From NCBI RefSeq assembly GCF_019264575.1, contig NZ_JAHUZV010000026.1: 64,000 bases of DNA; one strand, given 5' to 3'. Below, one piece after another: positions 1 to 64,000 of this stretch (positions within the stretch are counted from its first letter, which is position 1; the number at the start of each line of letters is the position of its first letter). Source of the DNA: Vulcanococcus sp. (GTDB taxonomy: Bacteria; Cyanobacteriota; Cyanobacteriia; PCC-6307; Cyanobiaceae). Made by a program: the position numbers and the translations under genes. The notes beneath the pieces are model-generated. The model had not been told where the DNA came from, did not search any database, and worked only from the letters and a program-made list of their open reading frames with translations.

Positions 1-391
1 TGCCATTCCAGATCTGGCGACTGATGTCGTCGGAGTTATTCCGAACAAAGTAGATGGCTGGTGGCAGGTCTCGGCGAATTTCTAGCGCGAACCGAAATTC
101 CTCGTTTGTAATGCCGGGTGTGCACTGGTTGAGGTTGACACTGCCAGAATTGGTTAAAACTCTCTCGCTGAGTGCTACTTCTGATTCGATGAAGTGGCTG
201 CTGCGCGTCCAGTCGTTTCGGAGGCGCTCTGTGGATTCCAGGCTGGCATTAGAGCGCAGGTGCACAATCATGGCGTCGGCTGCGATGATGCAGAGCATTC
301 CTCCAAGGGATGCTGCTAAGAGCACCTCAATGAGCGAGAAGCCTCCCCGCGGGCTGCGCCGTTGTGTTAGTAGCTTGTGGTGTAAATGCAT
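1..391 (-). CDS. Minor type IV pilin (PilW-like), 3'-truncated by window edge; not in ORF track
   Basis: Manual translation from ATG at 391: MHLHHKLLTQRRSPRGG|FSLIEVLLAASLGGMLCIIAADAM..., class III signal peptide G|FxxxE, open frame to position 1. Confidence 0.8.
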   Translation of the reverse strand, partial: MHLHHKLLTQRRSPRGGFSLIEVLLAASLGGMLCIIAADAMIVHLRSNASLESTERLRNDWTRSSHFIESEVALSERVLTNSGSVNLNQCTPGITNEEFRFALEIRRDLPPAIYFVRNNSDDISRQIWNG

Positions 392-876
392 GCACTCGCG
401 CGCAGTTTTCCGCTGCGAATCAGTCCAAGTGGTTTGAGAAGTCGGATGCAGCGGCCGAGGTTGCTGCCTGTCATTGTGATTCGGAGTTCGGCGTCAGTTG
501 TGGTGGTGCCACGGGGTGTGAACACCCATGTTGTTGGGCTGTTGGCTGCCAGATTTAAGGCGATTGAGCTGCTATTGCGTATATCGTTCCGAAGGTTGAG
601 ATTGGCTATCTGGCTTGGATTATTATCGCAGATTCCATTAAAGTCCGCTGTAGCTGTGGTGATTGCAATTCTGCAGGAGCTTGATTGTTGAATGGCTTTT
701 CTGCGCTGATCGTCCAGCCAGGCTACTAGCTGTTTGCTTGCGCTGTTCAGGCGTTCATCTTCCCAGTTGCGAGTGAAGTTTGGGATGGCAACCCCTGCCA
801 AAATGCCCACGATCGCCACGATTACCATCAGCTCAATTAGTGAGAACCCCTCTGCTGCCCTGGAGGTGTTAATCAT
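367..876 (-). CDS. Minor pilin / pseudopilin (FimT/PilE-like)
   Basis: EG|FSLIELMVIVAIVGILAGVAIP N-methylation motif; ATG at 876 overlaps the upstream TGA (ATGA). Confidence 0.85.
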   Translation of the reverse strand: MINTSRAAEGFSLIELMVIVAIVGILAGVAIPNFTRNWEDERLNSASKQLVAWLDDQRRKAIQQSSSCRIAITTATADFNGICDNNPSQIANLNLRNDIRNSSSIALNLAANSPTTWVFTPRGTTTTDAELRITMTGSNLGRCIRLLKPLGLIRSGKLRASACIYTTSY

Positions 877-1373
877 GGACACCAGCCTTGAGCATGCGGA
901 ACGATAGTGGTGCTGACGGAAAGGGGTATAGCCGCGGCGGTGAAGGTTGCGTTCAGTTGATTGCCTGAGGGTGTGTAGGTCACTTTCACCTCCACCGGAG
1001 GCACGCTGTTCACGATGAAGCTGCTGGGTTTTTCTGATGCCGGTAGAGCATTCAGGAGGCCTTGGCCCAGGTTATTGGTGCTGCACAATGGCTTCAGAGT
1101 GGCTAGATCGAAGGCAAGGGACTTGGTGAGTTCCGTATTGGCGCAACCCTGAGTGCAGAGATAACGGAAGGCTTCTTCTCTGAGGGTTTCCATATGGGAA
1201 GCGATATCTGCATCAACCAATCCACGCTGCTTGGAACGGCCCATGCCAAGGATCGAAGAGCCTGTCATTTGCAGGCTACTGAGGACAACCAGAATCAAAA
1301 TGAACGAGGCCACCATCACCTCGGGCAGGCTGAAGGCTGTCTGGATTGGCTGCGAGCGTGGAATCGACCTCAT
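873..1373 (-). CDS. Minor pilin (PilV-like)
   Basis: TA|FSLPEVMVASFILILV prepilin motif followed by hydrophobic helix; paired Cys. Confidence 0.8.
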   Translation of the reverse strand: MRSIPRSQPIQTAFSLPEVMVASFILILVVLSSLQMTGSSILGMGRSKQRGLVDADIASHMETLREEAFRYLCTQGCANTELTKSLAFDLATLKPLCSTNNLGQGLLNALPASEKPSSFIVNSVPPVEVKVTYTPSGNQLNATFTAAAIPLSVSTTIVPHAQGWCP

Positions 1374-1401
1374 GGCTGCCTCTCTGGTGTCATGTGTGTC
1401 T

Positions 1402-2811
1402 CTATTGTTTTGTCCAGCTGCTCCAATGGGAGATTCCCAGAGCTACATAGTCGCGAATACCAAGTGCATATTGTGGGCCAAACGAGTTGAAAAGCTGTGT
1501 GCCGATATCAGCCGGAACCACAAGTTGGGCGACGTTGGATGATGAGCCATTCCATACTTTTGCCCATACAGCACCGTTGATATCTCCACCTGTGCATTCG
1601 CCGGTACCGTCGCATTCTGCTGTTTCTTTTGAGCCACCATTGATTCCCATATTGCCATCAGGAAAAAATGCCCAAAGAGCATTGGTGGTGGATGCTCCGG
1701 CTAGTCGGACCAGTTGATCGGGATAAGCGTTCGTTGGATCGATTGGTCGACCAAATAATCCAAGGGAGCTGGCGGGTGCATTGGGGGGGATGTGCCGGAT
1801 GGCAGCTCCTCCGGTCAGGGTCACTTGCGGACCACGGACATAAATTCGAACGTCTCCTCCAGTGGTATCCACTGTGAGGATTTTATTCTTACTGTTGAGA
1901 TCGATCGAGTTCACGATGCAGTGGGTGATCGGTGTACCCGCACCGCGGCTTTCTACCCGGCATGCACCTGTATTGGTCCCCGCTGTGAGTGTGGTGCTGG
2001 TTGTGATATCTAGGGGTGTGCCAAAACTTAGGCTTGCTGGCGGCTCTGGGACTGGTGGTAGATCAATGGGGCCGAGAAAAATCTGCCCTGCAACGGATCC
2101 ATTGTTTTTCATCTGGATATAGCTTTCTTGCTGTGCTCGCGTCAGGCTTTCGTAGTCTGTGCCGCTGTAGCACTGCAGGCAAAGGACGTTGCCTGATAGC
2201 TTCCCAAAGACATCATTGTTTCCGAGAACGATGCTCTGGCCGAGGAGCCCTGGGAAGCCGCTGGTGACTGTGGGTTCTCCGAATGAGGTGGTGCAGCTTT
2301 TCGGCTTGATCTCAAGGGTTTGATCCACGATGGCCGTTGCAGCAACGCTGTTGCTCCCGCGTAACCGTTCCCCGCGCATCCTGATCATCGCTTTGCCGCC
2401 ATAGAAGGGGCTGCCCTGGAAGTCGTAATCCACCAAGGTGTAACGACCGTCGCTTCCAACCGTCCCTGTGGTGCTGGGTGATCCGATCTGTGAATTTGTG
2501 CAGATCGAGGAGGTGTAGGACTGATTGCCCCAGTCGCCCAGGTCTTTGATCAGTAGATATGAGTAATCCGAATTCAGGCTTTCGATTAAGCGGGCCAGTC
2601 CCGCCTCGGCGATTTCTCGCGCTTGGCGGGACTGGCTTTGGCGGATGGATCCATTGAGTCCAAGCCACGAGCGGGCGGCTAACGCCATCAACCCCGTGCT
2701 GATAATCAGGGAGATGATCAGGACAAGAGGGAGTATGAATCCCTCTTTGTCGAAAAATCGTCGTGAGTTAACGGCGTAGCTCTTCGGGATATTACGAAGA
2801 AGCGTCAACAT
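1402..2811 (-). CDS. Large PilX-like minor pilin
   Basis: EG|FILPLVLIISL (no E5, as in PilX/GspK), then QAREIAEAGL PilX-type N-terminal motif; Cys-containing Gly/Ser/Thr/Asn-rich C-terminal domain. Start could be 2811 or 2847. Confidence 0.75.
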   Translation of the reverse strand: MLTLLRNIPKSYAVNSRRFFDKEGFILPLVLIISLIISTGLMALAARSWLGLNGSIRQSQSRQAREIAEAGLARLIESLNSDYSYLLIKDLGDWGNQSYTSSICTNSQIGSPSTTGTVGSDGRYTLVDYDFQGSPFYGGKAMIRMRGERLRGSNSVAATAIVDQTLEIKPKSCTTSFGEPTVTSGFPGLLGQSIVLGNNDVFGKLSGNVLCLQCYSGTDYESLTRAQQESYIQMKNNGSVAGQIFLGPIDLPPVPEPPASLSFGTPLDITTSTTLTAGTNTGACRVESRGAGTPITHCIVNSIDLNSKNKILTVDTTGGDVRIYVRGPQVTLTGGAAIRHIPPNAPASSLGLFGRPIDPTNAYPDQLVRLAGASTTNALWAFFPDGNMGINGGSKETAECDGTGECTGGDINGAVWAKVWNGSSSNVAQLVVPADIGTQLFNSFGPQYALGIRDYVALGISHWSSWTKQ

Positions 2812-3268
2812 CTTTTGTGCAGGCGGTGATGACTCCTGTTGGCCCATTGATCGAGCAATCGCTTATCCCCAGGTTCGCATTGGCGCCTGAGCCGGTGGCG
2901 TCTACCGTGAATGTGTCACCATCTCCTGTGCATGTATATGTCCAATCGTTTTCGAGGCCATCTGTCCCTGTGATGCCAACGTCGGGGCAGGTGACTCCGG
3001 TGAAGGTTCCTGTTTCGACCCAGATGCTTTGAGCTTGTTTAAGTGCTGCTGAGGCTTTTCCTAGGGGCTCTGTGACTTTTGCTTTGGCACTTTGGCTTAG
3101 GAAGTTTGGTAGCGCTACGGCACTTAAGATGCCAACAATCACGATCACAATCATCAGCTCCACCAGTGTGAAGCCTTTCTGGAGAAGGTTCTTCTTCCCG
3201 CTTGGTGATTGGCCCAGCTGGCGCATCAGCGCCGTGCGCATCTGAGGGTGGAGGGTGGAAGTGGTCAT
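2792..3268 (-). CDS. pilA: Major type IV pilin
   Basis: KG|FTLVELMIVIVIVGILSAVALPNFL, 32-aa basic leader typical of picocyanobacterial pilins, four Cys in C-terminal domain. Confidence 0.88.
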   Translation of the reverse strand: MTTSTLHPQMRTALMRQLGQSPSGKKNLLQKGFTLVELMIVIVIVGILSAVALPNFLSQSAKAKVTEPLGKASAALKQAQSIWVETGTFTGVTCPDVGITGTDGLENDWTYTCTGDGDTFTVDATGSGANANLGISDCSINGPTGVITACTKDVDASS

Positions 3269-3344
3269 GGATTGGTTGCACAGGGGCATGTCTTCAACGT
3301 ATTCAGCGCAGATCTGCTGCACCAGAAGTGTTGGTCGTTGATTG

Positions 3345-3363
3345 TCTGAGAGTTTTCTGAGAG
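3345..3363. promoter_or_regulatory. Tandem direct repeat TCTGAGAG-ttt-TCTGAGAG, candidate OmpR-family binding site
   Basis: Exact 8-bp repeat with 11-bp period in the pilA / histidine kinase divergent intergenic region. Confidence 0.45.
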
Positions 3364-3421
3364 CGGCTTGGTGGTGCTGGCTGCTTCTCCTGCCTACGGT
3401 TGTGGAAGCTGACGCCTGTGG

Positions 3422-4903
3422 GTGCCTGCCGCTCGTCCGGCCGCTTCGATCCGTCGCCACCTGCAGGCCACGAGCTTGTTGGCTGTGCTGGCGGGGTACG
3501 TGCTGTTGCTGCTCGTGAACCGGCAGCTGTCAGCGCGTCTGCGTCATGAGCGTCATGACGCACAAGTGCAGGAGACCACGCGCTTGTTGCAGCAGTTGCT
3601 GCCCCAGCAGACCGACACCACCAGTGAGCTCCAGCGCCACTTGGCGGACCTGGCTAGTCCTTCCCTGTTGGTGTGGATGGTGTGGCTCGAGCCTGATCAT
3701 CCGGCCAGTGGTCCGGTCATCCTTCCCAGTGGGGCTGCCTTCCAGTCACTCCATGCTGGTCATGGGCTGGTTCGTGCTGCTGATGCGGCCCTGTCGCAAG
3801 ACGGCATGCCGCGCGAGTTTCGTTTCAACGGGCGCACGTATTTCACCTGCGCGATGCCGGTGCAACTGGCTGGGCGCTCCTATCACCTGCGTTTCCTCCA
3901 GGACTTCACCCTGGAAACCGAGCAGGAGCAACTGATTAGCCTGCTGTTGGTGGCGGTGGCGGGCGCTTCTGCGTTGTTCACCTCTGCGTTGTTGCGCCTT
4001 GTGATTCATCGGGGCTTGCTGCCACTGGATGTGTTCAGCGCCACGCTCGCGAGCATCAGCACCCGCTCTCTCAGCACCGAACGGCTTTCACTCAAAGGCC
4101 AACCTGCAGAGCTGCACCCGATTGCTAACGCCTTCAACGACCTCTTGGACCGTCTGGCAGAAGCCTGGGAGCACCAGCGCACCTTCGTGAATGGCGTGTC
4201 GCATGAGCTGCGCACACCGATCACTCTGATCAGTGGCTACAGCCGCCGGTTGCTGCGCCGCGCCGAGGGCTTGAACGCAGAGCAGCGCGAGCAGTTGGAG
4301 TTGGTGGCCTCTGAGGCCGAATCGATGGGGCGGCTTGTGAACGATCTGCTCGAGATCGCCCGGGATGATGCCGGCCGCTTGCAGCTGGAGAGTCGCCAGT
4401 TGGATCCCGCCACACTGCTGGAAGACCTGCATCGCCGCCTACAAGACACCACCAACGGTCGCCTGTTCCTGCAGCCGCTCCCTAGCAGCTACGCCGATGT
4501 GTGCGCCGATCCCGAACGGCTTAGCCAGTGCTTAACCAACTTGGTGGAGAACGCCCTGAAATACAGCCCCGCTGCTCAGCCCATTGAGTTGGCTCTCAGT
4601 AGTGAGACGGATCAAGTGGTGCTCCACGTGCTCGACCACGGTGCTGGTGTGCCTGCAGCGGAGCGGGAGCAGATTTTTGGCCGCTTTGTGCGGGGCAGCG
4701 GTAGTGCTGACACAAGCGGCCATGGCATCGGCTTGGCTGTGGTGAAAACCCTGATGGAGCGCATGGGTGGTTCGGTGTCGGTGGGAGATACCCCAGGCGG
4801 TGGCGCCGATTTCCAGTTGCGCTTGCCGGCGGTGTTGAGCACTCCGGTGGAGGAGCGCTCCAGCCGTAGCGCCAGCCTGCGGCGCTGGTTTAGTCCTGGT
4901 TGA
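3422..4903 (+). CDS. Sensor histidine kinase (2 TM, HAMP, HisKA, HATPase_c)
   Basis: FVNGVSHELRTPI H-box, NLVENALKYS N-box, DHGAG G1, GHGIGLAVV G2. Confidence 0.95.
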   Translation: MPAARPAASIRRHLQATSLLAVLAGYVLLLLVNRQLSARLRHERHDAQVQETTRLLQQLLPQQTDTTSELQRHLADLASPSLLVWMVWLEPDHPASGPVILPSGAAFQSLHAGHGLVRAADAALSQDGMPREFRFNGRTYFTCAMPVQLAGRSYHLRFLQDFTLETEQEQLISLLLVAVAGASALFTSALLRLVIHRGLLPLDVFSATLASISTRSLSTERLSLKGQPAELHPIANAFNDLLDRLAEAWEHQRTFVNGVSHELRTPITLISGYSRRLLRRAEGLNAEQREQLELVASEAESMGRLVNDLLEIARDDAGRLQLESRQLDPATLLEDLHRRLQDTTNGRLFLQPLPSSYADVCADPERLSQCLTNLVENALKYSPAAQPIELALSSETDQVVLHVLDHGAGVPAAEREQIFGRFVRGSGSADTSGHGIGLAVVKTLMERMGGSVSVGDTPGGGADFQLRLPAVLSTPVEERSSRSASLRRWFSPG

Positions 4904-5246
4904 GCCAGTGCTCGAGTTGTGCCAGCGCTTCGGTTTTCAACAGCGTGGCTGCCGCGCCCGCGGCCTGAGCCGTGGCTTGCACCTGCGGGTCACACAAGGC
5001 CGTCACCACCACCACAAGCCCGTTGAACTGGCGTGCCCGCAGCTCCAGCAGTGTGGCTTCGCCGTTCAGGCCCGGCATCATCCAATCGAGCAACACCAGC
5101 TGCACCGCGTTCAGCTGCGCGGCGCTGAGCAACTCGCTGCCGTCGCGGCAGCGCAGCACGGTGGCCCCAAGATCCTCCAGCTCCGCCGCCAGCAGCTCAC
5201 GGATGCGGGCGTCATCGTCCACCACGGCCACGAGCGGGGCGCTCAT
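4890..5246 (-). CDS. Single-domain response regulator (CheY-like receiver)
   Basis: VVDDD, LVLLDWMMP, VVVTA and LLK conserved receiver residues; no output domain. Confidence 0.9.
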   Translation of the reverse strand: MSAPLVAVVDDDARIRELLAAELEDLGATVLRCRDGSELLSAAQLNAVQLVLLDWMMPGLNGEATLLELRARQFNGLVVVVTALCDPQVQATAQAAGAAATLLKTEALAQLEHWLNQD

Positions 5247-5980
5247 TCGGCCGGCTCCTTGATCGCCCCGGCCTTGAGCAGAAAGCCCACACCACGCACG
5301 GTTTGGATCAAGGTGGGCTGGCCGGGGGGTTCGAGCTTGCGGCGCAGATAGCGCACATACACATCGAGCACGTTGGCGTCGCCCACGAAGCTTTCGCCCC
5401 ACACGCGCTCCAGCAGGCTCTGGCGGCTCTGCACTCGCCCGGGATCTGCCAGCAGGCAGTGGAGCAGCTGGAACTCGGTGCGGCTGAGCTGCACGGGCAC
5501 ACCGCCGCGGCTCACCTCATGGCTGGCCAGATCCAGCTGCAGATCCTCCAGCTGCAGCACCTCGCTTGATCCTTGTCCGGTAAAAGCCGCTGGGCTCCGC
5601 CGGGCCAGGGCCCGCAGCCGCGCCAGTAGCTCCTCGATCGAAAACGGCTTCACCAGGTAGTCGTCAGCGCCGGAATCGAGGGCCTGCACTCGATCGGCCA
5701 CCGCATCTCGGCCGGTGAGCATCAGCACCGGTAGCTGCAGGCCGGTGGAGCGCAAGCGCTGACACACCTCCACGCCGCTCAGGTCCGGCAGCATCCAATC
5801 GAGGATCACCAGGTCGGGCGGCTGCTGGCGGATCTCGGTGAGGGCGCCGATGCCATCTCCGAAGCTGCGCACCGCATACCCCTCCTCCTGCAGCTCGAGT
5901 TCCAGGAACTGGCGCAGTCGAGCGTCGTCATCAGCCAGAAGAACGCTGGTGGCCTGGCCGCCCGCGCTGACGGATGCCAT
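5243..5980 (-). CDS. OmpR-family response regulator (NblR/MprA-like)
   Basis: LADDD...LVILDWMLP...YLVKPF receiver plus winged helix (VLDVYVRYLRRKLE...IQTVRGVGF). Confidence 0.95.
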   Translation of the reverse strand: MASVSAGGQATSVLLADDDARLRQFLELELQEEGYAVRSFGDGIGALTEIRQQPPDLVILDWMLPDLSGVEVCQRLRSTGLQLPVLMLTGRDAVADRVQALDSGADDYLVKPFSIEELLARLRALARRSPAAFTGQGSSEVLQLEDLQLDLASHEVSRGGVPVQLSRTEFQLLHCLLADPGRVQSRQSLLERVWGESFVGDANVLDVYVRYLRRKLEPPGQPTLIQTVRGVGFLLKAGAIKEPAE

Positions 5981-5991
5981 GGTGTGCCGCA

Positions 5992-6891
5992 ATGGCTCCC
6001 CCTGTCTTACCCGAATCTGCGGCATCACGCCTGCTGCGCTGGCACCCCCGCAACCTGGCGGCACGCATGGCCCGCTGGGGGGTGGTGATCGTGCTCGTGT
6101 ATTTGATGATTGCCTTGCTCACGCCGCTGTTCACCCACCTGGGTGTGCTGCCGGATGTGAACGCTGGCCTCGATAACCCCATCTATGCGCCGCCCTCCTG
6201 GCAGCACTGGTGCGGTACCGACCGCCTGGGCCGCGATGTGTGCAGCCGCACCCTTGCCGGCAGTGGTGTGGCCCTGCAGGTGGTGGCGATTGCCTTGGTG
6301 TCAGCCCTGGTGATCGGCGTGCCGCTGGGCATGGTGAGCGGGTACCTCGGCGGCTGGCTCGATCGCGGCCTCGTGCTGCTGATGGACACGCTCTACACGC
6401 TGCCAGTGTTGCTGCTTTCGGTGGTGCTTGCCTTCCTGCTGGGCAAGGGCTTACCGAATGCCGCTGCGGCGTTGTGTGTTGTTTATGTGCCCCAATACTT
6501 CCGCGTGGTGCGCAACCAAACGGCCCAGGTGAAAGCCGAACTGTTCGTGGAGGCGGCTCGCTCGCTCGGGGCTGGGCCGATCTGGATCCTGCGCCGCTAT
6601 CTGTTCCGCAACGTGATCACCTCTGTTCCAGTGCTGCTCACCCTCAACGCCGCCGATGCGGTGCTCGTGCTCGGCGGCTTGGGTTTCTTGGGGCTTGGCC
6701 TGCCGGAAACCGTGCCCGAATGGGGCAGCGATCTGCAGCAGGCGCTCAGCGCCCTGCCCACAGGCATCTGGTGGACAGCGCTCTATCCCGGCGTGGCGAT
6801 GTTTGTGCTGGTGCTGGGGCTCTCGTTTCTGGGTGAAGGGCTCGAAAGCTGGCTCAGCGGCAGCGGTGCCAATGGGCGTTCGCAGAGCTAA
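5992..6891 (+). CDS. Peptide/nickel ABC transporter permease (DppC/OppC family)
   Basis: HWCGTDRLGRD motif, EAARSLGA EAA loop, LGFLGLG...PEWG. Confidence 0.92.
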   Translation: MAPPVLPESAASRLLRWHPRNLAARMARWGVVIVLVYLMIALLTPLFTHLGVLPDVNAGLDNPIYAPPSWQHWCGTDRLGRDVCSRTLAGSGVALQVVAIALVSALVIGVPLGMVSGYLGGWLDRGLVLLMDTLYTLPVLLLSVVLAFLLGKGLPNAAAALCVVYVPQYFRVVRNQTAQVKAELFVEAARSLGAGPIWILRRYLFRNVITSVPVLLTLNAADAVLVLGGLGFLGLGLPETVPEWGSDLQQALSALPTGIWWTALYPGVAMFVLVLGLSFLGEGLESWLSGSGANGRSQS

Positions 6892-6894
6892 GGG

Positions 6895-7335
6895 TTAGGT
6901 GCTGATCCGCTCAAGGGCTTCGGCTCCGCCTTTAACGGCATGGGTGCTCAGCCGCTGATCAAGTGTTGCCAACAGGCCCCCTTGGTGCACTGCCAAGGCC
7001 AGGAGATAGGTGTCGGTGATCTGCGCTGAATCCAGAAGGACTTGAGTGTTCACGTGTGCCTGTGAGAGCAGGCTTGGGCTGACATCCCAGAACTGGTGTT
7101 GTGGGTGAGCCACCAGTGCCTGAAGGATCTCGCTCACCACGCCTGGTGAACCAGGGGAATTGGGGTAACGAGGATGGCCAAGAATCCGCAGAACGCCGTT
7201 CTGGGTGATCGCACAACTGGCCCAGGTAGTTGTGCCTCGGGCCACAAACCAGTGGTGACACAGCTCGTGATGGACGTGAAGCGGATCCATCAAGGCGATC
7301 AGCACGTTCACGTCAAGCAACGCCACCTTCTGCAT
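6895..7335 (-). CDS. vapC: VapC-family PIN-domain ribonuclease toxin
   Basis: LLDVNVLIAL ... ITDTYLLALA ... LATLDQRL PIN acidic residues. Confidence 0.88.
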   Translation of the reverse strand: MQKVALLDVNVLIALMDPLHVHHELCHHWFVARGTTTWASCAITQNGVLRILGHPRYPNSPGSPGVVSEILQALVAHPQHQFWDVSPSLLSQAHVNTQVLLDSAQITDTYLLALAVHQGGLLATLDQRLSTHAVKGGAEALERIST

Positions 7336-7337
7336 TT

Positions 7338-7577
7338 TCAGTCGTCTCTGAGGCTGTTCACCAGCTCCAGGTCCACTGCCGCACCCTGGGGCTGAACGGG
7401 AAGGAGTGGGAGTCCGTTGCGCTCTGCGGCTATTCGTTGACTGTTGGCTTTCTGAGCTGAGCCCAGTGCCTCCCTTGCGAGGGCGCTGATCACACTGCCG
7501 ATCGGTTGCTTGCGCTGTCTGGCGAGCACCCTGGCTGCGGCTAGGACGTCGTCGTCAAGGGTGAGGGTCGTGCGCAT
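7338..7577 (-). CDS. vapB: VapB-type ribbon-helix-helix antitoxin
   Basis: MRTTLTLDDDVLAAARVLA N-terminus, 79 aa, directly upstream of PIN toxin. Confidence 0.82.
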   Translation of the reverse strand: MRTTLTLDDDVLAAARVLARQRKQPIGSVISALAREALGSAQKANSQRIAAERNGLPLLPVQPQGAAVDLELVNSLRDD

Positions 7578-7578
7578 C

Positions 7579-7600
7579 TGATGCTTGGCATCAAGCATCA
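7579..7600. promoter_or_regulatory. vapBC autoregulatory operator (inverted repeat)
   Basis: Perfect 9-bp inverted repeat TGATGCTTG-gcat-CAAGCATCA immediately upstream of the antitoxin ATG; TATGGT -10-like element just upstream on the minus strand. Confidence 0.65.
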
Positions 7601-7616
7601 ACACCATAGGGGCGGT

Positions 7617-8312
7617 TTAGTAGCGCAGCTTCAGGGTGCGGGGCAGCTGTTCAGCAATCTCGCCCTCCTCCGTGAGCGGCGGGTAAGACCGCCCTTGCCG
7701 CCGGCACCAGTCGGCCACCTGTGGGTAGGCCCACTCGAACAGCAGCTTGCGGTAGGCCTCTTCCCCGCCGGGAACGCCTTCTCCCTTGCTGGGAATCAGC
7801 CCTGCCCGTTCCCGTTGCCGCAGCGCTTCAAACAGCAAGGTGGCGGCGGCCACGCTCACGTTGAGGCTCTGCACCATGCCGGTCATCGGGATAAATAGCG
7901 GTTGATCCACCATCGCCAGCGCTTCATCGCTCATGCCCCACTTCTCGGCGCCCATGAGGAAGCAGCTGGGTCCGGTGAAGTCGCAGTCGCGGTAGTCGCG
8001 GGCATCCACGCTCAGGTGGGTGCCGTAGATGCGGAACCCCTTGGCCTTGAGGCCGCTCAGGCACTCTTCGATGCTCGGGTGCGGATGCAGCGGCACCCAT
8101 TTCTGGCTGCCCTTGGCGGTTTTGTTGAAGGTGCGCGGCCGCCCAGGCAGGCTCACCACATGGGCCTCGAGCACCCCCACCGCATCGCAGGTGCGCAGGA
8201 TCGCCGAGAGGTTGTGGGGTTTGTCCACCGCCTCCAGCACCACCGTGAGATCGCCCATGCGGCGGTTGAGCACGGCCTTGAGGCGCTCAAAGCGGCGGGG
8301 CAGCAGGGGCAT
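7617..8312 (-). CDS. trmH: tRNA (guanosine(18)-2'-O)-methyltransferase
   Basis: KPHNLSAILRTCDAVG, FLMGAEKWG, IPMTGMVQSLNVSVA SPOUT motifs. Confidence 0.92.
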   Translation of the reverse strand: MPLLPRRFERLKAVLNRRMGDLTVVLEAVDKPHNLSAILRTCDAVGVLEAHVVSLPGRPRTFNKTAKGSQKWVPLHPHPSIEECLSGLKAKGFRIYGTHLSVDARDYRDCDFTGPSCFLMGAEKWGMSDEALAMVDQPLFIPMTGMVQSLNVSVAAATLLFEALRQRERAGLIPSKGEGVPGGEEAYRKLLFEWAYPQVADWCRRQGRSYPPLTEEGEIAEQLPRTLKLRY

Positions 8313-8378
8313 CGTTCAGTGCGGGCCTGTGGTCCATCGTCCCGGATCGCCGGATCCGCAGCTTGGCCCCGATAGCGT

Positions 8379-8741
8379 TTGGGCGTGGACCCAAGCTTCG
8401 ACGAGCGCGTTCGCCAGGTGGTGGCCCAGATCCCAGCGGGCCAGCTCGCCACCTATGGCCAGATCGCTGAGCTGATCGGTGCCTATGGCTGTGCCCGCCA
8501 GGTGGGCTGGGCGCTCCGGCGGCTGGTTTTGCCCTCCGAGGTGCCCTGGCATCGGGTGGTGAATGCCCAAGGGCAAATCAGCATGAGCCTCAGCCGCGAA
8601 GGCTCCGATTGGATTCAGCGGGAGCTTCTCCTGGCGGAGGGGATCCCGGTGGATGAGGCTGGCCGGCTGCCGCTCGCCCGCTATCGCTGGCTCCCTCTGG
8701 GCGCTAGTTGTGGAGCAACGATGAATCGGCTGCCCTGTTGA
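8379..8741 (+). CDS. MGMT-family alkyltransferase-like protein (ATL)
   Basis: ATYGQIA...ARQVGWAL...VPWHRVVNAQG; PWHRV instead of catalytic PCHRV. Confidence 0.9.
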   Translation: MGVDPSFDERVRQVVAQIPAGQLATYGQIAELIGAYGCARQVGWALRRLVLPSEVPWHRVVNAQGQISMSLSREGSDWIQRELLLAEGIPVDEAGRLPLARYRWLPLGASCGATMNRLPC

Positions 8742-10102
8742 GCGATTCCCCCGCTGCATCTTCTGGGGCTGAACCCAAGGGGCTCGCCCCGAGGCGCGTG
8801 GCCTGGCAGGTGCTTCAGGCGGTAGCGGCCGGGGCCTATGCCGATGGCGCGCTGGAGCGGGAGCTGGGGCGTACGCCGCTGACGCCGGCTGATCGCGGTC
8901 TGGCCACCGAGCTGGCCTATGGCGCCATCCGCCAGCGCCGTCTGCTGGACGCCTGGCTGGATCAGTTGGGCAAGGTGCCAGCAGAGCGCCAGCCCCCCAA
9001 GCTGCGCTGGCTGCTCCATATCGGCCTCTATCAACTGCTGGCTAGCGATCGGGTGCCGCCCTCCGCGGCCGTGAGCACCACCGTGGAGCTGGCCAAGCGC
9101 GGCGGGCTGGCGCGGCTGGCCCCGGTGGCGAATGGCCTGTTGCGCGCCTTTCTGCGTCGGCGCGAAGCCGGGGATCGTCTGCCGCTCACGCCAGCCCAAT
9201 CAGCCGATCTGGCGGTGTCGCTGGGGGTACGCCACTCGCTGCCGGATTGGCTCAGCCGCGAGCTGCTGCAGTGGTTGCCGCCTGAGCGCGCTGAGGCGTT
9301 TGGCCGTGCCTGCAACAGCACGCCCAGCCTGGATCTGCGGGTGAACCGCTTGCACAGCAGTCATGCTGCTGTGCAAGCAGCTCTGGCTGATGCCGGAGTG
9401 GAGGCCATCGCGATCGAAGGCCTGCCATCCGGGCTCACGCTGAAAGGCCGCACGGGTGATTTGAGCCGCTTACCAGGCTTTGCCGAGGGGCATTGGTGTG
9501 TGCAGGATCGCGCTGCTCAGCGCATTGCTCCCCTCCTCGATCCGCAGCCGGGCGAGCGCATCCTCGATGCCTGCGCGGCTCCTGGTGGCAAGAGCACCCA
9601 CCTGGCGGAGTTGATGGGTGATCAGGGCCTGGTGCTGGCTCTCGATCGTGGTGAGGCCCGCTTGCGGCGGGTGAGCCGCAACGCTGAACGGCTCGGGCTG
9701 CAGAGCATTGCGGTGCAGCACGGTGACGCCACGGCGCTGGCGCAGAAGCAGCCCGAGCTACTGGCCAGCTTTGATCGCATCTTGGTGGATGCGCCCTGCT
9801 CGGGGCTCGGCACCCTGGCTCGCCACGCCGATGCCCGTTGGCGCATTGATCCCGCAGCCATTGATGAGCTGGTGGCTCTGCAACGCCAGCTGCTCGATGG
9901 GTTGCTGCCGCTGCTTAAGCCGCAGGGGCATCTGGTGTACGCCACCTGCACCGTGCACCCGCGTGAAAACAACCAGTTGATCGAGGCCGTTCTGGCTGAT
10001 CATCCGGAGTTACAGCTCCGGCAGAGCTGGCAGCTCTGGCCTGGTGAAGTGGCCGGGGCCGGGGATGGCTTTTACGCCGCGTTGCTGGAGCGGCAGGGTT
10101 AA
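8738..10102 (+). CDS. rsmB: 16S rRNA m5C967 methyltransferase RsmB/Sun
   Basis: NusB-like N-terminus, LDACAAPGGKSTH, DAPCSGLG, YATCT; TTG start chosen. Confidence 0.95.
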   Translation: MSDSPAASSGAEPKGLAPRRVAWQVLQAVAAGAYADGALERELGRTPLTPADRGLATELAYGAIRQRRLLDAWLDQLGKVPAERQPPKLRWLLHIGLYQLLASDRVPPSAAVSTTVELAKRGGLARLAPVANGLLRAFLRRREAGDRLPLTPAQSADLAVSLGVRHSLPDWLSRELLQWLPPERAEAFGRACNSTPSLDLRVNRLHSSHAAVQAALADAGVEAIAIEGLPSGLTLKGRTGDLSRLPGFAEGHWCVQDRAAQRIAPLLDPQPGERILDACAAPGGKSTHLAELMGDQGLVLALDRGEARLRRVSRNAERLGLQSIAVQHGDATALAQKQPELLASFDRILVDAPCSGLGTLARHADARWRIDPAAIDELVALQRQLLDGLLPLLKPQGHLVYATCTVHPRENNQLIEAVLADHPELQLRQSWQLWPGEVAGAGDGFYAALLERQG

Positions 10103-10111
10103 GCCTGAGCC

Positions 10112-12181
10112 TCAGGGCAGTGGCGGCGGTGCCGCAGGCGGTGCGGGTGGGGTCAGCGGCGGTGGCGGAGAGGGCGGAGCCGCCGCGGGCGCGGGTGCCG
10201 CCGCCGGTGCTGCAGGGCTGGGCCCTGCGGGTGTGCCTTCGGGAATCACCGGTTCGGCGGGGCCATCAGGGTTGGGGCCTGGGGCCAGCGGTTCAGCGGT
10301 GGTGGCCTCAGGCGCTGCGGCTTCCGGCTTGGGCTTCGGTTTGAGGGCTTTGAGCGGGTCGAATTTGCCGGCCAGTTGGGGTTTGGGCGGGAAGGGGCGC
10401 ACCGGCAGATCCTTGAGGATTGGGCCCATGTAGTCGGCCCAGGCCACCACGGCTACGGCGCTGGTGCTCTTGGTTTCCTTGTTGTTGTCGTAGCCGAGCC
10501 ATAGGCCGGTGACCAGTTGGGGCACACCGCCGATGAACCAGAGGTCTCGGCCGCCCTCGGAGGTGCCGGTTTTGCCGGCGGCGGGGCGATTCGGTGGCAC
10601 GGCGCCGTAGCCGGTGCCGCCCTTCACCACCTGCTGCAGCATCCAGAGCATCGCGTCGGCGATGTCGCTCGGTACAGCGCGGCGGCCTCGATCGCCATCC
10701 ACACGGCGGCTCCAGAGCAGTTCACCGTTAGGCCCGAGGATTTCTTCAAATGGTGTGGGCGTGACGTACACACCGCGGTTGAAGATTGCGGCATAGGCGG
10801 CGGTCATATCGAGCACGGTCTGCTCGGTGGCGCCCACGGCCAGCGGATAAAAACGCCCGAGCTCACGAGTGATGCCGAGGCTCTTGGCCGTGGCGATCAC
10901 CTTGTCGAAGCCAACCTGTTTGAGCAGGCTGACGGAAATGGTGTTCAGCGATTGCTGCAGCGCTACCCACAGCGGCACCACGCCTCGGTATTTGTTGCCG
11001 AAGTTGCGGGGGCAGTAGCCGCCGAAGCACTGCGGTTTGTCGGTCACCTTGTCTTCGGGCTTCATGCCCTCTTTGAGGGCGGCCAGGTACACGAACAACT
11101 TGAAGGTGGAGCCTGGTGAGCGCAGCGCCTGGGCGGCTCGGTTGAACTGGCTCTTGTCAAAATCCTTGCCCCCCACCATCGTGCGCACCAGGCCTGTGCC
11201 CGGCTCCATCGACACCACCGCCCCTTCCATGGCGCCGGGGGCGTGCTTGTTGATCGTGGCCTGAGCTCGCTCCTGCCAGGCCAGGTTGAGGCTGCTGCGA
11301 ATCGTGAGGCCGCCCACCTCGAGATCTTCGGGGCTGAGCACTTTGGGCAGCTCCTGGGCCACCCAGCTGGTGAAATACGGCGCCCGGCTGGTCCAGTACT
11401 TGGGTTCAGCGGGTTTGAGCAGCAGCGGTGCCGCATTGGCACTCTGCAGCTGGAGATCATCAATGAAGCCGGCTTCGCGCATGCGCCGCAGCACCGTGGC
11501 CCGCCGTTCCAGCGCCAGATCGGGATTCACCAGCGGCGAATACACCGAGGGGGCCGGCGGTAGCCCGGCGATCAGTGCCGCTTCGGGCAGGGTGAGTTCC
11601 GCTGGCGTTTTGGAGAAATAAATCCACGCGGCATCGGAAACGCCATAGGCACTCGAGCCCAGATAGACGAAGTTCAGGTATTGCTCAAGGATCTGCTGCT
11701 TGCTGAGCTGGCGCTCCAGCTTTCCGGCCAGCAACGCTTCCTTGAGCTTGCGGATGATTGTGCGGTCCTGGCTGAGGAACACCGTGCGCGCAAGTTGTTG
11801 CGTGATCGTGCTGGCGCCTTCTTCTACCGCGCCGCGGCGCACGTTGCGCAGCAGCGCTCGGCTGATGCCCACTGGATCGATGCCGTCGTGCTCGTAGAAG
11901 CGGCGATCTTCCGCGGCAATGAAGGCCCGCTGCACCAGCAGTGGCATCTGGCCGCTGATCAGCTTCTCGCGCGTGGCCGGGCCCAGCTTCTGGATCACCT
12001 GCCCATCGGCTGAAAGCACGGTGACCGTGCCAGGGCGGTTGTAGCTGCTCACCCGCTGCACGTTGGGCAGCAGCGCATCCACGCCCTGCACCACCAGGTT
12101 CTGGCCTAGGGCAACGGCCACACCGGCGCCAGCGCCAATCAGGCCGGCACGCAGCAGCGGGCGGCGGCGCCTGGCCGTCAC
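10112..12181 (-). CDS. Class A penicillin-binding protein (PBP1A family) with Pro/Ala-rich tail
   Basis: EDRRFYEHDG and GASTITQQLAR transglycosylase motifs; SPGSTFK, SLN, GKTGT transpeptidase motifs. Confidence 0.95.
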   Translation of the reverse strand: MTARRRRPLLRAGLIGAGAGVAVALGQNLVVQGVDALLPNVQRVSSYNRPGTVTVLSADGQVIQKLGPATREKLISGQMPLLVQRAFIAAEDRRFYEHDGIDPVGISRALLRNVRRGAVEEGASTITQQLARTVFLSQDRTIIRKLKEALLAGKLERQLSKQQILEQYLNFVYLGSSAYGVSDAAWIYFSKTPAELTLPEAALIAGLPPAPSVYSPLVNPDLALERRATVLRRMREAGFIDDLQLQSANAAPLLLKPAEPKYWTSRAPYFTSWVAQELPKVLSPEDLEVGGLTIRSSLNLAWQERAQATINKHAPGAMEGAVVSMEPGTGLVRTMVGGKDFDKSQFNRAAQALRSPGSTFKLFVYLAALKEGMKPEDKVTDKPQCFGGYCPRNFGNKYRGVVPLWVALQQSLNTISVSLLKQVGFDKVIATAKSLGITRELGRFYPLAVGATEQTVLDMTAAYAAIFNRGVYVTPTPFEEILGPNGELLWSRRVDGDRGRRAVPSDIADAMLWMLQQVVKGGTGYGAVPPNRPAAGKTGTSEGGRDLWFIGGVPQLVTGLWLGYDNNKETKSTSAVAVVAWADYMGPILKDLPVRPFPPKPQLAGKFDPLKALKPKPKPEAAAPEATTAEPLAPGPNPDGPAEPVIPEGTPAGPSPAAPAAAPAPAAAPPSPPPPLTPPAPPAAPPPLP

Positions 12182-13185
12182 ATCACCACCAGATCGCTAT
12201 GGCCAATGGCCAGAGCGGTGACCAACATCCCCAGCACCAGGAACGGCTGTGCGCTGGCCTGGTACTTCACGTCAAAGGCCACTGGATCGCGCAGCAGCCA
12301 GATGTCCTGGAAGGTGATCTGCGGAATGATCAGCAGCACCAACAGCACGGCAGCGAAATGCTGCCCAATGGCAATCAGCACGGCCACCATCGCCAGCTGA
12401 AACACATCGATCATCCCGGCGCTAATCCAGCTGGCTTTCTCGATGCCGAAGGCCACGGGAAGCGATTGCAGGCCCAGCGCCCGATCACCTTCGACGCTTT
12501 TGAAGTCGTTCACCACCGCGATGCCAAGCCCAGCTAGGGAGTAGGCGAGGGTGAGCAGGGCCGTGGTCCAGGTGAGTTGGCCGAAGAGGGCCTGGCCGGC
12601 CCACCACGGCAGGGCGATGTAACTGGCGCCAAGGGCGTAGTTGCCCAGCCAACCGTTTTGCTTGAGCTTGAGCGGTGGTGCTGAATAAATGAAGCTCACA
12701 AAGGAGCCGCCGAGAGCCAGCAACAACAGCACCGGTGTGGTGTGCCCGGCCCAAAGATCCAAGCCGTAGGCCACACCCAGGCCAGCCAGCAGCAGCACCC
12801 AGATCTGCGCTTTCACCTGCCAGAGAGGAATCGCACCTGAGGGAATCGGCCTGTAGGGCTCGTTGATCGCGTCGATCTCGCGGTCGTAGTAGTCGTTGAT
12901 CGTTTGCGTGTAGCCGGCTAGCAGAGGCCCGCTCATCAACATGCAAGCGATCGAAGCGCCCACTTCGCTGAAGGTCCAGTGGAAGTTGCCCGATGCAGCG
13001 GCGCCGCAGAGCACACCCCAGATCAAGGGGATCCAGGTGACCGGCTTCATCAGCTGCAGCCGGATCTTCCAGATGTTGGAGGTGCCGCTGGCACCTTTCA
13101 TGCCCAGCAGCTGGCGTGCCCCGGCACCGCTGCTGGCGGTGGGGTTGGGTGAGTTGGGGTTGGAGTCGCTCGTGGTTTCGCTCAC
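12178..13185 (-). CDS. chlG: Chlorophyll synthase
   Basis: ARQLLGMKGA, RLQLMKPVTWIPLIWG, NDYYDREIDAINEPYRPIPSG; GTG start chosen. Confidence 0.97.
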   Translation of the reverse strand: MSETTSDSNPNSPNPTASSGAGARQLLGMKGASGTSNIWKIRLQLMKPVTWIPLIWGVLCGAAASGNFHWTFSEVGASIACMLMSGPLLAGYTQTINDYYDREIDAINEPYRPIPSGAIPLWQVKAQIWVLLLAGLGVAYGLDLWAGHTTPVLLLLALGGSFVSFIYSAPPLKLKQNGWLGNYALGASYIALPWWAGQALFGQLTWTTALLTLAYSLAGLGIAVVNDFKSVEGDRALGLQSLPVAFGIEKASWISAGMIDVFQLAMVAVLIAIGQHFAAVLLVLLIIPQITFQDIWLLRDPVAFDVKYQASAQPFLVLGMLVTALAIGHSDLVVM

Positions 13186-13198
13186 AGGGGCTGACGGA

Positions 13199-13411
13199 TC
13201 AGGCAGCGGTGATCTCGTCGTCGAAGAACCAGGTGGTGGTGCCATTGGCCAGCTCCACCACCACGCCGATGCCCTTGCCGTCGGTCACTTTGAAGTCCTT
13301 CACGGTGCCGGTGGCATCGGCCTGGAGGGCGGACACAAGGTCAGCGGGGATGCGGTCGCGCACCCGGGTGACCCGCACCTTCGAGCCGATGGTGATGGCA
13401 GCCTGGGACAT
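13199..13411 (-). CDS. DUF2862 / PetP-like small protein
   Basis: MSQAAITIGSKVRVTRVRDRIP...KVTDGKGIGVVVEL...WFFDDEI, C-terminal 70 aa of the 330-aa track ORF. Confidence 0.8.
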   Translation of the reverse strand: MSQAAITIGSKVRVTRVRDRIPADLVSALQADATGTVKDFKVTDGKGIGVVVELANGTTTWFFDDEITAA

Positions 13412-13489
13412 GTCCGGCGCGACGCAAAAGTGGCGCCAGGTTAGCCCCTGTCCTGCGGCCATCTGGCCCTCAGCCCTTCCCCTGCCGCC

Positions 13490-14266
13490 ATGGTTGCCAA
13501 ACGGATCATTCCCTGCCTTGACGTGGCTGAGGGCCGGGTGGTGAAGGGGGTGAACTTCGTTGGCCTGCGTGATGCCGGCGATCCCGTGGAGCTGGCCTGC
13601 CGCTACAGCGCCTCCGGTGCCGATGAATTGGTGTTTCTGGATATCGCCGCCTCCCACCAGGGCCGCGCCACCCTCGTGGATCTGGTGCGCCGCACTGCCG
13701 AAGCGGTGACGATCCCCTTCACGGTGGGCGGCGGCATCAGCACGGTGGAAGGGATCACCGAATTGCTGCGCGCCGGAGCCGACAAGGTGAGCCTCAACTC
13801 CTCGGCGGTGCGCGATCCCGAGCTCGTGGCCCGGGGGGCAGAGCGCTTCGGTTGCCAGTGCATCGTGGTGGCGATCGATGCTCGCCGCCGTGAGCAAGGC
13901 GGCTGGGATGTGTATGTGAAGGGCGGGCGCGAGAACACCGGCCTGGATGCGGTGGCGTGGGCCCAGCGGGTGGTGGCTCTGGGGGCGGGCGAGATCCTGC
14001 TCACCTCCATGGATGGGGATGGCACCCAGGCGGGCTATGAGCTCAACCTCACGCGCGCTGTGGCTGATGCGGTGGATGTGCCTGTGATCGCCAGCGGCGG
14101 TGCCGGCTGCATCGATCACATCGCCCAAGCCCTCGAAGCCGGTCCCCAGGGGGGGCATGCCTCCGCGGCTCTGCTTGCCTCCCTGTTGCATGACGGCGTG
14201 CTCACCGTGGAGGAGATCAAAACGGATCTGCTTGGTCGGGGTTTCAACATCCGCCCGCTCGCGTAG
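13490..14266 (+). CDS. hisF: Imidazole glycerol phosphate synthase subunit HisF
   Basis: KRIIPCLDV...[26 protein letters not shown]. Confidence 0.98.
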
Positions 14267-14316
14267 GCCTGTTACGCGCCGTTACATTCGTCTCAGATTC
14301 GCTCGCTGGCGCGTTC

Positions 14317-14613
14317 GTGCACGCCCTGGTTCAGACCCACTCCACAATGCTGGCCGTGGTGCTTGTGGTGGCGGTGGTGGCCATGGTGGCCTGGGCGCTG
14401 CAGCTGATGCAGGCGGCCGCCGATCGCAAGGAGTTCTCGCTGATGCTGGCCGGCTGCATGGTCTGCTCGGCGGCGGTGGGCTTGGCAGCTGTGATGGTGA
14501 TGAGCTTCACCAGTGCAGATCGCGTTGAGGCGCAGCTTCAGGCTGGAGGTGTCAGTCTCGATGCGATCTCCCTGCCCTGGGATGCCAGCTTCGATTCAAC
14601 CCGGCGATCCTGA
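14317..14613 (+). CDS. Small two-TM hypothetical membrane protein
   Basis: Two hydrophobic segments flanking DRKEFSLMLAG; fills the hisF-menG gap. Confidence 0.62.
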   Translation: MHALVQTHSTMLAVVLVVAVVAMVAWALQLMQAAADRKEFSLMLAGCMVCSAAVGLAAVMVMSFTSADRVEAQLQAGGVSLDAISLPWDASFDSTRRS

Positions 14614-15298
14614 GCAGGTTCGCGATCTGTTTGATCGCATCGCCCCGGCCTACGACAACCTCAACGACCTGCTCAGCCTGGGCTTGCACCGCATCTGGAA
14701 GCGGCAATCCGTGGCCTGGCTGGAGCCACAAGCCGGTCAGTGTGTGCTCGACCTCTGTTGCGGCACAGGGGATCTGGCTCTCGTGGTGGCAGAGAAGGTG
14801 CGCCCGGCTGGTCTCGTGCTGGGCATCGATGCTGCGGCTGCGCCACTGGAGCGTGCCCGGCAGCGGGCCCGGGCCCAACCGTGGTTGCCGGTGGAGTTTC
14901 GCCAGGGGGATGCCGCAGCCACGGGTTTAGCGGATGCCTCAGCTGACGCCGCGGTGATGGCCTACGGGCTGCGCAACTTGCCCGACCCGGCCGCAGGGCT
15001 TCAGGAGTTGCGCCGCTTGCTTCGTCCAGGTGGGCGCGCTGCGGTACTTGATTTCAATCGACCGGCCAAGCCGCAGGGCTCCACAGCGGCCTTCCAGCGG
15101 TTTTATCTGCGCCGGCTGGTGGTGCCGTTGGCCCGCCGGGCTGGGCTGGAAGATCAGTACGCCTACCTGGAGCGCAGCCTGGAGCGTTTTCCCACGGGGG
15201 CGGAGCAGGAGGAGCTGGCGGTGGCAGCGGGTTTTGGTTTTGCGCGTCACCGTCTGCTGGCGGGAGGCCAGATGGGGTTGCTGCAGCTGGTGGCCTGA
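14582..15298 (+). CDS. menG: UbiE/MenG-family quinone methyltransferase
   Basis: LFDRIAPAYDNLNDLLSLGLHRIWK, VLDLCCGTGDLA, YGLRN; start uncertain. Confidence 0.88.
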   Translation: MPASIQPGDPEQVRDLFDRIAPAYDNLNDLLSLGLHRIWKRQSVAWLEPQAGQCVLDLCCGTGDLALVVAEKVRPAGLVLGIDAAAAPLERARQRARAQPWLPVEFRQGDAAATGLADASADAAVMAYGLRNLPDPAAGLQELRRLLRPGGRAAVLDFNRPAKPQGSTAAFQRFYLRRLVVPLARRAGLEDQYAYLERSLERFPTGAEQEELAVAAGFGFARHRLLAGGQMGLLQLVA

Positions 15299-15541
15299 GC
15301 GTGCTGCTGTTGCTCCAGTTCGCGCTCCTGCTTCGCTGAGAGCAGCACAGTTACCGCGCTGATCAGCAGGGCGGACAGGATGATGCTGAGTCCGAGGTCG
15401 GGTCCCGTCTGAGAGCAGCGGTTGCTTTCAGGCTGGGGCTGCGGCGCTGGTGCGTCAGTAGGTGGTTGTGCCTGCTGTGAACGGCCGCTGGGCAGAATCG
15501 GGGGCCGAGCGCGCCCACGCCGGCCTCATCAGGAGCAGATC

Positions 15542-16432
15542 GTGCATTTCCAGGACATCATCAGCACCCTCAACCGCTTCTGGGCCGAGCGGGGCTGCCT
15601 GATCCTGCAGCCCTACGACACCGAAAAGGGCGCCGGCACGATGAGCCCCCACACGGTGCTGCGGGCGATCGGTCCTGAGCCGTGGGCGGTGGCGTATCCA
15701 GAGCCGTGCCGGCGTCCCACTGATGGGCGCTATGGCGATAACCCCAACCGTGCGCAGCACTACTTCCAGTATCAGGTGCTGATCAAGCCCAGCCCCGACG
15801 GCATCCAGGAGACCTATCTGGCCTCGCTCGAGGCCCTGGGCATCAAGCCGGCCGACCACGACATCCGCTTCGTAGAAGACAACTGGGAATCACCCACCCT
15901 CGGTGCTTGGGGTGTGGGCTGGGAGGTGTGGCTCGATGGCATGGAGGTGACCCAGTTCACCTACTTCCAGCAGTGCGGCGGCATCGACTGCCGGCCCGTG
16001 TCGATCGAGATCACCTATGGCCTCGAGCGCCTGGCCATGTATCTCCAAGACGTGGAGAGCATCTGGGATCTCTCTTGGGATGGCAACCGCACCTACGGCG
16101 ACATCTGGCTGCCCTTTGAGAAGGGGCAGTGCACCTACAACTTCGAGGCCTCCAACCCTGAGCGCCTCAAGCAGCTCTTCGCCATCTACGAAGCCGAAGC
16201 CGCGGATCTTGTGGCCAAGCAGCTGCCGGCTCCTGCGCTCGACTTCGTGCTCAAGTGCAGCCACACCTTCAACCTGCTTGAAGCCCGTGGCGTGATCTCG
16301 GTGACCGAGCGCACCGCCACCATCGGCCGCATCCGCAACCTGGCGCGGCAAGTGGCCGAGGCCTGGCTGGCGGAGCGTGAAGCGCTGGGCTTCCCGCTGC
16401 TCGAGCGTCAGCCCGCCCAGATCAGCAGCTGA
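15542..16432 (+). CDS. glyQ: Glycine--tRNA ligase alpha subunit
   Basis: HFQDII...[32 protein letters not shown]. Confidence 0.98.
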
Positions 16433-18201
16433 TCGCTGCCCAGCTGGCCGATGCCCACACCCGCCAATGTGATCTGCTGCTGGTTGAAGCCCAGATCTAC
16501 TCGGGTACCGGCTGAGCCAAGATCCACGAGTCGGGCCTGCTGCCCCTCGCCCCAGAACCCACGCAGGTCGAGGCGGTCGCGGCTGGGATCGAAGCCATTC
16601 ACCACTAGCTGTCGGCCCCAGCTGTAGGAGACCACCACGTCTTCAGCAATGTCGGCCTGGAGGTTGAGGGCTGTGGTGCCCCCGGCCACGTTCAGCGTTT
16701 GCCGCGCCACGGATCCGCCCGGGTTGATGATCGGATCGGTGCTTGGGCTCGTGCTGGGCGTTGTGCTCGGGCTTCCAGCAACAGCACCGCTGAGAACCGG
16801 ATCGCTGCCGTAGTCGCCAAACAGCGTGGCGAAGCTGCCGGCGGGGGTGTTGAGCCCGGCGTGGGTGGCAGTCACCTGGCCCACGATCCCCGGGTTGTCG
16901 CGGGTGAGCGACCACATCGAAAGCATTCCCAGCCCCTTTTCAAGGGCGAAGTTTTCGAGAAGCTGAGCGTCGTCGAGCGTGAACACCTCCGTTGTGACGT
17001 CGTTGGTGCCGATCATGGGCGTGACGCCCAGTTGCCCCCAGCTGAAGCGTTGTCTAGCGGCCGCGAACAGATCCACGAGCTGGGTATGGGTGTTGGTGGC
17101 GGCATCGATGGCGTAGGCACCCATGCTTTTCAGCGCCGGCGGCGCGGCGCTGTCGCCGTAGTCCATCGCCATCACGTTCACGCCGTCGATGCGGGCGCCC
17201 TGCTCAAGCGCAATCCGCACGGTGTTGAGCCCATCGTTGGTGAGGCCCTGCGGCAGAACCGGCAGTGTGAGCCACACCTCCAGATCCGGATGGCTCTGCT
17301 GCATGAGTGCCACTGCCTGCATCTGGAGCCGCAGCGTCTGCGGTTCAGCGATGGCGGCACCTTCGATGTCGAAATCGAGCTTGCGCAGGCCTAGGGCCTC
17401 GACCGCCGAGCCGTAAGCCTCCGCCAGTGCTTCCGCGCCCAAGCCTTTTTGTCGATACACCTGAGCCAGGCTGACGCCAGCGGCTCCCCCTAGCGACACC
17501 ATCACATCACCGCCGCTGGCCCGCAGCGCTTCAATCTCCGTCCGGATGGCGCGGGCTTGTTCGTTGTCGCTGCTGAGGCTGAGTGCATCCAGCCCAGCCC
17601 AGCCCAGTTGGCCGCTGGGCGTGGCTTGCAGGAAGCCCAGCGTCAGCAGGCCCACTCCGTATTGCCGCGCCAGACCATCCAGATCCGGCACCGGGTAGAG
17701 CCCCATATCCACATAGGGCGCGAAGAAGCTGTTGCCCCACCGGTCGCTGCCGGCCGCAGCCGTAGCAATGGGATCTGCCGTGGGTACTGATGGGGTGGGA
17801 GCAGGAGCAGGGGCTGGTGTTGGCTCCGGCACCGGTGCCTGGAGTACGTCGTCGCTTAGCGGAGCACCGGTCAGCACCAGTGTTGGATCAAGGCTGCTGA
17901 GTTGGGTTCCGCTGGGCAGCACCCCCTGCAGATAGGAGCTGTTGCTGGAACCGGCTGCGAGGGTGCCTCCCCAGGAGGGTGGGCTCAGGGTCACCTGCCA
18001 GCTGCCGTCGCTGAGCTGTTGTTGACTCACTGTGAAGTTCGAAACATTGCGCAGCTGGTAGCGACTGTTGAAGCTCAGGCTCCAGTCGTTCAAGTTGGCG
18101 CCAGAGCTGTTGGTCACGGTGACCGTGCCTTCGAACGCACCGCTCCATTGACCAGTCAGCGCCAGGTTCACGCTCAGACCTGGGGTTGAGGCTGCTGCCA
18201 T
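16408..18201 (-). CDS. Modular chitinase: CBM2 - Pro-rich linker - GH18 (PF-ChiA-like) - Ser/Thr linker - C-terminal RTX/T1SS-like tail
   Basis: [14 protein letters not shown]...W CBM2 pattern; [22 protein letters not shown] catalytic DxDx[18 protein letters not shown]; tail [11 protein letters not shown]. Confidence 0.88.
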
Positions 18202-18259
18202 CAGTGACTCCTTGAAGATCGATGCCCTGACCCTCCTGCGCCCCTCCCCTCCTCCACAT

Positions 18260-18273
18260 CCGTCAGATGACGG
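18260..18273. promoter_or_regulatory. Palindrome CCGTCA-ga-TGACGG, candidate operator
   Basis: Perfect 6-2-6 inverted repeat in the 93-bp chitinase/luxR divergent intergenic region. Confidence 0.4.
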
Positions 18274-18294
18274 GTATCTGCGGGCTTCCTAGCT

Positions 18295-19026
18295 TTGATC
18301 CATCTACCGGGTTGCCCGGACTTGCCCTTCAATCCCTCCGATCCCCGTCTGGCCAGTCACTGGACGCGGTTCGATGCCGTGATCAGTCGCTGGCCGGTGG
18401 TGGTGGGGACTGGCGATGAAATCGAGGCCTTTCTCTGCGCCGTGCTCAGTCGGCGTTCTGGAGTACAGACCCGCCTGCTGGGCGCTGGTCTTTGTGAGCG
18501 TGAGGTGCTCGATCTACTGAACAGCGAGCCGTCGGCTTGTCTGCTGCTGTTATCTGATTCCATCGCAGCCGATCAGGGTGTGGCGTTGCTGGAGCGTTGC
18601 CGGCAGCTGCCCCAGCCACCGCAGGTGCTCTACTGCCTGAGCTCAGCAGATGCCGTGGACGTCGACCGATTGCTCGGTCTGGGGGTAAGCGTGATCCTCT
18701 CGATCCACAGCATCGGCAAGCTCAATTTCCGTGAGGCCGCTGATTCCCTGGAACAAGGCCTTCCTTACGTGGACCCGGCGGTACATCGGGCCCTCGCCAT
18801 TGCGGCGGATCTTGGGGATGAGCTCTCGGTGCGGGAGCGGCAGGTGTTGTCGCTGCTGGCCAAGGGGCTGACCAATCGAGAGATTGCTGAGCAGTTGTTC
18901 ATCGCCCCAAGCACTGCTCGCGATTACGTGAGTGTATTGATCAGCAAGTTCAAAGCTGGCAACCGCGTGGAAGTGGCAGCGCGTGCTGTGGAACTCGGCT
19001 ACAGCAGTCAGTTACCCAGCCTCTAA
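18295..19026 (+). CDS. LuxR/NarL-family transcriptional regulator with degenerate receiver domain
   Basis: C-terminal LSVRERQVLSLLAKGLTNREIAEQLFIAPSTARDYVSVLISK LuxR HTH; TTG start uncertain. Confidence 0.9.
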   Translation: MIHLPGCPDLPFNPSDPRLASHWTRFDAVISRWPVVVGTGDEIEAFLCAVLSRRSGVQTRLLGAGLCEREVLDLLNSEPSACLLLLSDSIAADQGVALLERCRQLPQPPQVLYCLSSADAVDVDRLLGLGVSVILSIHSIGKLNFREAADSLEQGLPYVDPAVHRALAIAADLGDELSVRERQVLSLLAKGLTNREIAEQLFIAPSTARDYVSVLISKFKAGNRVEVAARAVELGYSSQLPSL

Positions 19027-19692
19027 TGGCGGCACCGGCACCGCTGGACCGTCGAGGGTGTTGCTGCACAGATCCAGCACAATCCGCTGCCCCACCGTTC
19101 CTGGGGCGGGCGTGTCCCAGCCCTGCCAGGTCCCATCGATCCGCCAGTTCTGGCGGAGGCTGGTGCATTGCACGGCAACGGCCGTGGCGGCTGAACCCCG
19201 CAGGCCCAGATCACTGATCGAGGGCTTCACCAGGGTGATCCGCACCCCGCCGGGATGGAGTTTCCAGCCCGACCAATCCACGGCGGTGGAGTTGAACCAT
19301 TTCCAGCGGGCTAGCCCCGAACGCTCCCGCCACTCGAGTTCGGCGCGGTCGCGCCGCTCGGCCGGGCTGAGCAGCAGCGCGGCGGCGGCCTCGGCATTGC
19401 TGCCCTCAGGCGGCGGCGGTGCCATGGCCTCGGTCGGGGCGCTGTTGCGTTTGGTGGCGCCTCGCACCTCGGGCAGTTTGAGCACTTCCCCCACCTGCAA
19501 CAGCGTTGGATCTCGGATGCCGTTCAGGTCGATCAACGCCTGCAGATCCACGCGGTAGCGCAGGGCTAGCTGCTCGAGCGTGTCGCCCTCCACCACCGTG
19601 ATCGTCCGCGTTTGGCCCAAAGCGGGTGCGCTCCCGATCAGAACAAGGGCCGATGCCAGAGCCAGGACGCGATGCCGTCGCTGCATGGCCAA
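19012..19692 (-). CDS. Secreted LysM-domain protein
   Basis: Signal peptide (RRHRVLALASALVLIGSAPALG), LysM TVVEGDTLEQLALRYRVDLQALIDLNGIRDPTLLQVGEVLKLP, Trp-rich C-terminal domain. Confidence 0.87.
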   Translation of the reverse strand: MAMQRRHRVLALASALVLIGSAPALGQTRTITVVEGDTLEQLALRYRVDLQALIDLNGIRDPTLLQVGEVLKLPEVRGATKRNSAPTEAMAPPPPEGSNAEAAAALLLSPAERRDRAELEWRERSGLARWKWFNSTAVDWSGWKLHPGGVRITLVKPSISDLGLRGSAATAVAVQCTSLRQNWRIDGTWQGWDTPAPGTVGQRIVLDLCSNTLDGPAVPVPPLEAG

Positions 19693-19750
19693 TGGAATCT
19701 CGCTCGAACACTAAGGGAACACTCCCAGCAGTGCTGTTGCGGATCGGACC

Positions 19751-21754
19751 ATGGGCGCCCTGGGGCTGGGAGCGCTGCTGCTGGCGCTTGCCATCGGTGT
19801 GCTGCCGCTGGCTGGGCCGCTCAAGCTGGGGCTGATGGGGGCTCTATTGCTTGCCCTGGTGCTCGGTTTGCGGCGTCGGCCGCGACTGCTGGTGCTGTTG
19901 GCGCTGCTGCTACCCCTGTGTTGTGCGCGAGGCCTGATCGCCCAACCCCATCCGGGCCCTGCAGACCCCTTGCATCGCATTCCGGAGGGGGCGCAGCAGC
20001 AGGCCGTTGTGATCACGGCCCAGCTGCTGGAAGATCCACGCCCTGATCCTTCCGGTCAGCGCTGCAGCGCCCTGGCCCGGCTGCCCGGCGGCCGCAGTGA
20101 GCTGCAGTTCAGCCCGTGCCCGAATCTTCGTCAGGGGTGGCGGCTGCAACTGGAGGGGATGCTGCGCAGGCTCTCGGCTGCGCCCCATCCCCTGCTGTCA
20201 GGCCCTGCCGAGCGCCTGCAGCGCCGCGAGGCCTGGACCGTGCTGCAGGTGCAGCGCTGGCAAGTGCTGGAGCGCGCGCCCACGCCCGTGGCCGACCTGC
20301 GCCGCCGGATGGCGGCTGCCCTGCAGAAAACGGGGGGAGAGCAGGCCGGCGGGGTTCTGTCGGCCCTGGTGCTCGGCAGCGCGGTGAGCCCTTTGCCGCA
20401 GGAGGTGCGGGAGGCCTTTCGCGCTGCCGGTTTGTCGCATGCCCTGGCGGCCAGTGGGTTCCATCTGAGCGTGCTGTTGGGGGCGGTGCTGCTGGTTGCT
20501 CGGCCGCTGCTAGCGCCGTTGCGCTGGGGGATGGCCCTTGTGGCGATGGCCAGCTTCCTATTGCTGGCTGGCGCTCAGCCCTCTGTGGTGAGGGCGGTGC
20601 TGATGGGGGCGTTGGCTTTTGCCTTGCAGGAGGGCGGCCGGCGCACTCGCCCTTTGGCGGTGCTGTTGCTGTGTTTGTTGTTGATGCTTCTGCTGCGGCC
20701 GGCTTGGCTGCTGGATGTGGGCTTTCAGCTCAGTGCCGCCGCCACGGCCGGTTTGATCCTCAGCGCCAGGCCCCTGGAGCAGCAGTTGCGGCGCCATGCA
20801 CCGGCTTGGGCCGCGTCGGCGGCGGCGGTGCCTGTGGCTGCGTCGCTCTGGACCATTCCCTTGCAGCTGCTGCATTTCGGGGTGCTGCCCGTCTACGCAG
20901 TGCCCGCCAACCTGCTCGTAACCCCGCTGCTCACGCCTCTCACCCTGGGCGCGATGGTGATGGCGGCTTTGGCCTTGATTTGCCCGCCGCTGATGAGCGT
21001 GGTGGGTTGGGTTCTGGTGCCTCTGGCGCAGCTGCTCGTGTGGCTGGTGCGGCGGTTGGCGGCCTTGCCGCTGGCCCAGTGCCAACTCGGGCGCATGTCT
21101 CCTTGGTTGGCACTCGCCATGGCCCTGGCGCTGCTGCCGTGGTTGGTGCCGCAGCTCAGGCGCTGGCGGCTGTGGGCGGCGCTCCTGTTGGGTGGCGTGG
21201 CAGCCCTGCAGATGCAGCTGCTTCGGGCCGATCAACTGCTGCTCGTGGAAGACGGCAGCCGGCAGTGGTTGCTCGCACGCCACGCCGGCCGGGCGGCCCT
21301 GATCAGCCGCCGCGCCGATGGCTTCAGCTGCCGCCGCGCCGCTCAGTTGGCCCAGGGGTTGGGCGTGCAGCGCTTCGACTGGGTGCTGTCGCTCGATCCC
21401 CTGACTCCCGAGCAGCCGGAGTGCTGGGCTTCGCTCAGCCCCACCCTGCTGGCTGGCCAAAACGGCAGTCCGCCTCTGGCCGCGGGGCAGCGGCTGCTCA
21501 GCTCCGGTCTGGCGGTGGAGGCCGTGTCAGGCACCAGCCAGGCTCTGCTGCTGGCTGCGGGCCGGTTGCGCTGGGGGCTGCTTCCCGATCGCCAGGCCTG
21601 GTGGAGCTGGCGCGAGCAGCCGGCCCGCGGCGTGGACGGGCTGTGGCTGGGCTTTCGGCCACGCCCTAGCGAGCAGGCTGCGTTGCCGCCCTTGCCGCCC
21701 GAGCGGCTCTGGTGGCCGGCTGCCGGTTCAGCCAGCGGATGGCGCCAGGCTTGA
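19751..21754 (+). CDS. comEC: ComEC/Rec2 competence membrane channel
   Basis: GLSHALAASGFHLSVL, PSVVRAVLMG, DVGFQLSAAAT, PANLL. Confidence 0.92.
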   Translation: MGALGLGALLLALAIGVLPLAGPLKLGLMGALLLALVLGLRRRPRLLVLLALLLPLCCARGLIAQPHPGPADPLHRIPEGAQQQAVVITAQLLEDPRPDPSGQRCSALARLPGGRSELQFSPCPNLRQGWRLQLEGMLRRLSAAPHPLLSGPAERLQRREAWTVLQVQRWQVLERAPTPVADLRRRMAAALQKTGGEQAGGVLSALVLGSAVSPLPQEVREAFRAAGLSHALAASGFHLSVLLGAVLLVARPLLAPLRWGMALVAMASFLLLAGAQPSVVRAVLMGALAFALQEGGRRTRPLAVLLLCLLLMLLLRPAWLLDVGFQLSAAATAGLILSARPLEQQLRRHAPAWAASAAAVPVAASLWTIPLQLLHFGVLPVYAVPANLLVTPLLTPLTLGAMVMAALALICPPLMSVVGWVLVPLAQLLVWLVRRLAALPLAQCQLGRMSPWLALAMALALLPWLVPQLRRWRLWAALLLGGVAALQMQLLRADQLLLVEDGSRQWLLARHAGRAALISRRADGFSCRRAAQLAQGLGVQRFDWVLSLDPLTPEQPECWASLSPTLLAGQNGSPPLAAGQRLLSSGLAVEAVSGTSQALLLAAGRLRWGLLPDRQAWWSWREQPARGVDGLWLGFRPRPSEQAALPPLPPERLWWPAAGSASGWRQA

Positions 21755-21790
21755 GCTGGCACCCTGGTCTCTACACTGCATCGGTCGCCT

Positions 21791-21875
21791 GGAGAGGTGG
21801 CTGAGTGGTCGAAAGCGAACGACTCGAAATCGTTTGAAGGGCAACCTTCCGTGGGTTCGAATCCCACCCTCTCCG
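21791..21875 (+). tRNA. tRNA-Ser(CGA)
   Basis: GGAGAGG/CCTCTCC acceptor stem, AACGA-CT-CGA-AA-TCGTT anticodon arm, long variable arm, GGTTCGAATCC. Confidence 0.97.
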
Positions 21876-21972
21876 CTTCACCAACTCACCCAAGATTCGG
21901 GTTGGTTTGCTGGCCGAGCATTCGGCTGCAAAAGTTTTCTCACCGGCCAGGATTGACAGCCGTTCGGAGATC

Positions 21973-22215
21973 TCAGCTGTGAAAGAGCAGCACGAGGCCG
22001 CGGCTCACTTGATGGAATTCCCGTTCCTCGCGGCTGAGATCCAATCCCACCTGAAGGCCTTCTTCCAGCGCGTTCTCGAAGGGCGGTTGGGTGGGTGGGT
22101 GGCCATCGGTCCACAGCGCGGCAATGCCCACCGGCGTGGCGTGCCAGACAAACCGTTGTGTGGCCCCGATCGAAGGTTCATCGAGGGCGTCTTCCAGGAG
22201 CTCGCGGATCGCCAT
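21973..22215 (-). CDS. Small hypothetical protein (80 aa)
   Basis: MAIRELLEDALDEPSIG...WHATPVGIAALW...LDLSREEREFHQV; coding-like composition, resembles a picocyanobacterial hypothetical as I recall it. Confidence 0.65.
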   Translation of the reverse strand: MAIRELLEDALDEPSIGATQRFVWHATPVGIAALWTDGHPPTQPPFENALEEGLQVGLDLSREEREFHQVSRGLVLLFHS

Positions 22216-22331
22216 GGCAAGTGGGCTCTGGCGCCAGCATCGAGATTTGCCGCTCTGATCGCAATCAGCTGACAGTTTTTGTGATCTGGTGAGCAATCCT
22301 TCTTCAAGGTGCCGGCTTTACCTTGGCCTGG

Positions 22332-23528
22332 ATGGCACAACTTCCCGGCCCCGCCGCTCTCGTGCACGAGTGGTTCACGCCCCGCTCCGTGGGTGGTGCC
22401 GAGCTGGTGGTGCAACAGCTCGATGCGCTGCTGGAGCAGCCGCAGCTGGCGGCTCTGGTGGATGGGGAGAGCAGTCGTGCTGCGAGTTGGCTAGCTGGGC
22501 GCTCCATCCAAACCTCCTTCGTGCAGCAGTTGCCCTGGGGGGTGAGCCATGTGCAGCAATACCTGCCGCTGCTTCCGCTGGCGATTGAGCAGCTGGATCT
22601 GGCTCCTTATCCGCTGGTGATCAGCAGCAGCCACCTGGTGGCCAAAGGGGTGCTCACCAGTCCGGATCAATGCCATCTGAGCTACGTGCACACCCCCGTG
22701 CGCTACGCCTGGGATCAGATGCACGCCTATCTGCGCCAGTCGGCTTTGGCCAGGCGCGGCTTGTCGCCCCTGATCCGCTGGCAGCTGCATCGCCTGCGCC
22801 AATGGGATGTGCTCAGTGCGCAGCGGCCCGATGTACTGATCGCCAACTCCCGCTTCACCGCAGCCCGCATTCGCCGCTACTGGGGGCGCTCCTCCACGGT
22901 GGTGCATCCGCCGGTGGCGCTGGAGCGCTTCCGCTGGGATCAACCCCGCGACGACGTGTATCTCTGCCTCTGCCGCCTGGTGCCCTACAAGCGGGTTGAT
23001 CTGGTGGTGCAGGCCTTCAACGCCACCGGACTCCCGCTGGTGGTGATCGGTGATGGCCCGGAGCGCCAGCGCCTTGAAGCCATGGCAGGGCCGACTGTGC
23101 GGCTGCTGGGCCGCCTCCCGCAAGAGGAGGTGAACAGCTGGCTTGGCCGTTGCAGGGCCTACGTGTATGCGGGGCTCGAGGATTTCGGCATTGCGCCCGT
23201 GGAGGCGATGGCCTCGGGCGCGCCGGTGATCGGCTTGGGGCAGGGCGGACTGCTCGACAGCGTGCGCTGCATCACCAGTGGCTGCGATCAACCCACTGGC
23301 CTGTTGTTCCCGGAACAATCGCTGCAGGCTTTGGTGGCCGCGCTCGAGCATTTCGAGCAGCAACGCTTGTGGACGCAGCTCCCGGCCGCTTCGTTGCGCC
23401 AATGGGCCGAGCGCTTCAGCCCACAGCGGTTCCGCCAGCGCAGCCAGGCCCTGATCGAGCAGGTCTGGAGCCGCCATCAACGGCAGCTGGCCCAACGCAG
23501 CCGCCCGATGTCTGTGCCTCTGGGGTGA
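22332..23528 (+). CDS. Glycosyltransferase family 4
   Basis: VHEW...GGAE, SYVHTPVRYAWD, RLVPYKRVD, EDFGIAPVEAMASGAPVI. Confidence 0.92.
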   Translation: MAQLPGPAALVHEWFTPRSVGGAELVVQQLDALLEQPQLAALVDGESSRAASWLAGRSIQTSFVQQLPWGVSHVQQYLPLLPLAIEQLDLAPYPLVISSSHLVAKGVLTSPDQCHLSYVHTPVRYAWDQMHAYLRQSALARRGLSPLIRWQLHRLRQWDVLSAQRPDVLIANSRFTAARIRRYWGRSSTVVHPPVALERFRWDQPRDDVYLCLCRLVPYKRVDLVVQAFNATGLPLVVIGDGPERQRLEAMAGPTVRLLGRLPQEEVNSWLGRCRAYVYAGLEDFGIAPVEAMASGAPVIGLGQGGLLDSVRCITSGCDQPTGLLFPEQSLQALVAALEHFEQQRLWTQLPAASLRQWAERFSPQRFRQRSQALIEQVWSRHQRQLAQRSRPMSVPLG

Positions 23529-23589
23529 GTGACCGCCGCTGCGGGGCCCGCGGAGCGCTGCACTTCTTTAATGAATCCATATCGCACCG

Positions 23590-24285
23590 TTGAGCACGCG
23601 CCGTTTGTCCTCCGCCTCGATCCCGGCTGAGTCCACGGCCAGCAGCCTGCTGGCGGCTCAGTCGTTGCGCGGGCGGGTGCTCAAGCGGGGCGGCGACATT
23701 GTCTTTTCGCTGTTGGTGCTCGGTCTGGGGTCACCGCTGTTTCTGCTGCTGGCGGTACTGGTGAAGCTCAGCTCGCGGGGCTCTGTGTTCTATTGCCAGC
23801 GCCGCATCGGCCGCGGCTACAAGGGCTTTGGCTGCCTCAAGTTCCGCACGATGCGCCGCGATGCCGACCGGGTGCTCGCCGCGATGCTGGAGGCGGACCC
23901 CAAGCTGCGGGCGGAATTCGAGCGCGATCACAAGCTCAAGCGTGATCCCCGCATTACCCCGCTGGGCAAATTCCTGCGGCGCTCCAGCCTCGATGAGCTG
24001 CCCCAGTTCATCAACGTGCTGCGCGGGGAGATGAGTGTGGTGGGGCCGCGGCCGATCGTGTGGGATGAGCTGCGCCGCTACGGCCGCAACATGGATGAGG
24101 TGCTTTCCGTGCGGCCGGGGCTTACGGGCCTTTGGCAGGTGTCGGGCCGCAACAACCTCACCTACCGCACCCGGGTGCGCCTGGATCTCACCTATGTGCG
24201 TAACCGCAGCTTCTGGCTGGATCTAGGCATCGTGCTGCGCACCATCGGTGTGGTGCTGCTGCCGATGGATCGCGGCGCCTATTGA
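23590..24285 (+). CDS. Polyprenyl-phosphate sugar (priming) transferase, Bac_transf family
   Basis: KRGGDIVFS, KFRTM, KRDPRITPLGKFLRRSSLDELPQF, RPGLTGLWQVSGR. Confidence 0.93.
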   Translation: MSTRRLSSASIPAESTASSLLAAQSLRGRVLKRGGDIVFSLLVLGLGSPLFLLLAVLVKLSSRGSVFYCQRRIGRGYKGFGCLKFRTMRRDADRVLAAMLEADPKLRAEFERDHKLKRDPRITPLGKFLRRSSLDELPQFINVLRGEMSVVGPRPIVWDELRRYGRNMDEVLSVRPGLTGLWQVSGRNNLTYRTRVRLDLTYVRNRSFWLDLGIVLRTIGVVLLPMDRGAY

Positions 24286-25316
24286 GCGCTGCCGGCTGCG
24301 CTGATGACGATGCCCACCGCGAGTCCGGCGAGCAGCCAGAGCAGCTCGAGCTGCAGGTTCAGGCGCAGCATCCGCTCCACAGCAGCAGGGGTGGGCAGTG
24401 GACTGCCGGCTGCCAGCAGCGGTTTGGCCTTGAGCTGATCGCCATAGCGGTTGAGCCCCCCCAGCTGTACGCCGGCGGCATGGGCGTAGGCCGCCTGGGA
24501 GACGCCGGCATTGGGCGAGGGGTCGGGGGCGCCATCGCGAAGAGCGGCTGCTAGCCCTCGAAAACAGCCTCGGGGTCCAGCGCCTGCTGCTAGCGGCAGG
24601 CTGATGGCTACCAGGCGGCAGGGCAGCCACACGAGCTGGTCGTCGAGCCGGGCGCCGGCGGTTCCGAGCCAGAGCAGCCTTCCCTGGCGGTAGCCCAGCA
24701 TCGAGTCAAGGGTGCTGGCGGCTTTGAAGCCCCAGGCCAGGGCCAACGGCCCTGGAGCGCTGCTCAAGCCCGCGCTCCAGAGTCCGGCCCCCACGAGCAT
24801 CCAGAACAGGGGTGCGAACAGTCCGTCCACGGCGTTTTCGCTGGCGGTTTCCGCTGCCGCCCTCAGAATCTCGGCCTGGTTGAGCTCGGTTGTGTCGCGT
24901 CCCACGATCCAGCTCAGGGCTGTTCGTGCCGCCGCTAGATCCGGGAGTGCCCTAAGCACGTCGCGCACCGCCTGCTCGAGGCTGCGCCCCGCCAGTGCGC
25001 TGGCCAGGGCGACCCACAGCAGCAACAGCGCTAAAGGCCTCGCATCAGGTAGCCCTCTGCCCAGGGCCCATTGCTCCAGCAGCCATCCGGCGCCGCCGCT
25101 GCCGCCCACCAGCAACGCCGTGATCACCCCACCGCCGAGGCGCAAGGCCCAGGGGCAATCGCCGGCCCAATGCTCCGCCAGCTGCTGCAGCCTGCGGATC
25201 CACCAGCCCATCACCACCACCGGATGCAAGCACCAGCGGGGATCGCCCACCAGCCGGTCCAGACCGGCGGCGGCACTCACCAGCAAAAAGGGGTGGATCC
25301 CCGTGAAGGAATCCAC
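24279..25316 (-). CDS. cbiB: Adenosylcobinamide-phosphate synthase CbiB/CobD
   Basis: LDRLVGDP...HPVV, WIVGRDT, ETASENAVDGLFAPLFW, STLDSMLGY, SPNAG; start uncertain. Confidence 0.92.
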   Translation of the reverse strand: MDSFTGIHPFLLVSAAAGLDRLVGDPRWCLHPVVVMGWWIRRLQQLAEHWAGDCPWALRLGGGVITALLVGGSGGAGWLLEQWALGRGLPDARPLALLLLWVALASALAGRSLEQAVRDVLRALPDLAAARTALSWIVGRDTTELNQAEILRAAAETASENAVDGLFAPLFWMLVGAGLWSAGLSSAPGPLALAWGFKAASTLDSMLGYRQGRLLWLGTAGARLDDQLVWLPCRLVAISLPLAAGAGPRGCFRGLAAALRDGAPDPSPNAGVSQAAYAHAAGVQLGGLNRYGDQLKAKPLLAAGSPLPTPAAVERMLRLNLQLELLWLLAGLAVGIVISAAGSAQ

Positions 25317-25342
25317 CCCAGCAGGAAGAACCAAGAGCTGGA

Positions 25343-26374
<1,032 letters not shown>

Positions 26375-26398
26375 TTACGAAAGCGCCCGCCGCACACC

Positions 26399-27013
26399 TC
26401 AAGCGGCCGCTGATGCCTCGGTGGGATGGGCGATCACGCGGTCGATCAGGCCGTACTGCACCGCTTCGGCCGCGCTCATGAAGTAATCGCGGTCGGTGTC
26501 CTTCTCGATCTTGGCGAGCTCTTGGCCGGTCATGTCCGACATGCTCTTGTTGAGCATGTCTTTGATGCGCAGGATCTCGCGGGCTTCGATCTCGATGTCG
26601 CTGGCTTGACGCTGGCTAGTGCCGCCCAGGGGCTGGTGAATCATGATTCGGCTGTGGGGCAGAGCCAGCCGCTTGCCCTTGGTGCCGGCGCCGAGCAGGA
26701 AGGCACCCATCGAGGCAGCCAAGCCCACGCAGATCGTCACCACATCCGACTTCACGTATTGGATGGTGTCGTAGATCGCCAGGCCGGCGGTCACCGAGCC
26801 GCCCGGTGAGTTGATGTACAGGTAAATCGGCTTGGAGTTGTCCTCCGAGTCGAGGTAAAGCATCTGTGCCACCAGGCTGTTGGCGATGGCGTCGTTCACC
26901 TCAGAGCCCAGAAACAGGATCCGCTCCACGCCCAGGCGTGTGTAGATGTCAACCCAGCGCTCGTACTGGCTGCCGGGCAGGCGGTAGGGAACGCTCGGGG
27001 TGCCGATGGGCAT
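26399..27013 (-). CDS. clpP: ATP-dependent Clp protease proteolytic subunit
   Basis: [36 protein letters not shown]. Confidence 0.96.
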
Positions 27014-27088
27014 GGCGGATGCGGTGGTGGGTGGCCGGAGGTGTGGGAATTGGTGAGGGTCTAGGCCGCTGGAGAGGCCCAGCCGGTT

Positions 27089-27790
27089 TCAGCTGATACC
27101 GGGATTGCCGGGGCTGACGCCGGCGCCAGCCGGTAGGGGGCTCGGCAGCTTCTGGCTGGTGAGTACGCGATCGATCAGCCCGTACTCCACCGCTTCATCG
27201 GCGGTGAGGTAGGTCATGCGGTCAGAGTCCTTGGCCAGCTGCTCCACGCTGCGGCCGGTGTTGCTCGAGAGCATTTCGAGCATGGTCTGCTTGTTGTGCA
27301 GCACCTCTTTGGCCCGAATCTGAATGTCGCTGGCCTGGCCGCGGGCACCGCTGCGGGGTTGGTGCAGCACGATCGAAGCGTGGGGCAGGGCAGCGCGATG
27401 GCCTTTGGTGCCTGCACTCAGGATCATGGCCGCTGTGCCCATGGCCTGGCCGATGCAAATGGTGTGCACCGGGGGCTTCACGTAGCGGATGGTGTCGGCG
27501 ATGGCGAAAGCCTCGGTTTCAAAGCCGATGGCGTCGCCCGAGTACCAGCTGGTGCCAGTGGAGTTGATGTAGAAGAAGATCGGCTTCTCCGGGTTATCGA
27601 ATTCCAGGTAAAGCAGCTGGGCGATGATCAATTCGGTGACGTCGATGCCCATCTGACGCTTGGCATCGTCGTCGCTGAACAGCGGCAGGCCCAGATACAC
27701 GATCCGTTCCTTCAGCAGCAGCGAAGGCAGATCCGGCGGAGGGGTGCGCATCACGGCGGAATCGCCGTAGTAAGGAGCTGACACCGACAT
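27089..27790 (-). CDS. clpR: Non-catalytic Clp protease subunit ClpR
   Basis: RTPPPDLPSLLLKERIVYLG, YINSTG, GQAMGTAA (catalytic Ser replaced). Confidence 0.9.
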   Translation of the reverse strand: MSVSAPYYGDSAVMRTPPPDLPSLLLKERIVYLGLPLFSDDDAKRQMGIDVTELIIAQLLYLEFDNPEKPIFFYINSTGTSWYSGDAIGFETEAFAIADTIRYVKPPVHTICIGQAMGTAAMILSAGTKGHRAALPHASIVLHQPRSGARGQASDIQIRAKEVLHNKQTMLEMLSSNTGRSVEQLAKDSDRMTYLTADEAVEYGLIDRVLTSQKLPSPLPAGAGVSPGNPGIS

Positions 27791-27821
27791 CCGCGGATCA
27801 CTGCAGGCCTGAGCCGGGAGC

Positions 27822-28973
27822 CTAGCGGGGGTTGGCGGTGCCCGGATCGCCTTTGGACGGTGCGGATTTCTTGCCCGCGGGCCGCGCTTTGGCTGTGGAG
27901 GTTGTTGCTGCCCCCTCGAGCTTGCCAAACACCATCCGGCCCGTGGGGGTTTGAAGGGCGCCAGTGATCACAACCGGCAGGCGCTCGCCGCTGCGGCCGT
28001 GGGCCCCATCCACCACCACCATCGTGCCGTCGTCGAGGTAGCCCACTCCCTGGTTGGCTTCCTTGCCGTCGCGCACGATCTTGAGGTTGAGCTCGTCGCC
28101 GGGTTGCACCTCCGGCCGCAGGGCGATCACCAGCTCGCTGAGGTTCATCACCTTCACGGTCTGCACCTCGGCCACCTTGGTGAGGTTGTAGTCAGCCGTG
28201 AGCAGGGTGCCGCCGGTGTCGGCCGCCAGCTTCAGCAGCTTGTCGTCAACACCGTTGCCTTCGTAGCGGGTGGTGTTCACCACCAGCCGCCTGCCGTAGC
28301 GCTCCCGCAGGCTGCTGAGCAGCTTCAGGCCGCGGCGCCCTTTGCTGCGCTTTTCGGTGTTGCTCGAATCGGCCAGGGCCTGCAGCTCATCAATCACCGA
28401 TTGGGCCACGATCACCTGGCCTTCCAGCAATCCCGAATCGAGCAGGCCCCGCACCCGCCCGTCGATGATCACGCTCGTGTCGAGGATCTTGGCGCTGGCT
28501 GGCATCAGCACGCCATCGGCCACCAGCAGGGCTTCGGTGCTGTTGGGATTAAACAGCCGCAGCAGGGTGCGGCCATGCACCTCGGCCAGGTTGTAGCCCG
28601 ATACCCCGAAGAACACATTCGCCGCCACTGCGGCGAGGGGCTTCACCAGCACCAGCTCCCAGGGGAGCGAGAGGAAGAGGATCGGCGAAATCAGCAGGTT
28701 CGCCACCAGCAGGCCGAGGATCAGGCCCACCGCGCGGCTCACCAGCAGATCGGTGGGCATGGTGCGCACCTGCTCCATCAGGCGCTTGCGCAGCCTCTGG
28801 AACACCACGCCTGCCAGCAGGCCGGCGAGACCACCGCCTGCCCCGAGGATCCAGCTCAGCTGTTCCAGGTTCTGGATGCGGATCAGCTGCTGTTCGGGCA
28901 GCAGGTCGACCCCCAGCCATCCAGCTGCGGCACCTGACACCACGAACAGCACCAGGATGAGGGTGTCCACCAT
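27822..28973 (-). CDS. PIN/TRAM domain membrane protein (YacL-like)
   Basis: N-terminal TMs, KILDTSVIIDGR PIN, GKEANQGVGYLDDGTMVVV TRAM. Confidence 0.92.
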   Translation of the reverse strand: MVDTLILVLFVVSGAAAGWLGVDLLPEQQLIRIQNLEQLSWILGAGGGLAGLLAGVVFQRLRKRLMEQVRTMPTDLLVSRAVGLILGLLVANLLISPILFLSLPWELVLVKPLAAVAANVFFGVSGYNLAEVHGRTLLRLFNPNSTEALLVADGVLMPASAKILDTSVIIDGRVRGLLDSGLLEGQVIVAQSVIDELQALADSSNTEKRSKGRRGLKLLSSLRERYGRRLVVNTTRYEGNGVDDKLLKLAADTGGTLLTADYNLTKVAEVQTVKVMNLSELVIALRPEVQPGDELNLKIVRDGKEANQGVGYLDDGTMVVVDGAHGRSGERLPVVITGALQTPTGRMVFGKLEGAATTSTAKARPAGKKSAPSKGDPGTANPR

Positions 28974-29031
28974 GACCGGTGCTGTGGCTGCCGACGGCTT
29001 GAAAGAGGCAGCATGCCTGATCCCGGCGGCT

Positions 29032-30276
29032 TTGGCCCGGCGAGGTAACCGGCTTGCACCGATCGGATGGCCGCCGCGCAGCGCCTATCTGCACATTCCC
29101 TTCTGCCACCGGCGCTGCTTTTACTGCGATTTCCCCGTGGTGCCGCTTGGGGATCGGGCTTCCGCCGATGCGGGTGCGCCTGGGAGCACCTCGATCGCCG
29201 CCTACCTGCAACTGCTGCACCGCGAGATTGCCGCTGCCCCTGCTGGCCCGCCGCTCTCCACGGTGTATGTGGGGGGCGGCACCCCCTCATTGCTGAGCGT
29301 GGAGCAGCTGCGGGACCTGCTGGAGGCGCTGCGCTGCCGCTATGGCCTGGCTCCCGGTGCGGAGCTGAGCCTGGAGCTTGATCCCGCCAGCTTCGACCAG
29401 CAGCGCCTCGCTGGCTACCTAGCGGCTGGGGTGACGCGCGTGAGCCTGGGGGGGCAGAGCTTCAGTGATGCGGTGCTCGAAAGCCTGGGCCGCCGCCATC
29501 GCCGCGCTGATCTGCTCGAGGCCGCCGGCTGGCTGCAGCAGGCCCAGCGCAACGGCCGCTTGCAGAGCTGGAGCCTGGATCTGATTCAGGGTTTGCCGGG
29601 CCAGACCCTCAGCGGCTGGCGGGAGCAGCTCGAGCAGGCGATCGCCCTGCAGCCGCCCCATCTTTCGGTGTACGACCTGATCGTGGAGCCGGGCACCGTG
29701 TTTGAGCGCCTGGAGCAGCGCGGTGCCCTGGAGCTGCCCGAGAGCGATCTGGCGGCCGATCTGATGGAGCTCACCGCCCGCCGGTTGGCGGAAGCCGGCT
29801 ACGGCCACTACGAGATCTCCAACTACGCCCTGCCGGGTCATGCCTCCCGCCACAACCGCGTGTATTGGAGCGGTGCGGGCTGGTGGGGTTTTGGCATGGG
29901 CGCAACCGCCGCACCCTGGGGTGTGCGTGAGGCCAGGCCGCGCACGCGCGAGGGCTATGCCGCCTGGCTAGAGCAGGCAGAACCAGCAGGTCCGCCAAGC
30001 GCGTCGTCGTCGCACCTGCCGGAGGCAGGCATGCCGTTGGACGAGCTCTGGATGGTGGGCTTCCGGCGCCGGGAAGGTGTGAGGCTCCCGGTGCCGGAAG
30101 CGCTGCGGCGCCGCTGGCAGCCCTTCATCGAGCGGGGGCTGCTGATTCAGGAGGGTCCGCGTTGGCGGTTGCGAGATCCCGAGGGGCTAGCCCTCAGCAA
30201 TGCGGTGCTGCGGGAGCTGCTGGCGTGGTGGGAGGAGGAGGGCTCTGCGGTTGCAGACCTGCCACCCAGCCCCTGA
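29032..30276 (+). CDS. hemW: Radical SAM heme chaperone HemW (HemN-like)
   Basis: [17 protein letters not shown] CxxxCxx[16 protein letters not shown]; start codon ambiguous. Confidence 0.9.
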
Positions 30277-31015
30277 GGGCTTCGATGCAGAGCTGGCGGC
30301 CAGCCAGCAGCGGCGGTGAGAAGGGCGGCTGCCGTTCGGTGAGGCCCAGTAGATCAGCGGTGACGCGCACCTGCCCATCGCATTGCTCGCCGGCGCCGAT
30401 GCCGATCACTGGCAGCGTGAGCTCCTGGCTGAGGCTCGCGGCCAGCTCGGCGGGCACGTGCTCGAGCACCAGGGCAAAGCAGCCGGCGGCCTGCAGTTCA
30501 CGGGCGTTGCGGCGCAGCCGCTCTTGGCTGAGGGGATCGTTGGCCTGGCGCCGGTAGCCCAGTTGATGCACCGACTGCGGCGTGAGCCCCAGATGCCCCA
30601 TCACGGGGATGCCGCTGCGCACCAGGCGATCTACCACGGCGATGGTTTCCGGTTCGGCCCCTTCGAGCTTCACCGCTGCCGCCGGGCTGTCTTTGAGCAC
30701 CCGCCCAGCGGCCGCTACCGCGGCGTCCACGCCGCACTGATAGCTGAGAAAGGGCAGATCGGTCACGATCAGCGGTTGCTGGGCGGCTGGCCGCTGCAGC
30801 CCACGCCCTACGGCGCGGGTGTGCAGGATCATTTCCTCGAGCGTGACCGGCAGGGTGGTGGCGTGGCCAAGCACCACCATCGCCAGTGAGTCGCCCACCA
30901 AGATCAGATCGGCGCCCGCCTGCTCCACCAGAGCTGCGGAGAGGGCATCCCAGGCGGTGAGGGCGGCAATGGGCCTCCCTTCCTGCTTGCAGGTGAGCAG
31001 ATCAGCTGGACGCAC
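30194..31015 (-). CDS. panB: 3-methyl-2-oxobutanoate hydroxymethyltransferase
   Basis: [36 protein letters not shown]. Confidence 0.96.
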
Positions 31016-31057
31016 CCCGGATCCCTCCCGGCCGAGGCCCATTGCTAGCATCTGCTC

Positions 31058-31151
31058 GACTCGGACCCATGCGGCCCGGACGCCCAAATCTGGTCAGGAC
31101 CGGAAGGGAGCAGCCACACGGGATGCTCCGAGCAGGCGTGGAATCCGGGTC
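31058..31151 (+). ncRNA. ffs: Signal recognition particle 4.5S RNA
   Basis: Domain IV signature GGTCAGGACCGGAAGGGAGCAGCC (31092-31115); terminal stem GACTCGGA/TCCGGGTC; TAGCAT -10-like element just upstream; ends approximate. Confidence 0.9.
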
Positions 31152-31163
31152 ACCCCCTTCCGC

Positions 31164-32276
31164 TCAGCTCTCGCGCTGGCGATTGAGCAGGAACGAGGGG
31201 ATCGCAGCACCGCCTTGATCGGCTTCAGTGGTGCCGTTGCTGGTGCTGGCGAAGCTGGCGATCGAGCGCTCGGGCCTGTAGCTGCCGCCGCCTTCAAAGC
31301 CGGTGGCGATCACGGTCACGTGGATCTCGCCTTCGAGGCGCTCATCCACCACGGCCCCCACGATGATGTTGGCTTCAGGGTCCACCACGTCGTAAATCAC
31401 TTCCGAAGCGGTGGTCATGTCCTCGAGGGTCATGTCCTTGCCGCCGGAGATGTTGATCACGCAGCCCTTGGCGCCATCGATGCGGGCGGCCTCAAGCAGT
31501 GGGCTGCTGATGGCGGCCTGAGCAGCTTCGGTGGCGCGGGAGCGGCCTGAGCCCACACCGAGCCCCAGCAGGGCGGTGCCGGCGTCGGTCATCACCGAGC
31601 GCACATCGGCGAAGTCAACGTTCACCAGCCCCGGTTTGGTGATGATGTCGCTGATGCCCTTCACGCCCATGCGCAGCACGTCGTCGGCGGCGCGGAAGGC
31701 GTCTTGCAGCGGGGCGCCAGCAATGGCCTCGCGCAGGCGGTCGTTGGGGATCACGATCAACGTGTCCACATGCTCAGAAAGCCGGGCGATGCCTTCCTCG
31801 GCCTGACGCATGCGCCTGCGGCCTTCAAAGCCGAACGGTTTAGTGACGATGCCCACGGTGAGGGCTCCGCATTCCTTGGCCACTTCAGCCACCACCGGAG
31901 CCGCACCGGTGCCTGTGCCGCCGCCCATGCCGGCAGCGATGAACACAAGATCAGTGCCCTGGAGGGTTTGGGCGAGATCGGCGCGGGATTCCTCAGCGGC
32001 CTTCTGGCCGATGGCGGGGTTACCGCCAGCGCCAAGGCCGCGGGTCAGTTTCTGGCCCAGCTGCACCCGTTGTTTCGCGGCTGACTGCAACAGAGCTTGG
32101 GCATCGGTGTTGAGCACGCGATAGCCCACACCTTGCAAATCCGAAGCAATCATGCGGTTGACGGCATTGCTGCCGCCGCCACCCACGCCGATCACTTCGA
32201 TGCGGGCCGATTGACTGGGCACGATCCCGCTCGCTCCATTGCTGCTGGCACTGAGGCCTTCAGCTGCGATCTCCAT
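31164..32276 (-). CDS. ftsZ: Cell division protein FtsZ
   Basis: [23 protein letters not shown] tubulin signature, NVDFADV, C-terminal IPSFL. Confidence 0.98.
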
Positions 32277-32403
32277 AGAAGGTCCCATGCCTGTGGTGCT
32301 GCGCAGCATTATGTCGTTGATCTGTTCGATCAGCCGCAGGAATCATCACACCTTTGCCGGTAGCAACAAGTGAAGCAATCGGCTGTCACCGTTTGAACGT
32401 CGA

Positions 32404-33303
32404 CTAGTCGGCTGAGGGGGTGGTTGCGGCCGGGGGTGGTGTGCCTGATGCCGGCTTCGGTCGATTCGCCTGGGCTGTGGCTTTTTGCAGGGCCGCAATG
32501 CTGAGTCGCCCTTTGCCCGGGAGGCCCAGTTCGGGTTGCTCAGGATCGCTCAGATCGATCGATTGGATCTTGAGCGTTTTGATTTGCTTGGGTAGGTGGG
32601 TGGAGAGATGGCGCAACACATCCAGCCGGCGGCTCAAGCGTTCATCCGGCAGCCCGAGATGCACATCACCAAGCGCAGCCGTGCGCAACCAGAGGCTGCC
32701 ATTGGGTTCAAAACGCACCTGCTGCAGGGTGCTGCCGAGCTGATCCTCCTGCGCCATCACCTCCGCCAAGGGAGCGCGCAGGCGTTCCTGCCAGCCCATC
32801 ACCAGGACCTGAGGGGTGCGATTGGCGCCGCTGCCCCGCTTCTGGCGGCTGGTCATCCAGTTACCGAGGCGATCCACATAGCCCCGCTCCATTCCTTTGC
32901 TCGAGCGGCGCTGGGCCTGGGCCACCGCTTCGCGTTCCACCAGGCTGATGCGCAGCCGTGGCGGCAACATCAAACGGCTTACCTGCACCTGCTCCACCGG
33001 CAGGCCCGCTGCCAGGCGCTGCGCCAGCTCCTGGGGTTTGAGGCTCAACAGCGGCTGGGGTAGCCGCAGCTGCGCTTCACGGATCACCTGTTCACGGCTC
33101 ACCTGTGAGCTGCCCAGCACCTCGATCTGATCGGGATTGCGCAGCACCCAGCCTTCCCGCAGCAGGCCCCAGCCCAAACCCGCCGCCGCGGCGCTGAACA
33201 GCGTGATGCGCCACAGCTGGCGCAGCCGTTCTTGGCGGCGTTGCTGGCGCAGTTGCCGGCGCCGCTCGGGCGCGATGACCGGGCGCGTTGGGGTTCGGGT
33301 CAC
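32404..33303 (-). CDS. ftsQ: Cell division protein FtsQ/DivIB
   Basis: Basic N-terminus, single TM, POTRA-like region, IDLSDP near C-terminus; upstream of ftsZ. Confidence 0.87.
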   Translation of the reverse strand: MTRTPTRPVIAPERRRQLRQQRRQERLRQLWRITLFSAAAAGLGWGLLREGWVLRNPDQIEVLGSSQVSREQVIREAQLRLPQPLLSLKPQELAQRLAAGLPVEQVQVSRLMLPPRLRISLVEREAVAQAQRRSSKGMERGYVDRLGNWMTSRQKRGSGANRTPQVLVMGWQERLRAPLAEVMAQEDQLGSTLQQVRFEPNGSLWLRTAALGDVHLGLPDERLSRRLDVLRHLSTHLPKQIKTLKIQSIDLSDPEQPELGLPGKGRLSIAALQKATAQANRPKPASGTPPPAATTPSAD

Positions 33304-33710
33304 AGCTCGCAGCGCGAGCGCGCCATCAGCTCCGCGATCCAGCGGCGGGCGCGATCGGCATCGGCGAACGGCACATCCTTGTGGTCGTTGCCGCTGATCA
33401 GGCGCAGCCGGCAGGCTCCCTGGGACTCATCGGTGAGCGGGGCTTCGCCTGATCCCAGCGCCAGCAGTTCCACCTTTTCCAGGGTTTTCACCTGGAATTC
33501 GCCCTGCTCCACGAGCTTGCCCGATTCGAACACGCTCCAGGCGAGCACCCCGTTGATCAGGCGGGCACCACCGCAATCGTCGAGTTTGGAGAGTTCCGCG
33601 CCTTCGGCCCACTCGCGGAACAGCCGCTGGCGCCGCCGCTCGAGCCAGCCCAGGGCTGTGATCAAGGGGAACACCACCAGCAGTGGCAGCCAGAGCAACC
33701 CGTGACTCAT
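33300..33710 (-). CDS. Hypothetical single-TM protein
   Basis: N-terminal TM ([21 protein letters not shown]), 4-bp overlaps with ddl and ftsQ. Confidence 0.75.
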
Positions 33711-34801
33711 GCCGCTTCAGCCCTCCTGCCGATCGCTGGTTGGCCCGATTCTTGCGCCAGTTGCACCAGTTGGTGCACCAGCTCCTCAAGCGGTAACCCG
33801 CTGGCTTCCCAGAGCATCGGGTACATGCTCTGGCTGGTGAAGCCCGGCAGGGTGTTGATCTCGTTGAGCCAGAGGTTGCCGCTGTTGCGATCGAGGAAGA
33901 AATCCACCCGGGCCAGCCCCTCAGCGGCCACGGCCCGGCAGGCGGCGATGGCCATGCTGCGGGCGCGCTCGCTCAGCTCGCTGCTCACTTCGGCCGGAAT
34001 CACGGTGTGGCTTTTGCCGTCGCTGTATTTGGTGTCGTAGTCGTACCAATCGGCGTCAAAGCAGATTTCGCCCAGCACGGAGGCCTGCATGCTGCGGCCT
34101 CCGAGCACGGCGCATTCCAGCTCGCGGGCATCCACACCCTGCTCCACCACCAGGCGAGGGTCGTGGCTGGCGGCCAGCGCCAAACCCGCCAACAGTTCAC
34201 TGCGGTTGGTGGCTTTGCTGATTCCCACCGATGAGCCGAGATTGGCAGGCTTGATGAAACAGGGGTAGCCCAGCTGCTGCTCCAGCCGATCGAGCAGGGC
34301 CTGGGGATGGGCCTCCAGCTCCTGCGCATCCACGCAGGCGTAGGGCACTTGCGGCAGACCAGCCGCCGCGAAGGCGGCCTTCATGGCTTGTTTGTCCATG
34401 CCCACCGCCGATCCGAGCACGCCCGATCCCACGAAGGGCACCTGCATCAGGCTGAACAGGCCCTGAATCGTGCCGTCTTCGCCGTTGGGGCCGTGCAGCA
34501 CCGGCACCCACACCTGCATATCGAGCGCACCTTCGGGAAAGCCCTGAAAGCCGGGCCGCAGCGGCGCGGCCGGCAGCTCTTCGCGGCTGGCTGGGGTGCC
34601 CTTGGCCAGCACGGCATTGGCCACCGCCGGCGGCCACCAGTGCCCCCATTGATCGATGTAGAAGCAGCTCAGCTGATAGCGCTCCGCGTTGGCGCCGCGG
34701 CGCAGCGCTGCAGCCACCGTGTTGGCCGAACGGATCGACACAGCATGCTCACCCGAGACACCGCCGAACACCAGGCCGAGTTGCATGGGTTCGCTGGTCA
34801 T
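33707..34801 (-). CDS. ddl: D-alanine--D-alanine ligase
   Basis: [41 protein letters not shown]. Confidence 0.96.
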
Positions 34802-34854
34802 GGGCGGCTGGATTGAGAGGCCAAACGTATCAGCGATCTCGGCGCTGACCAGGG

Positions 34855-36252
34855 CTACGCCTGGGCGGTTCCACTGAGGGAGAAGGCCCGCACTTCATCG
34901 ATTCGCACATTCACCAGATCGCCCGCCTGCCATTGGCCGCCAGCGGCGCGGGCCGCGGGGAAGAAGGTGAGGCGGTTGGTGCGGGTGCGGCCCATCACCT
35001 GCTCGGGATCCTTGGGGTTGATGCCTTCCACCAGCACCTGTTCGGTGCGGCCGGCGTAACGGGCGCTGCGGGCTTTGGCTACCCGCTCCACCAGGGCGTT
35101 GATCTCGCGCAGGCGTTCCACCTTCACCTCCTCGCTCAGCTGGTTCGGCCAGTCGGCGGCGGGGGTGTTGGGGCGAGGGGAGTAGGCGGCAGTGTTCACC
35201 TGATCGAAGCCGATCTCCTCGATCAGATCGAGGGTGCGGCGGTATTGCGCGTCGGTTTCACCGGGGAAGGCCACGATCACATCAGCGCTGATCGAGGCAT
35301 CGGGCATGCGTTCGCGGATGCGCTCGATGATGCGGCGGTAGCGATCCACCGTGTAGCCGCGCGCCATCGCCTTGAGCACGTCGTCATCGCCGCTCTGGAA
35401 GGGGACGTGGAAGTGCTCGCACACCTTGGGCAGATCGGCGCAGGCATCGATCAGCCGCTCGGTGAAGTAGCGCGGATGGCTGGTGGCGAAGCGGATGCGC
35501 TCGAGGCCCTCCACGTCGTGAACGAACTGCAGCAGATCGGTGAGGGTGTGTTGGCGGCGGCCTTCGGGCGTGATGCCCGGTAGATCGCGGCCGTAGGCAT
35601 CGATGTTCTGGCCCAGCAGGGTGATTTCCTTGAACCCCTGGGCGGCCAGACCTTCCATCTCGAGCTTGATCGCTTCCGGCAGGCGCGATTGCTCCTTGCC
35701 GCGCACCGAGGGCACCACGCAATAGGTGCAGCGCTCGTTGCAGCCATAGATCACATTCACCCAGCCGCAGATGCTGCTGTCGCGGCGGGCGGTGGTGATG
35801 TCTTCGAGGATGTGGTGCTCTTCCGTGGCCACCACCTGCTGACCCTGCTCCACCTGAGCCAGCAGAACATCGAGGCGGTTGGCGTGCTGGGGGCCCATCA
35901 CCAGATCCAGCTCAGGCACGCGCCGCAGCAGCGATTCGCCTTCCTGCTGGGCCACACAACCGGCCACCACCAGGGTGAGGTTGGGGTTGGTGCGTTTGCG
36001 CTGGGCTTGGCGACCTAAGTAGCTGTAAACCTTCTGTTCGGCGTTATCGCGGATCGTGCAGGTGTTGTAGAGCACCAGATCGGCCTCGAGCTCGGCCTGC
36101 GCCTCGCGGTAGCCCATTGATTCGAGGATCCCGGCCATCCGCTCGGAATCCGCCTTGTTCATCTGGCAGCCGAAGGTGGTGATCCAGTAGCTGCCGCGCC
36201 CGCTGTCGGCTGCCGTAGGCGAAACCGGGGCGCTGAGTTGTGTCGCCGTCAT
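34855..36252 (-). CDS. miaB: tRNA-2-methylthio-N6-dimethylallyladenosine synthase
   Basis: [22 protein letters not shown] radical SAM, C-terminal TRAM. Confidence 0.96.
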
Positions 36253-36334
36253 CGCTCCAGTTTCCGGTATCGCCGGAGCGGCTTGTGGCAAGGGGGCTGA
36301 GCGCGTGCCAGCTTGAACGCAGCGCCATCGGGCC

Positions 36335-37399
36335 ATGCGCCTTCGCCTGCATCGCTTCCGCCTGAGCAAGGCCGTGCCGCTGGCGATCAGCCGCGGCACC
36401 ACCAGCGCCGTGGAGCACCTACTGCTGGAGCTCGAGCACGAGGGGTTGATCGGCCGCGGTGAAACCGGCGGGTTCGACACCGGCCATCGCCACTACGACA
36501 CCGAGGCCATTGCGGCAGAGCTGGAGGTGTTGGCCCCGCAGCTGGAGGGCCTGGAGCCCCAGCCGCTTCAGACGCTCGAACCTCTCTTGGCCCTTCTGAG
36601 CCCGCCGGCGCGTTGTGGCCTCGATCTGGCGCTGCACGATTGGTGGGGCCAGCGCCTGGGGCAACCGCTGCACCGGCTCTGGGGCCTGGATCCGGGAGCG
36701 TGTGTCGCCACCAGCGTGACCCTCGGGCTGGGGGAGCCCTCGGCGGTGTTGGCGCGGCTCGAGCGCTGGCGGCTGCAGCTGCCCTCCACTCGCATCAAGC
36801 TCAAGCTGGGATCACCCGATGGCCTCGATCACGACCGTGCACTGGTGCAAGCGGTGCGCGCCGCCCTGCGCCCGGGTGATGAGCTGCAGATCGATGCCAA
36901 TGGCGGTTGGGATCTGGCTGGGGCCCGGCAGATGATCCCCTGGCTGGCGGAGCAGGGGGTAGTGCTGGTGGAGCAACCGCTGGCGCCACTTCTGGATGCC
37001 GAGGCCGATACAGCCGGCTTCGCAGCGTTGCAGGGCCTGGCGCCGATTCCTCTGGTGGCGGATGAGAGCTGCTGGGATCTGGGCGATCTGCTGCGCCTGG
37101 CCCCCCATGTGCAGGGCATCAACATCAAATTGGTGAAGTGCGGCGGCCTCAGCGAGGGGCTGCTGATGGCGCGCACCGCCCGGCGGCTCGGGCTGGGGGT
37201 GATGCTCGGTTGCTACTCCGATGGCGGCCTTCTCAACAGCGGCGCTGCCCAGCTGCTGCCGCTGGTGCAGTGGCCGGATCTCGATAGCCATCTCAACCTG
37301 ATCGATGACCCCTTCGCTGGACCGGATCGGGAAGGGGATGTGTTGCGGTCGGCGGCGCGCCCTGGCCTCGGTGCCCAGCGGCTGCAGGAGGTGGCCTGA
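36335..37399 (+). CDS. Dipeptide (L-Ala-D/L-Glu) epimerase, enolase superfamily
   Basis: [35 protein letters not shown]. Confidence 0.9.
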
Positions 37400-38481
37400 T
37401 GCTCAGCGCTGACGCTCCGCTGGTGCTGCTGCAGCACGGCGGCCTCGACAACCTCTCCGGCAAAACCGGCCTGGCGATGCTCCGCTACCGCCAGGGTCCG
37501 ATCGTGGCAGTGATTGATCCCGCCCATGCCCGCGGCGATTTGCGCGCGATCACCGGGATCGATCGGGATGTGCCAGTGGTGGCGGATTTGGAGGCCGCCC
37601 TGGCGTTTGGCCCTGCTGTGGCGGTGGTGGGGTTAGCCCCCTCCGGCGGACGCTTGCCGCTGGAGATGCGCGCTGATGTGGTGGCGGCGCTGCAGGCGGG
37701 GCTGAGCCTGGCCAGCGGTTTGCACAGCCGCCTGGCGCTGGATCCGGAGTTTGCGGCGATCCCGCTGGAGCAGGGCCAGTGGATCTGGGATCTGCGCCAT
37801 GAACCCGCGGAGCTGGAGGTGGCCGCGGCGCGCTGTGCGGCGTTGCCCTGCCGGAGGCTGCTGGCGGTGGGCTCCGATATGGCCGTGGGCAAGATGAGCG
37901 CTTGCCTCGAGCTGCAGCGCGCCGCGCTGCGCGCCGGGGTGGACGCGCGGTTTGTGGGCACCGGTCAGGCCGGCATCTTGATCAGCGGCCAGGGTGTGGC
38001 CCTTGATGCGGTGCGGGTGGATTACGCTGCTGGAGCGGTGGAGGCAGCCGTGCTGGCCGCGGCGGAAGGGGCGGGGGATCAGAGCTGGGTCTTGGTGGAG
38101 GGGCAGGGGTCGCTCGCGCATCCGGGCTCCACGGCCACCCTGCCGTTGCTGCGCGGCAGTCAGCCCACGGATCTGCTGTTGGTCCACCGCGCTGGCCAGA
38201 GCCATGTGCGTACGCGGCCGGGTGCTGTCGTCGTGGCGATTCCGCCGCTGCCGGAGCTGATCACGGCCTGTGAGGCGCTGGCCGCCCTGGGCCGGCCCGA
38301 CGGGCTCCAGCCGCGGGTACGGGCCATCGCGCTGAACACCGCCCTGCTCGATACGGCCCATGCCGAGCGCGAAGCTCAGCAGATCGCTGCGCTCACCGGC
38401 TTGCCGGTGGTTGATCCCGTGCGCCACGGGGGGGAGAGGCTGCTGGCAGCTCTGCTCGAAACGCCTGCGACACCTTTGTAG
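37399..38481 (+). CDS. DUF1611 domain P-loop protein
   Basis: GSDMAVGKMSA, FVGTGQAGILI, VEGQGSLAHP; translationally coupled to epimerase. Confidence 0.88.
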   Translation: MLSADAPLVLLQHGGLDNLSGKTGLAMLRYRQGPIVAVIDPAHARGDLRAITGIDRDVPVVADLEAALAFGPAVAVVGLAPSGGRLPLEMRADVVAALQAGLSLASGLHSRLALDPEFAAIPLEQGQWIWDLRHEPAELEVAAARCAALPCRRLLAVGSDMAVGKMSACLELQRAALRAGVDARFVGTGQAGILISGQGVALDAVRVDYAAGAVEAAVLAAAEGAGDQSWVLVEGQGSLAHPGSTATLPLLRGSQPTDLLLVHRAGQSHVRTRPGAVVVAIPPLPELITACEALAALGRPDGLQPRVRAIALNTALLDTAHAEREAQQIAALTGLPVVDPVRHGGERLLAALLETPATPL

Positions 38482-38500
38482 TGGTCGGTGGCCAGCAAGG

Positions 38501-38537
38501 CGAAAGCCCCACCACTCTCTGAGTGGTGGGGCTTTCG
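38501..38537. terminator. 17-bp perfect hairpin, probable bidirectional terminator
   Basis: CGAAAGCCCCACCACTC-tct-GAGTGGTGGGGCTTTCG between convergent DUF1611 gene and tRNA-His. Confidence 0.85.
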
Positions 38538-38543
38538 TGAAGG

Positions 38544-38617
38544 GGCGGACGAGGGGACTTGAACCCCCGAATGCCGGAATCACAATCCGGTGCCTTAACC
38601 ACTTGGCTACGCCCGCC
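38544..38617 (-). tRNA. tRNA-His(GUG)
   Basis: G-1 plus GCGGGCG/CGTCCGC acceptor, CCGGA-TT-GTG-AT-TCCGG anticodon arm, GGTTCAAGTCC. Confidence 0.97.
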
Positions 38618-38655
38618 AGGGCTGCGCGATCCTATCAATGCGTGTGCAGCCTTGA

Positions 38656-39066
38656 ATGGAGCGGCTTGGCGGGCTGAGCAGGCCATGGGGGTGGTGCCTC
38701 GCTGCCGTGGCGTTGGGGGGAGCCCTGGTGGCCACCAACCCCGACGAACAGGATTTTGAGGAGTTTGCTGGTGAGCAGCTCGTGCGCCTGCTGGACGAGG
38801 AGCTCTGCGATCAGGGCGGCCTGCCGATGGTGGCGCGGCTGCTGATTCAGAACTGCTCCGAGCTGGTGCAGGGGCAGGAGCGCGTGCTGGGAAGCCTGGC
38901 CCTGCAGGGGAGTACACGCACCAATGCCGTTGTGTTCAGCCTCTACAGCACCCAGCTCGGCGGGCAGTCGTTGTTGCCCGGCCTGCGCATACCCCGCTAC
39001 CGGATCCTCACGCTCGGCGTGGCGGGCCAGCTCGTGATGCTTCAGGCCAGTGGTGATGAGGGCTGA
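38656..39066 (+). CDS. DUF4359-like exported protein
   Basis: Hydrophobic N-terminus then ATNPDEQDFEEFAG...T.RTNAVVFSLY.T. Confidence 0.72.
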   Translation: MERLGGLSRPWGWCLAAVALGGALVATNPDEQDFEEFAGEQLVRLLDEELCDQGGLPMVARLLIQNCSELVQGQERVLGSLALQGSTRTNAVVFSLYSTQLGGQSLLPGLRIPRYRILTLGVAGQLVMLQASGDEG

Positions 39067-40357
39067 GGCGCCAGGGCCCAGCAGCCTGCAGCTGCAGTTG
39101 CCGCGGCTGCTGCTCGATCCCTGCCAGCGTGATCTGCCCTGCGGCGATGCCGATGGTTTGGTGCCGGTGCAGCTGGAACTGGAGGCCGGCCGGGTGGCCG
39201 CGATCCGCCCCTTGGCATCGCCAAAGGGTTTGCCCCTGGCGCTGACGCCTCTGGTGGAGGCCCATGCCCATCTCGATAAGGCCTTCAGTTGGGAGCAGCA
39301 CCCCAACCGCAGCGGCCAAATGGCTGACGCACTGAGCGTGAATCTGCGGGAGGGCGAGCAGCGCACCCTCGAGCAGGTGCGCCAGCGCGCCAGCCGCGCC
39401 CTGGATCAGGCCTGGCGCTATGGCCTGCGCGCCATCCGCAGCCATCTCGACAGTGGCGGGCCTGGAGCGGCGCCGAGCTGGGAGGCTTTGCTTGACCTCC
39501 AGCAGCAGTGGCGCGGGCGCGTGGAGTTGCAGCTGGTGGCCCTGGTGCCGATCAGCCACTGGAGCACCGAGGCCGGCCGGGCCCTGGCGCAGCGGGTGGC
39601 GCAGGCTGGCGGCTTGTTGGGCGGTGTGCTCGGGCCGCCTTATCCGCGTGCCCGCCGCGATCGCCAGGCCTGGCAGGGGATGTTGCTGCTGGCTGAGCAG
39701 CTCGGCTGCGGCATCGATCTGCATGTGGATGAGAGCGGTGAGGCCCCCGGTCAGGGAGTAGCGCTATTGCTGGAGCAGCTGGAGCGCCGGCGGCCGCAGC
39801 TGCCGATCACCTGCAGCCATGCCAGCAGCATGGGGCTGTTGCCGCTCGCCGCGCAGCAGCGGCTGGCGGAGCGGTTGGCCCGCCTGCAGGTGGAGGTGGT
39901 GGCCTTGCCCACCACCAACCTCTGGCTGCTGGGGCGGCGCGGCGATGCGGATCTGGCCCAGCGGCCGTTGGCGCCGGTGCGGCAGTTGCAGCGTGCGGGG
40001 GTGGTGGTGGCTGTGGGCGGTGACAACGTGCAGGACCCCTGGGATCCCGGCAGCGACTTCGATCCGCTGGAGCTGCTGCGCCTGGCCTGCCGCGTTTGCC
40101 ATTGCCCTCCCTGGCAGCGCCAGGGGATCACCCCGTTCACCACGGCGCCAGCGCGCCTGCTGGGCCTGGCCTGGGATGGGATCGTGCGCCAGGGCTCTCC
40201 AGCTGATTTGGTGATCACGAGCGCCACCAGCTGGAGTGAGCTGCTGGCCCGCCCGCCCCAGCGGCGGGTGCTGCGCGGCGGCCAATGGCTCCCGGCAGCG
40301 CCCACGCAGCAGCCTTCGCCGGCCCTTGCCAGGCTGGAGGCCTCAACCCCCTGCTGA
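39050..40357 (+). CDS. Cytosine deaminase-like amidohydrolase
   Basis: EAHAHLDK, LHVDES, SHASS, GGDNVQDPW metal-binding motifs. Confidence 0.88.
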   Translation: MVMRAEAPGPSSLQLQLPRLLLDPCQRDLPCGDADGLVPVQLELEAGRVAAIRPLASPKGLPLALTPLVEAHAHLDKAFSWEQHPNRSGQMADALSVNLREGEQRTLEQVRQRASRALDQAWRYGLRAIRSHLDSGGPGAAPSWEALLDLQQQWRGRVELQLVALVPISHWSTEAGRALAQRVAQAGGLLGGVLGPPYPRARRDRQAWQGMLLLAEQLGCGIDLHVDESGEAPGQGVALLLEQLERRRPQLPITCSHASSMGLLPLAAQQRLAERLARLQVEVVALPTTNLWLLGRRGDADLAQRPLAPVRQLQRAGVVVAVGGDNVQDPWDPGSDFDPLELLRLACRVCHCPPWQRQGITPFTTAPARLLGLAWDGIVRQGSPADLVITSATSWSELLARPPQRRVLRGGQWLPAAPTQQPSPALARLEASTPC

Positions 40358-40364
40358 TTGCTTG

Positions 40365-41780
40365 ATGGCTTCGCTGCTGCCCAGCGCCCTGCCGCAGCCC
40401 CTGCCGCAACCGGCATCGGCGCAGCAGCTGGAGCAGCTGGCCGCTGATCTGCGCGCTGCGGGCTTGATGCCTCTGCGCAGCAGCGGAGAGCTCGAGCAAC
40501 TCTCAGCCGATGCTTTTGTGTATTCCCCGGTGCTGCAGCCGCTGCTGCAAGGCTTGCGGGCGCAGCTTGGCGTGCGGGCCGAGAACGCCGAACAGGTGCT
40601 GGCGGTGGCGGCGGCCTGCGCTCGCCATGGAGTGAGCCTCACCCTGCGCGGTGCCGGCACGGGCAATTACGGCCAGGCCACGCCCCTGGCTGGCGGCTTG
40701 GTGCTTGAGCTCAGCGCCATGAACCGCCTGTTGGAGGTTGATCCCAGCAGCGGTGTGTTCACGGCGGAGCCGGGGATTCTGCTGGCGGATTTGGAGGCAC
40801 ACCTGCAGGCGCGGGGCCGGGAGCTGCGGCTGGTGCCCAGCACCGTGCGCAGCGCCAGCCTGGCGGGGTATCTGGCGGGCGGCTCCAGTGGGATCGGCTC
40901 GCTGCGCTGGGGATTCCTGAGGGATCCAGGCCATCTGCTCGGGCTTGAGATCGTCACGCTCGAACCCACGCCGCGGCGGCTTCAGCTCGGGGCTGCGGAA
41001 GCCGAGGCGATCAACCACGCCTATGGCTGCAACGGCATCATCACCAGCGTCACCATGGCCAGCGCGGCTGCGGTGCCCTGGCAGCAGTGGGTGCTGGAGT
41101 TTGCCTCCTGGGAGCAGGCTCTGGCGGCGGCGCAGCAGCTGCCCAAAACAGCCCTGCTGCTCAACGCCCTCTGTGCCCTGGAGGGGCCTGTGGCCGAATG
41201 GATGCCGTGGCCCAAGGGCTGCCCACCGGCCACGGCATCGGGGCACCGCCTGTTGCTCCTGGCGGCCCCGGATGCACGGCTGGCTCTCGATGCGCTGCTG
41301 CCGGGCCTGGGGGGGCAGTTGGTGTGGGAGGCGCCCCAGGGGCAGAGCCGGGGCATCCCGCTACGGGAGCTGTGCTGGAACCACACCACCCTGCACGCCC
41401 GCACCCACGACCCCGGCCTCACCTATCTGCAACTGCTGCTGCCCCAGCCGGAGCAGGCGGCCCTCGATGCCCTCCGGCAGCGCTGGGGCGACGCGGTGCT
41501 CTGGCACCTGGAGGCGGTGCGGGCCCAGGGGCAGCAGCGGCTGGCCTGCCTACCGCTGGTGCGCTGGCGCGGCCGCGAGGCCTTGGAGGAGTTGATCCGC
41601 CATGCCTGCGATCTGGGCTGTCTGTTGTTCAACCCCCACGCCATCACCGTGGAAGACGGTGGCCTGGGCGGGGTGGACGCCGATCAGGTGGCGGCCAAGG
41701 CCAACTACGACCCCGCCGGGTTGCTCAATCCCGGCAAGCTGCGCGGCTGGCTGGAGCGCTCAGCACCGAGGGGCGCTTAG
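40365..41780 (+). CDS. FAD-binding oxidoreductase (FAD-binding PCMH/VAO family)
   Basis: RGAGTGNYGQ, SLAGYLAGGSSGIGSLRWG, HAYGCNGIIT, DPAGLLNPGK. Confidence 0.9.
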   Translation: MASLLPSALPQPLPQPASAQQLEQLAADLRAAGLMPLRSSGELEQLSADAFVYSPVLQPLLQGLRAQLGVRAENAEQVLAVAAACARHGVSLTLRGAGTGNYGQATPLAGGLVLELSAMNRLLEVDPSSGVFTAEPGILLADLEAHLQARGRELRLVPSTVRSASLAGYLAGGSSGIGSLRWGFLRDPGHLLGLEIVTLEPTPRRLQLGAAEAEAINHAYGCNGIITSVTMASAAAVPWQQWVLEFASWEQALAAAQQLPKTALLLNALCALEGPVAEWMPWPKGCPPATASGHRLLLLAAPDARLALDALLPGLGGQLVWEAPQGQSRGIPLRELCWNHTTLHARTHDPGLTYLQLLLPQPEQAALDALRQRWGDAVLWHLEAVRAQGQQRLACLPLVRWRGREALEELIRHACDLGCLLFNPHAITVEDGGLGGVDADQVAAKANYDPAGLLNPGKLRGWLERSAPRGA

Positions 41781-42301
41781 CAGCCGAGGCTGGCTCGGGT
41801 GTCGGCGCCGGTGCGGGAGTTGGTGCCGCTGGCCTTGGCGCAGAGCTGCCGTTGATCGGCGCGATCGATCAGGGCATCGCTGAAGTCGGCGCCGGTCACA
41901 TCGGCGCCGTTAAAGGTGGCGCCCGCAGCAATCACACCCACCAGCAGGGCATCCCGCAGGTTGGTGTGGCTCATGTCGGTGCGATCCAGCAGCACATCGC
42001 TGAGGTCAGCGCCACTGAAATCGGCCTCAGGGAAAGCCCCCTGGGTGAAGATCGCGCCGTGCAGATCGGCGCCCGCAAAGTTGGTGCCCTTGCCCACTGC
42101 TCCGGCGAAGGAGGTGTTGGCCAGGTGCTGGCCGGAGAAGTCCTTGCCGCTCTGGTTGGTGAGCGTGTAATCCACGGTGTCCTGGAACAGGGCCCGATCC
42201 TGCAGGCCAACACCGGCGCTCGTGTCGAGAGCCATGGCGGGTAGGGCGGCCACCAGCAGCCAGAGGCTGGCCAGTAGGGCCATGAAGCGGCGGATCGGCA
42301 T
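41777..42301 (-). CDS. Pentapeptide repeat protein (exported/lumenal)
   Basis: Signal peptide, A(D/N)LxG repeats (ADFSGADLSD, ADVTGADFSD), C-terminal Cys pair. Confidence 0.92.
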   Translation of the reverse strand: MPIRRFMALLASLWLLVAALPAMALDTSAGVGLQDRALFQDTVDYTLTNQSGKDFSGQHLANTSFAGAVGKGTNFAGADLHGAIFTQGAFPEADFSGADLSDVLLDRTDMSHTNLRDALLVGVIAAGATFNGADVTGADFSDALIDRADQRQLCAKASGTNSRTGADTRASLGC

Positions 42302-42321
42302 GGCGGCGCAGGCGTCTGCGT

Positions 42322-43545
42322 TCAGTCTGTCGTCTGAAGCAGGGGCAGCAGCTCCGCCACCAGATAGAGCGAACCGCAGGCCACCGGCAGGGCGGGCGAC
42401 TCCACCAGCCAGGCCAGGTTGGTGGCGAGATCAGGCACGCCTTCCTCCAGCTGCAACCCTGTGGCGGCCTGGAGATCGGCAGCAGACCAGCTGCTGTGCT
42501 CCTGCGGCAAGGCCACCACCCGCACCGCGTCGCCTTCACGCAGCAGGGTGCGCAGCAGCGACGGTGCATCCTTGTGGCGCTGGATGCCGATCAGCCAGCG
42601 GCGGGGCAGCTGGTGGTCGTGGCTGCGTTGATCCAATTCGCGGCGCAGCGCCTCAGCGGCAGGGGGGTTGTGGGCGCCATCCACCAGCAGCAGCTGGCCC
42701 TGGAAGCGGCGCTGCTCCAGCCGGCCAGGCCAGCGAGCCTGGCGCAGCCCCTCGGCGATCGCGGCGGAGGTGATCGGCCAGCCGCGCTCCGCCAGGGCCT
42801 CGGCTGCGGCGCTGGCCACGGCGGCATTGCTGCGCTGGAGATCTCCCCGCAGCCCCAGCACAGGGCCGCCCTGTTCCGCTGGCGCCAACGGCTCCACCCA
42901 ACGCAGCGCGCAGCCCTGGCGGGCCGCCAGCTGTCGCAGCACCTGGGCGGCCTCCTCGGTTTGCGGGCCGCTCACGGCCGAGGCACCGGGGTGCAGCACG
43001 CCGGCTTTCTCCGCAGCGATGGACGCGATCGTGGGCCCCAGATGTTCGGTGTGATCGAGGCCGATGCTGGCGAACGCCAGCACCTGGCGATCCGGATGCA
43101 CCGTTGTGGCATCGAGGCGGCCCCCCAGCCCCACTTCCAGCACAGCGAGCTCCACGCCGGCGTCAGCGAAGGCCTGCATGGCGGCGGCCGTCACCAGCTC
43201 AAAGGGGGTGAGGTTGTGGCGCAGGGCCAGTGGTTGCAGGTTTTGCAGCAGCTCTCTCAGCGCGGCTTCGCTGATTAGGCCCTCCGGCAGGCGGATGCGC
43301 TCACACCAGCTGAGCAGATGGGGCGAGGTGTAGAGCCCGCAGCGGATGCCGGCGGCAGAGGTGATGGCGTGCAGCATCGTGCTGATCGAGCCCTTGCCGT
43401 TGGTGCCGGCCACCTGGATCGCCGCAAAACGGCGTTCGGGATGGCCCAGCTCCGCCAGGGCCGCCTGCAGCCGCTCCAGGCCGAGGTCAACGCCCCGGCG
43501 ACTGAAGGGAGCGATCAGGTCGCTGAAGGGGTCTGGGCCTGGCAC
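42322..43545 (-). CDS. folC: Folylpolyglutamate synthase / dihydrofolate synthase
   Basis: VAGTNGKGS, YTSPHL, EVGLGGRLDATT, WPGRLE, DGAHNP. Confidence 0.95.
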   Translation of the reverse strand: MPGPDPFSDLIAPFSRRGVDLGLERLQAALAELGHPERRFAAIQVAGTNGKGSISTMLHAITSAAGIRCGLYTSPHLLSWCERIRLPEGLISEAALRELLQNLQPLALRHNLTPFELVTAAAMQAFADAGVELAVLEVGLGGRLDATTVHPDRQVLAFASIGLDHTEHLGPTIASIAAEKAGVLHPGASAVSGPQTEEAAQVLRQLAARQGCALRWVEPLAPAEQGGPVLGLRGDLQRSNAAVASAAAEALAERGWPITSAAIAEGLRQARWPGRLEQRRFQGQLLLVDGAHNPPAAEALRRELDQRSHDHQLPRRWLIGIQRHKDAPSLLRTLLREGDAVRVVALPQEHSSWSAADLQAATGLQLEEGVPDLATNLAWLVESPALPVACGSLYLVAELLPLLQTTD

Positions 43546-44726
43546 GTGATCAGGGCGCGTTCCAGACGCTTCACCGCTTCGCGGATGTGGCGGGGTTGGA
43601 TGGTGAGGGGCGGTACGAAGCGCACAACGTTGGTGCCGGCGGGCACTAGCAGTAGGCCTTCGGCCATGGCCGCTTTCACCACGTCAATGGCGGCCGGTCC
43701 TTCGGGTCTGAGTACCAGCCCCTGCAGCAGGCCCCAGCCGCGGCATCCCTCCGCCAGGGTGGGGTGGCGCGCCACCAAGCCGGCGAGCTGCTCCTGCAGC
43801 AGTTGGCCCATCGCTTCGGCATGGGCAGGCAGATTGCGCTTCACCAGCTCCTCAGCCACGGTGAGGCCGGCTCGGCAGGCCATCGGATTGCCGCCGAAGG
43901 TGCTGGCGTGCTCACCGGGCTTGAGGTGATCGGCAGCGGCCTTCACGCACAACGCGCCGATGGGGAAGCCGCCGCCCAGCCCCTTGGCCAGGGTGAAGGC
44001 ATCGGGTTCCACGCCGAGCTTCTGATAACCCCAGAGGCGCCCGGTGCGGCCGACGCCCACTTGCACTTCATCGAAGATCAGCAGGATGTTGTGCTGATCG
44101 CAGAGCTCCCGCACCCGGCGGAAGAAGCTCTGGTCGCCCGGGTTCACGCCGCCTTCGCCCTGCAATGGCTCCAGCATCACGGCGGCCACTCGCGGACCAT
44201 CCTTCTCGCACTCGGCAAGCAGTGCCTCAAAGGCGGCCGTGTCGTTGTAGGGGAAGTAGCGGAAGCCCTGCACCATCGGCTCAAAGCCCTGGTGGTACTT
44301 GGGCTGACCGGTGGCCGTTACCGCCGCCAGAGTGCGGCCGTGGAAGCTGGCTTGGGCGGTGAGGATCAGTGGTCCTGGGCCGTCGGTGCCGATGCCGCGC
44401 ACCTGATGGCCGTGCTTGCGGGCCAACTTGATCGCGCCTTCGTTGGCTTCGGCGCCGGAGTTGCAGAAGAACACCGCATCGGCGCAGCTGTTGGCGGTGA
44501 TCCAGGCCGCCAGCTGTTCCTGCTCGGGGATCCGATACAGGTTGGACACATGCTGCAGCTTGCGCAGCTGCCGGCCCAGGGCCCGGCGCATCACCGGGTT
44601 GCTGTGGCCGAGGGTGCACACCGCAATGCCGGCCACCCCATCGAGATAGCGCCGGCCATTGCTGTCCCACACCCACACGCCCCGGCCGCGCACCAGTTCG
44701 AGGGGAAAACGCCCGTAGGTCTGCAT
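43515..44726 (-). CDS. argD: Acetylornithine aminotransferase
   Basis: MQTYGRF, FCNSGAEANE, SFHGRT, IFDEVQVG, LAKGLGGG; alternative start 44768. Confidence 0.95.
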   Translation of the reverse strand: MQTYGRFPLELVRGRGVWVWDSNGRRYLDGVAGIAVCTLGHSNPVMRRALGRQLRKLQHVSNLYRIPEQEQLAAWITANSCADAVFFCNSGAEANEGAIKLARKHGHQVRGIGTDGPGPLILTAQASFHGRTLAAVTATGQPKYHQGFEPMVQGFRYFPYNDTAAFEALLAECEKDGPRVAAVMLEPLQGEGGVNPGDQSFFRRVRELCDQHNILLIFDEVQVGVGRTGRLWGYQKLGVEPDAFTLAKGLGGGFPIGALCVKAAADHLKPGEHASTFGGNPMACRAGLTVAEELVKRNLPAHAEAMGQLLQEQLAGLVARHPTLAEGCRGWGLLQGLVLRPEGPAAIDVVKAAMAEGLLLVPAGTNVVRFVPPLTIQPRHIREAVKRLERALITCQAQTPSAT

Positions 44727-44767
44727 CACCGCCGAGCTGGCGGGGGTGATGCGAGGGGGCGGAGTCA

Positions 44768-44849
44768 TAGGAGCGGTGGGACTTGAACCCACATGCCCGA
44801 AGGCGCTCGATTTTGAGTCGAGTCCGTCTACCAATTCCGGCACGCTCCC
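44768..44849 (-). tRNA. tRNA-Leu(CAA)
   Basis: GGGAGCG/CGCTCCT acceptor, GGAATTGGTAGAC D-loop, CTCGA-CT-CAA-AA-TCGAG anticodon arm. Confidence 0.97.
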
Positions 44850-44875
44850 GCGTGGCTGACTGTAGGGGTCAGCCC

Positions 44876-46171
44876 TCAGCCGACGCGGCGAATCGAGGCG
44901 CCAACGCGGTTGAGCTTGCCCTCGAAATCGGCGTAGCCGCGATCGAGGTATTCCAGGCCCTGCACCGTGGTGATGCCTTCGGCCGCCAGGCCGGCCAGCA
45001 CCATTGCGGCCGAGGCTCGCAGGTCGCTGCCTTGCACCGGGGCGCCGCTGAGGCGGGCGACCCCTTCAATGAAGGCGGTGCTGCCCTGCACGCGGATCGC
45101 GGCGCCCATGCGCTGCAGTTCGGCCACGTGCTGCAGCCGGTTTTCAAAGATGTTCTCCGTGATCACGCTCGTTCCCTGAGCCGTGGCAAGCAAGCTCATG
45201 AACGGTGCCTGCAGATCGGTGGGGAAGCCGGGGAAGGGTTGGGTGCGCAGATCCACCGCCCGGATGTCCTCACCACTGATGGTGACGAGGGTGCCGTCGA
45301 TCTTGAGCTTGCAGCCGGCTTCCTCGAGCTTGGTGAGAACCGCACCGAGGTGATCGGTGATCACAGGCCCCACGGTGAGTGTGGAGCGGGTGATGGCGGC
45401 GGCCAGCAGGAAGGTGCCGGCCTCAATCCGATCGGGGATCACGGCGTAGTCAGCGCCGTGGAGGCGCTCCACACCCACGATCGTGATGGTGGGTGTGCCG
45501 GCGCCGCGCACTTTGGCGCCCATGGCCAACAGCAAACCGGCCAGATCGATCACCTCGGGCTCGAGGGCGGCGTTCTCGATCACCGTTTCACCCTCGGCGA
45601 GGGCGGCCGCCATCATCAGCGTTTCAGTCGCGCCCACGCTGGGGCAATCGAGGTGAATGCGGCCCCCTTTGAGGCGATGGCCGCGGCCCGGCACCACCGC
45701 CGACACCACGCCGTGCTCGATCGTGACCTGGGCTCCAAGCGCCTTCAGGCCCTTCACGTGCTCCACCACGGGGCGAGTGCCGATCTGGCAGCCGCCGGGA
45801 AGGGGAACGCGGGCAATGCCTAGCCGTGCCAGCAGCGGGCCGATGCAGAAGAAGCTGGCCCGCAGGCTGTTCACCAGCTCGTAGGGCGGAGCGGATTGGT
45901 TGAGACCAGATCCCTGCATCTCCAGGCTTTCGCCGTTGCGGCGCACCTTCACCCCGAGGGAGCTGAGGATTTCCCCCATGCCCTGGATATCGGTGAGAGG
46001 CGGCACGTTGCGCAGCCGCAACTGGTCTTCGGTGAGCAGGCTGGCGGCCATCAGCACCAGCGCTGAATTTTTAGCGCCGCTCACCCGCAATTCCCCCGAG
46101 AGGCGGCGGTTGCCCGCGATCTCAAGCTGGGGGTTGAGAATCTGTTGAGACGGGACAGCGGTCACAGTCAT
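44876..46171 (-). CDS. murA: UDP-N-acetylglucosamine 1-carboxyvinyltransferase
   Basis: [40 protein letters not shown]. Confidence 0.98.
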
Positions 46172-46319
46172 GGCTACAGGCGTCCCGCCTCAGGGGCCTC
46201 ATCCTGACAATCGGCCCTGAGACCGGCAAGACGTCCGGCGCCGGAACTGGCTTGGCCCCATGGGCGCCACCCCTGATGGGGTACATTTCCGGGGTCGCCG
46301 ACGCGACACGCCAGCCCCT

Positions 46320-46403
46320 GCGGATGTGGCGGAATTGGTAGACGCGCTAGTTTCAGGTACTAGTGGCAGCAATGTCGTGGGAGTTCAAGTCTCCCCATCC
46401 GCA
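46320..46403 (+). tRNA. tRNA-Leu(CAG)
   Basis: GCGGATG/CATCCGC acceptor, CTAGT-TT-CAG-GT-ACTAG anticodon arm. Confidence 0.97.
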
Positions 46404-46406
46404 CTG

Positions 46407-46437
46407 AAAAGCTCCCCTCAGCGAGGGGAGCTTTTTT
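46407..46437 (+). terminator. Rho-independent terminator after tRNA-Leu
   Basis: AAAAGCTCCCCTC-agc-GAGGGGAGCTTTTTT. Confidence 0.9.
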
Positions 46438-46562
46438 ATTGCTTCAGCTGGCTGGCTTGTTGGCCGGCGACGGTTGCTGTTCTCGGCTTGACTTGCCAGG
46501 GTTGAAACGCAGCGCGGTCATCACTGCTGCTGCTTTCATCGTTTGTGCTGCACGGCTCGTCG

Positions 46563-46811
46563 ATGCTCGTCCTCAAGATCACCAATGCCTCCGAAGTCGT
46601 GGCGGCGAAGATCGGTCGCTTCCTGGGGGCGCTTACCCCTGATGCCCTCGATCAGAAAACGATTGAGGATGTGCTGATCAAGGAGTTGATCAAAAACCTC
46701 AGCGCCGAGGGGCTCAAGGGTGAAGTAGCTGCCGTGCGCGGCCTTGAGCTGCATGAGCATGGGCTTGACGTGGAGGAAGGCCTGCACGTTCGCCGGCGTG
46801 AAGCCTTCTGA
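46563..46811 (+). CDS. Small hypothetical protein
   Basis: MLVLKITNASEVVAAKIGRFL...EGLKGEV; 1-bp overlap with next gene. Confidence 0.7.
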   Translation: MLVLKITNASEVVAAKIGRFLGALTPDALDQKTIEDVLIKELIKNLSAEGLKGEVAAVRGLELHEHGLDVEEGLHVRRREAF

Positions 46812-47611
46812 TGGAGCTGATCACCAGTCGGCGTAACCCGCTGGTGGGGCGCCTGCGGGCCTTGCATCAACCCAAGGGCAGGCGAGAGCAGGGTTTGCTG
46901 CTTTTGGAGGGCACCCATCAACTGCAGGAGTTGCTGCGCTTGGGTCTCCAGCCCGAGCAGGTGCTGGCAACTCCAGCCTGGATCGAGCGCAACGGCGGCT
47001 TGCTGGCTCAGGTGGCTTTGCCGCTGCAGCCCGTGGGGGAAGAGGTGATGGCTGCGGTGGCCACCACCGATCACCCGGATGGTGTGGTGGCCACCTTGGC
47101 CCGTGAGGCTCTGCCCGTCGCCCGGGGCGAGGGCGCTTTCGTGCTGGTGCTCGATCAGCTCCAGGATCCCGGCAACCTGGGCACGCTGCTGCGCACGGCG
47201 CTGGCAGCTGGTGTGGATGAGGTGTGGCTCGGGGGCGGCGCCGATCCCCTTCAACCCAAGGTGCTCAGGGCCTCTGCCGGTGCGGCGCTGGCGTTGCCGC
47301 TGCTGCGGCTAGCCCAGGGCGATGCGCTGCTGCCCCTGCTGCAGCGGGCTGTTGCGGCGGGGCAGCAGTTGGTGGCCACCGTGGTTCAGCCATGCGCCCA
47401 GCCCTACTGGCAGCTCGATTGGACCCGCCCCACCATTTTGATGATGGGGAATGAAGGCGCGGGTCTGCATCCGCAGCTGGCAGCCCTGGCCACCCATCGG
47501 ATCACCATTCCTCACAGCGATGCTGTGGAATCGCTGAACGTGGCGGTGGCGGCGGCGCCTCTCCTGCTGGAGCGCTGGCGCCAGGAGCGCAACGCTGCTG
47601 CGGGGGCCTGA
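46811..47611 (+). CDS. TrmH/SpoU-family RNA 2'-O-methyltransferase
   Basis: ITSRRNPLV, LQDPGNLGTLLRTA, MGNEGAG, ESLNVAVAA. Confidence 0.92.
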   Translation: MELITSRRNPLVGRLRALHQPKGRREQGLLLLEGTHQLQELLRLGLQPEQVLATPAWIERNGGLLAQVALPLQPVGEEVMAAVATTDHPDGVVATLAREALPVARGEGAFVLVLDQLQDPGNLGTLLRTALAAGVDEVWLGGGADPLQPKVLRASAGAALALPLLRLAQGDALLPLLQRAVAAGQQLVATVVQPCAQPYWQLDWTRPTILMMGNEGAGLHPQLAALATHRITIPHSDAVESLNVAVAAAPLLLERWRQERNAAAGA

Positions 47612-47646
47612 CAGGAGAGAATGCCCGCCAACTGCGCAGGTAACCG

Positions 47647-49089
47647 GTGAGCGACGGCAGCTTCGATTTTGATGTGATCGTCATCGGCGCCGGTTATGGC
47701 GGCTTCGATGCGGCGAAGCATGCTGCTGAGCACGGCCTGCGTACGGCGATCATCGAAAGCCGCGATATGGGCGGCACCTGCGTGAACCGCGGCTGCGTGC
47801 CCTCCAAGGCCCTGCTGGCAGCCAGCGGCCGGGTGCGGGAACTGGCCGACGCTGAACACCTCAAAGGCTTTGGCATCCACGCGGCGCCGGTGCGCTTTGA
47901 GCGCCAGAAGATCGCCGACCACGCCAATCAGCTGGTGGCCACGATCCGCGGCAACCTCACCAAAACGCTCGAGCGAGCCGGCGTCACGATCATCCGCGGC
48001 ACAGGCCGCCTGGAGGGGCCCCAGAAAGTGGGCGTGCGTGAAATCAACGGCGTGGATCGGGTGCTCTCCGGCCGCGACGTGATCATCGCCACGGGCTCTG
48101 ATCCCTTTGTGCCGCCCGGCATCGAAACCGACGGCCGCACCGTGTTCACCAGCGATGAAGCGGTGAGCCTCGAATGGCTGCCCCGCTGGCTGGCGATCAT
48201 CGGCAGCGGCTACATCGGCCTGGAATTCGCCGATGTGTACACCGCTCTCGGCTGTGAGGTGACGATGATCGAGGCGCTGGATCGGGTGATGCCCACCTTC
48301 GATCCCGACATCGCCAAGATCGCCGCCCGCAACCTGATCGACGGCCGCGACATCGACGCCCGCTCCGGCGTGCTGGCCAAATCGATCAAGCCCGGTGCCC
48401 CGGTGCAGATCGAGCTGGTGGATATGCAAACCAAAGAGCCCGTGGAAACCCTCGAGGTGGATGCGGTGCTGGTGGCCACCGGCCGCGTGCCCAGCAGCAA
48501 GGGGCTGAACCTCGAGGCCTGCGGCATCGAAACCAACCGCGGCTTCATCCCGGTGGACGATCAGCTGCGGGTGCTGGTGAACGGTGCCCCCGTGCCCCAC
48601 CTCTGGGCTGTGGGCGATGTGACCGGAAAGATGATGCTGGCCCACACCGCTGCGGCCCAGGGCACCGTGGCGGTGGACAACATCCTGGGCTACCCCCGCG
48701 CGATCGATTACCGCTCGATTCCTGCGGCCACCTTCACCCACCCGGAGATCAGCTCGGTGGGCCTGAGCGAAGCCGATGCCAAGGAGCTGGCCGCCAAGGA
48801 TGGTTTTGAGCTGGGTAGTGTGCGCAGCTACTTCAAGGCCAACTCCAAGGCCCTGGCTGAGCTGGAGAGCGATGGCTTGATGAAGCTGCTGTTCAACAAG
48901 AGCACCGGAGAAGTGCTCGGTGCTCATATTTATGGTCTGCACGCCGCTGATCTGATCCAGGAGATCGCCAACGCTGTGGCCCGCCGCCAGAGCGTGAAGC
49001 AGTTGGCCAATGAGGTGCACACCCACCCCACCCTGAGCGAAGTGGTGGAAGTGGCGTACAAGCAGGCCGCCATGGCCGTGGGAGCCTGA
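47647..49089 (+). CDS. lpdA: Dihydrolipoyl dehydrogenase
   Basis: [39 protein letters not shown]. Confidence 0.98.
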
Positions 49090-49093
49090 AGTG

Positions 49094-49978
49094 ATGGAGA
49101 TTCGTCGCCGGCCGCCCAACCCCAAAGTGAAGGTGGCCCACCTGGAGTACGCCATCCCCCACGAGGAGAGCGAACCCCGCAACATCCTCGAGAAGATCGT
49201 TTGGGAAAAAGATCGTGAGGTGGCCAGTGCCCGCGATCGCGTCACCCTGGAGCAGCTGAAGAAACAGGTGGCTGAACTGCCAGCCACCCGCGATTTTCTG
49301 GCGGCGTTGAAAGCGGCCTGCCGCAAGCCCGCGGTGATTGCCGAGGTGAAGAAGGCAAGCCCCAGCAAGGGTGTGATTCGCGAGGATTTCGATCCCGTGG
49401 CGATCGCCCAGGGCTATGCCGCCGGCGGGGCCAGTTGCCTCTCGGTGCTCACCGATAAGCAGTTTTTCCAGGGCGGCTTTGAGGTGCTGGTGCAGGTGCG
49501 CCAGGTGGTGGATCTGCCGCTGCTCTGCAAAGACTTCATCCTTAGCCCCTATCAGCTGTATCAAGCCCGCGCCGCCGGCGCCGATGCGGCCCTGCTGATT
49601 GCCGCGATCCTCACGGATGCGGATATGGCCTATCTGCTCAAGGTGGCACGTGCCCTGGGCCTCACCGTGCTGGTGGAGGTGCACGATGCAGCCGAGCTGG
49701 AGCGGGTTCTGGCCCTCGAAGGCGTGCAGCTGATCGGCATCAACAACCGCAACCTCGCCACCTTCGACACCGACCTGGCCACCACCGAGCAGCTCACTGA
49801 GCGCTACGGCGAGCAGATCCGCGGGAAGGGCTGCCTGCTGGTGAGCGAATCGGGCCTGCTCAGCCGCGACGATCTCGATCGCGTGCAGAGCGCCGGCGCC
49901 GATGCGGTGCTGGTGGGTGAATCGCTGATGCGTCAGAGCGATGTGACCGCCGCGCTGGAAATGCTGATCAACGGCTGA
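49094..49978 (+). CDS. trpC: Indole-3-glycerol phosphate synthase
   Basis: [36 protein letters not shown]. Confidence 0.98.
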
Positions 49979-50008
49979 CGGCTGAACGCCGATAACCAGG
50001 CAGACGAC

Positions 50009-50039
50009 AAAAAAGCCCGGCTTTGAGAGCCGGGCTTTT
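50009..50039. terminator. Bidirectional terminator between trpC and rpsD
   Basis: AAAAAAGCCCGGCT-ttgag-AGCCGGGCTTTT. Confidence 0.88.
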
Positions 50040-50084
50040 GCTGTGGATGGGGAAGATCGGGGCTGCCGAAAGGCAGCCGATTGA

Positions 50085-50693
50085 TCACACCTTGCGGGAG
50101 TAGTACTCCACCACCAGCAGTTCGTTGATTTCGAGGGCGACCCACTCGCGCTCGCACTTGCTGATCACCTTGGCGACCTGCTTGTTCTTGTCGAGCTCGA
50201 GGTGGGGTGGGATGTTGGCCAGACCCGGGAATTCCAGGTTGGCTTCAGCCAGCTTCTTGCTCTGCTTGCGCTCGCGGATGGCGACCACATCACCGGCTTT
50301 GCACTGGTAGCTGGGGATGTCCACGACGCGGCCGTTCACGGTCACGTGGCCATGGTTCACCAGCTGACGGGCACCGGGAACGGTGGGGCCGAAGCCGAGG
50401 CGGAAGCACACATTGTCGAGACGGTTCTCGAGCAGCTTCAGCAGGTTGGTTCCAGTGGAACCCTCCTGGGCGCGCGCTTTCTTCACGTAGCGCACGAGCT
50501 GACGCTCGGAGATGCCGTAGTTGAAGCGAAGCTTCTGCTTCTCTTCGAGGCGGATGGCGTATTCGGAGCGCTTGCGACGGGCTTGGCCGTGCTGACCGGG
50601 GGGATAAGACCGCTTAGCGGACTTACGGGTGAGACCGGGAAGGTCTCCCAAGCGCCGCGTAATCCTCAGACGAGGGCCGCGGTAGCGAGACAT
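50085..50693 (-). CDS. rpsD: 30S ribosomal protein S4
   Basis: [40 protein letters not shown]. Confidence 0.99.
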
Positions 50694-50851
50694 AGAAAAC
50701 CGTGATGGTTGGGCAGTCGGGCGGGGCGGCGAGCCGGAAGCTGGTGAGCGGCCTTGCGAGAATCTCGCAAGCATCCAGCTCATCCAGCGGGCTGATGCCA
50801 CGCCAGTAGTCGATCCTATCGCTCGGCCCTGGTTCCACCCTCGCGCTGCCC

Positions 50852-51079
50852 ATGAACCAGCTGCTGCAACGGTTGCTCCTGGCCTTGATCGGCGTCTACC
50901 GCCAGTTCATCTCACCGCTGCTGGGCCCGCCCCGCTGCCGCTTTATCCCCAGTTGCAGTGCCTATGGCCTGGAGGCGATCGAGCGCCACGGCCCCTGGCG
51001 CGGCAGCTGGCTCACCCTGCGCAGGCTGCTGCGCTGTCATCCCTTCACCCCCTGCGGCTGCGACCCGGTGCCCGATTGA
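50852..51079 (+). CDS. yidD: Membrane protein insertion efficiency factor
   Basis: [23 protein letters not shown]. Confidence 0.95.
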
Positions 51080-51333
51080 TGGCTGAGCTGGTGCTGATCA
51101 CTCGTGAGGGCTGCTGCCTCTGCGACGGCCTCGAGGAGAAGCTGGCGGCGCTGGCCCTGGCCTACACGCGCCTCGATGTGGATGCCGATCCAGCCTTGAA
51201 GGCGCGCTTTGACTTCGAAGTGCCTGTGCTGCTGCTGCGGGAGGGAGCGGCGGAGCGGGTGCTGCCGCGTGTGTCGCCGCGCTTGCCAGCGCATCAGCTG
51301 GGCGCCTGGCTGCAGGAGCAGGGGCTGTCCTGA
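51079..51333 (+). CDS. Glutaredoxin-like protein (DUF836 family)
   Basis: ITREGCCLCDGL CxxC, RFDFEVPVL; 84 aa from ATG overlapping yidD stop. Confidence 0.88.
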   Translation: MAELVLITREGCCLCDGLEEKLAALALAYTRLDVDADPALKARFDFEVPVLLLREGAAERVLPRVSPRLPAHQLGAWLQEQGLS

Positions 51334-51437
51334 CGCTGGTGGCTGCCGCAGTCTTGCCTGAGGCTCACAAGACTGGTTGCAGCGGCAACGTTGGATGCCT
51401 GGATTGCGCCTAAAACAAGCGCAACAGCGCTGCCGCC

Positions 51438-52958
51438 ATGTCCGATCGGCTTCACCCTCTGCTGCGTCAGGTTGGCCTGGCGGTGCCGCCGGGTTTGGCC
51501 AATGGAGAGGTCACCAGCGTCAGCTGCGACTCGCGGCGCGTGGGGCCCGGCACCGTGTTTGTGGGCTTGCCGGGCGCCCAGGTCGATGGCGGGGTGTTTT
51601 GGCCCCAGGCGCTCCAAGCCGGTGCGGTGCTGGCGGTGATCGGCCGTGCTGCCGCTGAGGCCTGCCCTCCCGCCGATCACGACCCGGTGCTGGTGGTCAC
51701 CGAACCCGTGGCCCGCTGGGCTGGACTGCTGGCGGCGGAGTTCTGGCAGCAGCCGAGCCAGCGCCTGCATCTGATTGGGGTGACCGGTACCAACGGCAAA
51801 ACCACCACCACCCATCTGATCGAGCATCTCGCCGCCCATTGCGGCATGCCCTCTGCTCTGTTCGGCACGTTGGTGAACCGTTGGCCGGGGCACAGCGTCA
51901 CCGCCCAGCACACCACGGCGTTTGCCGATGTGCTGCAGGGACAGCTGGCTCAGGCCGTTGAGGCTGGTTCCCAGGTGGGTGCGATGGAGGTGAGCTCCCA
52001 TGCCCTGGATCAACAGCGCGTGAGCGGCTGCCGCTTCGCCGGGGCGGTGTTCACCAACCTCACCCAGGACCACCTCGACTACCACCCGTCGATGCAGGCC
52101 TACTTCGAGGCCAAGGCCAGCCTGTTCAGCTCCGGCTTCCTCGAGCTCAAGCCAGGCCAGGCCACGGCGGTTGTGAATGTGGATGATCCCTGGGGCGAGA
52201 AGCTGGCCCAGCGGCTGGGAAGCCACGCCTGGCGCAGCTCCCTGCAGGAGGACAGTGATGCGGAGCTGCGGATGGAGCAGTTGCAGTTCAGCTCCGAAGG
52301 GGTGAGCGGGGTGCTGGTGAGCCCGATGGGGAGCGGGGCTTTTCAGTCGCCGTTGCTGGGGCGCTTCAACTTGATGAATCAGCTGCAGGCGGTGGGTGCG
52401 CTGCTCCAGCAGGGCCTGCCCCTGGCCAACCTGCTGCAGGGCCTCACCAGCTTCCGGGGGGTGCCGGGCCGGATGGAGCGGGTTGGCGTTGGCCGGGCGG
52501 AGTGCTGCGAAGGCTCCTTGCCAGCGGTGCTCGTGGATTACGCCCACACACCCGATGGCCTTGAAAGTGCCCTGAAGGCGTGCCGGCCGTTTGCGCGTGG
52601 TCAGTTGATCTGCGTGTTCGGCTGCGGTGGTGATCGCGATCGCACCAAGCGGCCGCTGATGGGTTCGATTGCCGCGCGTCTAGCCGATCAGGTGGTCGTC
52701 ACCTCCGATAACCCCCGCACCGAAGACCCCCAGCAAATCCTCAACGATGTGGTCGCGGGCATTCCCGAGGGCGTGGCGGTGCAGGTGGAGGCCGATCGGG
52801 GCCGGGCTATCGCGGCTGTGGTGGCGGCTGCTCAGCCGGATGATCTGGTGCTGATCGCCGGCAAGGGCCACGAGGACTATCAGATCCTCGGCACCACCAA
52901 GATCCACTTCGACGACCGCGAAGAAGCGGAGAAAGCGCTGCGGGAGCGGCCCTGTTAA
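51438..52958 (+). CDS. murE: UDP-MurNAc-tripeptide synthetase
   Basis: [47 protein letters not shown]. Confidence 0.98.
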
Positions 52959-54115
52959 GCGAGCGCTCTCAGGGCTTCCAGCAGCTTGTCGATCTCCGCT
53001 TCGGTGGTGGTGATGTGGGTGCAGGCCCGGAGGCAATCGGGATCATCCAATCGGCGGATCCAGAGGTCCTGCTCACCGAGGCGCTCCACTACGGCAGCGC
53101 TGGGGTGCCCCGCCAGCGTGAAGCTCACGAGCCCGGCCGGTGGGGGCTCCAGCAGCAGGGTGCTCACCCCCTTAATGGTTTGCAGCCCCTGCCAGAGCCG
53201 GCGGCTGCCCGCCTGAATCCGCTCCAGCCGTTCGGCTGGTGTGCCCTCCGCCGCTAGCAGCTCCAGCGAGGTGGCCAGGCCGCTGCAGAGGGGTAGGCAA
53301 GAGGTGGCCACCTCAAAGCGGCGGGCATCGCTGTGGAAGCTGCTGGCGGCGGAGGCCTCATGGCGCAGGCTGCGCCAACCGATCAGGGTGGGTTGCGCCT
53401 GCTCGAGCAGCCGCTCTGAGAGAGCCACACCGCCGAGACCCTCCGGGCCGCAGCACCATTTGTGGCCGGTGAAGGCATAGATATCGGCGGCGGCAGCGGC
53501 CTCCTCCACAGGGATCGCCCCCATCGATTGGGCTGCATCCACCAGCAACCAGGGCTGGTTGGGATGGTGCTGGAGCCGCTCGGCCACGGCGGTGATCGGC
53601 ATCACGCTGCCGTTGTTCCAGAGCAGATGGGAGAGGGCTACGAGCCGTGTTTGCGGTGTGAGCGCCTGCTCCAGCGCCGCGAGCACCGCCGCGCCGAGAC
53701 TGGCCTGATCGTGGGTTTTGCAGAGCTCCAGCACCGGGAGCCAACGGATCTCCAGCCCTTCGCGCCGCGCCAGTTCCTGGCAAGCCGCCACCACGCCGGG
53801 GTGTTCGCAGTCGCTGATCAGCAGCTGATCACCAGTGCTCCAGGGCAGGCCCCAGAGCGGCAGTACGCAGCCGCTGGTCACGTTTTCTGTGAGCGCCAAG
53901 CGATGGGGGCCCACACCACAGAGCGCTGCCAAGGCTTGGCGCACCCGCGCGGTTTCCTGTTCGATGAAGGGCCACACCGCTCCGGTGAAGGGCCCTAGTT
54001 CCTGGATGCGCTGCCAGCTTGCGGTGATCGCCTGCAGCGAAGGTGTGGGCAGAGGCCCCTGCCCGCCGTAGTTGAAGTAGGTCTTGTTGGCTAGGGCGGG
54101 GCAGAGGGTGCGCAT
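52955..54115 (-). CDS. Aminotransferase class V (cystine lyase / CefD-like)
   Basis: [24 protein letters not shown] lysine. Confidence 0.9.
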
Positions 54116-54124
54116 GCCTGCGGG

Positions 54125-54286
54125 TTAGATCACCTGCCCCACCATGACGGCTGCAACGGCGGAGAAGAGGGTGATGCTGAGGGCGGTGAGCGGGTTCTGG
54201 CCCTGGGCGACGGCGAAGCTGGTGATCACGCCGGCGCCGAGGCAGGCAACGGCCAGTTGGGTGGTGAGGGCTGGGCGCTGCTCCAC
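54125..54286 (-). CDS. Small two-TM membrane protein (53 aa), below ORF-track cutoff
   Basis: Manual translation: MEQRPALTTQLAVACLGAGVITSFAVAQGQNPLTALSITLFSAVAAVMVGQVI*; GTG start, GC3-rich codons, same strand as neighbours. Confidence 0.7.
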   Translation of the reverse strand: MEQRPALTTQLAVACLGAGVITSFAVAQGQNPLTALSITLFSAVAAVMVGQVI

Positions 54287-54379
54287 GGGCTTGGGCTCGA
54301 TTGCGGGCAGCTTGCTGGCGGCAACGGCTCCAGTCCTGGCTTCTTTACCTGGCGTTGGTCTTCGTTACGCGGCGCAATG

Positions 54380-55870
54380 TCAGCTGCGCACTCGGGTGGA
54401 GGCGGGTCTGGCGCGGCCGCTGCTGGCCCACTGCTGTAGCGCCTCCAGTTGTTCGCGCGCGGTGCGCGAGAGCGGCACCAACTGAGCGGCAGCGCTGATC
54501 AGATCGCTTTCCCCGAATTCCCGTTGCTCACTGAAGGCCTGGTGCATGGCCTCGATCACCACCTGCTCCAGCTCAGCGCCGGAGAAGCCCGCTGTGCGGT
54601 CCACCACCACCTCCAGCGGCAGGCTGTGATCGGGGCGGCGGCGCCTCAGCTGCAGATCGAGGATGGCGCTGCGCTCTGCTGCATCCGGTAGATCGAGCAG
54701 GAAGATCTCATCGAAGCGGCCCTTGCGCAGCAGCTCCGGGGGCAGTTTCTCCACGCCATTGGCCGTGGCCACCACAAACACGGCACTGCTCTTCTCTGCC
54801 ATCCAGGTGAGCAGGCTCGCCAGCACCCTCTGGCTGGTGCCGCCATCGCTGCGGCCATCGCCGGCGGCGCCGAAGCCCTTGTCGATCTCATCGATCCAGA
54901 GCACGCAGGGGGCCATCGCCTCGGCCCGCTGGATCATGTCGCGGGTGCGCGCCTCGGAAGCGCCCACCAGCCCGGCGAACAGGCGGCCCACATCGAGGCG
55001 CAGCAGCGGCATCGCCCAGCTGTGGGCGATCGCCTTGGCCGTGAGTGATTTGCCGGTGCCCTGCGGGCCCACCAGCAGCACGCCACGCGGCAGCGGCAGG
55101 CCGTAACGGCGTGCGTCATCGCTAAAGGCCATGTGGCGCTGCTCCAGCCAGCGCTTCAGGGCATCCAGGCCGCCGATATCGGCGGGGGTGGCTTCGGTGG
55201 GGCAGTACTCGAGCAGCTCGCTGCGGGCGATCGCCTGGCGTTTTTCCTCGAGCACTTCATCGAGATCGGCAAGGCCCAGCTCGCCGCGGCTGGCAAGGCC
55301 CCGGGCCGCCACCTGGCGGATGCGCTGCTCGCTCAAGCCGCTGCAGCTGTGGCTGAGCTGTTCAAGCACCGACACATCCAGCCTTTTGCCGCTGGCCTGC
55401 GCGATGTTGCGCAGCAGCGCCTCGATCTCCTGCTGATCCGGCAGGGGCAGATCCAGCAGGGTGATGCATTCATCGAGATCGCGGGGCGGCTGCCAGTCGG
55501 CGGCCGTGATCACCACGGTGTGAGGTTGCTGGCGCAGGCTGGTGGCGAGGTTGCGCAGCTTGCGGCAGATGCTCGCGTCCTCGCAGTAGCGGTGGAAGTC
55601 GTGGAGCACCAGCAGCGCGGGCTGCTCGGCCGGAAGGGCGGCCAGGCTCTCGAGGGCGGCAAGCGGATTGCGTGCAGCCTCGCCATCGCGGCCCGGCCAG
55701 CCCTTGAGGCCACTGATGAAATCCCAGCGGGCCAGTGCCCGGTTGCCGAGGCGCTTGGCAGCGGCCGCCAGCAGGGCGGCGATGCGCTCCTCCTCCTGGC
55801 TGCGGATCCAGAGGATGGGGGTTCGCGCCCGGATCAGCAGATCGAGGTGGTCGGCCCAGGCCTGGCTCAT
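54380..55870 (-). CDS. ycf46: Ycf46-family AAA ATPase
   Basis: LLIRARTP, GPQGTGKS Walker A, VLWIDEIDK Walker B, LLRKGRFDE. Confidence 0.93.
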   Translation of the reverse strand: MSQAWADHLDLLIRARTPILWIRSQEEERIAALLAAAAKRLGNRALARWDFISGLKGWPGRDGEAARNPLAALESLAALPAEQPALLVLHDFHRYCEDASICRKLRNLATSLRQQPHTVVITAADWQPPRDLDECITLLDLPLPDQQEIEALLRNIAQASGKRLDVSVLEQLSHSCSGLSEQRIRQVAARGLASRGELGLADLDEVLEEKRQAIARSELLEYCPTEATPADIGGLDALKRWLEQRHMAFSDDARRYGLPLPRGVLLVGPQGTGKSLTAKAIAHSWAMPLLRLDVGRLFAGLVGASEARTRDMIQRAEAMAPCVLWIDEIDKGFGAAGDGRSDGGTSQRVLASLLTWMAEKSSAVFVVATANGVEKLPPELLRKGRFDEIFLLDLPDAAERSAILDLQLRRRRPDHSLPLEVVVDRTAGFSGAELEQVVIEAMHQAFSEQREFGESDLISAAAQLVPLSRTAREQLEALQQWASSGRARPASTRVRS

Positions 55871-56394
55871 GGTTGCAGCTTTTTTAGAGCCGCCCAGCGC
55901 GGATCAATCGGTTCGTCTTCGGCGGGAGCGCCCAGCAGCTCGGGCCCAGGGCAATCGCGGCCGCAGCGGTTCACCAGCGGCAGCTGCAGGCTGAGCTGCT
56001 CAAACACCCAGTGCTCAGGGTCGAAGTTGCCAGTGGGATCGAGGCTTTCGGTGAGTGCGTCGGGGTCGAGCTCGAGCACTTCACTGCCGCCTTCCAGCAC
56101 GGTGTCAGCGGCGATGCCCTCAAGCCGTGCCTGATCGCCGAGCCAGAGCACCTCGTGGTGCTTGAAGCTCAGGGGGTGGTTGTAGTGCTGCAGGCAGCGA
56201 TCGCAGCGCAGGGTGATGATCGTGCTGGCGTGGCCTCCCACCTCAAGGATGTTGCCGCGGTGAACGGCATGGAGTTCACCGCGCACAGGGGTGAGGCTCT
56301 CCAGCTCGCTGAGGGTTTGATCCACCTGCCAGCGGCGGCCTTCGGCCAGGGGCCGCAACTCCTGCAGCGGCACCGGCTGCAGGGGATCACCCAC
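55867..56394 (-). CDS. YceD/DUF177 family protein
   Basis: CDRCL, LSLQLP...CGRDCPG, IDPRWAALKKL. Confidence 0.92.
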   Translation of the reverse strand: MGDPLQPVPLQELRPLAEGRRWQVDQTLSELESLTPVRGELHAVHRGNILEVGGHASTIITLRCDRCLQHYNHPLSFKHHEVLWLGDQARLEGIAADTVLEGGSEVLELDPDALTESLDPTGNFDPEHWVFEQLSLQLPLVNRCGRDCPGPELLGAPAEDEPIDPRWAALKKLQP

Positions 56395-56428
56395 GGGCTG
56401 CGCTGCAGGTCGCGCTGGGCTCATCGGC

Positions 56429-57565
56429 TCACTTCTTGCCCTTGGGCTCAAAGGGCAGGCGCTCGCTGCCGCTCACGGTGGCGGTGACCGTTTTTGCTTC
56501 GGCTGCCAGCTGCTGATCGAGGATCGCCTGCAGGTTGTCGGGCAGGGCCTCGCGGGTGAGCAGGAAGGTTTGGGTGGCCTGGAAGATGTTGGCCACCACC
56601 ATGTAGAGCAGCACACCCGCGGGCAGCGGGAAGAACAGGAACATGCCGGTGATCATCACGGGCGTGATCTTGTTGGCCGTGGCCTGCTGTGGGTTCGCAG
56701 GCATGCCCATCCCCGAGAGGATCTGGCTCACAAACAGGCTGGCGCCGAAGGCGGCCACCAGGATGGCGATGTCCCAGTTGATGGCCCCATCGGTGTAGAA
56801 GCCCACCTGGCCCAGAGCCTTGATGAACAGGAAGCCGCTGCGGGCTGCCAGGCCGGGGATCTTGGCTTCCACGGTCACATCGCCGGGGGCGATGGCGTGA
56901 ATGGTGCCGTTCTGATCCACGCTCACCAGGCCTTCACCTTTGGTGACGCTCCAGGTGGGTGTGAAGGCGCTGCCGTTCTCTACGCCGCTGAGCACGGAAG
57001 CAAAGCTGGCGCCGTCTTTGGTGTGGAGGCTCACCGTTTCGGTGTCACCCACGCCGAGCTTGGTGCCCTTCTCGAGGCTGGCCACCACCGGCACGTGATT
57101 GGTGGCGGTCACGAAGATCGAGTGGCTGGGGCTGTTGAACGGCTTGGGTTCAACGGCGGCGATCTGTTCGGCCGGCAGCACCTTCAGGTTGAGGGTGTAG
57201 GGCACATCGGCGAACGGTGATCCGCGCAGGGTGGCGAACAGCGCGAACAGGATCGGCATCTGCACCAGCAGAGGCAGACAACCCGAGAGGGGGCTGCCGA
57301 ACTCCTTCATCAGCGACCCCAGCTCCTCCTGCTGCTTCTGGGGGTTGTTGGCGTACTTGGCCTTGATCTCAGCCTGGCGCTTCTGCATCACCGGCTGGGC
57401 GATGCGCATGCGACGGGCACTGCGGATGGAGCCGGCGCTGAGGGGAAACAGCGCCAGGCGGATCACCACGGTGAGGGCAATGATCGCCAGGCCGTAGCTC
57501 GGCACCAATCCGTAGAAGAAATCGAGGATCGGCAGCAGCAGATTGTCGGAGATGTAGCCGATCAC
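56429..57565 (-). CDS. yidC: Membrane protein insertase YidC (Alb3)
   Basis: [33 protein letters not shown]. Confidence 0.97.
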
Positions 57566-57620
57566 GGCGTGTGCAGGTCCGGGGAGAAGGGAAGTGGTGT
57601 CAGTGTGTCAGGCGGATGGC

Positions 57621-58073
57621 TCAGGCCGCCGCGTTCTTGTTGAAGCCGGTTTTGTTGCTGGCCTTGGAGGCCGAGCTGGCCGCCATGCGCTCTTCGATGT
57701 AGGCCTCAGCGTTCTTGTAGTGGGGCACGGCGCGCATCTCGAGCTTGGTGCCGTCGTTGAGCACCAGCACCATGTCGCCCCAGAAGCCGAGGCCGCGGGC
57801 CACCGAGCGCACCTCGCGGATCTGGCTGTACACCACCTGGCTGCGGTCGCGGCCGAGCCAGCCACCGCTCACTTCCACGCGCCGGCTGGTGATGCGGAAG
57901 CGCAGCCACAGGGCCCGCACGATCGCTCCCACAGCAAAGGGAATGCCGATCAGGGTGAGACCGAACAGCAGGTTGGTGATCAGGTCGCCCTTGGCGGGCC
58001 CGCCTGCGTAGAAGACGTCTTCGTTGATGCTGGCTCCGGGAGCCACCGGGGGCGTCTTGGGCGTGCCTGTCAT
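57621..58073 (-). CDS. PH-domain (bPH_2-like) membrane protein
   Basis: EDVFYAGGPAKGDL, RFRITSRR, GFWGDMVL; between rnpA and yidC. Confidence 0.85.
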   Translation of the reverse strand: MTGTPKTPPVAPGASINEDVFYAGGPAKGDLITNLLFGLTLIGIPFAVGAIVRALWLRFRITSRRVEVSGGWLGRDRSQVVYSQIREVRSVARGLGFWGDMVLVLNDGTKLEMRAVPHYKNAEAYIEERMAASSASKASNKTGFNKNAAA

Positions 58074-58459
58074 GGCCGTAGACCTGCCTTGGCGAGGAGT
58101 TGAGAACATTCTCCCAGCAGAGCCTCGTCGCTGGCTTCGGCGCTGCCGGGTTTGAGGGAGATCAGCAGCCAGCGGCCGCTGGCTTGGTCGGGAAGTGCGC
58201 GCACAGCCGCGGTGAGGTGGCTGTGGAACAGCCGGCGCAGCTGGTTGCGGCGCACCGATCGTTTGCTCACCTTGCTGCTCACCACCACCGCGAGCCGGCA
58301 GCTGTTGGGGCTGTGGTCGCGGGGGTCGGGTTTGAGCAGTTCGGGTTGCGCGTTCAGGCAACGCAGCACCATCAGGCTGCCGTGATGGCGCTGGCCTTTC
58401 TGATAGAGGCGGTCAAACACAAACCGCCCCCGCAGCCTTTGTTCCCGGGGTAGAACCAT
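58070..58459 (-). CDS. rnpA: Ribonuclease P protein component
   Basis: LPREQRL, VSSKVSKRSVRRNQLRR RNR motif. Confidence 0.93.
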   Translation of the reverse strand: MVLPREQRLRGRFVFDRLYQKGQRHHGSLMVLRCLNAQPELLKPDPRDHSPNSCRLAVVVSSKVSKRSVRRNQLRRLFHSHLTAAVRALPDQASGRWLLISLKPGSAEASDEALLGECSQLLAKAGLRP

Positions 58460-58507
58460 CGGAAACGGGCTGGCGGGGGCGGTGGTGTGAACGGTTGAGC
58501 CGGAAGC

Positions 58508-58645
58508 TCAGACCGCCAGGCGGGCGCGGCCGCGCTTACGGCGGGAGCGGATCACACGGCGGCCGGTGTGGCTGCGCATGCGAACGCGGAAGCCCGACAC
58601 ACGCTTGCGCTTACGGCTGGTTCCTTCAAGGGTGCGCTTGGTCAT
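58508..58645 (-). CDS. rpmH: 50S ribosomal protein L34 (not in ORF track)
   Basis: [45 protein letters not shown]. Confidence 0.98.
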
Positions 58646-58847
58646 GGCTTCGGCTCGGCTGCGCCTTCAACGTCGATCGCCCAACTTACCAGCCCGCCTT
58701 GCAGGGTTTCTGTTGGGGCGGAGGATGAGAGAGCTGGGAGCTCTCGCTTCAAAGGCGAAATCCTTCAGAGCACCCATAGAAGGAATTTACTTAAGTCTTC
58801 ACCGTGGTCGAGCCGATCGGCGGTTGCTGGTGGTTCGGGACAGTTGG

Positions 58848-59429
58848 TTATGGGTCAACCTGGATGAGCCAGCTTCCCAGGTATCCCGACACGGGGACGT
58901 CGCCAGGGGCCTGGGCTAGAGCGTTGAACTGATACATCCCAGCATTAAAGGGATTGAAAAGGTTGATGTAGACGCCAACAGTTTGTCCGACTGGGACCGG
59001 AGTGTCTGGATAGATATCAATGGCGGTGTTATCAGGTGACACCTCGACTTTGGCGGGTATGGTTGTTTGGCATTTCGTTCTACCGAGCATTCCGCCTTCC
59101 TTCATGTAGCACAGCTCAACGTACTTAGGGTTGATCTCGACGTCGAAAGATTTGGGTATGCCAACGCTCAGCTTAATGAAGGCAGTCTTTCTGTCCTTTG
59201 GCTTAAGGATCAGGTAATATTCGGCACGCTTCAACTTCTGGGTGTCTGTCATAAAGTAATATAATTTTCTGTAGTCCTTGCTGCTATCCCAGCGGAACTC
59301 CACGAGTCCAGGTGTCCCTTGGGCTCGTGCGGGAGTTGTCGCAAGTTGGCCTGCGAAGATGGATGCGGTCGTGATGCCAAGGGTTGTTGCTAGCCCGGCT
59401 TTAAAGATCGCGGATGCGCGTCGTCGCAT
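58848..59429 (-). CDS. DUF2808-like exported protein
   Basis: Signal peptide ending ARAQ, YQFNALA...PG...YLGSWLI C-terminus; position upstream of rpmH. Confidence 0.8.
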   Translation of the reverse strand: MRRRASAIFKAGLATTLGITTASIFAGQLATTPARAQGTPGLVEFRWDSSKDYRKLYYFMTDTQKLKRAEYYLILKPKDRKTAFIKLSVGIPKSFDVEINPKYVELCYMKEGGMLGRTKCQTTIPAKVEVSPDNTAIDIYPDTPVPVGQTVGVYINLFNPFNAGMYQFNALAQAPGDVPVSGYLGSWLIQVDP

Positions 59430-59532
59430 GGGTCAATACGCAAGGAGTGATGAAGGTATTATTGGTTCTGTTCTGATCGATGGAGCAGGGTGTAGGACGG
59501 CCCTGTCTCTGGAAGCTGCGATCAGATGTGAA

Positions 59533-59904
59533 TCAATCGGCCAGATCCGGTCGCAATCTGGCGGCGTCGCGCAGGTAGGCATGGCGCACCGGCTGCTGCT
59601 GCTCCAGCCAGGCATGGGCCAGCAGGCGGATGCAGCGGGGCAGATCGCCTGCCACGGCCATTTGCTGGCAATCGAGTAGGGCCACGCCATCCCAACCTTC
59701 ACGCCGCCGGGCGATCGCCGCCGGGAAGATGGCATCGAGATCGGCGGTCACTGAGAAGGTGACCGACAGGATCTGGCCTCCCTCGAGGTTGTTGCGTTCC
59801 ACCAGGGCATCGATCAGCTCAGCCACGGCTTCACTGATGGCTGCGCTGGTGTTGGCGACGGCGGTGGTGGCGCCGCGCAGGGCCCGCAGTTGCGAGGTGC
59901 TCAT
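59533..59904 (-). CDS. aroH: Chorismate mutase AroH
   Basis: RALRGATT, FSVTADLDAIFPA, LPRCIRLL, HAYLRDAARLRPD. Confidence 0.96.
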   Translation of the reverse strand: MSTSQLRALRGATTAVANTSAAISEAVAELIDALVERNNLEGGQILSVTFSVTADLDAIFPAAIARRREGWDGVALLDCQQMAVAGDLPRCIRLLAHAWLEQQQPVRHAYLRDAARLRPDLAD

Positions 59905-60713
59905 GGGCGATGCAGCCAGAGGGGTTGGCCGCTCCAGGCCAGCTCCAGGTGGAGTGCATCGTTGAGGCGGGCAATCAGGTTGCTGCCCGGGATCAAGCCT
60001 GCGAAGCGTTTCTTGGGCTGGCCGAAGTTGATCGGCCGGGTTTTCTCTTCATCGAGATCCGCCAGCTGACAGGCCAGCCTGCGGGCGCTCTCCTCATCAC
60101 CCAGCTGATCCACCAGGCCCAGCTCCAGGGCCTGGGCGCCGCTGAACACGCGGCCATCGGCGAAGCTGCGCACCACGCTCTCCTCCAGCCCGCGGCCCTC
60201 GGCCACGGCAGCCACGAACTGGCCGTAACTGGAGTCGATCAGCTCCTGCAGCAGCTGGCGTTCGCCTGCGGTGAGGGCGCGATCCGGCGAGAGGATGTCC
60301 TTATAAAGCCCGCTTTTCACGGTTTCAAACTGCACGCCGATCCGCTCGAGCAGCCGGGAGAGGTTGTTGCCGCGCAGGATCACGCCGATGGAGCCGGTGA
60401 TCGAGCCGGCATTGGCCACGATCTTCTCGGCGGCCACGCCCACGTACACCCCGCCGGAGGCGGAGATGTTGCCGAAGCTGGCCACCACTCGGCAGCCCTT
60501 CTCCCGCAGCCGCTGGATGGCGGCATGGATCTCCTGGCTGTCACCCACGGTGCCGCCGGGACTGTCGATGCGCAGCAGCAGGGCCGGGAATTCCCGCTGC
60601 TCCACCTCTCGCAGCGCTTTGAGCACCCGTTCACGGGTGCCGGAGGCAATCGCCCCTTCGATGGCGATGCGCGCCAGTTTGCGGCGGGACTTTCGGCGCC
60701 AGGGCCAGACCAT
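59901..60713 (-). CDS. sppA: Signal peptide peptidase SppA
   Basis: RIDSPGG, ASGGVYV, TGSIGVI, KSGLYKD, ADGRVFSG. Confidence 0.95.
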   Translation of the reverse strand: MVWPWRRKSRRKLARIAIEGAIASGTRERVLKALREVEQREFPALLLRIDSPGGTVGDSQEIHAAIQRLREKGCRVVASFGNISASGGVYVGVAAEKIVANAGSITGSIGVILRGNNLSRLLERIGVQFETVKSGLYKDILSPDRALTAGERQLLQELIDSSYGQFVAAVAEGRGLEESVVRSFADGRVFSGAQALELGLVDQLGDEESARRLACQLADLDEEKTRPINFGQPKKRFAGLIPGSNLIARLNDALHLELAWSGQPLWLHRP

Positions 60714-60763
60714 CGAGGCGGTGTGCAGTGGCTGGATCTTAAAAAGGAGCCTGTAGCCCGCTG

Positions 60764-61726
60764 GTGCTGGTGAAGGTGCGCTGGCTGCTGATGCTGTTGC
60801 CGTTTGCCCTCTGGGGCACGGCAATGGCGGCCATGAAGCCGTTGCTGGTGGACGCCGGCCCCTTGACCCTGGCCTGGATGCGGCTGCTGCCGGCGGGTGT
60901 GGTGTTGCTACTGGCCGCCTGGCTATGGCGCGGCAACTGGCGAGTGGATCGGCGCGATTGGCTGTGGCTGATGCTGTTTGCCCTGGTGGATGCCACCGCC
61001 TTTCAGGCCTTGCTCGCCCGCGGCTTGGTGGGCACGGGAGCGGGGTTGGGTTCGGTGTTGATCGATTCGCAGCCGCTGCTGGTGGCTCTGCTGGCCCGCA
61101 GCCTCTTCGGTGATGCGATTAACCCGGTGGGCTGGCTTGGGCTGTTGGTGGGGTTGCTCGGCATCCTCTGCCTCGGCTTGCCGGCGCCGCTGCTGCGCCA
61201 CTGGTGGCTGATGGGGCCGGAGTTTCTGGGGGACCAGGCCTGGAGCCATGGCGAGCTCTGGATGCTCTCCGCTGCCCTGGCCATGGCCCTTGGCACGGTG
61301 ATCAGCCGTTACGCCTGCCGCCATAGCGATGCGGTGGCGGTGACGGGTTGGCACATGCTGTTGGGTGCTCTGCCGCTGCTGGCCGGATCGGCCCTATTGC
61401 CGGCGTTCAGTGCAGAAGCCCCGCCGTTTTGGCCCGATTGGACCCTGTTGCAATGGGGGTTGATGGCCTACGCCGCCTTGCTGGGCAGTGCCGTGGCTTA
61501 TGGCTTGTTCTTCTGGTTCGCCAACCACGGCGATCTCACCAGCTTCACCTCGCTCACCTTCCTCACCCCCGTGTTCGCCTTGCTCTGTGGTGTGGTGTTG
61601 CTGGACGAGCAGCTGGAGCCGCTGCAGTGGCTGGGTGCGGCGTTCGCCCTGGTGAGTGTGGTGTTGATCAATCGACGATCTTTGCTTTGGCATCCCAAGG
61701 GCGCTGCGGCTGAGGTGGTGCCATGA
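60764..61726 (+). CDS. DMT/EamA family transporter
   Basis: About 10 TM, LWGTAM, IDSQPL, FLTPVFA. Confidence 0.92.
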   Translation: MLVKVRWLLMLLPFALWGTAMAAMKPLLVDAGPLTLAWMRLLPAGVVLLLAAWLWRGNWRVDRRDWLWLMLFALVDATAFQALLARGLVGTGAGLGSVLIDSQPLLVALLARSLFGDAINPVGWLGLLVGLLGILCLGLPAPLLRHWWLMGPEFLGDQAWSHGELWMLSAALAMALGTVISRYACRHSDAVAVTGWHMLLGALPLLAGSALLPAFSAEAPPFWPDWTLLQWGLMAYAALLGSAVAYGLFFWFANHGDLTSFTSLTFLTPVFALLCGVVLLDEQLEPLQWLGAAFALVSVVLINRRSLLWHPKGAAAEVVP

Positions 61727-62799
61727 AGCTGTTGGTGGTGGCCACAGCCCTGGGGCCGTTGGGCAGTGGCCGCGGGGGCGGCGTGGAACTCACCCTCGCC
61801 GGCCTGGTGGCTGGGCTGCTGCAGCGGGGGCATCGGATGACCGTGCTGGCGGCGGGAGGTTCGCAGTTGCCGGGTGATTGCGCCGCCGCAGAGCTTTGGA
61901 GCTGCGCTGGCGTGCCGCAGCCGAGCGTGCAGCACCAGGGCCGGAAGGCGCTGATCACCATGCCGGCGGATGCGCTACTGGCTCGCTTCTGGCGGCGGGT
62001 GCTTGCTGAGGCGCCGGCGGCGGGGTTCGATGCGGTGCTCAACCTCGGCTACGACTGGCTGCCCTTCTGGCTCACGCCCACCACGGCCCTGCCCCTGTTT
62101 CACCTGGTGAGCATGGGGTCGGTGAACGCCGCCATGGATGCGGTGATCGCTGAGGTGGCCGCCTGGGATCAGCGCCGCCTTGCCTTTCACACCGCCGCTC
62201 AGGCGGCGGACTTTGCTCTGCCCCACCCCCCGCTGCTGGTTGGGAATGGCTTTGACCTGAGCGCCTATCAGTTCAAGGCTGAGCCCGAAGCCTTGCTCGG
62301 CTGGGTGGGTCGCGTGGCGCCAGAGAAGGGCCTGGAGGATGCAGCGGCTGCTGCTGCTCGCTGCGGCTTGCCATTGGCGGTGTGGGGCCTGGTGGAAGAC
62401 GAGGCCTATGCCGCCGCTGTGCAGGCTTCGGTGCCAGCAGACACGTTGCAATGGCGGGGATTCCTGCCCACGGCGCAGCTGCAGGCGGAGCTGGGATGGT
62501 GCCGGGCTCTGCTGAATACGCCGAAATGGAATGAGGCCTACGGCAACGTGGTGGTGGAGGCGATGGCCTGCGGTGTGCCCGTGCTGGCCTATCGCCGCGG
62601 TGGTCCGGCCGAGCTGGTGCAGCCCGGTGTGAACGGCTGGCTGGTGGAACCTGACGACGTCACGGCCCTGGCGGAGGCGGTGGAGCAGGTGGAGCGGATC
62701 GATCGCAGCGCATGCCGCCACTGGGTGGAGCGGCATGCCTCGCGGGAGGTGCTGGCCGCGCGCATCGAAGCCTGGCTGGAGCAGGGCCTGCAGCCGTAA
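61723..62799 (+). CDS. Glycosyltransferase family 4
   Basis: GGGVE, GRVAPEKG, EAYGNVVVEAMACGVPV. Confidence 0.92.
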   Translation: MKLLVVATALGPLGSGRGGGVELTLAGLVAGLLQRGHRMTVLAAGGSQLPGDCAAAELWSCAGVPQPSVQHQGRKALITMPADALLARFWRRVLAEAPAAGFDAVLNLGYDWLPFWLTPTTALPLFHLVSMGSVNAAMDAVIAEVAAWDQRRLAFHTAAQAADFALPHPPLLVGNGFDLSAYQFKAEPEALLGWVGRVAPEKGLEDAAAAAARCGLPLAVWGLVEDEAYAAAVQASVPADTLQWRGFLPTAQLQAELGWCRALLNTPKWNEAYGNVVVEAMACGVPVLAYRRGGPAELVQPGVNGWLVEPDDVTALAEAVEQVERIDRSACRHWVERHASREVLAARIEAWLEQGLQP

Positions 62800-62832
62800 G
62801 CGATAACGTCGTGCCTGACGCAGCTCGCCCTG

Positions 62833-64000
62833 GTGCCCCGCAGGTTCGTGTTGCCGTTGGTGCTGCTCTGCGGGCTTGCCCTGTTTGTGTGGGGGCTCGG
62901 CAGTACGGGGTTGGTGGATGAAACACCGCCCCTGTTTGCCGCCTCGGCTCGGGCCATGGCGCGCACGGGTGATTGGCTGATTCCTCGGGTGAATGGCTTG
63001 CCCCGCTACGACAAGCCGCCCCTTGTGTATTGGCTGATGGGGCTGATCTATGCCCTGCCGGGCCAGCCGCAGTGGGATCCCCTTGGCACATGGGCCGCCC
63101 GGTTGCCGTCGGCGCTGAGCAGCGTGGGTTTGATGGTGGTGATGGCGGCCGCGTTGCTGCGCTGGCCTCAGCCGATGGCTGCCGGCCGCTGGCCGGCGCC
63201 ATCCCAGCAGACGATCACTGCGGTGAGCGCTGCGCTGGCGTTCGCCCTCTCACCGCTGGTGTTGCTCTGGAGCCGCATCGCCGTGAGCGATGCCTTGCTC
63301 ACTGGCTTGCTTGGGGCCGTGCTGCTGCTGTTTTGGCGTTGTTATGCCGGTGGCGGCCGCGCCTGGCTGGCCTGGATCCTGCTTGGCCTGGCGGTGCTGG
63401 CCAAGGGGCCCGTGGCGGTGGTGCTGGCGGGGATCACCCTCACAGCGTTTGGCCTGTGGCAGCGCGATCTGCGCGGGTTGGTGGCTCGGCTGCGCCCTTG
63501 GCCGGGCCTCGGCATCACGGCTTTGGTGGCTCTGCCTTGGTATGGCCTGGCGGCGCTGGTGGAAGGGCGTCCCTTTATCGACAGCTTTTTCGGCTACCAC
63601 AACCTGCAGCGCTTCACCGGTGTGGTGAACAACCACCTGCAGCCTTGGTGGTTTTTCCTGCCGGTGCTGGTGGTGGCGTCGCTGCCGTTCACGCCTCTGT
63701 TGCTCGCCGGGTTGGCGGGAGGGTTCCGCAGCCGCACCATCAGCCTTCCGCCCGAGCAGTCGCTGCAGCGCTACGCCACCTGTTGGCTGCTGGCGGTGCT
63801 GCTCTTCTTTACCCTGGCGGCCACCAAACTCCCCAGCTACTGGCTCCCGGCTACCCCAGCCGCCGGCGTGTTGATCGCCCTGGCAGCGCAGCAGCGCCCG
63901 GGCCGCTGGGTGATGGCGAGCACTCTCGCTCTTCAAGCCGTGCTGGCTGTGGGGTTGGCCGCCTCAGGTCGCTGGGTGCCGCTGATTAACGAACCGGAAC
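62833..64000 (+). CDS. ArnT/GT39-type membrane glycosyltransferase, truncated by window edge; not in ORF track
   Basis: Manual frame: GLVDETPPLFAASARAMARTGDWLIPRVNGLPRYDKPPLVYW, LAKGPVA, HNLQRF, TKLPSYW; start approximate. Confidence 0.9.
   Translation, partial: MPRRFVLPLVLLCGLALFVWGLGSTGLVDETPPLFAASARAMARTGDWLIPRVNGLPRYDKPPLVYWLMGLIYALPGQPQWDPLGTWAARLPSALSSVGLMVVMAAALLRWPQPMAAGRWPAPSQQTITAVSAALAFALSPLVLLWSRIAVSDALLTGLLGAVLLLFWRCYAGGGRAWLAWILLGLAVLAKGPVAVVLAGITLTAFGLWQRDLRGLVARLRPWPGLGITALVALPWYGLAALVEGRPFIDSFFGYHNLQRFTGVVNNHLQPWWFFLPVLVVASLPFTPLLLAGLAGGFRSRTISLPPEQSLQRYATCWLLAVLLFFTLAATKLPSYWLPATPAAGVLIALAAQQRPGRWVMASTLALQAVLAVGLAASGRWVPLINEPE

Follow-up and report, generated by a model that had tools for sequence, protein, structure and literature searches.

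The window, the whole 64,000-nucleotide stretch of DNA that was analysed, comes from a Vulcanococcus-type freshwater picocyanobacterium of subcluster 5.2. Five open reading frames were found with the order, domains and coordinates given by the original prediction: glyQ, encoding the glycine-tRNA ligase alpha chain (15542-16432, + strand; PF02091, E 2.7e-142); a CBM2-GH18 chitinase of 597 aa (16408-18201, - strand; Pfam and PDB matches); a LuxR/NarL-family regulator (18322, or 18295 with a TTG start, to 19026, + strand; GerE, 57.9 bits); a secreted LysM protein (19012-19686/19692, - strand; LysM, 49.9 bits); and comEC (19751-21754, + strand). The glyQ and chitinase genes overlap by 25 bp (16408-16432), luxR and lysM overlap by 15 bp (19012-19026), and the lysM/comEC spacer is 58 bp, or 64 bp if lysM starts at the ATG at 19686. 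N_methyl motifs mark a pilin-like cluster (367-3460, - strand) about 13 kb from the chitinase module, in agreement with the pilin cassette described previously. Immediately 3' of comEC lies a tRNA-Ser(CGA) gene (21791-21876, + strand; ARAGORN; Rfam tRNA, 62.8 bits), and integrase-bearing islands were seen beyond this tRNA gene in relatives (integrases in L170 and L172).

The limits of the insertion were defined using L168, a sister genome without the insert whose flanks show ~97% nucleotide identity to the window. L168 aligned to positions 13001-16405 at 97.2% identity and to 19028-24000 at 97.0% identity, and the region between was unaligned, which places the insertion at 16406-19027 (2,622 bp) with exactly two genes, the chitinase and the LuxR-type regulator. 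The insert replaced 15 bp of L168 (GGCTAAGAGGGAGGC), in which the stop codons of glyQ and lysM overlap. In L168, glyQ ends in PLLEG and a stop codon; because the insertion removed this original stop, the last nine codons of glyQ in the window (RQPAQISS and the stop) are read from the insert, and the last codons of lysM (PPLEAG and the stop) also come from insert sequence. The 25-bp and 15-bp overlaps, previously taken as cassette packing, thus arise from insertion at the glyQ and lysM stops and do not point to co-adaptation of a cassette. The proposal of an accessory insertion therefore held for the chitinase and luxR and failed for lysM, which lies outside 16406-19027 and is kept in relatives without the chitinase. 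Features of an integrase-mediated island or mobile element were not found: the insert carries no integrase or transposase, no terminal inverted repeats or flanking direct repeats were found, and the 15-bp replacement left no target-site duplication. The module would have reached the glyQ/lysM stop codons by recombination; either this lineage may have gained it, or the sister lineage may have lost it when recombination replaced the insert.

The genes flanking the insert were examined in other cyanobacteria. Adjacency of glyQ and comEC, the ancestral left and right flanks, is an old arrangement conserved from Nostocales to Synechococcus: in most of the retrieved cyanobacterial loci, which range from Nostoc to Synechococcus, comEC is downstream of glyQ. 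ComEC is a core gene product with a Competence domain (PF03772, E 6.9e-55) and an N-terminal OB-like DUF4131 domain (E 3e-8); its score against TIGR00361 was 117 bits, under the cut-off of 190, and no metallo-beta-lactamase (Lactamase_B) domain was detected in it with Pfam or NCBIfam. The LysM protein carries what was judged by eye to be a Sec-type signal peptide; its LysM domain covers residues 31-74, and two Cys of its conserved C-terminal domain were invariant in the alignment. Its gene is present between glyQ and comEC, with the chitinase absent, in five relatives (L066, L168, L170/L171 and L172), comprising one Cyanobium MAG and Vulcanococcus-type genomes, and in other relatives unrelated inserts occupy the glyQ/comEC junction. 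The comparison showed that lysM, comEC and glyQ are ancestral residents of the insertion site, and they would not be under the control of the chitinase-regulator module.

The regulator-chitinase pair was detected in six other contexts (L085/86, L087, L088, L089, L095 and L178), none of which (0/6) contains lysM, comEC or glyQ. The pair adjoins comEC in 1/7 independent genomic contexts, which is no more than chance would give, as the original prediction had itself allowed; comEC is the neighbour here because glyQ and comEC form an old conserved pair with a variable junction. Close homologues of the regulator and of the chitinase drop off together, at ~76% and ~72% identity, and LysM homologues are far commoner than either. 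The synteny check therefore gave independent phyletic patterns for the three genes, which do not behave as one unit.

These results bear on the reading that the chitinase, the LuxR-type regulator and the LysM protein form one GlcNAc-polymer cassette whose regulator also drives lysM and comEC, coupling chitin colonisation to transformation in a manner like that of Vibrio cholerae. The genes are physically adjacent and tightly packed, CBM2, GH18 and LysM all have the capacity to bind GlcNAc polymers, similarity was seen between the LysM domain and two chitin-binding LysM proteins, Ecp6 and CEBiP, and the pilin-like cluster is on the same stretch; the order glyQ-chi-luxR-lysM-comEC is also kept in L084, a relative with 78% chitinase identity. 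However, the insert limits leave lysM outside, glyQ, lysM and comEC occur together without the pair, the pair occurs without lysM or comEC, and the ancient glyQ-comEC junction has received unrelated inserts in other genomes. Together with the operator and RNA data described below, these observations make the one-cassette reading extremely unlikely. We instead consider the locus to be a patchy two-gene accessory module, consisting of a chitinase and its dedicated LuxR/NarL-family regulator, that landed in a variable junction, and we assign this reading a probability of about 0.8.

Lake metagenomes were used to examine the insert in natural populations. Contigs joining 16401/2/7 to 19027/28/30, so that the insert is skipped, were obtained from three metagenome runs (X3, X4 and X6), and one such RNA contig was obtained in X27. 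In the three metagenome runs, depth was 5-20 over most of the insert compared with 66-326 over most of glyQ. Alleles with the insert and alleles without it both occur in lakes, where it now segregates as a presence/absence polymorphism.

In the chitinase, a Pro/Thr linker joins the N-terminal CBM2 (residues 11-99) to the GH18 domain (~147-462), and another linker leads on to a conserved C-terminal domain, ~95 aa long, that matched no family. The score for CBM_2 (PF00553), 35.8 bits, exceeded the cut-off of 24, and Trp 19, 40 and 77 of this domain were invariant in a 23-sequence alignment. The score for Glyco_hydro_18 (PF00704) was 28 bits, below the cut-off of 29.6, so the Pfam model alone would miss the GH18 domain. 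Residues 147-462 matched PDB 9buf, "Exochitinase 1" (E 2.4e-62), and the Pyrococcus chitinase 2dsk (E 4.6e-36), and the catalytic motif DFDIE was located at 276-280 (LDFDIEG, 275-281), with D276, D278 and E280 invariant in 23 homologues. Like 9buf and 2dsk, the enzyme lacks the Asp that opens the longer DxxDxDxE motif. Both PDB entries, 2dsk being the Thermococcales/Pyrococcus furiosus chitinase catalytic domain, belong to the same GH18 subfamily, keep D-x-D-x-E and can be aligned over ~300 residues, whereas their accessory modules and organismal context differ from those of the present enzyme. Judged from these matches, the predicted GH18 assignment is firm despite the sub-threshold Pfam score, in agreement with the CBM2-GH18 chitinase first proposed. 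No Sec signal peptide was found at the N-terminus of the chitinase, and its export would use a non-Sec route.

Some GH18 enzymes also cleave peptidoglycan (lysozyme activity), and instead of scavenging chitin the enzyme could hydrolyse peptidoglycan or the cell wall, working together with the LysM protein on the murein of its own cell or of a neighbour. The missing Sec signal peptide and the best PDB matches of the LysM protein, which are cell-wall-binding endopeptidase proteins, are in line with this role. Nevertheless, the nearest solved relatives are named chitinases, CBM2 is a module for binding crystalline polysaccharides, relatives fuse the GH18 to a classical ChiA-type GH18 or a GH9 domain, and the enzyme is phyletically independent of lysM, so a murein hydrolase is very improbable.

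The regulator encoded beside the chitinase is 234 aa long, or 243 aa from the TTG start at 18295, and has a C-terminal GerE helix-turn-helix (PF00196, residues 176-229). No match to Response_reg (PF00072) was obtained for the regulator or for any full-length homologue. Its AlphaFold2 model (pLDDT 87) contained a five-strand beta-alpha fold followed by the helix-turn-helix, and the best Foldseek matches were the full-length NarL/FixJ regulators Spr1814, LiaR, DesR and VraR (E 5e-10 to 9e-8; 5e-10 to 1e-6 when FixJ is included). According to the model, the N-terminus is predicted to be a NarL/FixJ-type receiver fold. The acidic pair and Lys positions are unconserved, and the acceptor residue cannot be assigned clearly, being Ser/Asp in this protein and Glu in the tandem-locus group; the receiver-like domain appears to be without a recognisable phosphorylation pocket, and the insert contains no kinase gene. 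Among atypical NarL/FixJ-family response regulators that work independently of phosphorylation, the c-di-GMP-binding VpsT of V. cholerae (PDB 3kln/3klo) likewise combines a receiver-like fold and a GerE helix-turn-helix with non-canonical pocket residues, and it was among the fold matches (E 5.5e-5, Foldseek); however, the best matches of the present regulator are the canonical regulators Spr1814, LiaR and DesR. A quorum-sensing LuxR was rejected as a candidate, based on the lack of an Autoind_bind match, a match to SdiA by the helix-turn-helix only (176-235) and the receiver-like N-terminal fold. The regulator family appears to be restricted to picocyanobacteria, with P0241-P0258 as the only full-length matches. 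The window regulator shows 24-32% identity to the tandem-locus regulators and is closer, at 36-42%, to a paralogue group not adjoining a chitinase, so regulator and chitinase may have become paired on more than one occasion within a single regulator family.

The divergent promoter region between the chitinase and luxR (93-120 bp) contains an 18-bp palindrome, ATCCGTCA-GA-TGACGGGT, at 18258-18275. It precedes the chitinase ATG by 57 nt and the luxR start by 19-46 nt. Its conservation across chitinase loci marks it as a candidate operator: related palindromes were located 52-66 nt upstream of the chitinase start at seven loci (L084, L085/86, L087, L088, L089, L095 and L178), a distance that holds whichever way luxR is oriented. 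The consensus AYCCKTCA-NN-TGAMGGRT was built from the very sites that it matches. With up to 2 mismatches allowed, it occurred once in the 64-kb window, the part of this genome that was scanned, compared with 0.05 expected, and no further matches at up to 1 mismatch were found in the 2.12 Mb scanned. On sequence grounds, the palindrome may be the operator of the LuxR-type regulator. A dimer of the regulator would bind it and control chitinase transcription, the ~55-nt spacing from the chitinase start suggests activation, and the regulator probably controls its own transcription too, so that the module would be self-regulated. The input signal might, as a guess, be a product of chitin breakdown. 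The chitinase and the regulator very likely work together. Within the window, the palindrome was absent from the lysM/comEC spacer and from the vicinity of the pilin genes, and this spacer is near-identical in the insert-free L168. The idea that the regulator drives the lysM/comEC promoter was thus not supported, the single palindrome copy being upstream of the chitinase.

Lake metatranscriptomes were analysed for transcripts of the locus. RNA contigs spanned 16372-18210 (chitinase) in four metatranscriptomes from two studies, and coverage of comEC in the same four was essentially none, although RNA depth taken from contigs measures expression poorly and RNA may be present where the depth is zero. 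The chitinase was assembled in X26 and X28 and glyQ, luxR, lysM and comEC were not, which argues against DNA carry-over as the source. The luxR signal was weak, with a gap at 18744-18977, and RNA contigs in X25 and X27 covered 18978-19445 without strand information. The latter contigs, which extend across the convergent luxR/lysM overlap, where an intrinsic terminator was not predicted, are relevant to an accidental coupling, in which transcription of luxR would run out of a terminator-less insert into lysM towards the lysM/comEC promoter and alter lysM and comEC by antisense or transcriptional interference. However, the contigs lack strand information, the luxR RNA is weak and interrupted, and no evidence supports an effect on comEC; any effect would be a side-effect confined to this lineage. 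We consider such coupling very improbable.

With regard to competence, the original prediction had named independent phyletic patterns in advance as evidence against its chitin-competence link, and these were found, along with chitinase RNA in the presence of essentially no comEC RNA. The phyletic patterns and the palindrome scan of the window gave no sign that chitin-utilisation and competence genes are co-inherited or share a regulator site, and the present analysis found no support for chitin use being tied to DNA uptake. In V. cholerae, where chitin induces competence through ChiS, TfoX and QstR (Meibom et al. 2005, cited in PMC7690421), a chitinase gene is found in the same organism as comEC and type IV pilin genes, as it is here. 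In contrast to that system, co-inheritance, a shared operator and co-expression were not found here, and the 64-kb window showed no component of the TfoX or ChiS type. The chitinase is adjacent to comEC because of where the insertion landed.

The accessory module was also compared with marine picocyanobacterial chitinases. ChiA of Synechococcus WH7803 and Prochlorococcus LLIV also combines CBM2 and GH18, and WH7803 culture supernatants have chitinase activity (Capovilla et al. 2023, PMC10194020; PMC10651935). The marine ChiA genes and the present chitinase gene alike are patchy accessory genes thought to be horizontally acquired; in subcluster 5.2, a chitinase was reported in only 7% of strains (PMC11851481). 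The domain order differs from marine ChiA, with one N-terminal CBM2, the GH18 and then the additional conserved C-terminal domain, and the host is freshwater and brackish rather than marine. A chitinase-linked LuxR-type regulator or palindrome is not mentioned in the chitin papers PMC10194020, PMC10651935 and PMC11851481. At the chitinase loci on metagenome contigs of 49-57% GC, neither the regulator nor the palindrome was found, and the GH18 domains encoded there are 50-51% identical to that of the present chitinase.

The original prediction read the chitinase, LuxR-type regulator and LysM genes between glyQ and comEC as one inserted response unit for GlcNAc polymers, and the gene arrangement it described was confirmed in the sequence. 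The genes glyQ (15542-16432, + strand) and chitinase (16408-18201, - strand) overlap convergently by 25 bp, the regulator gene luxR (18322-19026, +) and lysM (19012-19686, -) overlap by 15 bp, and a 58-bp divergent spacer lies between lysM and comEC (19751-21754, +). The window, which matches the MAG GCA_019264665.1, was compared with L168, the corresponding locus of a MAG of neighbouring accession labelled Vulcanococcus sp. (GCA_019264515.1). Identity was 97.2% over 13001-16405 and 97.0% over 19028-24000, with no alignment between 16405 and 19028. The 2,622 bp at 16406-19027 correspond in L168 to 15 bp, GGCTAAGAGGGAGGC, which hold the overlapping stop codons of glyQ (protein end ...PLLEG) and lysM (...PPPPS). 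In the window, both original stops are lost and the reading frames extend into the insert, where the lysM product ends in ...PPLEAG; the two convergent overlaps exist because the insertion removed these stops. Tight packing and overlaps of genes can stem from an insertion, and functional coupling need not be implied by them. The insert carries the chitinase and regulator genes and nothing else, with no integrase in it and no terminal repeats or target duplication at its ends. The complete five-gene order is retained in a relative with 78% chitinase identity (L084), and the insert-derived LysM tail is present in only about 8 of 120 LysM clusters. The proposed accessory insertion therefore holds for the chitinase and regulator genes, absent from L168, and not for lysM, which occurs without the insert in relatives.

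Identity to L168 over 13001-24000 is a mosaic of 100% blocks between blocks of 90-96%, a pattern that suggests frequent homologous recombination in the population. A recombination tract centred on the insert was considered and rejected, as the flank mosaic (blocks of 90%-100%) does not single out the junction, nor a direction of gain or loss.

The junction in relatives was analyzed using 80 glyQ loci with 10-kb flanks taken from reference genomes. The gene that directly follows glyQ is comEC in Cyanobium, Synechococcus, Nostoc, Leptolyngbyaceae and others (among loci L001-L066), and because this adjacency spans Nostocales/Leptolyngbyaceae to Synechococcus/Cyanobium, the glyQ-comEC pair is old. 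None of the 80 loci has a chitinase or regulator gene between glyQ and comEC, and lysM is present at the site in one (L066). Insert-free lysM was found between the two genes in L168, L172 and Vulcanococcus limneticus (L170/171), with LysM identities of 80% for L172 and 68% for V. limneticus. Other relatives have unrelated genes at the same site: L008 has two sulfatases and a formylglycine-generating enzyme, L078 has TPR proteins and L007 has an SBF transporter; at L004 an integrase is present, and comEC was not found downstream of glyQ. The glyQ/comEC junction is a variable spot. Immediately 3' of comEC lies tRNA-Ser(CGA) (21791-21876), beyond which phage-type integrases occur in two relatives (L170, 3093-4373; L172, 2229-2981), accompanied in L170 by Bro-N and AlpA genes. 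The pattern is suggestive of an island site linked to the tRNA gene, although the tRNA-Ser 3' end does not recur in the window.

Outside the window's lineage, six unrelated contexts (L085/86, L087, L088, L089, L095 and L178) have a homologous regulator gene directly upstream of a chitinase homologue (47-71% identity). The two genes are in tandem in 6/6 of these and divergent in the window's lineage; lysM, comEC or glyQ was found beside the pair in 0/6. Close homologues of the regulator and of the chitinase are about equally scarce, and LysM homologues are far commoner. Independent phyletic patterns had been named in the original prediction as grounds for abandoning the three-gene cassette, and the patterns found are independent; the true unit is the regulator-chitinase pair.

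An 18-bp palindrome (AYCCKTCA-NN-TGAMGGRT) was detected upstream of the chitinase start in every pair locus compared. The window copy, ATCCGTCAGATGACGGGT (18258-18275), lies 57 nt from the start, and the distances in the other loci are 55 nt (L084), 54 nt (L085), 53 nt (L087), 66 nt (L088), about 55 nt (L089), 52 nt (L095) and 55 nt (L178, with 2 mismatches). All sites except that of L178 have at most 1 mismatch to the consensus, which was itself built from these very sites. The real support for a candidate operator is the common palindrome at fixed spacing within otherwise unalignable intergenic DNA. No further site with at most 1 mismatch was found in the 2.12 Mb scanned. When the window was scanned with up to 2 mismatches, 1 site was found versus 0.05 expected; at 3 mismatches the total was 3 sites versus 1.4 expected, which is chance level, with the other two near 46.9 and 60.1 kb.

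The regulator had also been proposed to act at the lysM/comEC promoter. This was not borne out, since no further match with up to 2 mismatches was found in the lysM/comEC spacer (19687-19750), near the pilin cluster or in the rest of the window, and the spacer is near-identical in insert-free L168. The evidence gives no support to a cyanobacterial chitin-competence module. It is very improbable that the insertion wired chitin sensing to DNA uptake in this one lineage, whether by the regulator acting on the lysM/comEC promoter through a site that differs from the palindrome or by read-through interference from luxR; if true, such wiring would be the first chitin-competence link in any cyanobacterium. 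The data support a self-contained chitinase-regulator module inserted at a variable junction between old neighbours.

The AlphaFold2 model of the regulator (pLDDT 87) has five beta-alpha units followed by a helix-turn-helix, and its best Foldseek matches are the full-length NarL/FixJ response regulators Spr1814, LiaR, DesR, VraR, FixJ and RcsB, and also VpsT. No full-length regulator homologue has a Pfam receiver domain, and the acidic pair and Lys of the receiver are not conserved across the homologues. The protein looks like an atypical orphan response regulator; a quorum-sensing LuxR identity was rejected. Its identity is 36-42% to a paralogue group versus 24-32% to the tandem chitinase-linked regulators, and regulator and chitinase may have been paired on more than one occasion. 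The gene of one paralogue, P0253 (locus L175, 6001-6738; 36-38% identical), lies about 1.3 kb upstream of a gene for a 5,661-aa FG-GAP/BNR giant protein, two small opposite-strand genes lying between them, and a similar perfect palindrome, CCGACA-AC-TGTCGG (L175, 7903-7920), is located 79 nt before the ATG of the giant gene. Linkage of the whole family to chitinases was rejected, as the P0253 subgroup sits near this giant surface-protein gene; the family may serve secreted-protein genes more generally. A picocyanobacteria-specific atypical LuxR family may control secreted or surface-protein genes via CCGNCA-N2-TGNCGG palindromes, with the chitinases and the 5,661-aa protein as candidate targets, and this is more likely than chitin-competence wiring.

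The Pfam GH18 score of the chitinase (28 bits) is slightly below the cut-off of 29.6 bits. The assignment is nevertheless firm because residues 147-462 match both "Exochitinase 1" (PDB 9buf, E 2.4e-62) and a Pyrococcus furiosus chitinase (2dsk, E 4.6e-36), and because the DFDIE residues D276, D278 and E280 do not vary among 23 homologues. An N-terminal signal peptide is absent from the protein and all 22 aligned homologues, which have in common a C-terminal domain of about 95 aa (residues ~500-597; WGRxL..GFDPxxDxLDL..FNQQ..IWxG) that gave no Pfam match even at E 10. In some relatives RTX repeats take the place of this domain. These features suggest non-Sec export, possibly type I. The module also occurs with larger enzymes: L088 (754-3984) encodes a 1,076-aa fusion of a classical ChiA-type GH18, CBM2 and the window-type GH18, and the enzyme of L095 (7959-11546) and the homologous protein P0058 are GH18-CBM2-GH9 fusions of 977-1,195 aa. 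A regulator of this family and the palindrome stand upstream of the L088 and L095 fusion genes.

In three metagenomes (X3, X4 and X6), labelled lake water, freshwater and marine plankton, contigs join 16401/2/7 straight to 19027/28/30, and insert-carrying and insert-free contigs coexist. Depth was 66-326 over most of glyQ versus 5-20 over most of the insert, the glyQ depth coming partly from other strains with 90% identity or more. Presence of the module is polymorphic, and its carriers are the minority. Contigs from four lake metatranscriptomes of two studies, at 95-100% identity, jointly cover the chitinase gene from about 16372 to 18210. Two of these runs (X26 and X28) contained no assembled glyQ, luxR, lysM or comEC, which argues against DNA carry-over; in the other two (X25 and X27), luxR and lysM had weak coverage and the only comEC contig was 173 nt long and had 8 mismatches. 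RNA contigs end at 18206/18210 for the chitinase and at 18276 for luxR, which is weak evidence compatible with divergent transcription starts flanking the palindrome. The scan of 16300-19900 gave 0 sigma-70 promoter sites and terminator-like sites at chance level only, and Rfam found nothing above threshold over 15000-23000 except tRNA. The left insert junction lies within an imperfect palindrome (16385-16420), and in two runs the chitinase RNA contigs stop at 16372/16373; the palindrome may serve the converging transcripts of glyQ and the chitinase gene as a common 3'-end structure.

The gene class is already known: CBM2-GH18 ChiA enzymes and chitin use are established for marine picocyanobacteria (PMC10194020, PMC10651935), and just 7% of the strains in subcluster 5.2 are reported to have a chitinase (PMC11851481). 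A LuxR-type regulator or competence is mentioned in none of the three papers, and a review of cyanobacterial competence cites chitin for Vibrio cholerae alone (PMC7690421). Modestly new are the dedicated regulator with its palindrome, the exact insertion anatomy, the within-population polymorphism and the in-situ expression. In freshwater subcluster 5.2, the chitinase varies in presence among genomes with 97%-identical flanks and within single lake samples, and it is transcribed in situ, which bears on how particle attachment and organic carbon and nitrogen use are partitioned in picocyanobacterial populations. The recurrent regulator and palindrome offer a concrete handle on the control of picocyanobacterial chitinases, a question left open in PMC10194020, PMC10651935 and PMC11851481.

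The position of lysM beside comEC in chitinase-free relatives points to a possible periplasmic, peptidoglycan-related role of its product. LysM domains bind peptidoglycan and chitin, and the nearest solved relatives of the window domain are bacterial cell-wall-binding proteins. A domain of about 100 aa at the C-terminus of the protein (19012-19380, -) is also strongly conserved, two of its Cys being invariant, and no Pfam match even at E 10 and no PDB match was found for it; the predicted structure outside the LysM domain (pLDDT 48) was too poor for fold comparison. Within the spacer 19687-19750, the motif CTAAGGGAACACTCCC is kept both in an insert-carrying relative (L084) and in insert-free ones (L168, L172), and a related form occurs in V. 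limneticus; the motif may act as a common promoter or regulatory element for lysM and comEC, the ancestral pair. In the C-terminal ~200 aa of ComEC (21150-21754, +), no metallo-beta-lactamase domain was detected and the HxHxDH motif was absent by eye. The pilin cassette noted nearby is present as a minor-pilin-like cluster (367-3460, -) with N_methyl motifs and one GspH-like protein. Next to it are genes for a histidine kinase (3422-4903) and for receiver proteins of OmpR type and stand-alone form (4890-6064), and the remainder of the window consists of housekeeping genes.
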